64,000 nt of DNA. Source: Mobula birostris. Lineage: Eukaryota. Made by a program: the position numbers and the translations under genes. Every line of letters starts with the position of its first letter. Position 1 is the first letter of the stretch. The DNA lies in contig NC_092383.1 in NCBI RefSeq assembly GCF_030028105.1, positions 86,571,921 to 86,635,920 on the forward strand, written 5' to 3'. The notes under the pieces are model-generated. The model was given only the letters and a program-made list of their open reading frames with translations. It was not told the DNA's origin and did not search any database. Below, one piece after another: positions 1-64,000 of the stretch.

Positions 1-447
1 GCATCTGTTTCAGCCTGGTAAAATATTGCAGCTTTCTATGAGATCACCTTTCAGTCTGGTGAACTCCAGGAAATAAAAACCTGATCAACCAATTCTCTGT
101 TCTTGTGTCACTCATGGCATCCCAGAAATCAGTCTGCTGATCCTTTGCTAGCTTCCTTCCATAACAAGAACATCTTTCATCAGACCAAAACTGTTGGTGA
201 CATGAGAGTGAGGATGAAGAGATTGTCTGACTGATTTAAGCTTTAGGCCAGAATGGAAAAGTGGGGTATGCGCCAAATTGAGGCAGCGAGTCCCAGGCAC
301 AGGAGCGTATCGAAGCAGCACGAACCCCCTACCATCTAAGCCATGTGTACTGGATATTGTGTTCCAACAATACAATATCCAGTACACATCAGTCACTCAG
401 TTGTACTCCATTGACAATCATAAAATATTAAACTCTGCACTACTTAC

Positions 448-768
448 CCATTCTGTTGACATCAATCACATTTCTGCAGTTCCTGACATTGTTGGAGATG
501 GACACGCTGATCATTTCACTAGTCTTTTCCCCATTATCATTTGAGACTTTGCAATAATACAGATATTTTTTGTATTTTAAGGATTGACAATGTAGATCCA
601 GTTTATTGGTAACAGAGATCTTTGAATCCACAGTTGGGGTCTTTTCGTACCATGAATACTGAATGGGAAGGGATCCATGGCCAGACTCACAGGACACTGA
701 CACATAGTCCCCACAACCTGAGCCACTTGTTAGTGGTGAAAATCGAAGCAAAGGAACAGACACGGGTT
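448..768 (-). CDS. Gene A exon: C2-type Ig domain C2b (FcR/FCRL-like); gene continues beyond the left window edge
   Basis: Acceptor ttttccacag|AA at 768 and donor G|GTAAGT at 448; 321 nt, phase 1-1, open. EPVSVPLLRF..VSVSC..IQYSWY..LDLHC..YYC..CRNVIDVNRM. Paralogous to 47084-47404. Confidence 0.85.
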
Positions 769-1009
769 CTGTGGAAAACAACCAATAAACATCTGAAAAT
801 CAAACACAGTAAAGATTTCAGCAGTTCTGTATCTCAACCAGGACCCACACGTCTGGAATCTCAGCAGCTCCTCTACCTCTCTGTGTCTCTGCATCCTCTT
901 ATCTGCCCGAACTGCCATATCTGCCATTATCCCTGAACACAGCAGGTCTCCAGATCAGGACAGCAGTGATGACACTGAGTATGTATCTGTGTGAAAATCA
1001 GAGTTACAA

Positions 1010-1290
1010 ACTCTCTCAGCAGCAAGGAGACAGTCTAATGTTGCAACCAACAGCTTGACTCTGAAAAGGCAGCACTTGTGGGTGTCCTGGAAACCTATCA
1101 ACTTCTGCTTTAAATATATCCAATAATTTAGTCTCCACAGACTGTGGCAATGGATTCCACAGATTCACCAGCCGCTGGCTAAATAAATTCCTCCTCATCT
1201 CTCTTTTTTTCTGAGTCTGTGCCCTCTGGTCTTAGAGGTCCACACTACAGGAAGCATCCTCTCCACAACCATCAGCTTTTCTGTGCTCAT
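1010..1290 (-). mobile_element. CR1 LINE 3' fragment (degenerate)
   Basis: ORF MRRNLFSQRLVNLWNPLP matches the CR1 ORF2 C-terminus seen in other copies in this window. Confidence 0.7.
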
Positions 1291-1369
1291 TCTTCTAAGC
1301 TCCTGCAAGTGCACGCCCAGAGGTTTCAAACACTCCGCATACATCTGGGGAATTTAATATCTGGAGCCC

Positions 1370-2375
1370 TTTAGAGTTGATGTACAGAGAGTTTTTGGGG
1401 TTCAAGTCCATTGCTCCCTGAAAGCTGCAACACAAGTGGAAATAATGGTAATGAAAGCATTCAGCACATTTGCATTCTTCATTTTACATATTGGAAACTA
1501 AAGCTGACAAGGCATTTTGAAGCTTCATAAGACTTTGTTTAGGGCACATTTGCAACATACAATAATTTGTGATTCTGATAGCGACAGTATAGAAAAGATG
1601 TGGAGGTTTTAGAGAGGGTAAAAAGGTCATCAGGGTGTCACCAGGGCAGCATTGTAGACTAATGGTTAGCACAAGGCTTTACCGTGGCAATTTCTGCTGC
1701 TCTGTGTAAGGAGTTTGTGTGTTCTCCCCATGTCCACGTGGGTTTCTTCCAGGTGCTCTGGTTTCCTCCCACAGTCCAAAGACCTAGAAGTTGGTAGGTC
1801 AATTGGTTGTTATAGATTGTCTGAGTTTGAGGCTGGGGTTAAGTCTGGGGGATTACTGGGTGGCACGTCTCAAAGGGCGTGAAAGGCCTCTCCACGCTAT
1901 ATCTCAATCAATGAATAAATCAAATAAATGAATAAATGTTACCTGGATTGTAGCTATGGGGAGAAGTTTGACAAACTTGGATCATTTTCGCTGCAGTATA
2001 GGAGGCTGAGGAGAGACCTGATAGAAGTTTATGAAGTTATAGAAATCATAGATAGGGAAGATAGAATCTTTTCCCAGGGTTTAAATGTAAAATGATAGTG
2101 AGCATCGTTTGAAGGCAATAGGGGGAATGTTTAAAGAATGTTTTCGAGACAAGTTTTATTTACTCTGAGGGTGCTGACTGCATGAAACACACCGACAGAC
2201 TGGCTGGTAGAAAGGGATATCATAACAATATTTAAGAAGCTTTTGGACATGGACATGAAAAGGGAGGGGTTGGAGAGATATGGACCACATGCAGTAAGAT
2301 GGAAGTAGCTTAGAATGATAGCATGGTCAGTGTAGACATGGTGGGCCAAAGAGTCAATTCTTGGGCTGTACATTA
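1370..2375 (+). mobile_element. Old CR1 3' fragment interrupted by a SINE
   Basis: CR1-like RT C-terminal and 3' UTR sequence (aggctgaggagagacctgatagaagtttat, gtgggccaaagag) on both sides of the 1644-1930 insert. Confidence 0.6.
1644..1930 (+). mobile_element. tRNA-derived V-SINE (HE1-like)
   Basis: Core gtgttctccccatgtccacgtgggtttcttccaggtgctctggtttcctcccacagtccaaagac. Related copies at about 44745-44905 (-) and 50950-51130. Confidence 0.65.
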
Positions 2376-2948
2376 TATCAATTTCTCCCTAACCCCATTG
2401 CTCTATTTCCCACCAGGAATGGGCTGAATGGGGAGGCTGGCTACCGGGAAGTGGATGGTTAGTGGGTGCTGGCGGGTGGTTTATGAGAGCACAGAGAGAG
2501 TGCCGGGTAGGGGTGGGAGTGACTGATCCATGAAGCAGGGATGGGAAATGGAATAGACTGCCCTGGGAGGACTGAACACAATCTGTAGTGATCTGGATCT
2601 GATTCCCTTTTTATGCTTTTTGAAGTGTTTAGACCATGTGAAACACTTGTTTCTCATTGACCTGTAAATATCAGATTCTTAGTTTTAGTCTGAATGCAAA
2701 CCACTGTCAGAGCAACATTTCATATGGTTCAGAAGCAGGATAATGTGCTGAGCCTCCCACTGGAAACCAGAGGGTCAGATCCCACACTGGGTGAGAGCAA
2801 CTGGAGTGGGATTTCCGAACCCAGCACCCTCCCGCAGGGGCCTGCTCTGTAACAGAGCCTCTGAATATCGGTGCTGCCCTGACACTCCCCAGAGAAAACA
2901 TGAATCAGACACTTCAGTGGAAAGATAAAGTCAAAATCGGAAACCTAC

Positions 2949-3264
2949 CAACAGATACTTGTAGATGCACGTTAAATATTGGAGGATTGCCAGATGATAG
3001 AATTACACATATATAATGCCCTGCATCATTAGGGTCAAGGTGCTCCATAGTAACAGTAAATATTCCCTGGGATGTGTTATCTCTGATTGTCATTCTTCCA
3101 TACTGCTCATTTTGCCCATTTGTATTCACTAACGATGTGCATCGGCGATCCCGCATACAGCACAACATCTTTGGGTCTAAGCGATACATTGGTGCATAGT
3201 GACAATTGATTGTGATCGCTCTTCCCACAACTCCTCTCACTTTATCTTCTGCCCATAAAGCATG
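2949..3264 (-). pseudogene. V' exon of gene A: CD300/pIgR-like V domain, frame open but canonical splice acceptor deleted
   Basis: ALWAEDKVRGVVGRAITINC..KMLCC..C..GRMTIRDN..IFTVTM..DAGHYIC; donor G|GTAGGT at 2949. Acceptor reads ctccctca-tgcttta versus ctccctcag|tttcaggtgcattg in intact paralogs. Confidence 0.75.
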
Positions 3265-3766
3265 AGGGAGAAGTTTCTTAGAGAATGGACAGGTAAAATC
3301 AAATTTACACAGGCAGATCCTAGATTCAAGATTGTTTAATGTCATTTCCAGTGCTCATGTGTAAAAGAGAATGAAATCATTGTTACTCTAGTCTAATGCA
3401 GCACAAAAACTCAAAAGATAAAGAACATAATAATAATAAATAAAGATATTTTATTTAAAGCTGTCGCTGTGGTCTAAGGAATCTACCACACCGTCAATTG
3501 GTGTAATTGAATTCCACATTGTCTGAAAAGGCAACAGCATCGTCCCTCATCACAAAATCACAGCTCTTCACAAGTAATGATTTTTATTTGATTGGAGTCA
3601 TCATTATCACTGCCCACTAATGTCGCAGTGTGTTTCCACATTTCAGGGTCAATAGATTACTGATCCAGTCCCATTCCAGGCAGGTGAGCACAAGATCAGC
3701 AGTGGGTAACTTACTGGAGGTGATTCTGTGAGACAGGATCTATCTGAATTTGCCAAAACATAATCT

Positions 3767-4068
3767 GACTTAAGGATTGAAGGGCGCCCATTCAGAACAG
3801 AAATGCGAAGAAATTTTTTTAGTCAGAGGGTGGTGAATCTATGGAATTTGTTGCCACGGGCAGCAGTGGAGGCCGAGTCATTGGGTGTATTTAAGGCAGA
3901 GATTGATAGGTATCTGAGTAGCCAGGGCATCAAAGGTTATGGTGAGAAGGCAGGGGAGTGGGACTAAATAGGAGAAAATGGATCAGCTCATGATAAAATG
4001 GTGGAGCAGAATTGATGGGCCGAATGGCCTACTTCTGCTCCTTTGTCTTATGGTCTTATGGTCTTATG
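3767..4068 (+). mobile_element. Young CR1 3' end with (GGTCTTAT)n tail
   Basis: Near-identical reverse complement of 5329-5623; repeated tail ggtcttat. Confidence 0.9.
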
Positions 4069-4559
4069 ATTTGGGATGGTCTATGTGATCTTGTGCATGG
4101 GACATCCCCTTTCAAACAAATATGGCTGAGCTTTTTGGAAGAGATAATCAAAAGGATTGAAGAGAGCAGGACAGTAGTGTTTAGCCCATGGAGTTTAGCA
4201 AGGCCTTTGACAAGATCTTGCATTGTAGACTGATCTGTAATGTGAGGTCACAGTGTAAGCTAACTGGATGGATATTGAATAGGCTTGGCGGAAGGGATCA
4301 GATCGTGATTCTGAAGTCTGACATCAGACTTTATCACAAGTGGTGTACCATAGGGATCAGTGCTATTATTCGTTAACCACTGTTATTTGTCATCAATATT
4401 AATAATTTGTAATGATAATGTAAGTAATATGATTAATAAGTTTTGGATGACACTGTAGTGTGGTGGACAGTGGAAAGAATTGTCGAATTTTATAATGGGA
4501 TCTGGAAAATGAACCAGTGTTCAGCCACATCACTCTGTACCAGCACAATCCTTCCACCT

Positions 4560-4920
4560 GAGCCCATCCCATTTGTCTGAATTTGAAACATCTACCTCTC
4601 TTCTTGCTACCACCATTAGGTAAGACGTACAGGAGTCCTGGACCATTTTCACTCGCCTCAGCACTGAACTGACTCTGCAGCTGTGGTCTCACTTTCGGGG
4701 ACTCTGTGACTCATGTTCTACGTATCATTTGTTTACATATTTTATTTATTTTGCACAATTCATCATCTTTTGCACATTGGATGCTTGTTAGTTTTTGTCG
4801 TATGTGGTTCGTCGTGGATTCTGTTGTGTTTCTTTGTTTTGTGGGTGCCTGCAAGAAGATGAAACTAGATTGTTTATGGTATACCTAGATTGATAATGAA
4901 TTTACTTTGAACTTTGAACT
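4560..4920 (+). repeat. Rex1/L2-type LINE 3' UTR family ending in (TTTGAAC)n; many copies in window
   Basis: cactgaactgactctgcagctgtggtctcacttt...tactttgaactttgaact. Similar blocks near 36270, 46560, 49420, 60760 and 62760 (+), and 11370 and 50130 (-). Confidence 0.55.
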
Positions 4921-5328
4921 AGGAAAGTGGCCAATGGAACAGCTGATGGAATTGAACTCAGGCACTGTGAAGTGATGCATTTTGGGAAATTAAACAAGGA
5001 CACAACTTGCACTGTTGGGAACGAGGTGTGCAACTACATTGGTCCCTGAAAGTGGCAACACAGATGGACAAAGTGTTGACCAAGGCAAATGCCATGCTTG
5101 CCTTCATTGGATGGGGCATTAAGTACAGTTGGGATGGCATGTTACAGCTATAAAGGGTGTTGACAAGATTTCACCTGTCCAGAGGAAGAGTGTCATTAAT
5201 TTAGGGAAGGTACAGAAAACATCCATACAGATGCTGCTGGGACTGGAAGTTCTAGGATATGGATAGGCTGGGACTGTTTTCCCTGAAGTGAACTCTGATG
5301 AGGGATGACCTCAGTTTAAAAATTAAGA

Positions 5329-6663
5329 CCATAAGACCATAAGCCAAAGGAGCAGAAGTAGGCCATTCGGCCCATCAAGTCTGCTCCGCCATTTTATCAT
5401 GAGCTGATCCATTTTCTCCTATTTAGTCCCACTCCCCTGCCTTCTCACCATAACCTTTGATGCCCTGGCTACTCAGGTACCTATCAATCTCTGCCTTAAA
5501 TACACCCAATGACTCGGCCTCCACTGCTGCCCATGGCAACAAATTCCATAGATTCACCACCCTCTGACTAAAAAAATTTCTTCGCATTTCTGTTCTGAAA
5601 GGGCGCCCTTCAATCCTTAAGTCGTGCCCTCTTGTACTAGACTCCCCATTATGGGAAACAACTTTGCCACATCCACTCTGCCCATGCCTTTTAACATTCA
5701 AAATGTTTCTATGAGGTCTCCCCTCATTCTTCTAAACTCCAAGGAATACAGTCCAAGAGCGGACAAACGTTCCTCATATGTTAACCCTCTCATTTCCGGA
5801 AACATTCTAGTGAATCTTCTCTGTACCCTCTCCAACGTCAGCACATCCTTTCTTAAATAAGGAGACCAAAACTGCCCACAGTACTCCAAGTGAGGTCTCA
5901 CCAGCGCCTTATTGAGCCTCAACATCACATCCCTGCTCCTATATTCTATTCCTCTAGAAAGGAATGCCAACATTGCATTCGCCTTCTTCACTACTGACTC
6001 AACCTGGAGGTTAACTTTAAGGGTATCCTGTACGAGGACTCCCAAGTCCTGTTGCATCTCAGAACTTTGAATTCTTTCCCCATTTAAATAATAGTCTGCC
6101 CGTTTATTTTTTCTGCCAAAGTGCATAACCATACACTTTCCAACATTGTACTTCATTTGCTACTTCTCTGCCCATTCTTTCAATCTATCCAAGTCTCTCT
6201 GCAGACTCTCCGTTTCCTCAGCACTATCGGCCCCTCCAACTATCTTCGTATCGTCAGCAAACTTAGCCACAAAGCCATCTATTCCATAAACTAAATCATT
6301 GATGTACAATGTAAAAAGAAGCGGCCCCAACACTGATCCCTGCGGAACACCACTGGTAACCGGCAGCCAACCAGAATAGGATCACTTTATTCCCACTCTC
6401 TGTTTCCTGCCAATCAGCCAACGCTCTATCCACGTATGTAACTTTCCCATAAATCCATGGGCTCTTATCTTGTTAAGTAGCCTCATGTGTGGCACCTTGT
6501 CAAAGGCCTTCTGAAAATCCAAATATACAACATCCACTGCCTCTCCCTTGTCTGGCCTGGTAATTTCCTCAAAAAATTGTAATAGGTTTGTCAGGCAGGA
6601 TTTTCCTTTAAGGAATCCATGCTGAGTTCTGCCTATCTTGACAGATGCCTCCAGGTACTCTGT
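5329..6663 (-). mobile_element. 5'-truncated CR1 LINE (RT and C-terminus) with target-site duplication
   Basis: RT motifs YLDFQKAFDKVPH and RPHLEYC..WSP in ORFs 6382-6690 and 5698-6156; flanked by AATTAAGA at 5321-5328 and 6664-6671. Confidence 0.92.
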
Positions 6664-6811
6664 AATTAAGAGGATATGGTGGATAATCACCGTCTTTATT
6701 CCAGAGTAGGGACTTCAAAATCTAAAGAGTCTCGTCTGAAGGTGAGAGGAGAGAGGACTGGGAGGGGTAGTGTTTTCCACACGGAACAGTATGTGCATGG
6801 AAAAGGTCAGA

Positions 6812-9800
6812 GGAAAAGTCCCAGCCTCCCCAAGGATTACATCTGCACCAGGTGCACTGAGATGAGGCTTCTGAAGGACCGTGTTAAGGTGCTGGAGATG
6901 GAAATAGATGACCTTCGGCTAATTAGGGAAAGTGAGGAGGTGATAGATACTACCTATAGAGAGGTAGTGGATAGCACCCCTGTGACAGTCCCCCTCAGAA
7001 ATCGATCTATCGTTTTGGATTCTGTTGAAGAGGCAGACCTGACAGAGGAGGACCACAGTGAACGAGACTCTAGCATTCTGCCCAGTGCCAAAATCAAGAG
7101 AGCAAGAAGAAATGCGGTAGTTATAGGGGACTCCATTGTAAGGGGGACGGACAAGAGATTCTGCGAGCCGGACGAGGATACCCGGATGGTGTGTTGCCTC
7201 CCTGGTGCCAAGGTACGGGATGTCTCAGATCGAGTCCAGAGTATTCTGAGGAGAGAGGGCGAGCATCTGGAAGTCTTGGTACATATTGGTACCAATGACA
7301 TAGACAGAAAAAGAGAGGAGGTCCTGAAGAAAGATTGCTGGGAGCTAGGAAGAAAATTGAAAAGCCGGACCTCCAGAGTAATAATATCAGGATTGCTGCC
7401 TGAGCTGCACGCTAATGATGGTAAGAATAGCAGAATTAAGTGGATGAATGTGTGGCTAAGTAACTGGCGCAGGGGGCAGGGCTTCAAATTCTTGAATCAC
7501 TGGGATCTATTTTGGGGAAGGTATGACTTGTACAAAAAAGATGGATTACACCTGAACTCAAAAGGTACTAATATCCTAGCGGGATTGTTTAATATAGCTG
7601 TTAGGGAGGGTTTAAGCTAAGTTGGCAAGGGGAAGGAAACCAAGATGTTAGGATCGAGGAAGAAGAAAATAGAAATAAGTCAAAAATACCGTGCAGCAAA
7701 GATGGTAAAAAGGACAGGCCGATGAATATACAGGATAATTTGCTGCAAAATAGATACATAGCACAAGTGGCAACAGGTACCGATCTAAATGTACTGTATT
7801 TAAATGCACTCAGCATTAGTGGATGACCTTGCTGCACAGCTGCAGGTTAAAAGGTATGACATTGTGGCCATCACCGAGTCATGGCTAAATGATGGATGTG
7901 ATTGGGAGCTGAATATCCAAGGATACACAGTGTACAGGAAGGATAGGAAGGTAGGTAAAGGGGGCGGCGTGTCCCTGATGGTAAGTAACGATATCAAATC
8001 AATAGAATGAAGGGATATAGGATCAGAAGAGGTAGAATCCTTATGGGTAGAATTAAGAAATGGCAAGGGTAAAAAGACACTAATAGCAGTTATATACAGG
8101 CCTCCAAACAGCAGTCGGGATGTGGACTACAAGTTGCAGCTGGAAATAGAAAAAGCGTGTCAGAAGGAAAATGTCAAGATAATTATGGGGGATTTTAATA
8201 TGAAAGTGAATTGGGAAAGTCAGGAAGGTAATGGATCTCAGGAGAGGGAGTTTGTAGAATGCCTACAGGATGGCTTTTTGGAGCAACTTGTCCAGAAGCC
8301 CACCAGGGGACCGGCTGTTTTGGATTGGGTGCTGTGTAATGAACCTGAGGTGATTAGGGAGCTGGAGGTAAAGGAACCTCTTGGAAGTAGTGATCATAAT
8401 ATGATTGAGTTCAGTTTCAAATTTGAAAAGGAGAAGCTGGTATCAGGTGTATCGATATTTCAGTGGAACAGGGGAAATTACAGTGGTATGAGAGAGGAAC
8501 TGGCCCAAGTCAATTGGAAAAGTAAACTAAATGGAGGGATGGCAGAGCAGAATTGGATGAAATTCCTATAAGAAATAAGGAAAATGCAGGAAAAATATAT
8601 TCCAAGAAAAAAGAAAATCATGAATGGAAAAATGGCACAAATGTGGCTAACGAGAGAGGTTAAGGCAAAAATAAAAGCAAAAGAAACGGCGTACAAGGAA
8701 GCAAAAATTAGTGGGAAAAATGAGGACTGGAAGACCTTTAAAAACTTACAGAAAGAAACTAGGAAAGTCATTAGGAAAGAAAAGATGAATTATGAAAGGA
8801 AGTTGGCGATTAACATAAAAAAGGATACTAAGAGTTTTTTTTAAATATATGAAGAGTAAAAGAGTGACAAGGGTAGATATGGGACCGATTGAAAACGATG
8901 CTGGAGTAATTATAATGGATAACAAAGAGATGGCGGAGGAACTGAATGAGTATTTTGTATCAGTCTTCACAGTGGAAGACATGAGCAATATACCTGATAG
9001 CCAGAGGTATCAGGGAATAGAATTAGGTACAGTCAAGATAACTAGAGAGAAAGTGCTTGGGAAGCTAAGTGGACTAAGAATAGATAAGTCTCCCAGCCCG
9101 GATGAGGTGCACCCAAGGGTTCTGAAGGAGGTGGCTTTGGAGATTGTGGAAGCATTGGAAATGATCTTTCAGGAATCAATAGACTCTGGCATGGTTCCGG
9201 AGAACTGGAAGGTCGCAAATGTAGTTCCGCTATTTAAGAAAGGAAGGAGGCAGCAGAAAGAAAATTACAGACCTATTAGTCTGACATCGGTGGTTGGAAA
9301 GATATTGGAGTCAATCCTCAAGGACGAGGTTATGAAATACCTCGAGATGCATGACAAGATAGGCCGAAGCCAGCATGGTTTCATGAAGGGAAGATCCTGC
9401 CTTACCAACTTATTGAAATTTTTTGAGGTAATCTCGAATAAGATTGACAAGGGAGAGGCTGTGGATGTTGTGTATTTGGATTTTCAAAAGGCCTTCCATA
9501 AGGTGCCGCATATGAGGCTGCTTAATGGATGAGAGCCCATGGAATTATAGGAAAGATATTGGAATGGGTGGAGCATTGGCTGATAGGCAGAAAGCAAAGG
9601 GTGGGAATAAAGGGATCCTATTCTGATTGGTTGCCGGTTACTAGTGGTGTTCCGCAGGGGTCGGTGTTGGGGCTGCTTCTTTTTACGATGTATATCGATG
9701 ATTTGGATTATGGATTAAATGGTTTTGTGGCCAAGTTTGCGGATGACACCAAGATAGGTGGAGGAGCAGGAAATGTTGAAGAAACGGAAAGGTTGCAGAG

Positions 9801-10668
9801 AGACTTAGTCAGTTTAAGAGAGTGGGCAAAGAAATGGCAGATGAGATACAACGTTGATAAATGTACGGTTGTACATTTCGAAAGAAGAAATAATCGGGCA
9901 GATTATTATTTAGATGGGGAGAAAATTCAAATATCGGAAGTGCAAAGGGACTTGGGGGTCCTCGTGCAGGATACCCTAAAGGTTAACCACCAAGTTGGAT
10001 TGGCGGTAAGGAAAGACGAATGCTATGTTGGCCTTCATTTCAAGAGGAATAATGTATAAGAGTAAGGAGGTGTTGATGAGGCTCTATGGGGCATTAGTGA
10101 GACCTCATTTGGAATACTATGTGCAGTTTTGGGCCCCCTATCTTAGAGAGGATGTACTGATGTTGGAGAGAGTTCAGAGAAGATTTACGAGGATGATTCC
10201 TGGAATGCAGGGGCTAACATATGAGGAGCGTCTGTCGGCTCTTGGATTGTATTCATTAGAGTATAGAAGGATGAGAGGGGATCTCATAGAAACGTTTCGA
10301 ATGTTGAAAGGGTTGGACAGAGTAGATGTGGAAAGGTTGTTTCCCTTGGTGGGTGAGTCCAGGACAAGAGGCCATAGTCTTAGAATTAGAGGGTACCCAG
10401 TTAAAACAGAGATGAGGGGAAATTTTTTTAGCCAGGGGGTCGTGGATTTGTGGAATTCGTTGCCACATATGGTTGTGGAGGCCCGATCATTGAGGGTGTT
10501 TAAGGAGGAGATTGACAGGTATCTAATTAGTCAGGGTATCAAAGGATATGGGGAAAAAGCCGGAAATTGGAACTAGATGGGTGAATAGTTTAGCTCATGG
10601 GGGAACTGTGGAGCAGACTCAATGGGCCAAATGGCCTACTTCTGCTCCTTTGTCTTGTGATCTTGTGA
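6812..10668 (+). mobile_element. Near full-length CR1 LINE (ORF1 zinc-finger/SGNH esterase; ORF2 APE-RT), inactivated
   Basis: ORF1 YICTRC, VIGDSIVRG, HIGTND, DGLHLN. ORF2 APE (IVAITESWL, MGDFN, SDHNMI) and RT (YRPISLTS, PQGSVLG, FADD). Stops at about 8010 and 8571, frameshifts near 8845, 9530 and 10020; tail tcttgtga. Confidence 0.95.
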
Positions 10669-10910
10669 AGAGTTGGAGGTGGGTACAAATACACTATTTA
10701 AAATACATTTGGACAAGTTCATGTACAGGAAAGCTTTAGAAGGATGTGGACCAAATACAGGGAAATGGGTGAAACTCAGTAAGACACTGTGGTCGGCATG
10801 GACGATTTGGGCCGAAACACCTGTACCCATAACCTGTAACTCCATGACTCTGCAGCATCCTCTCTAAACTGGATTACACTTCTGAAAGTTTAAATTCAGA
10901 ATTCAATTTC

Positions 10911-11325
10911 GGAGGGAAGGCCTCAAAATCCCCAGCTTTGCCTGCTGTTGGCAACCGAGATGGAGGACGAATCGTTCGGATAGAGATGGCGCTCAGTACT
11001 CGGTGTCAGAGAGCTGATCAGAACTCAAAGTTTTCAGATGACTCAGAGTCGGACCGTGGTCGGGTATGGCAGAGAGAGTTTTTCTTCCTTCTCCCTGAGA
11101 TGTGGGACATTTGAGAGACTTTGAACTTTTACTGTGCTCATGGACTTCTTCATCAAGTTATGGTATTGTTGTACTGTTGTAACTATATGTTATAATTCTG
11201 TGGTTTTGTTAGTTTTTTTCAGTCTTCGTCTGTCCTGTGTTTTGTGATATCACACCGGAGGAAATATTGTATCATTTCTAAATGAGAATAAAAGAGGACT
11301 GCATGTCTTCATAATCTAAAAAAAA
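10911..11325 (+). mobile_element. Unclassified non-autonomous retro-insertion specific to copy A
   Basis: Absent at the paralogous site (about 50070-50080); ends in aatctaaaaaaaa. Confidence 0.55.
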
Positions 11326-12119
11326 GTGTGACAGCTTATGGACTCAGCCAATCAGATTACACTTCAATTTCAAAGTTCAAAGTTCAAAGTACATTGATTA
11401 TCAAAGTATGTATACTATATACAACCCCGAGATTCATTTTCCTACAGGCAGCCACAAAACAAAGAAACCAAATACAACACATTTAGAAAAAAAACTGTCA
11501 AATCGTGCAAACCATAAAAGTAAGCAAATTACATTCAGAACTGAAATTCGTGAAAATGAGTCACAGACACAAAGCCAGTCATCACTGCAGCCAATTTAGG
11601 AGCCCATTAATTGAAGGCCACAGCGTCAGTTCAGGACAGAGATATATCAGCCTTGTGGAGCTTAAGTTGAACACTGGCCTATCCCTCACCTATGACAAAC
11701 ATTGCTGTAGTGTTTTACAAGAGATTTGAGCGTTTATTATCCTGTTCAGAATCATGAAATGCAGCAGCCTTGTTTGTATCTCTAAATCCATTCTTTCTAG
11801 TCCTTTCAATATTCGATAGGATTCAATGACGTACCCCTTCATCAAAATCAAAGTAAAAATTTGTTATTAGAGTACATACTTCTCACCACATATAACCCTG
11901 AGATTCTTTTTCTGCGGGCATACTTAGCAAACCTACAGAACAGTAACTGTAAACAGGATCAATGGATAAGAAACTGTGCAAACTTTGACTTTCACTTTGA
12001 CTTTATTGTCCCCAAACTTGGCCACAAGGTCATCAACACTGTCATCCAAATCGTTGACATGAAATGTGAAATGAAGTGGTTCCAACACAGACCACTGTGG
12101 AAAACCTTGAGTCATTGAC

Positions 12120-12750
12120 AGTCAAACAGAAAGGCACCATTTTGTTCACGCTCTTTGCCTCCTGCCAGCCAGCCGATCCTCTTTCCATTCTAGAATCTTT
12201 CCAGTACTACTGTGGTTTCTTCTTCAGCAGCTTCAAGTGTGGCACCTTGTCAAAGGCCTTCTAAAAATCCAAGTAAGCAATATCCACTTTGTCTATCCTG
12301 CCTGTAATTTCCTCAAAGAGTCTTAACTGATTTTTCAGGCTAGATTTCCCCTGTATGAAACCATATTTAATCATGTGCCTTCAAGTAACCCAAAACCTCA
12401 TCCTTGATAATGGACTCCAACACCTTCACAACCACTGAAGTCAGGCTAACTGGTCTTTAGCTCCCTTTCATTTGCCTCCCTCTATTCTTAAAGAGTGGAG
12501 GAACATTCCCAATTTTTCAGTCCTAGAAAACCATTCCAGAATCCAGTTATTCTTTAAAGATCACTTCTTATGCCTCCACAATCTCTTCAGCTGCCTCCTT
12601 CAGAACACTGGGGTGTAGTCTATCTGGTCCAGGCAACCTATTGACCTTCAGACCTCTCAGTTTTCCAAGCACCTTCTCCTTAGTAGTAGCAACTACACTC
12701 ACTCCTGCCCCCTGACATTCTCGAATTTCTTTCATACTGCTTGTTCAGAG
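12120..12750 (-). mobile_element. CR1 RT fragment
   Basis: gtggcaccttgtcaaaggccttc is the reverse complement of the KAFDKVPH motif; further degenerate ORF2 sequence follows. Confidence 0.75.
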
Positions 12751-13079
12751 TCCTTCCTTTTGTTTATATGACAGTGTCACTGTCTCACAACTGGACACCC
12801 ATTCTCACATCTTCAATGCAGAAGTCACAAGTATGAATGGAATTCTTTCTTTTTCATGGAGGTGCAAGTCCAACTATGTTTGAGATGCTCCACATCTTCC
12901 AGGAGGAAGTGACAGACTTAACTGTTTACTGCACTTTATTTCTACCCCATGGAGGCTGCAATGTGTAGCTTCTACAAATGCAAAGACATACCTTACTCTC
13001 ACTAGAAGTATAAGAGCAGCAGTAACAGAGTAACAAAAAGAAATATTTAAATGTATCCTCTCTTGAAAGTAGAACTTAC

Positions 13080-13395
13080 TGGTGCCATTGATTTCTGTCA
13101 CGTAACTGCAGATCTCTCCGTTGTTGAAGACTGTCACTTTTTGCACTGTATTTTACTCCAAGCTTACTCGAGGCTTTGCAGTAATATTGATGGTGCTGCT
13201 GGTTGAAGGATTGACAACATAGAGCCTGTTTATTGGTATCTGAGATCTTTGGATGCCCAGATGAGGTTTGTTCATACCATGTGTACTGAATGGGAAGGGA
13301 TCCCTGGAGAGACTCACAGGAAACTGACACTGAGCCCCCAAGACGGGAGACATTTGCTGGTGACAGATATCGAAGCACAGGAACAGACACAGGTT
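13080..13395 (-). pseudogene. Gene A exon C2a (C2-type Ig) carrying a 5-nt deletion frameshift
   Basis: Acceptor cttcccacag|AA at 13395, donor A|GTAAGT at 13080. 316 nt versus 321 nt in paralog 51909-52229 (AGTGCAAAAAGTGACA vs AGTGCAATGGTTACTGCGACA). Confidence 0.85.
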
Positions 13396-13446
13396 CTGTG
13401 GGAAGGAATTCAACAATCAGACTCTGAATGAACATCTGAAAATCAA

Positions 13447-14000
13447 ACACTCTTCTGCCACTTTATTAGCTACACCTGTTCATCTGGTCATTAATGCAAA
13501 TATCAGATTAGTCATTTATGTGGCAGCAACACAGTCCATAAAATCATGCAGACATGGTCAAGATGTCTGGTTGCTGTTTAGGCAAAACATCAGAATAGAG
13601 AGGAAATGTGCTCTTAGTGACTTTGACTGTGGAATAATAGTTGGTGGCAGATGGAGAGGTCTGAGCATCTCAGAAACTGTTGACCTCCTGGGATGTTCAG
13701 GCACAACTCTCTCCAGAGTTTACACAGAACGGTGCAAAAAAACCAGAAAGTATCCAGTGAGCAGCAATTCTGTGATCAAAAATGCCTTCTTTATGAGAGA
13801 GGTCAGAGGAGAATGGCCGGACTGGTTCAAGCTGACAGAAAGATGACAGGAGTTTAAATAACCATGTGTTATGACGGTGGTGTGCAGAAGAGTATCTGAA
13901 CCTTGAAGTGAGTGGGTCAGAGCGGCAGAAGACCATGAATGTACACTCAGTGGCCTATTTATTAGTTATGAAGATACCTAATGAAGTGGCCATTGAGTGC
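13447..14000 (+). mobile_element. Tc1/mariner non-autonomous remnant in the V-C2a intron
   Basis: Degenerate TIRs (cactc..gccactttattagctacacct / agatacctaatgaagtggccattgagtg) and paired-like HTH fragment LSDFDCGIIVGGRWRGLSISETVDLLG. Orthologous copy at about 52280-52830. Confidence 0.8.
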
Positions 14001-14353
14001 TTAAAGGCAGCAACTTGTGAGATATCCGTCACATGTTTGGTGGCTTTCATGAGAAAATGACCTGCCGTAGAAAGGGAAATATTTGGCACTGATATTAATG
14101 CAATGGTAGTTAGGGATGGACAGTGTCTGGACAAAGATCTTGTAATCTGTGCAGAGGCTGAGCAGGAGGAGGAGAAGAATGCTGTTCTTCAGACACATCC
14201 ACGAGATGGGCATTTCTCCATTCAACAAGCTTCACCCTGGGATCAGCACATTGTCACTCCCCAGGACATCTAATGCACAGACCCTTCCCGGAGAAAACAT
14301 GGATGAGACATTTATTCTACTGAAGGGACAAAGTCAATCACTGAGAAACCTAC

Positions 14354-14674
14354 CTTCATGTACTTCTAGATGTAAATAATATCTCGTATCAAGACCTGGT
14401 GTTCTAATTCCACAGCTGTACCATCCTGTATCTCCAGAGTGGTGATCATCCACAGTAACAGTAAATATTTTCTGTTCTGGGTTATCTGTGATTGACACTC
14501 GTCCACTCCGTCTGTGCTGCCCATTTGTTTCCACTAAAACTGAACACAGTGGAGTCCATCCATCACACCAATACTTTTTGTGTGAGCGGTGCTTTTCTTC
14601 ATAGTGACAATCGATTGTGATCGCTCTTCCCAAAACTCCTTTTACATATTTCTCTGCCCACAATGCACCTGAAA
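14354..14674 (-). CDS. Gene A exon: CD300/pIgR-like V-set Ig domain
   Basis: Acceptor ctccctcag|TT at 14674, donor G|GTAGGT at 14354; 321 nt open. ITIDC..KYWC-x6-C..GRVSITDN..FTVT..DTGWYSC, with the extra C-C' disulfide typical of CD300/pIgR/TREM domains. Confidence 0.9.
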
Positions 14675-14859
14675 CTGAGGGAGGCATTTTCAGTTTTGAG
14701 GGGAAAGGACCAATTAATGCAAACTAATATTTTTGAACATGACGATAAAAAACCCGTCCAGGTCACGTCCAGCAAGTGGCACGTGTTACCACGGCTAATG
14801 ATTTTGGTGTGAAGTGCAGTCAGTGCTGTTACTGTGTCAGCTGTGTCAGTGCTCTCTCC

Positions 14860-14960
14860 CCTGTGTCAGTACATTGTGGGTTCACTTCCCACTCCAGAGC
14901 CCTGAGCAGAAACCCAGGGCTGACCCTCCAGTGCAGTACTGGGGGACAGCGGCAATATTA
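14860..14960 (+). mobile_element. Shark DeuSINE-like SINE fragment (shared with 53540-53640)
   Basis: tgggttcacttcccactccagagccctgagcagaaacccagggctgaccctccagtgcagtactg; family assignment from recall, not from a search. Confidence 0.4.
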
Positions 14961-15179
14961 AACTTTCAATTACCTCCTATCAGCCCTTCAAATGTACACA
15001 AAGTTCCCAAAGGATTAATTTGGAATACTCCCAGATTTTTGTGTGTGTGTGTCTCAGATTCCAGGAAATTGGAACTGGAGGCGGAGCCTAACGGCAACTC
15101 CTTTGCTGACATTTTGGAAACATCTCTATTTCTATCTTTTGATAGCTCTTTTTTCCCTCTCAAGATTCTTCTGTAGTCC

Positions 15180-15860
15180 CTGACCTGAAGGTTACACACT
15201 CAATTCAGTTCTTGGTGGAAATGGGACCTGCTTTCGGGGCCTCACGACTGGTCGCTTTTCGATATGCCAAGGATGCAGCCTGGAAGGTCAGCGCGCCTTC
15301 AGGGTGCCGGCTTTTCGTGGCTCTGGAGGCAGGCGGATTCAAGGCTGGTGAGTCGTGGGAGTACACGGAAGATCGTAAGCGGCGAGCTGGCTGCAGGTTG
15401 TGTGCCCAGAGGCCCGAGCCTTTTGGGCACAGGGCTTGGAAAATACAACACAACAGAATTTTAACACCATAAATCAGCAAGTCGCTTTGTTATGCCTCCC
15501 TTCTACCTGTGAAACAGGGACACCTCTTTTCCCTTATTAGGGAGCGAGAGCGCCTGCGGTATGTTGAATTACCGGGTGAATGAATAGTCTTTGGGGTACT
15601 GCAAGTCTGTGTCTTTATTTATGCTTTGCTGCATGCTTGAGTGCTCAGTGGGTGGGGTGTTGATGCTTTTTTGCTGGTGGGGGAGGGGGGATCATTGCTT
15701 TGCTGCTGCTTATGCGTGAGAGGGGGAGTTGGGGGGTTCTTTGGGGTTCTAACATTTAATTGTCATTCATTCTTTGAGGCATTCCTCTGTTTTTGTGGAT
15801 GTATGCTCAGAAAAAGAATTTCAGGATGTACATTAAATGTATCTATTGAAACTGATTGAG
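15180..15860 (+). mobile_element. Unclassified interspersed repeat inserted in gene A intron 1
   Basis: GC-rich head plus LINE-like 3' tail; absent from the paralogous intron of gene B. Confidence 0.45.
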
Positions 15861-16499
15861 CTGGAAGTTGGTAGGATCATTTGAGATCATGTTTCAGTCC
15901 TCTCCATTAGGCTGGTGTCCTGATTTACTCCTCACTTACAGACCAGTTTATAAACTGCAGAAAGAAACCCCTCATGATGTCTAAAACCAGGCCCTCTGGT
16001 TCTGATGGAAACTTTATATTTTGTACCTATCAAGTATTTCTCTGTGTAATTAGAAGGTGGTGCAATAGTGGTCATTAGTACTTTAGTGTCTAGAAATCCA
16101 GGTGCAATTTTAATTTCTTTAAGGATACATTAAGAGTTTATGTAGATAATTTATTAATTATTTCTGGATTAAAAACACATATCAATAATGATAATGATCA
16201 ACTACCAGACTGTCAAAATCCCATCTGGATCAGAAAGGCCTTTCAGGACAGAAATCTTTCATCCCTACACACCCTGGTTTACCTTTGACTCTAGATCTAG
16301 TAATGTTCTTTACTAATTGCCCCACTGAAATGGTCCAGGAATGACACTGATTTCAAGACAATAATCTCATAGTGATCCCTACATTGTGAAATCAGATTCC
16401 AGAAATGGCAGACCTGATGTTCTCGCTTAACAGCCACCAGGAGATTTCTCCACCTGGACATATTCTCTCCTGACTGACTCCATACTATTCCCCTTTTCT

Positions 16500-16760
16500 C
16501 CTTATCTGCTTCACCTCTCACCCACTTGAAACTCCACACCTTCCCCTCTCCATTCTATTTGCCGACTGTGCTTCACCCCTCCTCAATCCCCTACCACCTA
16601 GTGGACCCAGTCTCACACCTCCCCCTCTTCTATTTACACTCTATCCCTCTCCACTCACACGTGACGCAGGGTCTCGACCCAAACCGTTGACATTTCCCCT
16701 CTCCCTGAAAGAAGCTGCTTGACCCATTGAGTTCCTCCAGGAGTGAACTCTGAACTCCAG
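16500..16760 (+). mobile_element. Penelope-like terminal remnant with degenerate hammerhead motif (orthologs near 54400-54620 and 63500-63650)
   Basis: Pyrimidine-rich run, then gtgacgcagggtctcgacccaaaccgttgac and gctgcttgacccattgagttcctccag. Confidence 0.55.
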
Positions 16761-16869
16761 TTTCTGACATCTTTAGTGTCTACAGGTATTCAAATACTGT
16801 TCTGAAAATGGTGTATGACCCCCAAACCAAAACTGATGATGCAAATGTCCAGCGCAGTTTGTTACTCAC

Positions 16870-16906
16870 CGGGTAGGAAACCAATCAGAAGAACTGAAGT
16901 CCACAT
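16870..16906 (-). CDS. Gene A exon 1: signal peptide MWTSVLLIGFLP
   Basis: ATG at 16906, donor G|GTGAGT at 16870 (phase 1); joins V exon to give LPVSGALW. Paralogous leaders at 54740-54779 and 63744-63780. Confidence 0.88.
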
Positions 16907-16959
16907 CTTTTTATTCGCAGAGACCCAGCCAGGACCTATCTGTCCTCAGAGAGAAATAG

Positions 16960-17035
16960 CTGGGAAATAAAAATGAGGAAGAAAGCAGCAGGGAGTTTGA
17001 TCAAAAACCACAACTGGAGAGTAGGAAGTGACGAT
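16960..17035 (-). promoter_or_regulatory. Putative TATA-less leukocyte promoter of gene A (Ets and RUNX motifs)
   Basis: GAGGAAG near 16975, AACCACA at 17006-17012, AGGAAGT at 17023-17029; similar motifs upstream of the other two leaders. Confidence 0.45.
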
Positions 17036-17134
17036 CTTCAAAGCTTTTAGCTATATTTAGCAAGAGAGAAACTTTCAAACAGTTCCCAAGGATTAAATTA
17101 AATGCTGAGAAGAGCTAAAATATCAGGATTAGAA

Positions 17135-17989
17135 AATATATCAACGGGATGAGTTGCAACATAAAAGGCAGACAAAATTGAAAAGAGTGAATACAGGACT
17201 GAAGGTGTTATATCTGAATGTGCGCAGTATACAAAATGAGGTAGATGATCTTGCAGCACAGTTGAGGATTGGTAGGTGTGATGTTGTAGGCATCACTGAA
17301 TCATGCTGAGAAAAGATTCTAGCTGGAAATTGAATGTCCTGGGATACATATTGTATCGAAAAGACAGGCAGGAAGGAAGATGAGGTGGGCTGGCTTTATT
17401 GGTAAAACATGAAATCAAATCATTAGAAATAGATGACATATGGTCGGGCAGCTTTGAATCATTGTGGGTAGAACTAAGGAACTGCAAAGGTAAAAAGACA
17501 CTGATGGGAGTTGTATACAGACACCCAAACAGTAGTAAGGATGTGGTCTGCAAGTTACAACAGGAGATAGAAAATGCATGCCAAAAGGGCAATGTTACAA
17601 CAGCCACAAAATGCTGCAGGAACTCAACAGGCCAGATAGCATCTATGGGCCAAAATGTCGACTGTACTTTTTTCCATAGATGCTGCCTGGCCTGCTGAGT
17701 TCCTCCAGCATTTTGGGTGTGTTGCTCAGACTGCCAGCACCTTCAGGTTTTCTCGTGAATGTTACAACGGTCATGGGAGACTTCAGTGTGCAGGTAGATT
17801 GGGAAAATCAGGTTGGTGCCGGTTTCCAGGATGGAGAATTTCTGGAGTGCCTATGAGATGTCTTTTTAGAGCAGTTTGTGGCTAAGCTCACTAGGGGATC
17901 AGTTATTCTGGATTGGGTGTTGTGCAATGAACCTGGATTGATTTGACAGATTAAGGTAAAAGAACCCTAAGAAAAACTAATCATAATAT
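17135..17989 (+). mobile_element. CR1 ORF2 endonuclease fragment interrupted by a palindromic Penelope-derived element (about 17598-17755)
   Basis: VELRNCKGKKTLMGVVYRHPNSS; insert has inverted arms aaaatgctgcaggaactcaacaggccag / ctggcctgctgagttcctccagcatttt. Confidence 0.75.
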
Positions 17990-19100
17990 TGTGACACCGC
18001 CCCTGAATTTCTAATGACCAGCACTATTTATTGCTCTTGTGTTCAAATGTTTTTATGGGATTATGGTGGGAAGTTCCAGTTCTTTTATTGTTACATTTTA
18101 GCTTGGATTATACAGTTATTTGCTTGTGTATTTGTGGGTCACCCTAACTGCAATGGAGGTGTGTGATGGTTACCTCCCCCATCTGTATGAGACTGGTTGG
18201 GTTCACTCTCCGGGTCATGGTTCCTAGACTGTTTTGGGTTTATAACAATACAATGGTTGTTGAGTTCAATGAGTTTCCTCGTCTGTCATTGTGGACCAAA
18301 TGTTCGCCACGTTGGTATCAGGAGTGGGATGCAAAATTGACAATGAGATTGAAGGGCTACGACGTTGTATAGAGTGCCTTAAGACACGCGTAATAAGTCC
18401 AGGGCCGAGCAGTATGCCTGCCCCGTACCGAGCTCATGAGATGAGACCCCAGGGAGGACCTGGGAACCGAGCTTCGTGCCTTCCCAGGGAGCCCCGACGG
18501 AGAGAGCGTACCAGTCAACCCAACCTGGCGGACACGGCGGAGCGCAACACCCGCCTCTGTCACGACCCGCACCAGGGAATGCAAGATGTCGTAGCCATGG
18601 GAGGATGGGCATGAGGCAGATGCTGCTGGAGCAAGAGGAAGACCAAAGGGCCTCAACGATTAGCGCCACAAGATCAACCCTGGAGCTCCCCAGATACAAC
18701 AGTCCAGCCGCCCGGAGCAAGTCAAACTTGCCTCATGGCACAACAGGTAGAGCCCGCCGAGGTGGCTGTGCACTTTTCCGTGGTGCTGGAGGGGTAGACC
18801 CTGTGAGCCCTCATCGACCTAACGCTAGACAAGCAGCATGACTATCGGGCCCTTGTATCAGTGCTGGAGCGCTGTTTCGAGCAATGAGGGAAGAACTGTG
18901 CCACAGACGGTGCAGTACGGAGAAAGCTTGGGGGCCCCTGCGGCAGATCACAGCCACTGTACTCAGCAAGGCTACCGCCAGTTCCCTCCTGCAGCCCAGG
19001 AAGAGCTTGCCCTCTGCACTTTTGTAAACGCCTTCGGCAGCATGTTTGCCCAACATCGGCAGAATCATTGGCTGGGGCAGAGAGGGCAGAAGCAATCTTA
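17990..19100 (+). mobile_element. Truncated Gypsy LTR retrotransposon: 5' LTR, tRNA-Leu-like PBS, degenerate gag
   Basis: Starts TGTGACACC; TGGTATCAGGAGTGGGAT at 18313-18330; gag-like fragments PRYN, QVKLASWHN, GESLGAPAAD..QQGYRQFPPAAQEELAL. Confidence 0.75.
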
Positions 19101-19698
19101 GTCCCCCAGAGACATCCCTTTTGAACAGCGATGAAGAGGTAGGAAATAGGTGTGATGTAGAAGGGGCCTTTCATGGAAACTCAGCATACAGTACTCCACT
19201 TCATTCCCTCTCTAAAGGCTGTGCCCACTCTTTAAAGTAACTCTTAGAGCTCACCTCTTCTGAATTCTTTTCCCTCCGTTGGTGCAATTTCAAGAGCTCT
19301 GATGTGATTTCACTTTGCTTTAGTTAGATGTGAGGGGAAACCTACTGAATGGAATTACACATTCACAATGGGTAAAAGCCACGTCGGAACTGTTCCTAAA
19401 CCAACTCGGCTCCACTTTGACAGGAAATGGTCTGTGTAAGTAGACAACCGCTGTAGTTTCTATTTCTCATAGAATCATAGGGCAAAGTAAATGGACAGGT
19501 CACACTTGTCTAAGGAGAAGACATTTTTATCTTACCTAATTCACCTCCATATCCTAACTCTGCATACTTTTGCACAGATTCTCAGTTGCTAGCTTCCCAA
19601 TATTCCTGTTCACCTGGTTAGATCTTTCAATGTTAGTCAAAGTGTGATCTATCCAGATTCATACTGTGCGATTCCCTGAGGCAGATGAAGTCTTAGAG

Positions 19699-20806
19699 TG
19701 TCATGGTCCAGTCAGTGAAGTCTGCATTTCTGTTCACGGTCCAGTCCATCAATGCTTGTTCTGGGTTTTCCTGTTTTCTCTCTTGTTCTGTTGGGTGCCT
19801 TAATTGAGGCACCTGATTCTCAATTCGGCCTGGCACATAAATACCTCTGCAAACCTAGGGATTGTTTTGGCTGGACTGTTCCCTTCCCTTCCTTCTGAAA
19901 CCTTTGCCTGCAACCTTGTCAAGTTCAGCCGCCGGAGTGAGACCAGAGCCTTGCCGTGCCAAGAGAGGGAACAATCTGTCATTGAGTTTGGAACTGTCTC
20001 TTTGTGTCCCTCTGTTTAGTTTCCATGTTCTGTGTACAAGTCCCAACCCTACATCTTGTGCTTCCCAAGGAGGAGTCCTGACTCTGTGGTTCCTGTTCCT
20101 GTGCTCAAATCCAAAGCTCTCTGTTGCTGTGTTCCAAGACCAAGTCCAGGCGCCGTGTTCCAGCCTTGTCTAAGTCTGATCTTTGTGTCCTTATCCAGTT
20201 CTGGTGCCTCGCCCAGCCCAGTGCTGGAGATTCCTCATCCTGTGCTGGATCGCCCAATCCAAATCCTCAGCAGACATCCCTGCCCTGTGCTCCAAGGAGG
20301 AGTCCCAGCTCCGTACCCAAGAGCCTAACCAAGCCGAGTCCAAGAGCCGAGCCAAATCTAGTTCAAAAGCCACGTCCTGTGCTGGAGTTCCCTCATCCAG
20401 TCCAGGAGTCCCTCGGCCTATCCAAGCCACATTCAAGAACCTCGTGCTGTGCAGGAGTTCCACATCCTGTCCTTGCCGAGATCCTAGTCCTGAGTCCCAG
20501 CCTAGACCCGGGTTCTGGTTCCGAGTCAAGACTCAGGTTCCAAGTCCCAACTAAGACCCAGGTTCCGGGTCTTTGTCCAGGCTCTGGTTGCAAGTTCCTA
20601 GTCCAGGCTCTTTGTTCCTCATTCCACATCCGGGTTCCGTGCTTCTAGCCCAAGTCCTAGCCCAGGCCCTGAATCCTCGCCCAGGGCCTGTGTCAATGTC
20701 CAGCATTGTTTCTTCCCTTGCTTTCCTGACAAACCTAGTCCTGTTCCTAGAACTTCAGTGTCTGTGTCTTGCATTTGGGTCCGCTACCAGAGCCCCCCTT
20801 GTAACA
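19699..20806. mobile_element. Solo LTR-like insertion with internal short tandem repeats, specific to copy A
   Basis: TGTCATGG...TGTAACA termini; empty site at 56891-56910 in the paralogous block; repeated ccaagtcc, cctagtcc and gagttcctcatcc motifs. Confidence 0.75.
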
Positions 20807-21689
20807 GAGAGAGCTTCAGTACAAGGGATAACAATTCTCACATGTCACACTTGTTGGAGAAACAATACAGGATCAGAATCAAAATCAAGTTTCATATCAC
20901 TGGCATACTGTATGTCCTGAAATTATCTGTATCGGCACCATCTTGGAGTTTAACTAAACAATGTTAATTGTTCAACTGCCTGGACTGCTGAGCTCCCCCG
21001 GCATTTTGTGTGTGTTGTTTCATTGTTCAATCTTAATTTCATTGCAGTGCGAGGGTTGAGATGATCCAAGAATGTGGCTGATTTATATTGTCCTGAATTT
21101 TCGTTGCTGATTTTGCAATTGTTTATAAACACTGAATTTCACATTGTACAGAAATGGATAAATGATAAAAATAATTCAGTATAGATAGAGAGCTTTTGTT
21201 ACTTTGAGTTTGTTACATGTGTTTTAGGAGAAAACAGTGCAGTATATTAGCCATGAATGTATGTCTGCTTAAATTCTGTACATTGGGATATAGTATGAGT
21301 GCTGACTCTGTTGTATCAGTCACTACTGTCATCTGTGTAATTTTCACTCTCAGCAAAAGATGTGGTTAGAACTTCTGTCTTCTTTATTTATCTTCCCAAA
21401 CAGAATATAGGGAAGTACCAGTAGATGCTATATATAAACAAATTGTTCTACCCTCTTCCTGTATTTTCCCATCACTTTTTGGAAAACTTCTCAATAACCA
21501 TTGTGCTATATGCTGATGAGAGCAAGTGCAGAGATGCAAAATATCTTCAGATCAGCATTTTTGTTTCAGCAAGATCACTGAACAACAATAATAATTCCAT
21601 GAAGTAAAGGCCTTTTGACCTTTGTGTTTAAAATTAATCCCAATCCTGTGCACAGCTGTAAACACAACTATGGGATCATAAAATGTTTT

Positions 21690-22280
21690 CCAGTTGGTTT
21701 TTGGGAAGTTATCAAAGAACTGAGGCTTTATAAGGTATTGGTCAGACTGCACTTGGAATATGTTGAACAGTTTAGGAAACCCTATCTATGAAAGGATGTG
21801 CTGTATTTGGAGAGGGTCCAGAGGAGATTCATGGGAATGATCCCAGGAATGAGCAAGGTTAACACATGAGGAGCGTTTGATGGCTCTGGGCCTGTACTTG
21901 CTGGAGTTTAGAAAAATGAGGGGGAAATTTCATTGGAATCTCTTGAATAGTGAAAGGCCTGGATGGAGTGTATGTGGAGACGATGTTTCCTATCATGGGG
22001 GAGTCTCCGATACAATGACATCCCTTTTGAACAGAGATGAGAAAGAATTTCTTTAGTCAGAGAGTGGTGAACCTGTGGAATTCATTGAAAAAGAAGGCTG
22101 TGGAGACTACGTCATTGTGAATATTTAAAGTGGATGTTGGTGGTTCTTGATTAGTAAGGGTGTTGAAGGTTATGTGGAGAATGGGGCTGAGGTGGATAAT
22201 AAGTCAGCCATTATAGAATGGTGGCACAGACTGATAGGCTGAATGGCCTAATTATGTTCCTGGAATATTGTCTTCTGGTC
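21690..22280 (+). mobile_element. CR1 3' fragment (ortholog at about 59210-59750)
   Basis: Degenerate RPHLEY..ERVQRRF..LYSLEFR sequence and CR1 3' UTR. Confidence 0.75.
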
Positions 22281-22331
22281 TTATGCTCTTAAGTGATGGA
22301 ACAATGAAGGCAGATGATGGAACAATTTGTT

Positions 22332-23482
22332 TAGTCATAGTCATAGTCATAGTCGTAGTCATACTTTATTGATCCTGGGGGAAATTGGTTTTCGTTACAG
22401 TTGCACCATAGATAATAAATAGTAATAAAACCATAAATAGTTAAATAGTAATATGTAAATTATGCTAGGAAATAAGTCCGGGACCAGCCTCTTGGCTCAG
22501 GGTGTCTGACCCTCCAAGGGAGGAGTTGTAAAGTTTGATGGCCACAGGCAGGAATGACTTCCTATGACGCTCAGTGTTGCATCTCGGTGGAATGAGTCTC
22601 TGGCTGAATGTACTCCTGTGCCCAACCAGTATGTTATGTAGTGGATGGGAGACATTGTCCAAGATGGCTTGCAACTTGGACAGCATCCTCTTTTCAGACA
22701 CCACCATCAGAGAGTCCAGTTCCATCCCCACAACATCACTGGCCTTACGAATGAGTTGGTTGATTCTGTTGGTGTCTGCTACCCTCAGCCTGCTGCCCCA
22801 GCACAAAACAGCAAACATGATAGCGCTGGCCACCACAGCCTCGTAGAACATCCTCAGCATCGTCCAGCAGATGCTAAAGGACCTCAGTCTCCTCAGGAAA
22901 TAGAGACGGCTCTGACTCTTCTTGTAGACAGCCTCAGTGTTCTTTGACCAGTCCAGTTTATTGTCAATTCTTATCCCCAGGTATTTGTAATCCTCCACCA
23001 TGTCCACACTGACCCCCCGGATGGAAACAGGGGTCACCCGTACCTTAGCTCTCCTCAGGTCTACCACCAGCTCCTTAGTCTTTTTCACATTAAGCTGCAG
23101 ATAATTCTGCTCACACCATGTGACAAAGTTTCCTACCGTAGCCCTATACTCAGCCTCATCTCCCTTGCTGATGCATTCAACTGTGGCCGAGTCATCAGAA
23201 AACTTCTGAAGATGACAAGACTCTGTGAAGTAGTTGAAGTCCGAGGTGTAAATGGTGAAGGGAAGGGGAGACAAGACAGTCCCCTGTGGAGCCCCAGTGC
23301 TGCTGATCACTCTGTCGGACACACAGTGTTGCAAGCACACGTACTGTGGTCTGCCAGTCAGGTAATCAAGAATCCATGACACCAGGAAAGCATCCACCTG
23401 CATCACTGTCAGCTTCTCCCCCAGCAGAGCAGGGCGGATGGTGTTGAATGTACTGGAGAAGTCAAAAACCATGACCCTCTCA
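22332..23482 (-). mobile_element. 5'-truncated Rex1/Babar-type LINE with (CTATGA)n tail
   Basis: 343-aa ORF: FDFSSTFNTI, GAPQGTVLSP, KFSDD, LNVKKTKELVV, QSRLYFLRRLRSF. Absent at the paralogous site near 59780. Confidence 0.9.
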
Positions 23483-24834
23483 GTTACATGAGGCATCCAT
23501 TGGTACTTCCTTAAATTCTGTTTTGTAAGTCATGTAAAGAGCACAGAAGTTCTCAGCATATCCACTGAGAATTGCTTTGGGATGTCCTCAGAAAGGGAAA
23601 GGGCCCCTTTCAGAATCAGAATCAGGTTTGTTTTAACTGTCTTCTGATGTAAAATTCCCTGTTTTGCAGCAGAAAAAAAAACGAGCAAGTTCATTCCCTC
23701 AGACTATTAATGAGTTTGGGTTTAACAGGTCCAGATTCACAAGTGGGACCACTGTAAATGAAATTATCTCGGGCTAATCAAATCCCATCAGATAACCCTG
23801 ACCTGTAGAGGTCAAGAGCTCCTAACAGACTCTAGTGTTTTTGCTTCACATCCTCACACAGCAGGTGAAGACTATTGTGTCATATTCCTCCTTGTCAATG
23901 AGGCATTTCAAAGTTTAAAATTCAAATTAAATTTATTATCAGAGTACATATATGTCACCATATACTACCCTGATTGTAGTTACAATAATGAAGTTCACCT
24001 TCTGTTTTATTTCCAAGACATTTTATTCTATGTATGTACATTTATGGGTTACAGGTGCATGTTAGTACTGAGAAAAGTTACACTATCTGTTTGCAGGTTT
24101 ACACCCTGATGACCAATGCAAGCTGCAATAATTTGCAGCTCACTCATTTTAATCAGCACCAACTTTATTTTCATGCTTGAGTCTCTTTCTCACTCCATTT
24201 CTTCAACATGCATTACAATAGGACAGTAGTCGTGCACCTTATCAAAGTTCAAAAAGAGCTGCTGCGCTCTTGTTAGAGAAACGTCACTCTGAGACAATAT
24301 CCCCTGCACCATCAGTCTTCAGGACGGATATGTCACTCAGAGATTTGCACTGATATTATTATTATCATTATTATTTATTTTTGTGTATCTATGTGCTTTT
24401 TTAACTATATGTGTTGTGTGATGTGTGCTGTGTGTAACTGTCTTCTGTGTTTTTCACCTTGGCTCCGGAGGAACATTGTTTTGTTTAGCTGTTACATGTG
24501 CATGGTTGAATGACAAATAAACTTGAACTTCAGATTGAACTTGAAAAGGTCCTTTGCATTTTCTAACTTCATGATTATAATGACAATAGTGTAGTTCACC
24601 TCTTATTTTCAAGACCCTTTATTGTACATTCATGGGTTACAGTCACAGATCAGTACTGAGAAAAGTTACACCTTCTATTTGCAGATTCACACCCTGATGA
24701 ACAATGCAAGCTGCAAAAGTTTGCAGCTCACTCATTTTAGTCAGCACCCAACTTTTATTTCCATTGCTCATTCTTCTTTAAAACCTTTGTACAGTGACCA
24801 GAAATTTTCATGCTGTGTCTCTTTCTCACTCCAT

Positions 24835-27800
24835 TTATGCAGATAGGGGATTCTGCAGCAGCAAAAGAAACAGCAGGATAGTGTGTTGCCTCCTGTGTGC
24901 TAGGGTTCAGGATGTCTCAGAATGGTTGAAGAATATTCTTGAAGGGGAGCGTGAGCAGCTGGAGGTCACAGTACATGTTGGTACCAATGATATAGGCAGG
25001 AGAGGGGTAGAGGTTCTGCGTCGTACATTTAGGGAGTCAGGAAGGAGGCTGAAGAGCAGAACCTCCAAGGTGGTAATCTCCAGATTACTCCTGGTGCCAT
25101 GAGCTAGTGAAGGTCAGAACAGGAAGATAACACAGATGAATGAGTGGCTGAGGAGATGGAGCAGGGGGCAGGGTTTCAAGTTCTTGAATCATTGGAACCT
25201 TTTCTGGGGAAGGGGTGACCTGTACAAGGGGGACGGGTTGCACCTGAACTGGAGGGTAACTAATATCCTGGGAGGGAGGTTTGCTCATACTATTGGGGAG
25301 GGTTTAAACTAGATTTGCAGTGGGGTGGGAACCGAAGTGAAGAGGCAGAGGATGTGGTAGTGGTGCAAAAGTCGGGACAGCTTGTAGGAAGTTTGTGAGG
25401 GAGGAGAAACAGATGATACAGCAAAGATGCATTCAGCCAGATGGTTTGAGATGTGTCTATTTTAATGCAAGGAGAATCATAGGCAAGGCAGATGAACTTA
25501 GAGTGGGGAGCAATATGTGGAACTATCATGTTGATGTGACTACAGAGACTTGGATGTCTCAGGTGCAGGAATGGCTGCTGAGTGTGCCGAGTTTAGAGGT
25601 TTTAAAAAGGACTGGGAGGGAGGCAAAAGAGATGGGGGAGAAGCATTGCTAATCAGGGATAGTATTACGGCTGCAGAAAAGGAGGAAGTCTTGGAAGGAT
25701 TGTCTACTGCGTCATTGTGGGTGGAAGTCAGAAACAGGAAGGGGGCAAAAATTCTGCTGGGTGTTTTTTATAGACCATCACCCAATAGTAACAGAGACAT
25801 CGAGGAGCAGATAAGGAGGCAGATTCTGGAATGGTGCAAAAATAAAAGGGTTGTTGTGATGAGTGATTGTAACTTTCCAAATATTGACTAGCATTTCTTT
25901 CGAGCAAGGGGTTTAGGTGGGGTGGAATTTGTTAGTTGTGTTCAGGAAGGTTTCCTGATGCAATACGTAGATAAGTCAACTAGAGAAGAGGCTGTACTTG
26001 ATCTGGTATTGGGAAATGAACTGTCAGGTGTCAGATCTCTCAGTAGAAGAGCATTTTGGAGATAGTGATCACAACTCTTTCTGCTTTACCTTAGCGCTAG
26101 AAAGAGACAGGAGCAGACTATTTGCAAAAACATTTAATTGGGGTAGGTGAAATATGATACTGTTTGGTAGGAACTTAGGAACATAAATTGGAAGCTGATG
26201 TTCTCAGGGAAATGCATGGCAAAAAAGTGGCAAGTGTTCAGGGAACATTTGCATGGCGTTCTGCATGGGTATGTTCCATTGAGGCAGGGAAAGGATTGTG
26301 GGATAAAAAAGTCACGGTGTACAAAGGATGTAGAAAATCTAGATAAAAAGTAAAGAAAAATTTACAAAAGGTTCAAGAAACTAGGTACTGTTAGAGCTCA
26401 AGAAAATTACAAGGGTGCCAGAAAGGAGCTCAGGAATGAAATTAGGAGAGCCAGAAGGGGCCATGAGAAGGCACTTGTAAACAGGATGAAGGAAAACCCA
26501 AGGGCGTTCTACAAATATGTGAAGAACAGGAGGATGAGCCATGTGAGAATAGGACTAATCAGGAGCGATAGTGAAAAACGTGTATGGAGTCAATGGAGAT
26601 AGCGGAGGAACCTAATGAATACTTTGCTTCAGTATTCACCAATGAAAAGGACCTTAGCAATTGTGAGGGTGACATACAGCAGATTGAAACAGTTGAGTGA
26701 ATAAACATTAAGAAAGAGGATCTGCTGGAGCTTCTGAAAGGTACTAAGTTAGATGAGTCACCGGGACCGATCGTGATATACCCCAGGCTACAGGGGGAAG
26801 CGAGGAAGAAGATTGCTGAGATTCTGGTGATGATTTTTGTATCATCAATAGGGACAGGCGAAGTACCAGAGGACTGCATGGTTGCAAACTTTGTTCACTT
26901 GTTCAGAAAAGGGATTAGAGATACTCCAGGAAATTATAGACCAGTGTGTCTTACTTCAGTGGAGGGCAAGTTGTTGGAGAAGATCCTGAGAGGCAGGATT
27001 TATGAACATTTGGAAATATATTGTCACCAGATTTGGATATGGCCCAAGTGCAGAGTGAGAGAAACTGAAGTGGTTCGATATTTCACAGACTTTAATGTGA
27101 ACGATGTTAGAAAGGAAAAAGAAAACAATAAACGTTAGGCCAAACAGGGCCATTGACTAAAACACTCAGATGGAAAGTGGAGCCTACAGTGCGGCTGAAA
27201 AGAACAACTAAGAATAAAATGAATACCGCTTGTCTTCACAGTCAGTTGACAGTCCAATTTCTCAGCCAAGGCAGAATGCAGGTAATGAAGTGTAGCTATG
27301 TCCATGACCAAGTCTCGACAAATACTATGACTGGAGTTAAATACTATCACAATGAAGTAACAATTAGCTGACACATGCACATTCATGAGTGCAATTGCCG
27401 AATCTCCTGCGCTGCCGAATCCGTGGTTCTAACAGACGTAATCTGATTAGGGAGAGTCAGCATGGCTTTGTCAAGGGCACATCAAGCCTTATGAAAATAT
27501 TGAGGCATGGGATCCAAGGAGACCTTGCTTTGTGAATCCAGAATTGGCTTGTCCACAGAAGGAAAAGAGTGTTTGTATATGGTTTGTATTCTGCATGGAG
27601 GAGGGTGACCAGTGGTGTTCCACAGTGATTTGCTCTGGGACCCCTCCTCTTTGTGATTTTTATAAATGACCTGGATGAAGAAGTGGAAGGGTGGGTTAGT
27701 CAGTTTGCTGATGACACAAAAGTTGGGGGTGTTGTGGATAGTCTGGAGGGTTGTCTGAGGTTAGAGTGCGATGTCGATAGGATGCAGAACTGGACTGAGA

Positions 27801-28610
27801 AATAGCAGATGGACTTCAACCCAGATAAATGTGAAGTGATTTATTTCAGGAGGTCAAATTTGAAGACAGAATATAATGTTAATAGTAAGACTCTTGGCAG
27901 TGTGGAGGATCAATGTGATTTTGGGATCTGTGTCCATAGGGGACTCTAAGCTGCCGTGCAGGTTGACTGTGTTGTTAAGAAGGTGTATGGTATTTTGGCC
28001 TTCATCAACCATGGGATTGAGTTTCAGAGCTGTGACGTAATTTTACAGCTATATAAGACCTTAGTTAGACTTCATTTGGAGTACTGTCTTCAGTTCTGGT
28101 CACCTCACTACAGGAAGGATGTGGATACTCTAGAGACAGTGCAAAGTAGATTTAAAAGGATGTTGCCTGGATTGGAGATCATGCCCAATGAGAACAGGTT
28201 GAGTGAACTTGTCCTTTTCTTCTTGGAGTTACAGAAGATGAGAGATGACCTGAAAGAGGTGTGTAAGATGATGAGAGGCATTGATCGTGTGGATAGCCGG
28301 AGGCTTTTACCCCAGGCTGAAATGGCTAACATAAAGGATCATAGTTTCAAGGAGTTTGGAAGTAGGTACAAGGTCTAAGTGAGAGGTAAATTTTTCCACA
28401 CAGAGTTGTCATTGTGCAGTATGCACTGCCGGCAATGGTGGTGGAGGTGGGATTCAATAGGGTCTTTTAAGAGACTCGTAGATAAGTAAATGGAGCTCAG
28501 AAAAATAGAGAGCTATTTGGAAATTCTAGGCAGTTTCTAGAGTAGGTTACATGGTTGGCACAACTTTGTGGGCCGAAGGGCCTGTAATGTGCTGTAAATT
28601 TCTGTGATCT
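24835..28610 (+). mobile_element. Degenerate near full-length CR1 (esterase ORF1, APE, RT)
   Basis: VHVGTND, WVEVRNRKG..GVFYRP, NYRPVCLTS, fadd-like sequence at about 27705, LEYCLQFWSPHY; many stops. Confidence 0.9.
27022..27434. mobile_element. Solo LTR-like insert within CR1
   Basis: TGTCACC...CTAACA termini; interrupts an otherwise continuous CR1 ORF2. Confidence 0.6.
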
Positions 28611-28869
28611 ATGCTCAAAAATGCGTTACTGTAGATAAGTAATCATGCACCTTATTAAAGCTCAAAAAGTTTAAAGTAAATTTATTATCAAAATTTGAAA
28701 ATATCACTATATATGAAGAAAGTGTAATTCTGAAAAGTGGAGAAAAAGAAAACAGTTCTGTTATTTGTAGCAACACACACAAAATGCTGGGGGAATTTCA
28801 CAGGCCAGGCAGCATCAATGGAAAAGAGTACAGTCAATATTTCATATAGATTAGTAGAGTACAGGATGA

Positions 28870-29560
28870 GTCTTTCGGCATACAATACTCAGACAATCTA
28901 TGTTCCATGATCAGTCTAATTCATCCCTCCTACATAGCCCATAACACATTATTTTTCATACATACATGTGCGTGCCTATCTGCAAGTCTCTTAAATGTTC
29001 CTATTATATCAGCCTCTACTCCCATGCCTGCCATGCATTTCAGGGACACACCAATCTGTGTAAAAAAAAACTTGCCTGTTATATTACCCCTAAACTTTCT
29101 TCCAATCACCTTAAATGGACGTCCTCTGGTATTGGTCATTGTCACCACGGGAAAGGGGTGCTGGCTGTCCACTCAATCTATGGCTTACACTCTACAATAC
29201 TCCAAGGGTGATCAAATCAGAGTTTTACAGAGCTGCACCATTACCTTGCAGCTCTGGAAATCAGTCCCCAGTGCATCACACACCTTCTTTAACATTCTTT
29301 TAACTCGTGCAGCAACTTCGAGGAATCAACATACTTGGACCCCAATATCCCTCTGTACCTCCACATTGCTCAGAGTTCTGCCATTGACCTTGCAATCTGC
29401 CTTCAAGTTCAATTGTCCAAGGTGTACTGTCCTCTTATTTTTGTCTCCCCGACATGCTCTTTGTATGAGTCCTACTTTATTGCAACTTCTGCAAGTTTCA
29501 CCTTTAAACCTGCATTTATTTGGTGAATGTGAGCCCCTGACACAATGCTAACACAATTTG
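28870..29560 (-). mobile_element. Old CR1 3' fragments
   Basis: GRPFKVIGRKFRG..KFFFTQ..GTFKRL motif on the minus strand. Confidence 0.6.
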
Positions 29561-30520
29561 TTCAGCCTGGCCAGTTTGTGTTCGGATATTGCAAATTGTT
29601 TACACTAACTTTCATTCTTGACTACAATTCAATTGCATCCCTGTCTGTGGTTTCCTTTGAAACAACAATTTTAGATGTTCTGTTGAATGTGAGTTGTGCT
29701 TCAGTTAAGAGCTATTTTTGACTGCTTTCTTGTAAGATTCCACAAACTAAATAATCTTTCAGTGCATCATCAAGCCCAGCATTGAGCTGATAATACTCAG
29801 ATAATCTCTTCAATTCAGCCACAAACGCTGAAGTGGACTCCCCTTCTTTCTGATTCTGCAAATGAAACCTAAAGCTTTCTGTAATTGATAATAACATTGT
29901 TTCTAAATGTTCTAAATTTCTGCTGGTTTGTTTGGAGCAGTCTAAATTTCAAAGCAAACTGTATGCCTTTAAAGGCAAAGTACTCAGCAAAATTGGCACT
30001 TGTTTCTCGGTATCTATTATATTTGCTTCAAACTATTGTTGAATTAACTCAGTATACACAGTCCGATTGTCTGGTGTGGAATCAGACGAGCCCGTCTTTC
30101 TGATGTAGCTAGCTGTTTGTGCTGTTTTAAATGATAATTAGCGTCTGGTTCTCACTCTTTATGAATGGATGAATTCTTCTGATTTCTGATGTTTTCAAAA
30201 CTTGATTGTGTTCTCCATTCAGAAGAACATGTGCTGTGCTGCTTTTCTATTAATTTGGACCACCTCTGCACGTGCTGGGCTACAATTTCTTTTACTTGCA
30301 ATGTTTCTTTACTTCAAATCTTTTGCTGCACTTCAGCAGGTTGACAGCCATCTAACATTCATTTTAAAGATACGTCGTCACCAATGCTATGTTTTGTAAC
30401 TTCAAAACATCAATCTAATTCAAAAGAAGATATGGGAGTCAGGGAATGTGGGTCTAACTTCGTTCTTCATTTCAAACGAGGCGTGCATGTATCATGTGAA
30501 TTGCATACATCATCATGCTA
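29560..30520 (-). mobile_element. Gypsy remnant: LTR end, PBS-like motif and gag fragment
   Basis: FRFHLQNQKEGESTSAFVAELKRLSEY..DALKDYLVCGILQES is Gypsy gag-like; minus strand ...catagca|ttggtgacgacg at about 30372-30390. Confidence 0.75.
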
Positions 30521-30929
30521 GCTCATATTTTATGATCTTATGGTCTTGATTCCATTAAGAAAATCCAGGAGCCTAAATGTGATCTGTTCACTACGTTTGA
30601 ATTTCATTCTCAACTAAACCAAAAGGATAAATTACTTATTAATATCAACAATTTATTAATAAGAATATTAACAGATTATTTATTAGTTATTGAAACATAC
30701 AACAACAACCTCAGGCATATGAATCCACAGTGTGATCGCGGGACCATCGCAGCACGAGGAGGAACGAGGGGCTCGGGAGAGCGCTGAGAGCTGGGAAGCA
30801 GCTGAGGAGCTGAGGTGAGTGTGCTTGAAAAGGAGCGTGGAGGGCAACTGAAGGATTAATCAGAGTGTTGATTAGTTGATTGGAGGAGTGAGTACTTGAG
30901 ATAATTGGCAGGGACAAATATAAGGAGGG

Positions 30930-33900
30930 GCAACTAAAGAGGAGCGGCCAGTGTGTGAGTGGCTCCGGGTAGGAGTGGAGCTTTGAGGCTTTGGCGAGCA
31001 GAGGCTGAGGACAAGCTTGCTCCCAGTGAGGTAAGGCCGGGTAAGTTCCTTTAATTAATTTAATTAACTTAGGAGTAGGTAATGGAGGCAGCAGTTAGGG
31101 CAGTCGAGTGCTCCGTTTGCAGTATGTGGGAAGTCAGGGACAGCACAATTATCCCTGATGACTACACCTGTAAAAGGTTCATCCAGCTGCATCTCCTGAC
31201 AAACCGAGTTAGGGAACTGGAGCTGGAGCTGGATGAACTTCGGATCATTCCTGAGGCTGAGGCAGAAATAGACAGGAATTTCAGGGAGACAGTCACCCCT
31301 AAAAGTCAGGAGGCAGGTAGTTGGGTGACTGTCAGTAGAGGAAGGGGAATAGACAGAAAGAGCAGAGCACCGCAGTGGCCGTTCCCATCAACAATAAGTA
31401 TACCAATTTGGATACTGTTGGTGGAGACGACCTACTGGGGACAAGTTGTAATGGTCACGTCTCCGGCACCGAATCTGGACCCTCAGCTCAGAAGGGAAGG
31501 AGGGAGTAGAGGAGAGTAGTAGTGATAGGGGATTCAATAGTTAGGGGGACAGATAAGAGGTTCTGTGGAAGAGATCGAGATCACGGATGGTCTGTTGCCT
31601 CCCTGGTACCAGGGTCTGCGATATCTCAGATCGAGTTCTCGGCCTTCTCAGGAGGGAGGGTGAGCAGCCAGATGTCGTGGTCCATGTAGGGACTAATGAC
31701 GTGGATAGGAAGGAGGATTAGGTCCTGCAAAGAGGGTTTAGAAAGTTAGGTGCAAAGTTGAAGGACAGGGCCTCCAGGGTTGCAATCTAGAGATTGCTAC
31801 CCATGCCACGTGCTAGTGAGGCTAGAAATAGGAAGATAATGCAGCTAAATACGTGGCTGAGGAGATGGTGCAGGAGGCAGGGCTTCATGTTTCTGGACAA
31901 TTGGGCTTTGTTCCAGGGAGGGTGGGATCTGTTCCAATGGGACGGTTTGCGCCTGAACAGGAGGGGGACTAACATCCTTGTGGGTAGGTTTGCTAGTTCT
32001 GCTGCAGGGGGTTTAAACTAGATTTGCAGGGAGAGGGGAACCAGAGTGTTAGAGCAGATAGTGAGGTGGAGGAGGATAAAGGACATGGGAGAACTGCATG
32101 TATAAACAGAAATCAAAGGTTTGGCGGTGACAGAAATCTGCTCAGGTGCATCTATTTCAGTGCAAGGAGTATTGTAGGTAAGGCAGATGAGTTTAGGGCG
32201 TGGACTGGCACGTGGGATTACAACATTATTGCTGTTAATGTGACTTGGTTGCAGGAGGGGCAGGACAGGCAGCTCAGTGTTCCGGGGTTCCATTGTTCCA
32301 GATGTGACAGAGGGGGAGGGATGAAAGGGGGAGTGGCATTACTAGTCAGGGAAAATATCACAGATGTGCATAGACAGGACAGCCCGGAGGGCTCGTCTAC
32401 AGAGGCCATATGGGTGGAGCTGAGGAACAGGAAAGATGTGACCACACTAATAGGGTTGTATTATAGACCACCCAATAGTCAGAGAGAATTGGAGGAGCAA
32501 ATCTGTAGAGATAGCAGACCGATGTAAGAAACAGGAAGTTGTAATAGTAGGGGATTTTAACTTTCCACGTATTGACTGGAACTCTCACACTGTGAAAGGG
32601 CTGGCTGGCTTGGAGTTTGTCAAATGTGTTCAGGAAAGTTTTCTAAATCAATATATAGAGGTACCAACGATGAAGGATACAATACTCGATGTCCTACTAG
32701 GGAACCAGACAGGTCAGGTGACAGAAGTATGTGTAAGCAAACATTTTGTGTCCAGTGACCATAATAACCATATAACCATATAACAATTACAGCACGGAAA
32801 CAGGCCATCTCGGCCCTTCTAGTCCATGCCAAGCGCTTACACTCACCTAGTCCCACCGACCTGCCCATAACCCTCCATTCCTTTCCTATCCATATAGCTA
32901 TCCAATTTTACTTTAAATGACAATATCGAGCCTGCCTCTACCACTTCTACTGGAAGCTCCTTCCACACATCTACCACTTTCTGAGTAAAGAAGTTCCCCC
33001 TTGTGTTACCCCTAAACTTTTGCCCCCTATCTCTCAACTCATGTCTTCTTGTTTGAATCTCCCCCACTCTCAATGGAAAAAGTATATCCACGTCAACCCT
33101 ATCTATCCCCCTCATAATTTTAAGTACCTCTATCAAGTCCCCCCTCAACCTTCTACACTCCAAAGAATGAAGACCCAACTTGTTCAACCTTTCTTTGTAA
33201 CTCTGGAGATGAAACCCAGGTAACATTCTAGTAAATCTTCTCTGTACTCTCTCTATTTTGTTGACATCTTTCCTATAATTCGGTGAACAAAACTGTACAT
33301 AATACTCCAAATTTGGCTTTACCAATGCCTTGTACAATTTTAACATTACATCTTAACTCCGATACTCAATGCCCTGATTTATAATATCATTATAAATCAG
33401 AATGTTATTATAAATTATAATGTCATTAGTTTCAAGTTAATTATGGATGAGGATAGGTCTGGTCCTCGAGCTGAGGTTCTAAATTGGAGAAAGGACGATT
33501 TTGTGGAAATGAGAAAGGATCTAGGAAGAGTGGGTTGGGATAAGTTGTTTTCTGGCAAGGGTGTGTTCAGTAAGTGGAAGGCCTTCAAAGGCGAAATTTT
33601 GAGAGTGCAGAGTTGGCATGTTCCTGCCATGATTAAAGCCAAAGCTAACAAGCATAGGGAACCTTGGTTTTCAAGGGATATTGACGATCTGATCAAGAAA
33701 AATAAAGAAGTGTATAGCAGGTATAGGCAACAAGGAACAAATGAGTTACTTGAAGAGTATAGAAAATGTAAGAAAATACGAAAGAAGGAAATCAGGAAGG
33801 CAAAAAGAAGACATGAGGTTGCTTTGGCAGATAATGTGAAGGTAAACCCGAAGGGTTTCTACAAGTATATTAAGAGTAAAAGGATAGTAAGGGACAAAAT

Positions 33901-34755
33901 TGGTCCCCTAGAAGATCAAAGACCAATGAGAAAAATGGGCCAGAAAATGTTAGATAGAATTTAATGCAGCCAAGTGTGAAGTGTTCCATTTTGGAAGGAC
34001 AAATCAAAGTAGGACATACACAGTAAATGGTAGGGCACTGAGGAGTGTAGAGGAACAAAAGGGTCTAGGAGTTCAGATGCATAATTCCCTGAAAGTGGTA
34101 TCACAGGTAGACAGGGTTGTAAAGAAGGCTTTTGGCATCCTGGCATTCATAAATTAAAGTATTGAGTATAGGAGTTGGAATGTTATGGTGAGGTTGCATA
34201 AGACATAGGTGAGGCCAAATTTGGATATTGTGTACAGTTCTGGTCACCTAACTATAGGAAGGATATCAGTAAGATTGAAAGAGTGCAGAAAAGATTTACG
34301 AGAATGTTGCTGGGTCTTCAGGAGTCGAGTTACAGGGAAAGATTGAACAGGTTAGGACTTTATTCTTTGGAGCATAGAAGAATGAGGGGAAATTTGATAC
34401 AGGTTTACAAAATTATGAGGGGTGTAGACAGAGTAGATGTGAGTAGGCTCTTTCCACTTAGATTAGGAGAGATAAATATGAGAGGACATGGCTTTAGAGT
34501 GAAAGGGGAAAGGTTTAGGGGGAACTTCTTCTCTCAGAGAGTGGTGGGAGTGTGGAATGAGCTGCCATCTGACATGGTAAATGCAGGCTCACTCTTAAGT
34601 TTTAAGAATAAATTGGATAGATACATGGATGGGAGAGGTCTGGAGGGATATGGACTGGGTGCAGGTCAATGGGACTGGCGGAATAAAGTTTTGGCACATA
34701 CTAGAAGGGCCGAATGGCCTGTTTTCTGTGCTGTAGTGTTCTATGGTTCTAACAG
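30930..34755 (+). mobile_element. Full-span degenerate CR1 (5' UTR, zinc-finger/esterase ORF1, ORF2 with internal deletion)
   Basis: MEAAVRAVECSVCSMW..DDYTCKRF..RVRELELELDEL; esterase block; APE WVELRNRK..LYYRPP; 3' end QKRFTRML..NFFSQRVVGVWNELP. Confidence 0.9.
32763..33390 (-). mobile_element. CR1 3' fragment nested antisense in the 30.9-34.8 kb CR1
   Basis: 167-aa C-terminal ORF and (taaccata)n tail; host sequence resumes at about 33420. Confidence 0.88.
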
Positions 34756-34778
34756 CATTTAATAGAGTAAAATGTTCT

Positions 34779-34817
34779 TCAGCAGTTCACAGCCATGATA
34801 GGGTTAAAAATTGTTGC
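34779..34817 (-). CDS. Candidate terminal exon of gene B (ATIFNPIMAVNC-stop)
   Basis: Strong acceptor ttgttttctttttgtggcacag, phase 0; TGA ends at 34779; ATTAAA on the minus strand at 34763-34758. Alternative acceptors near 35010-35030 are not excluded. Confidence 0.35.
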   Translation of the reverse strand, partial: ATIFNPIMAVNC

Positions 34818-35082
34818 CTGTGCCACAAAAAGAAAACAATGTGAAAAGGTGCCATATAATTGAGATCTGCGGAGGTGGCATGTTGGAAATGGAATGCTCA
34901 AAAAAGTTAATGTCCTGAAGTATGGTAACATTATTTCTTCACCTTCATGAAGTTGATAATGAATGATGAGAGGTTAATTCTCCATAAATGTTAAATTTGC
35001 AGAAATTCTGAAGAAGTATGAATACTTGATCCTGTTGCGAGATTTCAACACAATCTGTGTGATCCCAAAGCCTTCACTTTAC

Positions 35083-35121
35083 CTTATAGACCACTCTGGG
35101 AGGATCTGATTCATCAGGTTT
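35083..35121 (-). CDS. Gene B cytoplasmic exon KPDESDPPRVVYK
   Basis: Acceptor gttgccttttacag, donor AAG|GTAAAG; 39 nt, phase 0-0, matching the TM exon end. Confidence 0.65.
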
Positions 35122-35375
35122 CTGTAAAAGGCAACGGTCAAATCATCAGACTCATTGACACTGGGAACTCTGCTTTAGAGTTGTATCTGGAGCTTGGACT
35201 CCAATATATTCACATCAAACATTCTGCACACATACAGTTGTCAACATCTTGTCAATATCATCTGCAGATAGCTTTGGATTGACCATTGGATAAGAAATAG
35301 TCAATGTGTTTAAATATCTTCCCTCAAATGATCAGTATATTTGAAAGCAAATTCCATTGATGTCCAGAAACCTAC

Positions 35376-35466
35376 CTTAGTTTCCCTTGTGAACCATGAG
35401 ACTGAAATAGTGCAGATCAGCAGCAGTGTGAAGAGCAGCCAACGACCAACCTTCCATATCATGAAA
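35376..35466 (-). CDS. Gene B transmembrane exon (S)FMIWKVGRWLLFTLLLICTISVSWFTRETK
   Basis: Acceptor ttctgtatctcttcccctttgctcag (phase 2), donor AAG|GTAGGT (phase 0); hydrophobic helix followed by R/K. Phase matches the stalk exon at 44428-44482. Confidence 0.85.
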
Positions 35467-35859
35467 CTGAGCAAAGGGGAAGAGATACAGAACTGATGAG
35501 ACAAAACGAGATGGCTCTGTGTTTGAAACATTTACCTCCTGTTTCCTCTGTAACCTTAGTGGAGTGGAGCTCGGTAGATAAGCACAGGCAGACGAGTTTA
35601 ATTAGAAGAGTAAACTAGTGTTGACAGAACGATGAGTAGGAGAAAGGAGAAAAACCTGATCATCATCTGGAACAAAACCACATTTTCTCGAGGCAGTGGC
35701 AACATCTTGGATTGCAGTCATTCATTGATACTATTATGATTGTTGGAATTCCTGAGTATGCCCGCTAGAAAATGAATCTCAGGGTTGTATAATAAATTTA
35801 TTTTGAGCTTTGAAATCTTTTCTGCATTACATCTAGTTCAATAACATTTTTTTTTAGCA

Positions 35860-36077
35860 GAATACCAACTTCTCCTCTCATGTGTCATCACTGATTATTA
35901 TTCTTCCATATTGTTCACTTTGCCCATTTGTATTCACTAACAATGTGCTCTGGCAGTCCTACATGAGGCACAAATACTTTGTGTGTGAACGGTATATTGG
36001 TGCATAGTGACAATCGATTGTGACCACTCTTCCCCACAACTCCTCTTATTTATCTTCTGCCCATAAACCACACAAAA
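35860..36077 (-). pseudogene. V'' pseudo-exon (paralog of V' at 2949-3264) inside gene B intron
   Basis: LWAEDK*..WSQSI..PIYRSHTKYLCLM*DC..LVNTNGQSEQYGRIIISDDT*: in-frame stops and 3' truncation. Flanking intron matches 3300-3440 and 4700-5280. Confidence 0.8.
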
Positions 36078-37169
36078 CTGAGGGAGAAATTCTTCAGAAA
36101 ATTTACAGGTAAAATTAAATTTACACAAGTAGATTCAAGATTGTTTAATGTCATTTCTTGTATACAAATGTAAAGGAGAACAAAATCATTGTTCCTCTCG
36201 ATCTGAAGCAGCACAAAAACAAAAAAAAAATAAAGAAAGCAATAATAATAATAAAAGATGTTTTACTTAAAGCCTCTTTTGCACATTGGACATTTGTCGG
36301 ACTTTGTTGTGTGTGGTTTGTCATGGATTCTATTGTGTTTCTTTGATTTGTGCATGTGTGAAAGAAGATGAATCTCTAGGTCGTTTATGGTGTATATACT
36401 TTGATAATAAGTTTACATTGAATTTTGAACTTGGAAAGTGGCTAATGGGATGACTGATGGAATTGAACTCAGGCAGTGTGAAATGATGAATTTTGGGAAA
36501 TTGAACAAGGGCAAACCTTACGCAGTAGAGAACTAGGTGTGCAACTACACAGATACCTGAAAATGGTAAGACAGATACCTGAAAGTGGCAACACAGGCAG
36601 ACAAAGTGCTGAACAAGGAATATGACCAGCTTGCCTTCATATGATGGGGCATTAATACAGTTGCGATGGCATGTTAGAGCTATAAAGGACATTGTCACCA
36701 TCTCATCTTGAATACTCTGTGTAGTTCCATAGGAAGAGTGTGATTAAATTAGAGAAGGTACAGAAAGCATTCACAAAGATGCTGCTAGGACTGGAGGGTT
36801 TGGGTTATGGACAGGCTCGGACAGTTTGAAACTTGGATGTGCAAGTTCAACTATGTTTGAAATGCTCCACATTTGAATGGAGTAAGTGACAGATTATAAC
36901 ATTGCATTAAGGTAGTACAAGGGGAAACAGTAAGAGAATGCAGAATAAAGTGTTACAGTTACAGAGAAAGTGCCATGCAGTAGACAATAAGCTGCAAGCC
37001 CAGTTAGATTATAAGATCAAACACCCATTTTATCATACTACGAGAGCATCCAATAGTTTTGTAACAGTGAGAAAGAAACTGTCCTTGAAGCTTGTGGTAC
37101 ATGCTTTCAGACTCTTGTAATTTCTGCCCAATATCAGGGGAGAGGAAGAGAGTACGTCAGTGGCTAAAA

Positions 37170-39845
37170 GATGGCTGCTATTGAGAGCTGAATGTCCAAG
37201 GATCTACTGTGTATTGGAAAGATAGGTTGATAGGCAGAAGGGGTGGTGTGGCCCTGTGTATAAGAAATAATATTAAATCATTAGAAAGGGATGACAGAGG
37301 ATTGGAAGGTGTAGGGTCTCTATGAGTTGAGTTAAGAAATGTCAAGGGTAAAAGGACCCTAATGGCAGTTGTGTACAGACCTTCAAACTGCAGCTGGGAT
37401 GCGGATTACAAACTTCAGCAGGAGATAAAAAAGGCATGTCATAAGGGCAATATCATGATAACCTTCAGGGATTTTTACATGAAAACGTCTGGGGAAAGCC
37501 AGGTCAGTACTTGACCTCAAGAGAGAGGATTTGTAGAATGTCTAAGGCATAGTTTTTTAAAACAGCTTGTTATTGAGCCCACTTGGGGATAGGTTGTGCT
37601 GGATTGGGTGTTGTGCAATGATCCGGAGGTGATAAAGAGAGCTAAAGGTTAAGGAACCCTTAGGGAACAGTGATCACAATATGATCATTCACTTTGAAAT
37701 TTGAGAAGAAGAAACTAAATTCAAATGTGTTGGTATTTCAGTGGAATAAAGGAAATTACAATGGCATGAGAGGGGAACTGGCCAAAGTTGACTGGAAAGG
37801 GACACTAGCAGGAAGGACAGCAGAGCAGCAATGATTGGAGTTTCTGCGAAAAATGAGGGAAGTGCAAGGCAGATATATTCCAAATAAGAAGAAATTTTCA
37901 AATGGAAGGATGATACTACCATGGCTGACAAGTGAAGTCAGAGCCAAAGTAAAAGCAAAAGAGAGGGCATACAAGGAAGCCAGAGCTAGTGGGAAGATAG
38001 AGAATTGGGAAGATTTGAAAGACTTACAGAAGGAAACTAAGAAGGTCATTAGGAAGGAAAAGATGAATTATGAGAATAAGCTGGTAACTAATATCAAAAA
38101 AGATACTAAAGGCTTTTTTAAGTATATAAAGGGTAAAAGGGAGTCGAGGGTAGATATAGGGCCAATAGAAAATGCCGTTGGAGATATTGTAATGATAGAC
38201 ACAGAGATGGCATATTTTGCAACAGTTTTCACAGTGGAAGACCTCTGCAGTATACCTGATATTCAAGAGTGTCAGGGAAGTGAAGTATGTGCAGTGAAAA
38301 TTATGACTGAGAAGGTGCTCAAGAAGCTTAATGGTTTGAATGTGGATAAATCTCCTGGACCTAATGGAATGTACCCTTGGGTTCTGAAGGAAGTAGCTGG
38401 AGAGATTGTGGAGGCATTAGCAGTAATCTTTCAAGAATAAATATTTCTGGCATTGTACCAGATGACTGGAAAATTGCAAATGTTATTCCGCTATTTAGGA
38501 AGGGTGGGAGGCAGCAGAAAGGAAACTGTAGGCCTGTTATCCTGACATCAGTGGTTGAGAAGTTTTTGGAATTGATTGTTAGGGATGAAATTACAGAGTA
38601 CCTGGAGGCATATTGCAAGATAGGCCAAAGCTAGCAGAGTTTCCTGAAAGGAAAATCCTGCCTGACTAACCTACTGCAATTTTTTGAAGAAATTACTAGC
38701 AGGGTAGGCAAAAGAGATGCAGTGGATGTGGTGCACTTGGATCTTCCGAAGGCCTTTGACAAGGTTCCACACATGTGGCTATTTAGCAAGTTAAGAGCCC
38801 AAGGAATTACAGGGAAGTTACTAGCATGGGTGGAGTATTGGCTGATCGGTAGAAACAGAGAGTGGTAATAAAGGGATCCTATTCTGGCTGGCTGCCAGTT
38901 ACCAGTGGAGTTGCACAGGGTTTGGTGTTGGGACTGCTGCTTTTTACAATGTACAACAATGATTTGGTCTATGGGATTAATGGATTTGTAGCTAAATTTG
39001 CTGATGATACAAAAATAGGTGGAGGAGCGGGTAGTGTTGAGGAAACAGAGAGCCTGCAAAGAGCCTTAGATAGTTTAGGGGAATGGGCAAAGAAGTGGCA
39101 AATGAAATACAATGTTGGAAAGTGTATGGTCATGCACTTTTGTGGAAGAAATAAATGGGCAGACTATTATTTAGATGGGGAGATAATTCAAATTGCAGAG
39201 ATGCAAAGGGACTTGGGAGTCCTTCTGCAGGATACTCTAAAGGTTAACCTCCAGGTTGAGTCAGTGGTGATAAAGGCGAATGCAATATTGGCATTCATTT
39301 CTAGAGGTATAGAATACAAGAGCAGGGATGTGATGTTGAGGGATTATAAGAGAATGATTCCAGGAATGAAAAAGTTACTATATGGGAAACGTTTGGCAGC
39401 TCTTGGGCTGAATTCCCTGGAGTTCAGGAAAATAAGGGGGGATCTCATAGAAACATTCTGTATGTTAAAAGGCCTGAATGGATTCGAAATGGCAAAGTTA
39501 TTTCCCATGGGAGGGGAGTCTAGGACAAGAGGGCATGACTTCAGGATTGAAGGATGTCCATTTAGAACAGAAATGCAGAGAAGTTACTTTAGTCAGAGTG
39601 TCGTAAATCTGTGGAATTTTTTGCCATGAGCAGCTGTGGAGACCAAGTCATTTTGTGTATTTAAGGCAGAGATAGATAGGTTCTTGTTTAGCTAGGGTAA
39701 TCAAGAGGTATGGGTAATGAAGGGTATGGGGAGAAGGCAGGCGAGCGGGGATGACTGGACGAATTGGATCAGCCCATGATTGAATGGCGGAGCAGACTCG
39801 GTGGGCCAAATGGCCTACTTGTGCTCCTTTATCCTATGGTCTTAT
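37170..39845 (+). mobile_element. CR1 ORF2 (APE remnant to 3' tail), degenerate
   Basis: ORFs 37835-38440, 38377-38634 and 38862-39629 (GVAQGLVLG, FADDTKIGG); tail tatggtcttat. Same subfamily as 6812-10668. Confidence 0.92.
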
Positions 39846-40559
39846 CGGTAATTGGGTCTTCAATTAGATTGGCTGCTTTACCATGTCAGTGAAGTGTATT
39901 AAAATCAATTAAAAATATAAATTATTACAAATATCCATAAAGTATAATTATGTATGTATGAATGTGTATAACAATCAGGATGTGGGGAGAAGCTGAGGTA
40001 ATATCTACAGATCCCTCTGCACTCACAATTGAAGGATCTAATAAAGGAAACACTGCCTCTGCTTAAAACCAGCTCTCCTACAAAAGTCAACTCCCTCCTA
40101 ATTCCATACTGGTTTGGACATTGATTGTTGAGTTCTCACTGGTGTCACGTCAAAATCTTTTCCCCTCTGGACTGTGGAACATCTTCAACAGACCCAGTAG
40201 AAAGCCTGCAGTGAATGTATCAGGGCAAACAGTTTGACATCACATGAGCTCCTCCAAGCACACATTGTAGATGGAGATGTCTCCTGCTGTTACATAACCA
40301 GCACATAGAGAAATAACTTGAAATGTGATGTCCTCAGCCAGTAATTGAGCAGGAACTTTGCCTTGCTGTGACTTTCGCTGCTGTGGAACCAGTGGTAAAG
40401 AAGCTTTGCAAGTTCTTGGCCAGTACAGCTCAACTTATGTCATGGGATAGAGTTAGCCGTGGAACTGTCAGAGTAAATGCTACAGGGAGCACCCTCTGAG
40501 TCATGACAAATGGAGGAACATGTTCTAATTTCCTCATCACAGACATAGCACAGCAGTGT

Positions 40560-41420
40560 GATGTAAACATGACGCTATTTCCATTCTGATGAGCTGCAGA
40601 TCAGGAAGGTTCAGGGATGCCACTTTCCTGTAAGAATGAAGTGCAAGTCTGGCAGGATTAGGAAATCCTGGCTGACAAGGGATATTGAGATTCTGGTCAG
40701 GAAAAACAAGGCATCGGCAGTGAATCCCTTGAGGAATGTAAGAGATATAGGTATACAATTAAAAGAGATCAGGAAAGCAAATAGAGTATGTGAGATAACA
40801 TAAGCAGATAAGGTAAAAGAATTCTGAGAGTCTTACACGTCTATTAAAAGGAGAAGAGCAACAAGGAAGAGATTAAGTTCCCATAATGATTAATGTGATC
40901 ATCCATATGTGGAGCTACAGGAGACTGGTGAGGTCTTAAATTAATATTTCTTGTCTGTATTTACTGTGGAGCAGGTCATGGAAGATAGGAATTAAGGGAA
41001 ATGAATAGTGTTCTATTGGAACATATCATTACAAAAGAAGAGTTGCTGGCAGTCTTGAAGAATATAATTTTCAGATAATCTCATAGGGCCTGAGCAAGTG
41101 TAGCCCAGGATATTATGAGGAGCTAGGGAGAAATTACTAAGGCCTTGGCAGAGATATCTGCATCACCCAGCCATAAGTGAGGGAACAGAAGTGTGGAGGA
41201 TTAATGGCAAATATTGTGGCTTTATGTAAAGAAGGGGTACAAAGGCACGCCAGGAAGCTGCATGTCAGTGAGACCAACATCACTGGTCGGAACCTTACAA
41301 GAGAGGATTCTGAGAAATAGAGTCGACTAGCAATTGGATAAGCAAGGACTGATGAGGAATAGTCTGCATGGGAAATCAGATCTCACCAATATGAATGAGC
41401 ATTTGAAGAGGTGACAGTGT
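40560..41420 (+). mobile_element. Old CR1 ORF2 fragment
   Basis: Degenerate pre-RT sequence (gggcctgagcaagtgtagcccagg, gtctgcatggg). Confidence 0.55.
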
Positions 41421-41639
41421 CACGATGTACGCTGGCAATGTTGGAACCCAATTGCACAGGAAATCCAGACTCCAATGTGGAGACGGAGACCAAAGTTTAT
41501 TCATAGGAATTCCAACAGAATGTCAATGGCTGAGCGGCAACTGCAAGACTGAACGCTCTCAAATTGGACCCCGCGATTAGCGCTAATCAGGCATCCGCTT
41601 AAGTAATACAAGTAATATGGAATTCCTGAGCCTATCAAA

Positions 41640-43700
41640 ATGATGGAACGCACACCATGATGGACTGTTTATTGTCACCAGATATTTTAACCACGTGAAC
41701 CTTAAGTCAGTGCTCCCCAGATTCCATCAGAACATGGACTTTGCAACGAGAGGGGAGAATGTGTTGGACCTTGTTTACACAAACATTCCCGACCCCACCT
41801 CAGCTACTCAGACCACGTCTCTGTTATGCTAATCCCAGCGTACAGACAGCACATCAGGCGCGCCAGACCTGTTCAGAAGCAGGTGAAAACCTGGCCAGCA
41901 GGAGCCATCTCTGCTCTTCAAGAATGCTTTGAGCACACTGACTGGCACATGTTCAGGGAGGCTGCAACTGACGGCGACTCTACCAGCTTAGAGGAGTACA
42001 CGGCATCAGTGACTCAGCAAGTGCGTCAATGACGTCACTGTGGCCAAGACCATCACTACACGCGCTAACCAGAAGCCATGGATGACCACAGAGGTGCGTG
42101 CGCTGCTGAGGACCTGTGACTCCACCTTCAGAGCAGGCGACAGGGCAGCCCTAACAACAGCAAGGGCCAAACTGTCCCGGGCCATCAAAAAAGCAAAGCG
42201 TGCACACGCCCAGCGAATCCACAGCCACTTCCAGGATAGGGGCGGCACATGGCACCTGTGGAAAGGCATTCAGAACATCACCAACTACAAGACAACACCA
42301 CCTGCCCGTGCTGGTGATGCCTCCCTCCCAGATGCGTTGAATAACTTCTATGCTCGTTTTGAGGTGAAAAATGACATGGCAGTGAGGAAGACCACTCCTC
42401 CTCCGAACAACCAGGTGCTGTGTCTTACCTTGGCTGATGTGAGGAGAACCCTGTGCAGGGTCAACCCATGGAAGGCTGCTGGACCAGACAATATTCCTGG
42501 CAAAGTGCTTAGAGTATGTGAAGACCAGCTAGCTGAGATTCTCACTGACATCTTCAACATCTCCGAGCAGCACCGTCGTTCCTACGTGCTTCAAGGCCGC
42601 CACCATCGTCCCCGTGCCGAAGAAGTCTTCAGTGTCCTGCCTCAACAACTACCATCCCGTCACACTCACAACCATCATCATGAAGTGTTTCGAGAGGCTC
42701 GTCATGGAGCACATCAAGACCCTGCTGCCCCCCTCACTGGACCCCCTGCAGTTCACGTACCGTCCCAACCGTTCAACAGACGATCCCATTGCCATCACCC
42801 TCCACCTGGACAAAAAAGACACTTACGTTCGAATGCTGTTCATAGACTTCAGTTCAGCATTCAACACAATCATTCCTCAGAAACTGATTGGAAAGCTGAG
42901 CCTACTGGGCCTGAACACCTCCCTCTGCAACTGGATCCTAGACTTCCTGACTGGGAGATCTCAGTCCGGATTGGAAGCAGCACCTCCAACACCATCACAC
43001 TGAGCACGGGGGCCCCCCAGGGCTGTGTGCTCAGTCCACTGCTGTTCACTCTGCTGACCCACAACTGTGCTGCAACACACAACTCGAACCAAATCACCAA
43101 ATTTGCCAATGACACGGCCGTGGTGGGTCTCATCAGCGAGAATTATGAGTCAGCTTACAGAGAGGAGGTGCAGCGGCTAACAGACTGGTGCAGAGCCAAC
43201 AACCTGTCCCTGAATGTGAACAAAACAAAAGAGTTTGTTGTTGACTTCAGGCTTCAGGAGGACACGGAGCGACCACTCTCTGCTGAACATGAATGACTCC
43301 TCCGTAGAGATCGGTAACAGCACCAAATTTCTTAGTGTTCACATGGCGGTGAATCTCACCTGGTCCCTCAACACCAGCTCCAGAGCAAAGAAAGCCCAGC
43401 AGCGTCTCTACTTTCTGCGAAGGATGAGAAAAGTCCATCTCTCACCTCCCGTCCTCACCACAGTCTACAGAGGTTGTATTGAGAACATCCTGAACAGCTG
43501 CATCACTGCCTGGTTCGGAAATTGCACCATCTTGGATCGCAAGACCCTTCAGCGGATAGTGAGGTCAGCTGGGTAGATCATCGGGATCTCTCTTCCCACC
43601 ATTACCGACATTTACACATCACGCTGCATCCGTAAAGCAAACAGCATTATGAAGGACTCCATGCACCCTTCATACAAACTCTTCTCCCTCCTGCCATCGA
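41640..43700 (+). mobile_element. Rex1/Babar-type LINE, frameshifted
   Basis: [73 protein letters not shown]. Confidence 0.9.
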
Positions 43701-44427
43701 GCTGCCATAGCAATCCATAGAAATGGATACATTAACAAAGGTTAAGAGACATTTTGACAGATGTGTGGATAGGAAAGGCTTAGAACAGGGCTTCACAAAC
43801 TTTTTTATGCCATGGACCTTAATTCATCAACTTCAGTTTGTTTATTTATGTGTAATTAATCTGTAGATTTCATTCTCACTTTCATAAACTATTATGCATT
43901 ATGTATACTGCAGTGCTTTGCATCTTGGTTTGGAGAAACATTGCCTCACTGGACGGTATACATGTATATAGTTAAATGACAATAAACTTGACTGGACTGG
44001 ACTGGACTTGATCCCAGGTTGGGAGCCCCTGGCAGAGAAGGATATGGAATAAATAAAATTAAATGTGCTGAACTTAGATGAACATCCTGGTTGGCTTGGA
44101 CGAGTCAGGCTGAAGGGCCTGTTGTTCTAATATATATCAAAGACATTATGATTCTATACATGAGCTTCAACTGCTATGCTTAAATTTTTAAATAATTGGG
44201 GAAGAGAAATTTTTCTTTGATCTCAGGCTTGACGCATGTTCAAGAAAATCAGGAATGCTCAGTTTCCAAGATATGAGTTTGTTGAAGTTAATCATGTCAA
44301 ATATGATAAACACTAGTTGAAGAGAAACAGATTTCTCTCCCAACTGGCTCTACTTGGAAGCAGTAGCAGTGAAACCACCCGCAGCGAAAACCTTATACTT
44401 TACATCTGGGCTGGAGTAGTTTCTTAC

Positions 44428-44482
44428 CTTTGTGCGGTTGTCATCAATTCTGTCACAGTATTTTCACAGAAATCAATTCTCC
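44428..44482 (-). CDS. Gene B stalk mini-exon (G)RIDFCENTVTELMTTAQ
   Basis: Acceptor tttattttcttttaacag, donor AAG|GTAAGA; 55 nt, phase 1 in and phase 2 out, bridging C2b and TM exactly. Confidence 0.8.
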
Positions 44483-44744
44483 CTGTTAAAAGAAAATAAA
44501 ATAAAATTTCAGCTGCTTTGTACTTGCAAGAACAAGAGAGCACAGTTATTAGACCAATAGGTACTTGAACATGGTGGACCAAAGGTGATCTATTACCTGA
44601 TGCACATTTAAAGATTAAAGATGAGCTTTATTTGTCGCATGTACATCTGATCATACAGTGAAATGTATCGTTTACAACAGTTACCAACAGAGTTTGTGCT
44701 GGGGGCAGCCTGCAAGGGTTCCATGCTTCTCGCACCAAAATGGC

Positions 44745-44905
44745 TTCCATAGGACTTACTCATCCTAACCTGTGCATTTCTGGAACGTGGGAGGAAACTG
44801 CGGCCCCAGAGGAAATCCTCGCAGTCACTGGGAGAACATACAAACAACTTGCAAACAGTGGTGGCAATTGGACCCTGATCGCCGATCGCTGGTGCTGTAA
44901 TAGTG
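44745..44905 (-). mobile_element. V-SINE copy
   Basis: Reverse complement of the core seen at 1644-1930. Confidence 0.6.
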
Positions 44906-45179
44906 TTACAGTTAATTGCTGTGCTCCTGTGCAGCCAATTACATTTACTGGCAGTTTGGATACAGGGAGATAATCCAACAGGATAATGCAGGAGGTTTTC
45001 TCAATGAAAAAGCAAGGTCTTTTGTTTCTCACATCTCTTGATGTCTCTACCTCTGAGAAAAATAACTCAATCTTTCTTGAATACTGGTTCACCACATTCT
45101 GGGAGAAGAAATCTTTCCTAATCCCAGTCTTAAATGTCTCACCCTTCAGATAATTTCTAAGATTCCAAGCTTACTTACT

Positions 45180-45600
45180 TACTGTCCGTTACACCACTGG
45201 TGTTTAGGGCAGCAATGAAGGTGTCCTATCTCTGGCAGTGTTCGGGGCTTCCTTCATTGTGTCAGTAGGTTCCTCTCGGTTTTCACTGCTGTCAGTCATG
45301 CAAGTCCCAGGTAGAGACTGAGCAATACCGTCAAACTCTGATGGAGAGGAATTTTTCATTTCTGTTTCCATGACAATTTTGTTGAACCAATCAGGCTTGT
45401 CAGTCCTGAGTGAACCCCCCGAACCTGGAGGATTGGGGGACCACTCTAAGTCTGGCCCCTACCCTCTGACCTGTTCGGCATGGGTGACCCGATGAACTGC
45501 CAAAGCATAAAGCCCTCACTCCAGCCAACGTAGCTCTCTGCGTCATTGAGGCATGCAAACCTCCAAATCTAACGACAAATTTGTGGTTCTCTTGGAGGTA
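45180..45600 (+). mobile_element. RTE-like LINE 5' region fragment
   Basis: aaccccccgaacctggaggattgggg..gacctgttcggcatgggtgaccc resembles RTE 5' UTRs (recognised from recall). Confidence 0.4.
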
Positions 45601-46199
45601 AGTCTCATTAGACTATCCTGTATTCCCTGGCATTTGAAGCATCCTACCTGCATCTGTATCACCCTGCTAAAATATTGCTCATTTCTATGTGATCACCTCT
45701 CAGCCTACTGAACTCCATCAAATAAAAACCAATTACATTTGCTCTCTGATCTTGTGTCACTTGTGGCATTCCAGAAATCAGTCTGCTGATCCTTTGCTTG
45801 CCTTCTTCCTTAACAAGAACATCTTTCATTGAACCAAATCTGCTGACAATGCTGGTGGCCCAAGACTGAGGCTCGAGTCAATGTCTGATCGATTTAAGCT
45901 TCAGGCCAGAAAGGAAAGATCGGGTATGGGCCAAATCGAGGCGGTGAGTCCTGCGTACAAGAGCGTGTCAAAGCAGCAAGAACCCCTACCATCCAAGCTA
46001 TGCTGTCTTCTTGCTGCTGTCAGTACGAAGGAGTTGCAGGGGGCTTAGATCCCATATTACCAGGTTCAGGACCAATTATTATCTGCAACCTGTAGGCTCC
46101 TGAAACATCATGGATAAATTCACTCACCAACACTGAACTGATTCTGCAACCGATGGACTCACTTTCAAGGATTCTACAGTTCATCTTCTCAGTATTTAT

Positions 46200-46570
46200 T
46201 TGTTTATCTCCTTCACCTTTCCCCTTTCCCTCTCTCACCATTCTCCTAACCTGCCCATGACCTCCCCCTGGCGAGCCTCCACTTTCCCTGCTTTCCATGG
46301 CCTTCTGTCCCCTATCAGATTTCCCCTCCTCCAGCCCTTTATCGCTTTCACCAATTGACTTTCCAGCTCTTTACTTCAACCCTCCCACTCTCTCAATTTC
46401 ACCTTGTACTTCTCCATCTCCTCCCACCGACTTTCTTACGTTGACTTCTAATCTCCTTTCCTTTCCAGTCCTGATGAAGGGTCTCAGCCCGAAACGATGA
46501 CTGATGACTCTTTTCAATAGGTGTTCCCTGGCCTTCTGAGTACCTCCAGCAATTTGTGTGTAGTGCTTTG
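46200..46570 (+). mobile_element. Penelope-like terminal repeat containing a minimal type I hammerhead motif (46466-46503)
   Basis: CAGTC-CTGATGA-A-GGGTCTCAGCCC-GAAA-CG-AT-GACTG; helix I CAGTC/GACTG; cleavage triplet mutated. Confidence 0.65.
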
Positions 46571-47083
46571 CTTTCCAGCATCTGCAGGTATTCTCTTGTT
46601 AATTATTTATCTATTATTTGTTTCTTTTGTATTTGCACAATTTGTCTTATTTTGCACATTGATTGTTTGACATTTTTGATTGTGTGTAGTTTTACATTGA
46701 GTCTGTTGTATTCATTTGTATCTACTGTGAATGCCTGCAAGAAAATGGATCTCGGGGTAGTATATGGTGACAAAAACTTAATTTTCTTTCAACTTTGAAG
46801 TGATTTATCTTGGAAGGACTATCTTAATGAATGGCCAGAAATATTACCAGATGAGATACATTCACACCCAGCCAGCGAGAGTCAGATCAGAGACAGGAGA
46901 CCCTGTGCTGAGAGACTCACATTTAAACGGCTGTGCCGAAAAGCTTCTCATTCTCTGAAACGTGGTGACAACATACACTTAATGCTCCTGTGTGAAGTTC
47001 CAACAACACAATATCCAGCACACATCAGTCATTCAGTTGTACTCCATTGACCATCATAAAGAATCAAACCCTCCAGCACTTAC

Positions 47084-47404
47084 CCATGCTGTTGACTTCA
47101 ATCACATTTCTGCAGCTGCTGACACTGTTGGACATGGACACACTGACCACTTCACTGGACTTCTCTCCATTAATATTTGAGGCTTTGCAATAATACAGAT
47201 AATTTTTGTATTTTATGGATTGGCAATGTAGATCAAGTTTGTTTGTGTCAGAGATCTTTGAATCCTCAGATGGCGTCTTTTCATACCATGAGTACTGAAT
47301 GGGAAGGGATCCATGGACAGACTCACAGGACACTGACACGGAGTCCCCACAATTTGAGCCATTTGTTTGTGGTGAAAATCGAAGCAAAGGAAGAGACACA
47401 GGTT
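47084..47404 (-). CDS. Gene B exon: C2-type Ig domain C2b
   Basis: Acceptor ctgttccacag|AA at 47404, donor G|GTAAGT at 47084; 321 nt open. EPVSLPLLRF..NCGDSVSVSC..YSWY..LHC..YYC..SCRNVIEVNSM. Confidence 0.88.
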
Positions 47405-47994
47405 CTGTGGAACAGAATTAGTGAACATCTGAAAATCAAACACAAAGATTTCAGCAGTTCTGTATCTCAACCAGGAGCCACCAGTTTGGAATCTCAGCAG
47501 CTCATCTACTCCACTGTGTCTCGTCATCCTCACAGCTGCCAGAACGTACATGTCTGTCAGTACCTCCAAAAACAGCAGGACTCCTGATCAGATCAACAGT
47601 GGTGACACAGAGTATGTGTCAGTATGAAATTCAGGGCTTCAGTCTCTCTCAGCAGTGGGGAAACAGTCTAAAGTGAGACCAAACAGTTTGACTCTGGAAT
47701 AGCAGCATTTGTGGATGTTCTGGAAAACTCTCCATAGGTTGAAAGCAGGAAATTGTCAGATACATACAAAATGAATGGTGACTTCATTTTGTGAAGTCAG
47801 AAAGAGATGAGTTATACAGCTCTCGTTACATGCACGTGCAGTTCAACTCTTTGAGTGATAATGCATTATGCAGAAAGTTTAAAGTTAATAACTCATCTCC
47901 TTCTACTTTAGGCCACGAACGTATCAATCACCTCTGATGTGGACCACTTTCTGGAAGTCCAAAATGCCGGCTTCTACAAAGAATGGATCTGTAT

Positions 47995-49035
47995 GCTCCA
48001 TGACTCTTTAGATGCTGGATTAGTTCCTGAGGATTGGAGGGTGGCATGTAACCCCACTTTTTAAAAAAGGAGTGAGAGAGAAACTGGGGAATTATAGAAT
48101 GGTAAGCCTGACATCGGTGGTGGGGAAAATGCTAGAGTCAGTTATCAAAGGTGTGATAACAGCACACTTGGAAAGCGGTGAAATCATCGGACAGAGTCAG
48201 CATGGATTTGTGAAAGGAAAATCATGTCTGACGAATCTCAGAATTTTTTGAGGATGTAACTAGTAGAGTGGGTAGAGGATAACCAGTGGATGTGGTATAT
48301 TTGGATTTTCAAAAGGCTTTTGACAAGGTCCCTCACAGGAGATTAGTGTGCAAACTTAAAGCATACGGTATTGGTGGTATGCTATTGATGTGGATAGAAA
48401 ATTGGTTGGCAGACAGGAAGCAAAGAGTGGGAATAAATGGGACCTTTTCAGAATGGCAAGCAGTGACTAGTGGGGTACCGCAAGACTCAGTGCTGGGACC
48501 CCAGTTGTTTACAATATATATAAATGACTTAGACAAGGGAATTAAATGCAGCATCTCCAAGTTTGCGGATGACACGAGGCTGGGCGGCAGTGTTAGCTGT
48601 GAGGAGCATGCTAAGAGGATGCAGGGTGACTTGGATAGGTTAGAAGCGGGCAATTCAGAAGTTTTCCAGATGTTCCTCTGTACTCTCATGTCCGTCTCAA
48701 TCAAATCAGAATTGTGCACGGTCCCCTACTTAACAGATAACAGACATCACCATCGAAGTGGTTGTGCGTGCTGCTGTCGCGCCGCCATCTTATCCTTCTC
48801 ATTAGTAAAGGCTTCATCTCCCTCTGGCTGAAGAAGTTCCTCCTCATGTCTCTTTTAAAGGGACATCTTTCCATTCTGAGTCTGTGCTTTCTGGTCCTAG
48901 ATGCCCACACTGTAGGGAACCTCTCTTCACATCCACTGGGGTTTGCAATGCTCGATAGCTTTCAATAAAATCCACCCTCATTCTTCTAAACTCCAGCACG
49001 CACAGGCCCAGAGCCTTCAAATGATGTTCATACAT
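47995..49035. mobile_element. Mosaic of CR1 fragments (+ 47995-48640; - 48810-49035) with a short unclassified insert
   Basis: YLDFQKAFDKVPH..GVPQDSVLGP..FADD on +; CR1 C-terminal motifs on -. Occupies the position where gene A has V'. Confidence 0.8.
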
Positions 49036-50639
49036 TCAGGGAGTTTAACATCACCTGGACTGTGGTAGTGGAGTGTTGGTTTTCTGACAACATCAGACTT
49101 TATCGCCAGCAATGTGCCATCAGGATCGTTGCTGTTATTTGTTAACCACTCTTATTGTCATCAATATTAATAATCTGGAATGAAACTGTAGGTGGCATGA
49201 TTAATAAGTTATGGGTGAGACAGCAGTGTGGTGGACAGTGGCAAGAGTTGTGTAAGTTTACACGAGGATCTTGAAAATGAGCCGGTGTTCAGCCCCATTA
49301 TTCTGTGCCAGCAAGCTGCCCCCTCCCCACCTGAGCCTGTATTGTCTGTTTGCATTTGACCTGTCTCCCTCTCTTCTCGGTCCTACTATCAGGTGGAAGG
49401 TGCAGGAGCCTTGGGGCCCACACCACAGGGTTCCTCAACAGTTGTTGTCCTGCAGCTATCAGGCTCCTGGATTGGTTTCACTCGCCTCAGCACTGAACTG
49501 ACTCCGCAGCTGTGGACTCACTTTCAGAGACTCTGCCTCTCATGTTCTATGTATTATTTGTTTACATAGTTTTATTATTTGCACGATTCATCATCGCTTG
49601 CACATTGATTTTTTGTCAGTCTTTGTTGTGTGTGGTTTTACATGGATTCTATTGTGTTACTTTGTTTTGTGGGCAAAGGTATGGTGGATAATCACAGTCT
49701 TTATCCCAGGGTGGGGGAGTTGAAAACTAGAGACCCTCGGCTTAAGGAGTGAGGGAAAATTCTTAGAGAGCCCGGAGCAGCCGTGTTTTACACACACAGC
49801 CGTGTGTGCATGGAAAAGGCTGTCAGAGGAAGTACTAGAGATGGTTACAAATACACTATTTAAAATACATTTGGACAAGTTCATATATAGGCAAGTTTTA
49901 GAAGGATACGAGACAAATGCAGTGAAATGGGAGAAGCTCAGGAAGACACTGTGGTCAGCACAGATGATTTGGGGTGAAACTCCTGCGTCCATAACCTATA
50001 ACTCCTTGACTCTGCAGCATCCTCTCTAAACTGGAACATGCTTTTAAAAGGATAAATTCAGAATTCTATTTCATTGCATAGATGTGACAGCTCATGGGAT
50101 CACAGCCTATCAGATTGCACTTCAATCTCAACAATCAAAGTTCAAAGTATACTTATTATCAAAGAATCTATACTATATACAACCTTGAGATTCACCTCCT
50201 TCCAGGCAATCACAAAAAAATAGAACATCCCAATATACAGAAAAAAGAGCAAATCAAAGTAAGCAAATAACATTTGGAGCTGAAATTCACAAAACTGAGG
50301 CCACAGCCAAGAAGCCAGTCATCACTGTAGTCAATTCATGAGGCCATTAATTGCCAACCACAGCCTCAGTTTAGCGTAAAGACACGTAAACCTTCTGTGC
50401 AGCAAGCTGAACAGCAGCCCATCCCTCGCCTTGGACTGACATTCCTTTAGTGATTAAAAGGGAATTGAAGGTTTATTATCCTTGTTGTAATCATGAAATG
50501 CAGCAGCCTTGTTCATAGAAGGAATGGATTTCCTTCTCATGTCTCAAAGCGAGTGAGGTTTTTTATTTAACATACAAAAACCCAATTTCAGCGGTTAGTA
50601 ATTTACCTGGGATGCTCAGATATTCAAAAGCTAGAGACG

Positions 50640-51560
50640 ACCAAAGACAATGAGACCATTAGACATAGGAGGAGAATTAGACCATTTGGCCTATACAGTC
50701 TGCTCCACTATTCCATCAAGGCTGACTTATTATCCCACTCAATTCCATCCTTGGCATTTCTCCCCATAATCTTTTGATGCCTTTCCTAAACAAGAAACTA
50801 TTAAGTACGCTTTAAATATACTCAATGTCTTGGCCTCAAAAGCCATGTATGGTATTGAATTCCACAGATTCAACACCCTCTGGCTACAGAAATTCCTCCT
50901 CATCTCTGTTCTAATGTACGGAGTCTGCACATCCTCCATGTGGAATGTATGGGGTCTCCCCGAGTGGTCCTGTTTCCTCCCACAGTCCAAAGACATACTC
51001 ATTAGGATAACTGCTCTTTGCAGATTGCCCTGTGATTATGTTACAGTTAATTGGGTTTGTCGAGAGTTCGATCGGTGTTGTGACCCAAAGGGCTGGAAGG
51101 GCCTATTCTGTACTCTATCGGTAAATAAATAAAATAAAGGGATGCCCTTGCATTCTGAGGCTGATTTTTCAGGATGATTTCCCCATAAGGAAACCACTTT
51201 TGATCATATACCTCCAAGTACCCCAAAATCCTGTTCTTAATAATAGACTCCCACATCTTCACAACCACTAAAGTCAGGCTAACTGGTTGACAATTTCCTT
51301 CCTTTCGCCTCCCTCCTTTCTTAAAGAGTGTGGTGATACTTCCAATTTTCCAATCCTTTGAACATTCCAGTCTAATTATTCTTGAAAGATCACCACTAAT
51401 GCCTTCATGATTTCTTTAAATAACTCTTTCAGAAACTTGGGATGTAGTACATCTGGTCCAAATGACTCATCTACTTTCAGATCCCTCAGCTTCTCAAGCA
51501 CGTTTTGCTTAGTAATAGCAACAACACTCATCTCTGCCCCTGCCATTGCCAAATTTCTGT
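50640..51560 (-). mobile_element. CR1 fragments with a V-SINE piece
   Basis: RTEMRRNFCSQRVLNLWNS; DLKVDESFGPDVLHPKFLKE. Confidence 0.7.
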
Positions 51561-51908
51561 CATTCCCACTAATATTTGCAATATTATAAGTCCTTCCTTT
51601 TGCTTTTATGAGAATCAGAAGTCGATACCAGTCTGGACTTTTCAATGTAAAGCCAGAAGTATTAATGGAATGCTCTCAATTTGTCGAGATGCGCAAGTCC
51701 AACTATGTTTGAGATGCTCCATATCTTCCAGGAGCAAGTGACAGACTTAACTGTTCACTGCACTTTAGTTCTACCCCATGGATGCTGCAATGTGCAGCTT
51801 CTACAAATGCAAAGAAATTCCTTACCCTCACTAGAGGTATAAGAGCAGCAGTAACAGAGTAATAAAAAGAAATATTTAAATGTATCCTCCCTTGAAATTA
51901 GAACTTAC

Positions 51909-52229
51909 CGCTGCCATTGATTTCTGTCACGTAACTGCAGATATCTCTGTTGTTGAAGACTGTCGCAGTAACCATTGCACTGGATCTCGCTCCAAGCCGA
52001 TTTGAGGCACTGCAGTAATATTGCTGGTGTGTGTGCTTGAAGGATTGACAATGCAGAGTCAGTTCATTGGTATCTGAGATCTTCGGATACCCAGATGAGG
52101 TTTGTTCATACCATCTGTATTGAATGGGATGGGATCCCTGGAAGGACTCACAGGAAAGTGACACTGAGCCCCCAAGACGTGAGACATTTGCTGGTGACAG
52201 ATATCGAATCACAGGAACAGACACGAGTT
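51909..52229 (-). CDS. Gene B exon: C2-type Ig domain C2a
   Basis: Acceptor ctttcccacag|AA at 52229, donor G|GTAAGT at 51909; 321 nt open. ELVSVPVIRY..SVSLSC..IQYRWY..LTLHC..YYC..ICSYVTEINGS. Confidence 0.88.
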
Positions 52230-52279
52230 CTGTGGGAAAGAATTAAACATTCAGACACTGAATGAACATCTGAAAATCA

Positions 52280-52830
52280 GACACTCTTCTGTCACTTTAT
52301 TATGTACAAATATTAACCTGATCATTAATACAAATATCTAATCAGTCAATCAGACGATCAGCAACTCAACTCATCAAAGCATGCAGAAATATTCAAGAGT
52401 TTCAGTCAATGTTAGGCCAAAGTCAGAATGCGGAAGTATTGTGATCTAAGTGCCTTTGAGCATGCAATTATTGCTGGTGCCAGACGGGGTAGTAAATATC
52501 TAAGGCACTACTATCCTCCTGGGATTTTCACACACAACTGTCTCTAGAGTTTAGTGAGAATGGTACGAACAACATGAAAAAACATCCAGAGAGCAGCAAT
52601 TCTGTGAACAAAAGTGCTTTATTAATGAAAGAGGTCAGAGGAGAATGGCCAGACATGTTCATGCTGACAGAAAGGTGACGGGAATTCAAATAACCGTGGG
52701 TTATGACAGCGGTGTGCTGAAGAGCATCTGAAGGTACAACACGTCAAACCTCGAAGTGGATGAGCCACAGAAGCAAGAGACCATGAACATCCACTCAGTG
52801 GCCACTCTGTTATGTTCAGGAGGTTTAAAG
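52280..52830 (+). mobile_element. Tc1 remnant orthologous to 13447-14000
   Basis: ctgtcactttattatgtac.., gtgatctaagtgcctttgagcatgcaattattgctggtgcc, cactcagtggccact. Confidence 0.75.
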
Positions 52831-53033
52831 GCAGCAACTTGTGAGATATCTGTCACATGTTTGGAGGCTTTCAGGAGAGAATGAAATTGTAACTGGGTTC
52901 AGTGACCTGCCGTATAGAGGGAAACATTTGGTACTGATATTACTGCAGAGATAGTGAGGGATGGACAGTGTCTGGCAAAGATCATGAGACTTTTATTTTA
53001 TGGAATGCACAAATCAATCACTGAGAAACCTAC

Positions 53034-53354
53034 CATCATTTACTGTTAGTTCTAAATTAAATCTTGTATCGAGACCTGGTGTTGTAATTCCACAGCTGTA
53101 CCATCCTGAATCTCCAGAGTGAAGATCCTCCATAGTAACAGTAAATATTCTCCGTTCCGGGTTATCTGTGATTGACACTCGTCCACTCCGTCTGTGCTGC
53201 CCATTTGTTTCCACTAAAACTGAACAATGGACGGTCCATCCATGGCACCAATACTTTGTGTCTGAGCGGTACTTTTCTTCATAGTGACAATCGATTGTGA
53301 TCGCTCTTCCCACAACTCCTCTTACAGATTTCTCTGCCCACAATGCACCTGAAA
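53034..53354 (-). CDS. Gene B exon: CD300/pIgR-like V-set Ig domain
   Basis: Acceptor ctccctcag|TT, donor G|GTAGGT; 321 nt open. ITIDC..KYWCHGWTVHC..GRVSITDN..DSGWYSC. Confidence 0.92.
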
Positions 53355-53780
53355 CTGAGGGAGGCATTGTCAGATGTGAGGGAAAGGAACAATTTAATAC
53401 AACAATTATTTTTCAACATGACGGTAAAAACAGGTGCAGGTCATGTACGGCATGTGGTCCATGACAACACAGCCAATGATTTTGGTGTGAAGTGCAGTCA
53501 GTGCTGTTACTGTGTCAGCCGTGTCAGTGATCTCTCTCCCCTGTGTCAGTACATTGTGGGTTCACTTCCCACTCCAGAATCCTGAGCAGAAACCCAGGGC
53601 TGATCTTCCAGTGCACTGCTGGGGGAGAGCCGTAGTGTAGCCAGAGGGTGTTGACTCTATGGAATTCAATACCATACACAGCTTTTGAGGCCATGAAAGT
53701 GTTCAACTTTCAGTTGCTTCAGAATATGTCAGCCTTTGAAATGTCCACAGAGCTTCCAGCTATTTCATAAGATGCTCCCA

Positions 53781-53784
<4 letters not shown>

Positions 53785-53844
<60 letters not shown>
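53785..53844 (+). repeat. (TG)30 microsatellite in gene B intron 1
   Basis: Direct read; the paralogous site at 15040-15051 has only about (TG)6. Confidence 0.97.
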
Positions 53845-53847
<3 letters not shown>

Positions 53848-54739
53848 CTGTGTGTGTTCAGACAAGGTTCTGAAGCAATTTGTAAATATTGTACCTATCA
53901 AGTATTTCTATGTGTAGTTAGAAGGTGGTGCAACAGTGGTCATTAGTGCTTCTGTGTCTAGAAACTCAGGTGAGATTTCAATAACTGTTGAGATACTTTG
54001 AGTACGAAAATCCAATTTATTATTTCTGGAATTTAAAAAACAAGTATCAGTAATAATAATGATGAACTGTCAGATTGTAAAGATCCCATCTAGATTGGAA
54101 AGACTTTTAGGGAGAGAAATTTCTTATCCCTACCACCCTGGTTTACCTTTGACTCCAGATCTAGTAACGTTCTATGCTAACTGCACCACTGAAGTGGCCC
54201 AGGAAGTCTCTGATTTCAAGACAATAATGTCAAATGTCACAGTGATCCCTGCAGAGAGAGAACAGATCCCAGCAATGGTAGATCTGATGTTCTCGCTTAA
54301 CAGGTTGCAGTAGATTTCTCCAGCTGGACATATTCTCCCCACACCTGGCTCTACACAATTCCTCTTTTCTCCTTATCTGCTTCCACCTCTCACCCACCTC
54401 CAAACACCATCCCTTTTCCACCCCATTCCATTTGCCTGTTGTGCTTCACTATTCCTCAGCCCCGACTAACGTGAGGACCCAGCTTCACGCCTCCCCCTCT
54501 CCTATTTAACCCTCTCCCGCTCTACTCACACATGAGGCAGGGTCTCAACCCGAACCATTGACATTTCCTCTGCCCCTGACAGAAGCTGTTTGACCCATTG
54601 AGTTTCTCCAGGAGTGAACTCTGAACTCCAGTTTCCGACAGCTTTAGTGTCTACGGGTATCAAGCATTCTTGTGGAAACGTTGTACGACCCCCAATCCAA
54701 CACTGATTATGCAGTTGTCCAGTGCTGTCTGTAACTCAC

Positions 54740-54779
54740 CAGGTAGGAAACCAGTCAGAAGGATCAACGTCCACAGCAT
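54740..54779 (-). CDS. Gene B exon 1: signal peptide MLWTLILLTGFLP
   Basis: ATG at 54779, donor G|GTGAGT at 54740, phase 1. Confidence 0.88.
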
Positions 54780-54834
54780 TTTATTCACAGAGACACAAGC
54801 AGGACCTGTCTGTCCTCAGAGAGAAATGACTGAA

Positions 54835-54905
54835 ATAAAATAAGGAAGAAGTCAGTCGGAAGTTTGATCAAAAAAACTACAGTAACACAATTGGTGTGTG
54901 GTACA
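54835..54905 (-). promoter_or_regulatory. Putative promoter of gene B (Ets and RUNX motifs)
   Basis: AGGAAG at 54843, CGGAAGT at 54857-54863, TGTGGT at 54897-54902. Confidence 0.45.
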
Positions 54906-55129
54906 TGACAATCTGAAAAGCTTTTAGTTATATTTAGCAGAACAGGAACACTTAAACTATTCTCAAAGAGTGAATGAAATGCTGAGAAGTGTTAAAATAT
55001 TAGAGACAAGCAACAGGAAACGTTTTAATCTGAAGTCAAAATAAACGACTGTAGGTGTCCTGAAGCAGGGAATTAAGCTGAAATGTTGACCACCTGACTC
55101 CTGAAGTTCAATTTATTTTTTGCATGATT

Positions 55130-55680
55130 TATAGTGTTAGCTGTGGTGCGTCATTGGGAAAAGTGTTCATGGTGAAAAGTTAACGATGGAAAGAGAAAGA
55201 GCCCATGTAGAGTGTTGTGAGTGTGAGGAGAAAGTTTGATGGCTCTAGGCGTGTACTCACTGGAGATTAGAAGAATGAGGGGGAGAGGGGGAATCATATT
55301 CAAACCTATTGAATATTGAAAGGACAAGACAGAGTGGATGTGGAGAGGATGTTCCCTGTGAGTTCTAGGATCAGAGGGCAGTGCCTCTGAGTACAAGCAC
55401 ATTCCTTCAGAACAGAGATGAGGGAAAATTGTTTTAGCTGGACGGTGGTGAATCTGTTATATTCACTGTCACAGATGGCCGTGGAGGCCAATTCACTGAG
55501 TATATTTAAAGTGGAGATTGATAAATTCTTGAATAGTAAGGGCATGAAAGATTATGGGGAGAAGGCAGCAGAATAGGGTTGAGAGAGAAAATAAATCAGG
55601 CACAATGGAATGGTGGAATAGACTCAAAGGGAAGAATGGCCTAATTCTTCTCTCTGCCTTTTGGTCCTATGGTCTTCTAA
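55130..55680 (+). mobile_element. CR1 3' fragment
   Basis: ctcactggagattagaagaatgaggggg..aacagagatgagggaaaattg..tggcctaattc. Confidence 0.75.
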
Positions 55681-58039
55681 TACAGGCATCAATCTGCTGA
55701 ACCTCTTCTGCAATCCCTTCAATGTTTCCACATCCTTCTTGCTATGCTGCAAACACAACTACACACTGACCTGAAGTGTGTCCTAATCATATTTTTATAC
55801 ATTTGCAACCTGAATTTTCATGTGCACATTGCTGGCTCATTGCTATTAGCGGAAACACATCTCCCTCTGTTCCAAATTTCAGGGAGTTATGGACTTACAC
55901 TCCAAGCTTTGTCCGTCATTCCGGATCTTGCCTTGGTACCCCCAGCACTCAGGGCAAACCCTTTTCTCATTGTTACCATCAGTTAGGAGATACAGAAGCC
56001 TGAAGGCACACACTCAGCAATTCAGGATCAGCTTTTTCCCCTCTATCATCCAATTCCTAAATGGATATTTTATGCATAAAGACTACCTCACTTTTTTAAT
56101 GTATATTATTTCTGTTTGTGCATGATTTTAATCCATTCAGTATATGTATACCGTAATTTATTTTTTTCTCTTCTTCTATATTATATATTACATTGAACTG
56201 CTGCTGCTAAGTTAACAAATTTCATGACACATGCCAGTGATAATAAAAGTGATTCTGATTCGGGTTCTGATTTTGATTCTGATAATTCAATGTTTTGGGG
56301 AGCTTGCTGCTGAGGAGGGAGCAAAGTAGGAAATAGGTGTGATGTAGAAGAGGCTTTTCACGCAAACTCAGCATACAGTACTTCACTTCATTCCCTCTCC
56401 TCTCTGAAAACCGTGTCTGCTCTTTGAAGGAAACTTTAAAGCTCACCTTTTCTGAATTCTATTCCATCTGTCAGTGCAATTTCAAGAACTCTGATGGATT
56501 TTCACTTTACTCTGGTTAGATGTGAGAGGAAACCAAGTGAATGGAATTACACAGTCACAATGGAGTAAAATCCATATCAGATCTGTTCTTAAACCAAATC
56601 AACTCAATTTTGACAGGAAATGATCTGTGTTAAGTAGACAACCCCTGTAGTTTCTATTTCTCATAGAATCACAGGGCACAGTTAATGGGCTCTTCACACT
56701 TGTCCAAGGAGAAGACATTTCTGTCTCACCTAGCTCAACTCCATGGTCTCCCTTTCCCCTAACCCTGCATACCTTTGCTGAGATTCTCTGTCTCTAGCAT
56801 CACAGTATCTCTGTTCACCAGGTTTGATCTTTCTATGTTAGTCGAAGTGTGATCTATCCACATTCACGCTGTGCAATTCCCTGGGACAGATGAAGTCTGA
56901 GGAGAGCTTCAGTACAAGGAATAACAATTCTCACATGTCACACATATTGTAGAAGTAATACAGAATCATAATCAAAATCAGTTTTAATATCACTGACATA
57001 ATGTATGTTATGAAATTAAATGTAGCAGTCCTAAATGGGAATGTTCGATGATTACCATTGGAGCTCTACACAGAGTCACGACTTCTCGGTGCCATCTTGG
57101 ATTTTATCTGAACAATGTTAATTGTTCAACCTTGATTTCATTGTAAACACTGGAAAATCTGCAGATGCTGGAAATCCAAACCAACACACAGAAAATGCTG
57201 GAGGGAACTCAGCAAGTCAGGCAGCATCTGTGGAAATGAATAGATAGTCGACATTTCAGGCTGAGGCTTTTAGTCGGGTCTGAGAAGAAGGTGAGAAGCT
57301 GTCTGAATCAAAAGATGGGTGAGGGGTGGAAGGCTATCTGGAAGGTGATCAGTGATGCCAGCTGGATAGGAACAGGTGTAAAGGCAGTAAAAGAAGGAAT
57401 CTGACGTGAGAGGAAAGTGGACCATAGGAGAAAAAGGAGGAGGGGCCTAGGGAGAAGAACCAGGCTGGTGAGAACTGGTAAAAGAAGGGCCTCCGACTGA
57501 AACCTTGACTGTCTATTCACCTCCATAGATTCTGACTGACCTGCTGAGTCCCTCCAGTATTTTGTGTGTGTTGCTTTTGACCTCATTGTAGTATGAGGGT
57601 TGAGGTGATTCAAGAATGTAGCTCATTTATATTTTCCTGAATTTTTGTTGCTGACTTTGCAATTGTTTATAAACACTTAATTTCACATTGTATATCAAGA
57701 GATAAATCATAAAATAATTCAGTATAGATGGAGAGCTGTTGTAATTTTGGGTTTGTTACATTTGCTTTAGGGGAAAACAGTGCAGTATATTAGCCATGAA
57801 TGTATATCTGCTTAAATTCTGTACATTGTATAGTATGAGTGCTGACTCTATTGCATCAGTCACTGCTGGCATCAGTCTAATGTTCACGCTCAGCGAATGA
57901 TGTGGTTAGAACTTCTGTCTTCTTTACTTGTCTTACCAAACAGAATATAAAGAAGTAACAGCAGATGCTACACATTGACAGATTGTTCTGGCCTCTTCCT
58001 GCATTGCACCATCACTTCTTGGAAAACCTCTCAAAGGTC

Positions 58040-58985
58040 ATTTTCATAAATAACCTGGATGAGGAAGTGGAGGGATGGGTTAGTAAATTTGATGACACAA
58101 AGTTTGGGCGTGTTGTGGATAGTGTGGAGGGCTGTCAGAGGTTACAGCGGGACATTGATAGGATGCAAAACTGGGCTGAGAAGTGCAGATGGGGTTCAAC
58201 CCAGATAAGTGTGAGGTGGTTCATTTTGGTAGGTCAAATATGATGGCAGTATACAGTATTAATGGTTAGACTCTTGGCAGTGTGGAGGATCAGAGGGATC
58301 TTGGGGTCCAAGTCCATATGACACTCAAAGCTGCTGCGCAGGTTGACTCTGTGGTTAAGAAAGCATGCGGTGCATTGGCCTTCATCAATCGTGGGATTGA
58401 GTTAGGAGCCAAGAGGTAATGTTGCAGCTATATAGGACCCTGTTCAGACCCCACTTGGAGTACTCTGCTCAGTTCTGGTCGCCTCACTACAGGAAGGATG
58501 TGGAAACCATAGAAAGGGTGTAGAGGAGATTTACAAGGATGTTGCCTGGATTGGGGAGCATGCCTTATGAGAATAGGTTGAGTGAACTCGGCCTTTTCTC
58601 CTTGGAGCAACGGAGGATGAGATGTATAGATAGAGGTGTATAAGATGGTGAGAGACATTAATTGTGTGGATAGTCAGAGGTCTTTTCCTAGGGCTGAAGT
58701 GGCTAGCATGAGAGGGCATAGTTTTAAGGTACTTGGAAGTAGGTACAGAGGAGATGTCAGGTGTACGTTTTTAATGCAGAGAGTGGTGAGTGCATGGAAT
58801 GGGCTGTCAGCAATGGCGGTGGAGGTGGATAGATAGGGTCTTTTAAGAGACTCCTGGATAAGTACATGGAGCTTAGAAAATCAGAGGGCCATGGGTAACC
58901 CTTGGTAATTTCTAAGGTATGAACATGTTAGGCACATCTTTGTGGGCCAAAGGGCCTGTATTGTGCTGTAGGTTTTCTATGTTTT
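58040..58985 (+). mobile_element. CR1 RT 3' fragment specific to the right-hand duplicate
   Basis: NNLDEEVEGWVSKFDDTKFG..LEYSAQFWSP; splits a block that is contiguous at 21480-21520. Confidence 0.85.
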
Positions 58986-60289
58986 TAACTGTGGGTCAAT
59001 ATCCTGATGAGAACAAGTGCAGAGATACAAAACATCTTCAGCAAAGTATTTTTGTTTCAGCAGCTAGATCACTGAACAACAATAACAATTTGGTGAAGAA
59101 AAGTGAAAAGGTCATTTAACCATCGTGTTTAAACTGGATCCCAATCCTGTGCATACCTCTAAATACAATGGTGGGATTGTAAAACATTTTCCATTCGGTT
59201 GTTGAGAAGTCATACAAAAAGAGCAGCTTCATGAGGTATTGGTCAGACTGCATGTGGAAGATGGTGAACAGTTTTTGGCCCCTTATCTTTGAAAGGATGT
59301 GCTGTATTTGGAGCGGATCCAGAGGAGGTTCCCGAGAACAATACCAGGCATGAAAGGGTAAATATGTGAGGAGTGCTTGATGTCTTGGGGTCTGTACTCG
59401 CTGGAGTTTAGAAGAATTGGGGAAGGGTTCTCAATGAAACCTCTTGAATAGTGAAGGGCCTAGACCTGGGTTGGTGTCTATGTGGAGAGGATGTTTCCTC
59501 TGGTAGAAGGGTCCCTGACCAAAAGGTACTGATTCTGTGGAATTTATTATCACAGATGGCTGAGGAGGCTAAGCCCTTGGACATATTTAAAGCAGAGGTT
59601 GATAGGTTTTTGTTTAGTAAGGGTGTCAAAAGGTACTGGGAGAATAGGGTTGAGGTGAACAATAAATGAGCCATTATAGAATGGTGATACAGTCTCAATG
59701 GGCTGAATGGCCTTCTGCCACTATGTGTCATCGTCTTATGATCTGAAGTGATAGGGCAATGCAGGGAAAGGTTGCAACAGTTAGTTTACGTGAGGCATCC
59801 ATTGATACTTAACTATATTCTATTTTTACAGAATAAGACAAGTAAAGAATACGGAAGTCCGAACACAGACTCAGGGCAGTAATTGTTGCCAAAAGTGCAT
59901 CTACGAAGTACTGACTTGAAGGGGGTGAATACTTATGCAATTAATTATTTTGCATTTTATATTTCAAATAATTTACATCACTATGTAGAGATCTGTTTTC
60001 ATATGCAGAAGTGTCCATAAATCATGGCTTCATCACCTGGGACTGAACTGTATTGTCTTTGTCTTACACCTCATTCCTCTGAGCAGATCTGCTTTCTAAA
60101 CTGACAGTGTTCCATTATTTATCCAGATCTGAGGAGGGGTCCCTGACCTGAAACTGGGTTCAATGGCCCAAAACGTTCAGTGCTAATTCCTTTACAGAGA
60201 TGCTGCCTGATCTGTTGAGTTCCTTCAACACTTGTGTGTGTTCAATCAGTATACAGGAGGACGTTTGAAAATCTGGTTGTATAGTGTCA

Positions 60290-60900
60290 CAACAACTATC
60301 TCTCATTTAACATCATCAAAACCAAAGTGCTGATTATTGACCACAGTATGAGGTATCCAGAAGTCCACGAGCCAGTATTCAGCAGGAAATCAAAGGTGGA
60401 AAGAGTCAGTAACTTTAAATTCCTTGGCATTATCATTTTAGAGGATCTGTCCTGGGTCCAGCACAAAGAAAGCTGACAGCGCATTATTTACTTAAAAATT
60501 TGCAAAGATCAAACTGTCATCTAAAACTTTGACAAAGTTCTATAGATCCACAGTGGAGCATATTCTTACTGGTTGCATCATGGCATGGTATGAAAACACC
60601 AATGTCCTTGAATGGATAAACCTATAAAAGGTAGTGGATAAAGTCCAGTTGATCACAGATAAACCCCTCCTCACTGTGGAGCACATTGTCACACTAAAAA
60701 CAGCATCTATCATCAACTAGGCCATGCTCTCTTCTTCCTGTTGCCGTCAGGAAGCAGGTACAGGAGCCTCATGTCCCACACCAGCAGGTTCAGGAACAGA
60801 TATTACCCCTTAATCATGGGGCTTCTGAACCAGAGTGGATAATTTCACCTATCACTGAACTGATTTCTCAACCTATGGACTCACTTTCAAGGATTCTACA
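60290..60900 (+). mobile_element. Rex1/L2-type LINE 3' fragment
   Basis: Degenerate LNIIKTKVLII..FKFLGI..DLSW..SILTGCIMAWY sequence. Confidence 0.65.
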
Positions 60901-62089
60901 ATTCATGTTCTCAAATATTATTTAGAACTTATTTACCTATTACTATGATTATTATTTTGTTTTTCTTTTAGTATTTCCATTTTTTTTACTCATTGGTTAT
61001 TTGTCTTTGTGTGTAGTTTCCACTGATTCTATTGTGTTTCTTTGTATTTACGGTGAATGCCTGAAAGTAAATGAAATAGTATATGGTGACATATACAGTA
61101 TGTCCTTCAATAATAAATTGAAGTTTCTTTTCTGACAATTATGCAATCATTTGATCAGAATAAAATAAAAGTTAATTGAAATTGGGTATATTTCCAGTCA
61201 ATATTCAGGGGTATTAAAGACGAATGAACAATGGAATTAAAAGTTGGGTGTTGAACAAAATGAGTGATTGCCTTGTTGCAGCTTGCAATGGTCAACGGGG
61301 TGTGAATCTGCAAATAGAAGTTGCTACTTTTCTCAGAGTTGACATGTAACTGTAACCCGTCGATGTACAATTCGCCTCGGAGCTGCTACATGAAGGGAGC
61401 TGTTTGCAGATGTAAAGATCATCACTCATGATAACAAAACGCAAAATATTAGAAGATTCTTTGTAATCAGATAACGATGTGGTATAGCACAAGTTTTTTT
61501 CACACAGTGGATGAGAAAGAGAATAAGTAAGGCAAAAGGCCAGCATTACATTGAAAACTGCAGCAGGTCACTCTTATGCAGCGAGTTTCAACCTGGAATA
61601 AAACTGCAACCTACACACCAATTTTGAGCTTATTATAGTTGTATATCTTTCACCTTTGATTGAGATGATGTCAGTTTCTTTGATTAATATGACAGAGGAT
61701 TCACATATTAAGGTATCAAGTTTCAGTAACTGACAGACTATAGTTTCAAGATCAGGCACCTGAATCAGCATGGATAACTTCACTCACTCAACACTGAACT
61801 GATCATGACACAGAAACCTAAGGGCTCACTTTCAAGGACTCCATAACTCGTGTTCTCAGTATTTATTTATTTGGAGATTCAGCACAGAACAGGCTCTTTA
61901 GGCCCAATGAGCCACACTGCCCAGTAACCCACCGATTTAACCCAGCCTAATCCCAGCACAGTCTTCACTAATTCATTTGACACAAGAAGATGGATTTCAC
62001 TGTATGCTTCGAAGTTTTGATGTAAATTTGATGAATATAAAGCTAATTTTTAAAAATAAAACAGAATATACATGCAATATTTCCTTCCC

Positions 62090-62270
62090 GACCCTGTAGC
62101 CCATTGGTTTCTACTGAAACTGAATATTGGTGACCAATATTCCATGGCACCAATACATTGTGTGTGACTGATTTACTGTTGCATAGGGGCAATCATTTAT
62201 GATCACCTTTCCTACAACTCCTCTTACCCCATCTCTCCATCTCCACAATCCATCTCTCTCTAACCAAAAG
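62090..62270 (-). pseudogene. Gene C V-domain pseudo-exon (frameshift, truncated)
   Basis: VRGVVGKVIINDCPY..SHTMYWCHG, then frameshift/stop before VETNG; insertion at the 5' end; 3' half missing. Confidence 0.75.
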
Positions 62271-62309
62271 CAAACTGAAATTGAAAGCAAAATTCTTGAG
62301 GATCTGAAG

Positions 62310-62620
62310 AGAATTCAGAATTGAAGCGAATGAGGGTGAGAGACAACATGATAGAGATGTATAAGATGATCAGAGGCAGAGATCAAGCGGAGATCCAGAG
62401 AATATCTCAGGGCAGAAATGGCCAATGTGTGGGGGAATAATTTCAAGGTGATTGGAGGAAAGGATTGAGAGGGTGTCCGAGGCATGTTCTTTACACAGAG
62501 TGGTGGGAGCATAAAAAGCCTTACCAGGAGTGGTGGTAGAGGCAGATACACTTAAAAAACTCTTAGATAGGCTTATGGATTATAGGAGAGCTTTAGAAGG
62601 GATGGATTAGATTGATCTTA
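62310..62620 (+). mobile_element. CR1 3' fragment
   Basis: gaattgaagcgaatgagggtgagagacaacatgatagagatgtataag..ttacacagagtggtgg. Confidence 0.65.
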
Positions 62621-63079
62621 TAGTAACACACAAATGCCAGAGAAACTTAGCAGGCCAGGCAGCACCTATAGAAACAGGTACTGTCCACGTTTCGGGCTCA
62701 GACCCTTCAGCGTCTACTCCCCAATTTTCAGGAACAGTAATTACCCTTTCATCATCATACTCCTGAACCGATGTGGATAACTTCACTCACTTGAACTATG
62801 AACTGATTCCACAACACATGGAATCAGTCTCACTTTCAAGGATTCTGCAGCTCATACTCTCAGTATAAAAATAATGTATTAAAATATGTGTATTTTTATC
62901 TGCACTATTTGTCTTCTTTTGCACCTTGGTTGTTTGTCTGACTTCATTTATGTAGGTTTACACAAATTCTATCACATTGCTTTATTTTTCTCTAAACGCC
63001 TGAAAGAAAATGAATCTCACTGTAGTATATGCTGACATGCATGTACTTTGATAATAAATTTACTTTGACTTTGACTAGT

Positions 63080-63490
63080 GCAGCACTTTGTCAAAAGGCT
63101 TTTGAAAATCCAAGTAAACAACATCCACTGATGGACAAAGTCTCGTTCCTCTATGCAGCCTGTTAATTCTTTAAGGAGTTCTAACAAATTTGGCAGGGTA
63201 GATTTCTCCTTAAGCAGATTATGCTGACTTCAGCCTATCTTACCATATACCTCCAAGTACTCTGAAACCTCATCCTTAATAACAGATTCTAACATCTTAG
63301 CAAACACTGAAGTCGGACTAATTGTCCTATAACATCCTGCCTTTTGTCTCCCTCCCTTCTTAAAGAAATGAGTGACATTTGTAGTTTTCCATTCCTCTGG
63401 AACCATACTTGAAAGATTATTACTCATGCCTCTACAATCTCTTCAGTTAGCTCCTTCAGAACCATGGGGTGCAGTCCAAGTAACTGATCC
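63080..63490 (-). mobile_element. CR1 RT fragment
   Basis: VPEEWKTTNVTHFFKKGGRQKAGCYRTISPTS. Confidence 0.75.
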
Positions 63491-63743
63491 TATTTCACAA
63501 TGTCCTCTCTCCTATTTACACCATCTTCCCTCTCCACTCAGGTTCAATGCAGAGTCTCAACCCAAACCACCAACAATTCCCTTCCCCCAGACAGATGCTG
63601 CTTGGCCTGCTGAGTTCCTCCAGGAGATTTCTCTGAACTCCAGTTTCTGACATCTTTAGTGTCTACACGTATTCAAGCTCTGTTCTGGAAACAATGCAAA
63701 CCAAAACTGATTATAAAAATACCCCATGCTGGTTGTCACTCAC

Positions 63744-63780
63744 TGGGTAGGAAACTAATCAGAAGAATCAAAATCCACAT
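63744..63780 (-). pseudogene. Gene C exon 1: signal peptide MWILILLISFLP
   Basis: ATG at 63780, donor A|GTGAGT at 63744; flanks homologous to 16700-17000 and 54600-54900; downstream V exon broken. Confidence 0.8.
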
Positions 63781-63839
63781 TGTTTTATTCACTGAGACCC
63801 TGTCAGCACTTGTCTGTTCACAGAGTGAAATTGCTGTTG

Positions 63840-63895
63840 AATAAAATTAAGGAAGAAGAGGGCAGGAAGTCCAATCGCGAAACCACAGTGAGCTA
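63840..63895 (-). promoter_or_regulatory. Putative promoter of gene C (Ets, CCAAT and RUNX motifs)
   Basis: CAGGAAGT at 63863-63870, CCAAT at 63871, AACCACA at 63881-63887. Confidence 0.45.
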
Positions 63896-64000
63896 ACTTA
63901 GGCTGATATGTGAACATATGAAAAGCAACACACACAAAATTCTGGAGGAACTCAGTAAGTCAGGAAGCATCTATGTAAATGAACATACAGTCGATATTTT

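Follow-up and report, generated by a model that had tools for sequence, protein, structure and literature searches.

Two questions are raised by this locus: whether widely spaced exons on the minus strand make up an intact receptor gene, and whether a chain that joins a V domain of the pIgR/CD300 type to FcRL-like C2 domains belongs to a known family. We addressed both in the window, meaning the whole stretch of 64,000 nucleotides that was analyzed, which contains three receptor units. The locus is a correctly reconstructed gene for a three-domain Ig-type surface receptor of a mobulid-type ray, and probably a working copy; for its identity, structure, and assignment to the MDIR (modular domain immune-type receptor) family taken together, we put the probability at roughly 0.7.

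Gene model

Seven exons with AG acceptors and GT donors lie on the minus strand, and splicing them in phases 1,1,1,1,2,0 gives an open frame, as a preliminary description of this DNA had reported.

54740..54779, minus strand: exon 1, leader, ATG and signal peptide MLWTLILLTGFLP; donor G|GTGAGT, phase 1
53034..53354, minus strand: exon 2, V domain; tandem acceptors 53354 / 53348
51909..52229, minus strand: exon 3, C2a domain; Pfam Ig_3, FcRL5-like C2
47084..47404, minus strand: exon 4, C2b domain; Pfam Ig_3; exact-match contigs in runs X1-X3
44428..44482, minus strand: exon 5, stalk GRIDFCENTVTELMTTAQ; donor AAG|GTAAGA, phase 1 to 2
35376..35466, minus strand: exon 6, transmembrane (TM) segment FMIWKVGRW-LLFTLLLICTISVSWF-TRETK, with the family-conserved Arg
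35074..35121, minus strand: exon 7, cytoplasmic tail KPDESDPPRVVYKVK and stop; 15 residues

The last coding base is 35074, position 34779 being simply the edge of the 20-kb frame. The peptide of exon 1 is identical to the N terminus of Mobula birostris XP_072134926.1. With the V exon starting at 53348, we recovered the 396 codons of the preliminary description; the start at 53354 is more likely, however, as this acceptor is family-typical, adds the residues VS, and is used by the orthologue XP_072134926.1, giving 398 aa. The order of leader, V, C2a, C2b, stalk, TM, and tail proposed earlier is right, and the last two are real family exons: the exon 6 TM is identical to that of three Mobula birostris RefSeq proteins, and the tail is identical to Mobula birostris tails and nearly identical to Hemitrygon tails.

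Domain types

The V domain contains the motif YWC-x6-C (an extra C-C' cysteine pair), matches the Pfam V-set (9.5e-14), and retains 27 of the 27 positions at which conservation reaches 90% or more in 198 family V domains. Its matches in the PDB include pIgR (2.7e-49, over four domains) and CD300 (about 1e-19), as well as NKp44, FCMR, and TREM2, which bears out the pIgR/CD300 type first assigned to it.

The pattern EPVSxP..C..YxWY..YYC is found in the C2a and C2b exons alike. C2a matches Pfam Ig_3 at 5e-9 and C2b at 4.5e-5, the latter short of Pfam's cut-off. Human FcRL5 (PDB 9loc) was matched at 2.2e-55 with the C2 profile and at 1.3e-34 with C2a alone, which aligns to six of its domains; the FcRL-like character claimed for these domains is thus upheld. 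C26, W39, C60, C72, and C97 are invariant in 38 family C2 domains, so that the C2 domains can be described as FcRL5-like with a second, family-specific cysteine pair. The AlphaFold2 model of C2a has a pLDDT of 89.6, and C2b differs from the Mobula birostris orthologue in 1 residue. Outside cartilaginous fish, the nearest C2-type relatives are mammalian FcRL5 and "CD22-like/sialoadhesin-like" proteins of ray-finned fish.

Neither domain type places the gene in a mammalian family. Domains 4-9 of human FcRL5 align with the C2 domains and share the pattern VSxPV...G..V.L.CE...GS.PI.Y.FY.E...YYC.A.N..G, but they are without the C60-C97 pair and per-domain identity is about 30%. Human FcRL5 has no V domain and carries a long tail with ITIM and ITAM-like motifs; the predicted protein has an N-terminal pIgR-type V-set domain and a tail without an ITIM/ITAM-like motif, and is not an FcRL. 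Both pIgR and CD300 share the C-C' disulfide motif with its V domain, but neither has C2 domains: pIgR consists of V-type domains only with a long sorting tail, and in CD300 a mucin-like stalk carries one V domain. In the window gene, two of three domains are FcRL5-type C2 domains (Ig_3) and the tail has 15 residues, which sets it apart from pIgR; its V type fits CD300 (CMRF35-like) proteins, but two C2 domains come after the V domain.

Membership in the MDIR family

A profile search returned 1633 matches, the top ones being ray and shark proteins of (V-C2)n layout, and skate MDIR2 (ABC86796), MDIR3 (ABC86797), and MDIR5 (ABC86800) were among the strong matches. With the relative P0007 as query, E values were 2e-223 for MDIR3, 3e-197 for MDIR5, and 1e-89 for MDIR2. 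In a comparison covering these three skate proteins, the window gene is 62-70% identical in V and 52-58% in C2 domains. Four domain types (V1, V2, C2a, and C2b) recur in the window and its relatives, in layouts from V-C2 up to 11 domains.

The MDIR family was described from the clearnose skate by Cannon et al. (2006, Immunogenetics 58:362), with ectodomains said in the abstract to comprise one to six Ig domains and with MDIR5 said there to be without recognized signaling motifs. Like the skate MDIRs, the window gene and its relatives are built from modules of these two domain types in alternation and form a multigene family in which ITIM and non-ITIM forms share ectodomains. Skate MDIR5 resembles the window gene further in its TM type SWKVGRWLLF... 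(WKVGRW) and tail motif KRDESEP. Unlike the retrieved skate MDIRs (V-C2, V-C2-V-C2, and V-V-C2-V-C2), the window gene is V-C2-C2 and has a stalk that appears to derive from an inhibitory exon.

The V-C2-C2-TM layout is also present in RefSeq models named "Fc receptor-like protein 5" or "2" from Mobula hypostoma (XP_062921369.1), Mobula birostris (XP_072134924.1), Rhinoraja longicauda (XP_078277142.1), and Hemiscyllium ocellatum (XP_060701342.1). These four match the window gene from V through both C2 domains and the stalk to an Arg-type TM and a short tail, at 50-69% full-length identity; they are other paralogues, mostly with a GREYSC-type stalk, and recent exon loss is not obvious in them.

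The preliminary description had read the same mosaic as possibly a poorly described family bridging two lineages, CD300/pIgR and FcR/FCRL. The combination of V and C2 domains does exist, and the best solved structure for each domain type lies in a different mammalian family; this very mosaic, however, defines the MDIRs of 2006, the named skate MDIRs are direct matches, and RefSeq includes models of the same layout from several species. With both domain types inside a characterized family of this layout, and with an orthologue already annotated in Mobula birostris, we consider a new family very improbable. Ectodomain similarity, modular Ig domains, and a tandem multigene family with ITIM, charged-TM, and motif-less forms were all found here, and judged from these comparisons, the gene is an ordinary member of a tandem MDIR cluster.

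Orthologue and loss of V2

The model is identical to Mobula birostris XP_072134926.1 at 390 of 398 positions (98%), with all junctions in common, including the stalk-TM junction TTAQ|SFMIW. XP_072134926.1 and XP_072134927.1 are named "polymeric immunoglobulin receptor-like isoform X1" in RefSeq (505 aa). Leader, V1, C2a, C2b, stalk, TM, and tail are shared; XP_072134926.1 is V-C2-V-C2, and its 107-aa V2 between C2a and C2b forms a single gap against the window gene, which spans about 19.7 kb versus 21.6 kb for XP_072134926.1.

Several further elements lie in the window.

48286..48831, plus strand: LINE reverse-transcriptase fragment in intron 3 (RVT_1, 3.5e-15)
38862-39629 and 42040-43296, plus strand: two LINE reverse-transcriptase ORFs in the 9-kb intron 5 (RVT_1, 1.1e-8 and 1.5e-9)
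35860..36069, minus strand: V2 pseudo-exon within intron 5, homologous to unit B positions 3072-3461
449..16924, minus strand: paralogous unit B with leader, V1, C2a, V2, and C2b; 3' end outside the window

The RVT_1 ORFs in introns 3 and 5 agree with the LINEs noted earlier around the 3' exons. No V2 remnant was found between C2a and C2b (intron 3 of the window gene); the LINE fragment of that intron occupies the place of the V2 exon in paralogue B and the orthologue, and self-alignment gave 1.36 kb here versus 3.2 kb in unit B. Together, these alignments show an orthologue of XP_072134926.1 from which the third Ig exon (V2) has been lost, with the frame intact because the Ig exons of this family are phase 1-1.

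Neighboring copies are in poorer condition. The V2 pseudo-exon of intron 5 has lost its AG acceptor, its frame is interrupted by 2 stops, and it breaks off at an A-rich insertion some 68 codons in. Unit B looks degenerate, with a 5-nt deletion that frameshifts C2a and a lost AG at the V2 acceptor. Paralogous leaders are found at 16924-16864 and 63798-63746. Against paralogue B, dN/dS is near 1 for V (0.95) and 0.80 for C2a; either diversifying selection or relaxed constraint would fit these values.

Stalk, transmembrane segment, and tail

Homologues of the stalk occur in Mobula, Hemitrygon, and Hypanus proteins. In relatives the stalk continues within one exon into an ITIM-type TM; here the TM part is decayed and directly continues the stalk exon.

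44358..44427, minus strand: decayed inhibitory-type TM remnant with in-frame stops, QR*ETTPAQM*SIRFSLRVVSLLLL

The C termini of Hypanus and Hemitrygon proteins align collinearly across the stalk donor into this remnant (tblastn). The TAA of the first stop shares bases with the GT of the donor used here. Another donor, weaker and 24 nt further on, is found at 44404|44403; donor 44404, if used, would bring a TAA stop into the mRNA.

Exon 6 carries a TM type found at 47 places in ray, skate, and shark proteins, including skate MDIR5. Among these collected proteins, from sharks to rays, the TM Arg is retained at 47 of 47 places, while the neighboring Lys varies. Between the Arg and the cytoplasmic TRETK stand 17 hydrophobic residues. 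The 15-residue tail reads without an ITIM or ITAM, and its sole Tyr is in VVYKVK; by comparison, 61 of the collected relatives have at least two ITIM-like motifs.

On alignment, the stalk exon appears to descend from an exon that encoded a stalk together with an inhibitory-type TM, with an Arg-type TM exon joined downstream. A single base change from AAA or GAA to TAA (compare RKE/REE in relatives) appears to have created both the stop and a near-consensus GT donor. Use of the internal donor AAG|GTAAGA would remove the stop, skip the decayed TM, and join the Arg-type TM exon 9 kb downstream. Whether the exon records an inhibitory receptor gene turned non-inhibitory by an internal donor and 3'-exon capture is a more tentative matter, and we regard that history as possible but rather unlikely.

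Transcript evidence

The public runs used are RNA-like, and none is recorded as RNA. The splice from 47084 to 44482 (CT..AC on the plus strand), which the preliminary description had singled out, was seen in contigs of X1, X2, X3, and X5, that is, in four runs from two studies. Exon contigs of organism A are exact matches. The locus is transcribed, and the C2b-to-stalk splice is used. In X1, depth drops from 29.6 to 0.82 below about 44407, and a contig of organism B reads past donor 44428 to at least 44410. We infer the other junctions, the joins 51909-to-47404 and 44428-to-35466 among them, from the 98%-identical RefSeq orthologue.

For the TM exon and its flanks, 0.24-0.29 of sampled words were present in RNA-like runs of organism A, which equals the exon-only fraction and is not locus-specific. 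TM-exon words are present in DNA runs from other species as well and may come from paralogues.

These data bear on whether the gene is instead a decaying or nonfunctional copy, whose transcripts would be NMD targets or encode a truncated secreted V-C2-C2 protein ending ...TTAQR. It has lost an Ig exon, is surrounded by LINEs, and adjoins a paralogue broken by a frameshift and a lost acceptor; an in-frame TAA stands right behind the stalk, with a usable second donor 24 nt downstream; the organism B contig passes through the first donor; V and C2a have dN/dS of 0.8-0.95; and the stalk-to-TM join is predicted by orthology rather than by direct observation. Set against this, none of the seven exons is interrupted and their splice sites fit the consensus, the conserved V and C2 positions are all kept, and the 98%-identical orthologue is modeled with the same short stalk junction. 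AAG|GTAAGA is a far better donor than GAT|GTAAAG, judged by eye against the consensus, and the stalk exon is spliced at a depth similar to that of its neighbor. We therefore consider decay improbable and favor a working copy.

Discussion

The gene encodes a predicted type I membrane protein with a signal peptide, a V domain, two C2 domains, a short Cys-containing stalk, a TM with an Arg near the outer end of the helix, and a 15-residue tail. On leukocytes it may act as a non-inhibitory partner of ITIM-bearing MDIR relatives, with the V domain binding ligand; the Ig or lipid ligands suggested in the preliminary description are speculative. Signaling could proceed through a TM adaptor that the Arg recruits, in the manner of mammalian FcR-gamma-coupled receptors; we give adaptor coupling about even odds.

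CD300, TREM, and NKp44 bind ligands that include lipids and other non-Ig molecules. These relatives of the same V type argue against a role as an Ig receptor, in which the protein would serve as a pIgR or Fc receptor and bind IgM, IgW, or IgNAR through V or C2 domains. A 15-residue tail without the long sorting region of pIgR likewise speaks against that role, as does a large, fast-diverging paired-receptor cluster unlike a single conserved Ig transporter. Its attraction lies in domain homology to pIgR D1-type and FcRL5 domains, in the high expression of genes auto-named fcrl5 in bamboo-shark B cells, and in a literature that reports classical FcR, FcRL, and pIgR as missing in cartilaginous fish and asks by what route opsonic uptake and Ig transport occur. 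On balance, we find an Ig receptor still less probable than decay and prefer a paired-type MDIR. Against adaptor coupling, the FcR-gamma chain has been reported absent from sharks (Akula et al. 2014). Skate MDIR5, reportedly without recognized signaling motifs, has the same TM type, which also speaks against it.

The accepted view of the MDIR family is unchanged by this locus. It offers a recent example of domain-number change in which a phase-1 Ig exon was cleanly lost, along with a stalk exon in which remnants of an inhibitory TM survive. Were the capture of 3' exons by internal donors widespread, it would give MDIR clusters a route to paired receptors. Reviews up to 2026 describe cartilaginous fish as devoid of pIgR and FcRL molecules; MDIR genes nonetheless encode single chains in which domains of the pIgR/CD300 type stand beside others of the FcRL5 type, and the automatic RefSeq names follow these domains. 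On the same tentative reading as the exon-capture history, the pIgR-like and FcRL-like molecules called missing in these reviews would be MDIRs.

A seven-exon MDIR gene on the minus strand

The window carries a real and probably functional gene of the modular domain immune-type receptor (MDIR) family. Seven minus-strand exons with AG acceptors and GT donors join into one open frame, confirming the proposed gene model.

Exons of the MDIR gene
54779-54740, minus strand: leader exon, 40 nt
53348-53034, minus strand: V exon, 315 nt
52229-51909, minus strand: C2a exon, 321 nt
47404-47084, minus strand: C2b exon, 321 nt
44482-44428, minus strand: stalk exon, 55 nt
35466-35376, minus strand: transmembrane (TM) exon, 91 nt
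35121-35074, minus strand: tail exon, 48 nt including the stop

The splice phases claimed in the preliminary description (1,1,1,1,2,0) hold; its 396 codons are reproduced with the V exon acceptor at 53348, and the LINE reverse-transcriptase open reading frames that it mentioned lie in introns 3 and 5. Its lower bound of 34779 was just the edge of a 20-kb frame. An AG-bounded candidate tail at 34817-34779 was dropped; homologous C termini place the tail at 35121-35074. A tandem acceptor at 53354, six bases upstream of 53348 (CTCAG|TTTCAG|GTG, minus strand), is the one chosen by nearly all relatives (...FLPVSGALWAEK...) and gives a 398-aa product. Choosing one or the other adds or omits Val-Ser at the boundary between signal peptide and V domain, and annotated relatives show both forms (FLPVSGALW and FLPGALR).

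The three short 3' exons all have counterparts in Mobula, Hemitrygon, and Hypanus RefSeq proteins (stalk, GRIDFCENTVTELMTTAQ; TM, FMIWKVGRWLLFTLLLICTISVSWF; tail, KPDESDPPRVVYKVK), and this homology settles most of the doubt over them. Between stalk and TM, intron 5 holds a V-type relic:

36069-35860, minus strand: V2 pseudo-exon

We rejected the possibility that this relic breaks the gene model: its AG acceptor is lost, it has no donor, and it is truncated with two in-frame stops, so it cannot be spliced in.

Two further observations concern the 3' ends of related models. Stalk, TM, and tail identical to those of the gene occur in two further RefSeq models of Mobula birostris (XP_072134929.1 to XP_072134931.1, collected as P0226 and P0202), in which C2b is only 77 to 81% identical and an extra RGSQPGIKSSPVQS segment precedes the TM; either the 3' exons are common to neighboring units or the 3' ends are near-identical duplicates. 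Sequence encoding a EKETQHENFWSLYKGFKEE*AMEIKVGC-like peptide is present in two copies, at 24744-24827 (minus) and 61189-61251 (plus), which match the alternative exon annotated at the C terminus of XP_062921369.1 from Mobula hypostoma; as copies lie on both strands, this "exon" probably stems from a transposable element.

Domain types and family membership

The description of a V and C2 mosaic proved correct, with a V domain of pIgR/CD300 type and C2 domains of FcRL5 type. The V exon encodes a V-set domain (Pfam, 9.5e-14) with a YWC-x6-C motif. Its best solved-structure match is pIgR (2.7e-49 over several domains), followed by CD300/CMRF35 V domains (~1e-19) and then NKp44, FCMR, TIM, and TREM2, and it keeps all of the positions (27/27) that are conserved at ≥90% among 198 family V domains. 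A homologue search with the V domain alone, restricted in protein length, for that reason returned a single 169-aa skate protein and is of little informative value.

The C2a and C2b exons share 51% identity, and both match Ig_3 (Pfam). Against human FcRL5 (9loc), a profile of the four C2 copies in the window scored 2.2e-55 and C2a alone scored 1.3e-34; C2a aligns with domains 4 to 9 of the human protein, with a clear motif pattern in common. Beyond cartilaginous fish, the C2 domains come closest to mammalian FcRL5 and to "CD22-like/sialoadhesin-like" proteins of ray-finned fish. Five residues are the same in all 38 family C2 domains compared, which come from rays, skates, sharks, and one chimaera: the canonical C26, W39, and C72 and a second pair of cysteines (C60 and C97). 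Residues 96 to 103 form an extra strand after strand G in an AlphaFold2 model of C2a (pLDDT 89.6), and the C60-C97 pair may pin this post-G extension. With the C2a model as query, Foldseek recovered from the PDB only generic matches to Ig and FN3 domains, none with E <1e-3 (TM scores, 0.63 for CD22 d6-d7 and 0.48 for FcgammaRI), and adds nothing to the sequence evidence.

A C2 profile search of 1.84 billion proteins produced 1633 matches, led by ray and shark proteins with alternating V and C2 modules. The query P0007, a 421-aa V-C2-C2 model from Mobula hypostoma (RefSeq name, "Fc receptor-like protein 5 isoform X3"), retrieved 119 proteins, every one from cartilaginous fish (119/119), including the clearnose-skate proteins MDIR3 (ABC86797), MDIR5 (ABC86800), and MDIR2 (ABC86796). 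These skate MDIRs have the same V type (62 to 70% identity) and the same C2 type (52 to 58% identity), and MDIR5 shares the TM and tail type at its C-terminal end (...SWKVGRWLLF...KRDESEP...). The preliminary description had suggested that the mosaic may be a poorly described receptor family; instead, both domain types and the architecture already belong to the characterized MDIR family, an outcome that the description itself had named as refuting its view. This family has been known since 2006, a description backed in part by the citing text in PMC3031540; its architecture is in RefSeq for several species, and a 98%-identical orthologue is annotated.

The V-C2-C2 layout and loss of V2

That orthologue, Mobula birostris XP_072134926.1 (505 aa), is identical to our model at 390 of 398 residues and shares all of its junctions exactly, TTAQ|SFMIW among them. 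Its architecture departs from our model only in having a V2 domain of 107 aa between C2a and C2b, the place that a V2 exon also occupies in unit B, a paralogous MDIR unit in the window. Intron 3 of the gene lacks a V2 exon: where unit B has 3.2 kb, the gene has 1.36 kb that include a LINE fragment. The 21.6-kb span of the orthologue gene is compatible with the span seen here plus a V2-bearing segment. The V-C2-C2 layout of the gene therefore goes back to a V-C2-V-C2 gene from which a single phase-1 Ig exon was recently and cleanly lost. Independent V-C2-C2 layouts are also present in Mobula hypostoma, Mobula birostris, Rhinoraja, and Hemiscyllium.

Origin of the stalk exon

Translation past the 44428 donor reads QR*ETTPAQM*SIRFSLRVVSLLLL, collinear with the sequence in which Hypanus and Hemitrygon proteins continue from the stalk into an ITIM-type TM (RKETTSPQTHTYTIVLSVVGILLI...). 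The stalk exon therefore used to be an inhibitory-type exon that encoded both stalk and TM. In Hemitrygon and in a different Mobula birostris gene, splicing leaves this exon just ahead of the old TM (...RKETTSPQT|SMIW... and ...REESSSYKI|YMIW...). The codon following AGG is TAA, and the same bases make a near-consensus donor, AAG|GTAAGA, 24 nt upstream of an older, weaker one (GAT|GTAAAG). Splicing at the upstream donor takes out the stop and preserves the frame; judging from protein comparisons, one substitution may have created both stop and donor.

Transcript evidence

The sequencing runs X1, X2, and X3 (organism A) and X5 (organism B) are not recorded as RNA, yet their contigs hold spliced forms. 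Read mapping covered at most 6 kb; the joints from 51909 to 47404 and from 44428 to 35466 are predicted from the orthologue. The joint from 47084 to 44482 was found in contigs of all four runs, with intron ends that read CT..AC on the plus strand, that is, GT..AG for the gene, and at a depth similar to that of flanking exon contigs. Exon contigs of organism A show zero mismatches to the window. Just below the stalk exon, depth in X1 drops from 29.6 to 0.82, and paralogous transcripts with GPIH-type stalks are present among the contigs. An organism B contig continues past 44428 to at least 44410 and therefore represents a longer form in a related species or a paralogue. A rival explanation, a decaying copy with transcripts carrying the stop, is unlikely; the gene is probably functional.

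In a word search with the TM exon and its flanks, the RNA-like runs of organism A gave shares of 0.24 to 0.29, the fraction expected with the exon alone present; because DNA runs of other species hold the same words, this result is not locus specific and is no proof of expression from this locus. Within intron 4, 45156-45583 and 46119-46867 reach a very high summed contig depth (up to ~22,000) in all four runs and show numerous loose ends and short internal "joints"; the two regions look like abundant expressed interspersed repeats, not exons of the gene.

Paralogous units in the window

Other MDIR-related features
16924-449, minus strand: unit B, with leader, V1, C2a, V2, and C2b; stalk, TM, and tail beyond the window start
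63746-63798, minus strand: third leader-like exon (MWILILLISFLP...), upstream of the gene
62141-62251, minus strand: short divergent V-domain fragment, upstream of the gene

Unit B is probably a pseudogene: a 5-nt deletion near 13150 shifts the frame of its C2a, and its V2 exon has lost the AG acceptor (CCCTCATGCTTTATGG). Because unit B itself is broken, dN/dS against it is uninformative. The third leader and the V fragment look like a remnant of another cluster unit.

Proposed function

By sequence, the product is a type I membrane protein; its signal peptide is intact, and it has three Ig domains, 14 ectodomain cysteines, one stalk cysteine, and three N-glycosylation sequons. Its short tail carries a conserved [KR]x[DN]ES[DEN]P motif and no ITIM or ITAM; skate MDIR5 was reportedly described in 2006 as lacking recognized signaling motifs. 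Two to four ITIM-like motifs are found in relatives whose ectodomain modules are nearly identical. The TM Arg is kept at 47/47 places where the collected proteins, which range from sharks to rays, have a TM of this type; the adjoining Lys varies.

We propose that the product would be a leukocyte receptor, the non-inhibitory one in a cluster of paired receptors, with a V domain that would bind a putative ligand. An unlikely rival is a putative Ig-binding role, in line with the likeness of its domains to pIgR and FcRL5. In the proposed paired receptor, the TM Arg would recruit a putative TM adaptor for signaling; its position resembles that of the Arg in the FcR-gamma-coupled receptors GPVI, Fc-alpha-RI, and LILRA. 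We place such coupling at about even odds. FcR-gamma has been reported missing from sharks (Akula et al. 2014), and our literature search found no usable report of ITAM adaptors in sharks.

Reviews still state that pIgR- and FcRL-type molecules are absent from cartilaginous fish. Contrary to this, MDIRs combine domains of pIgR type and FcRL5 type, a point that holds independently of the gene described here and has some value for specialists.
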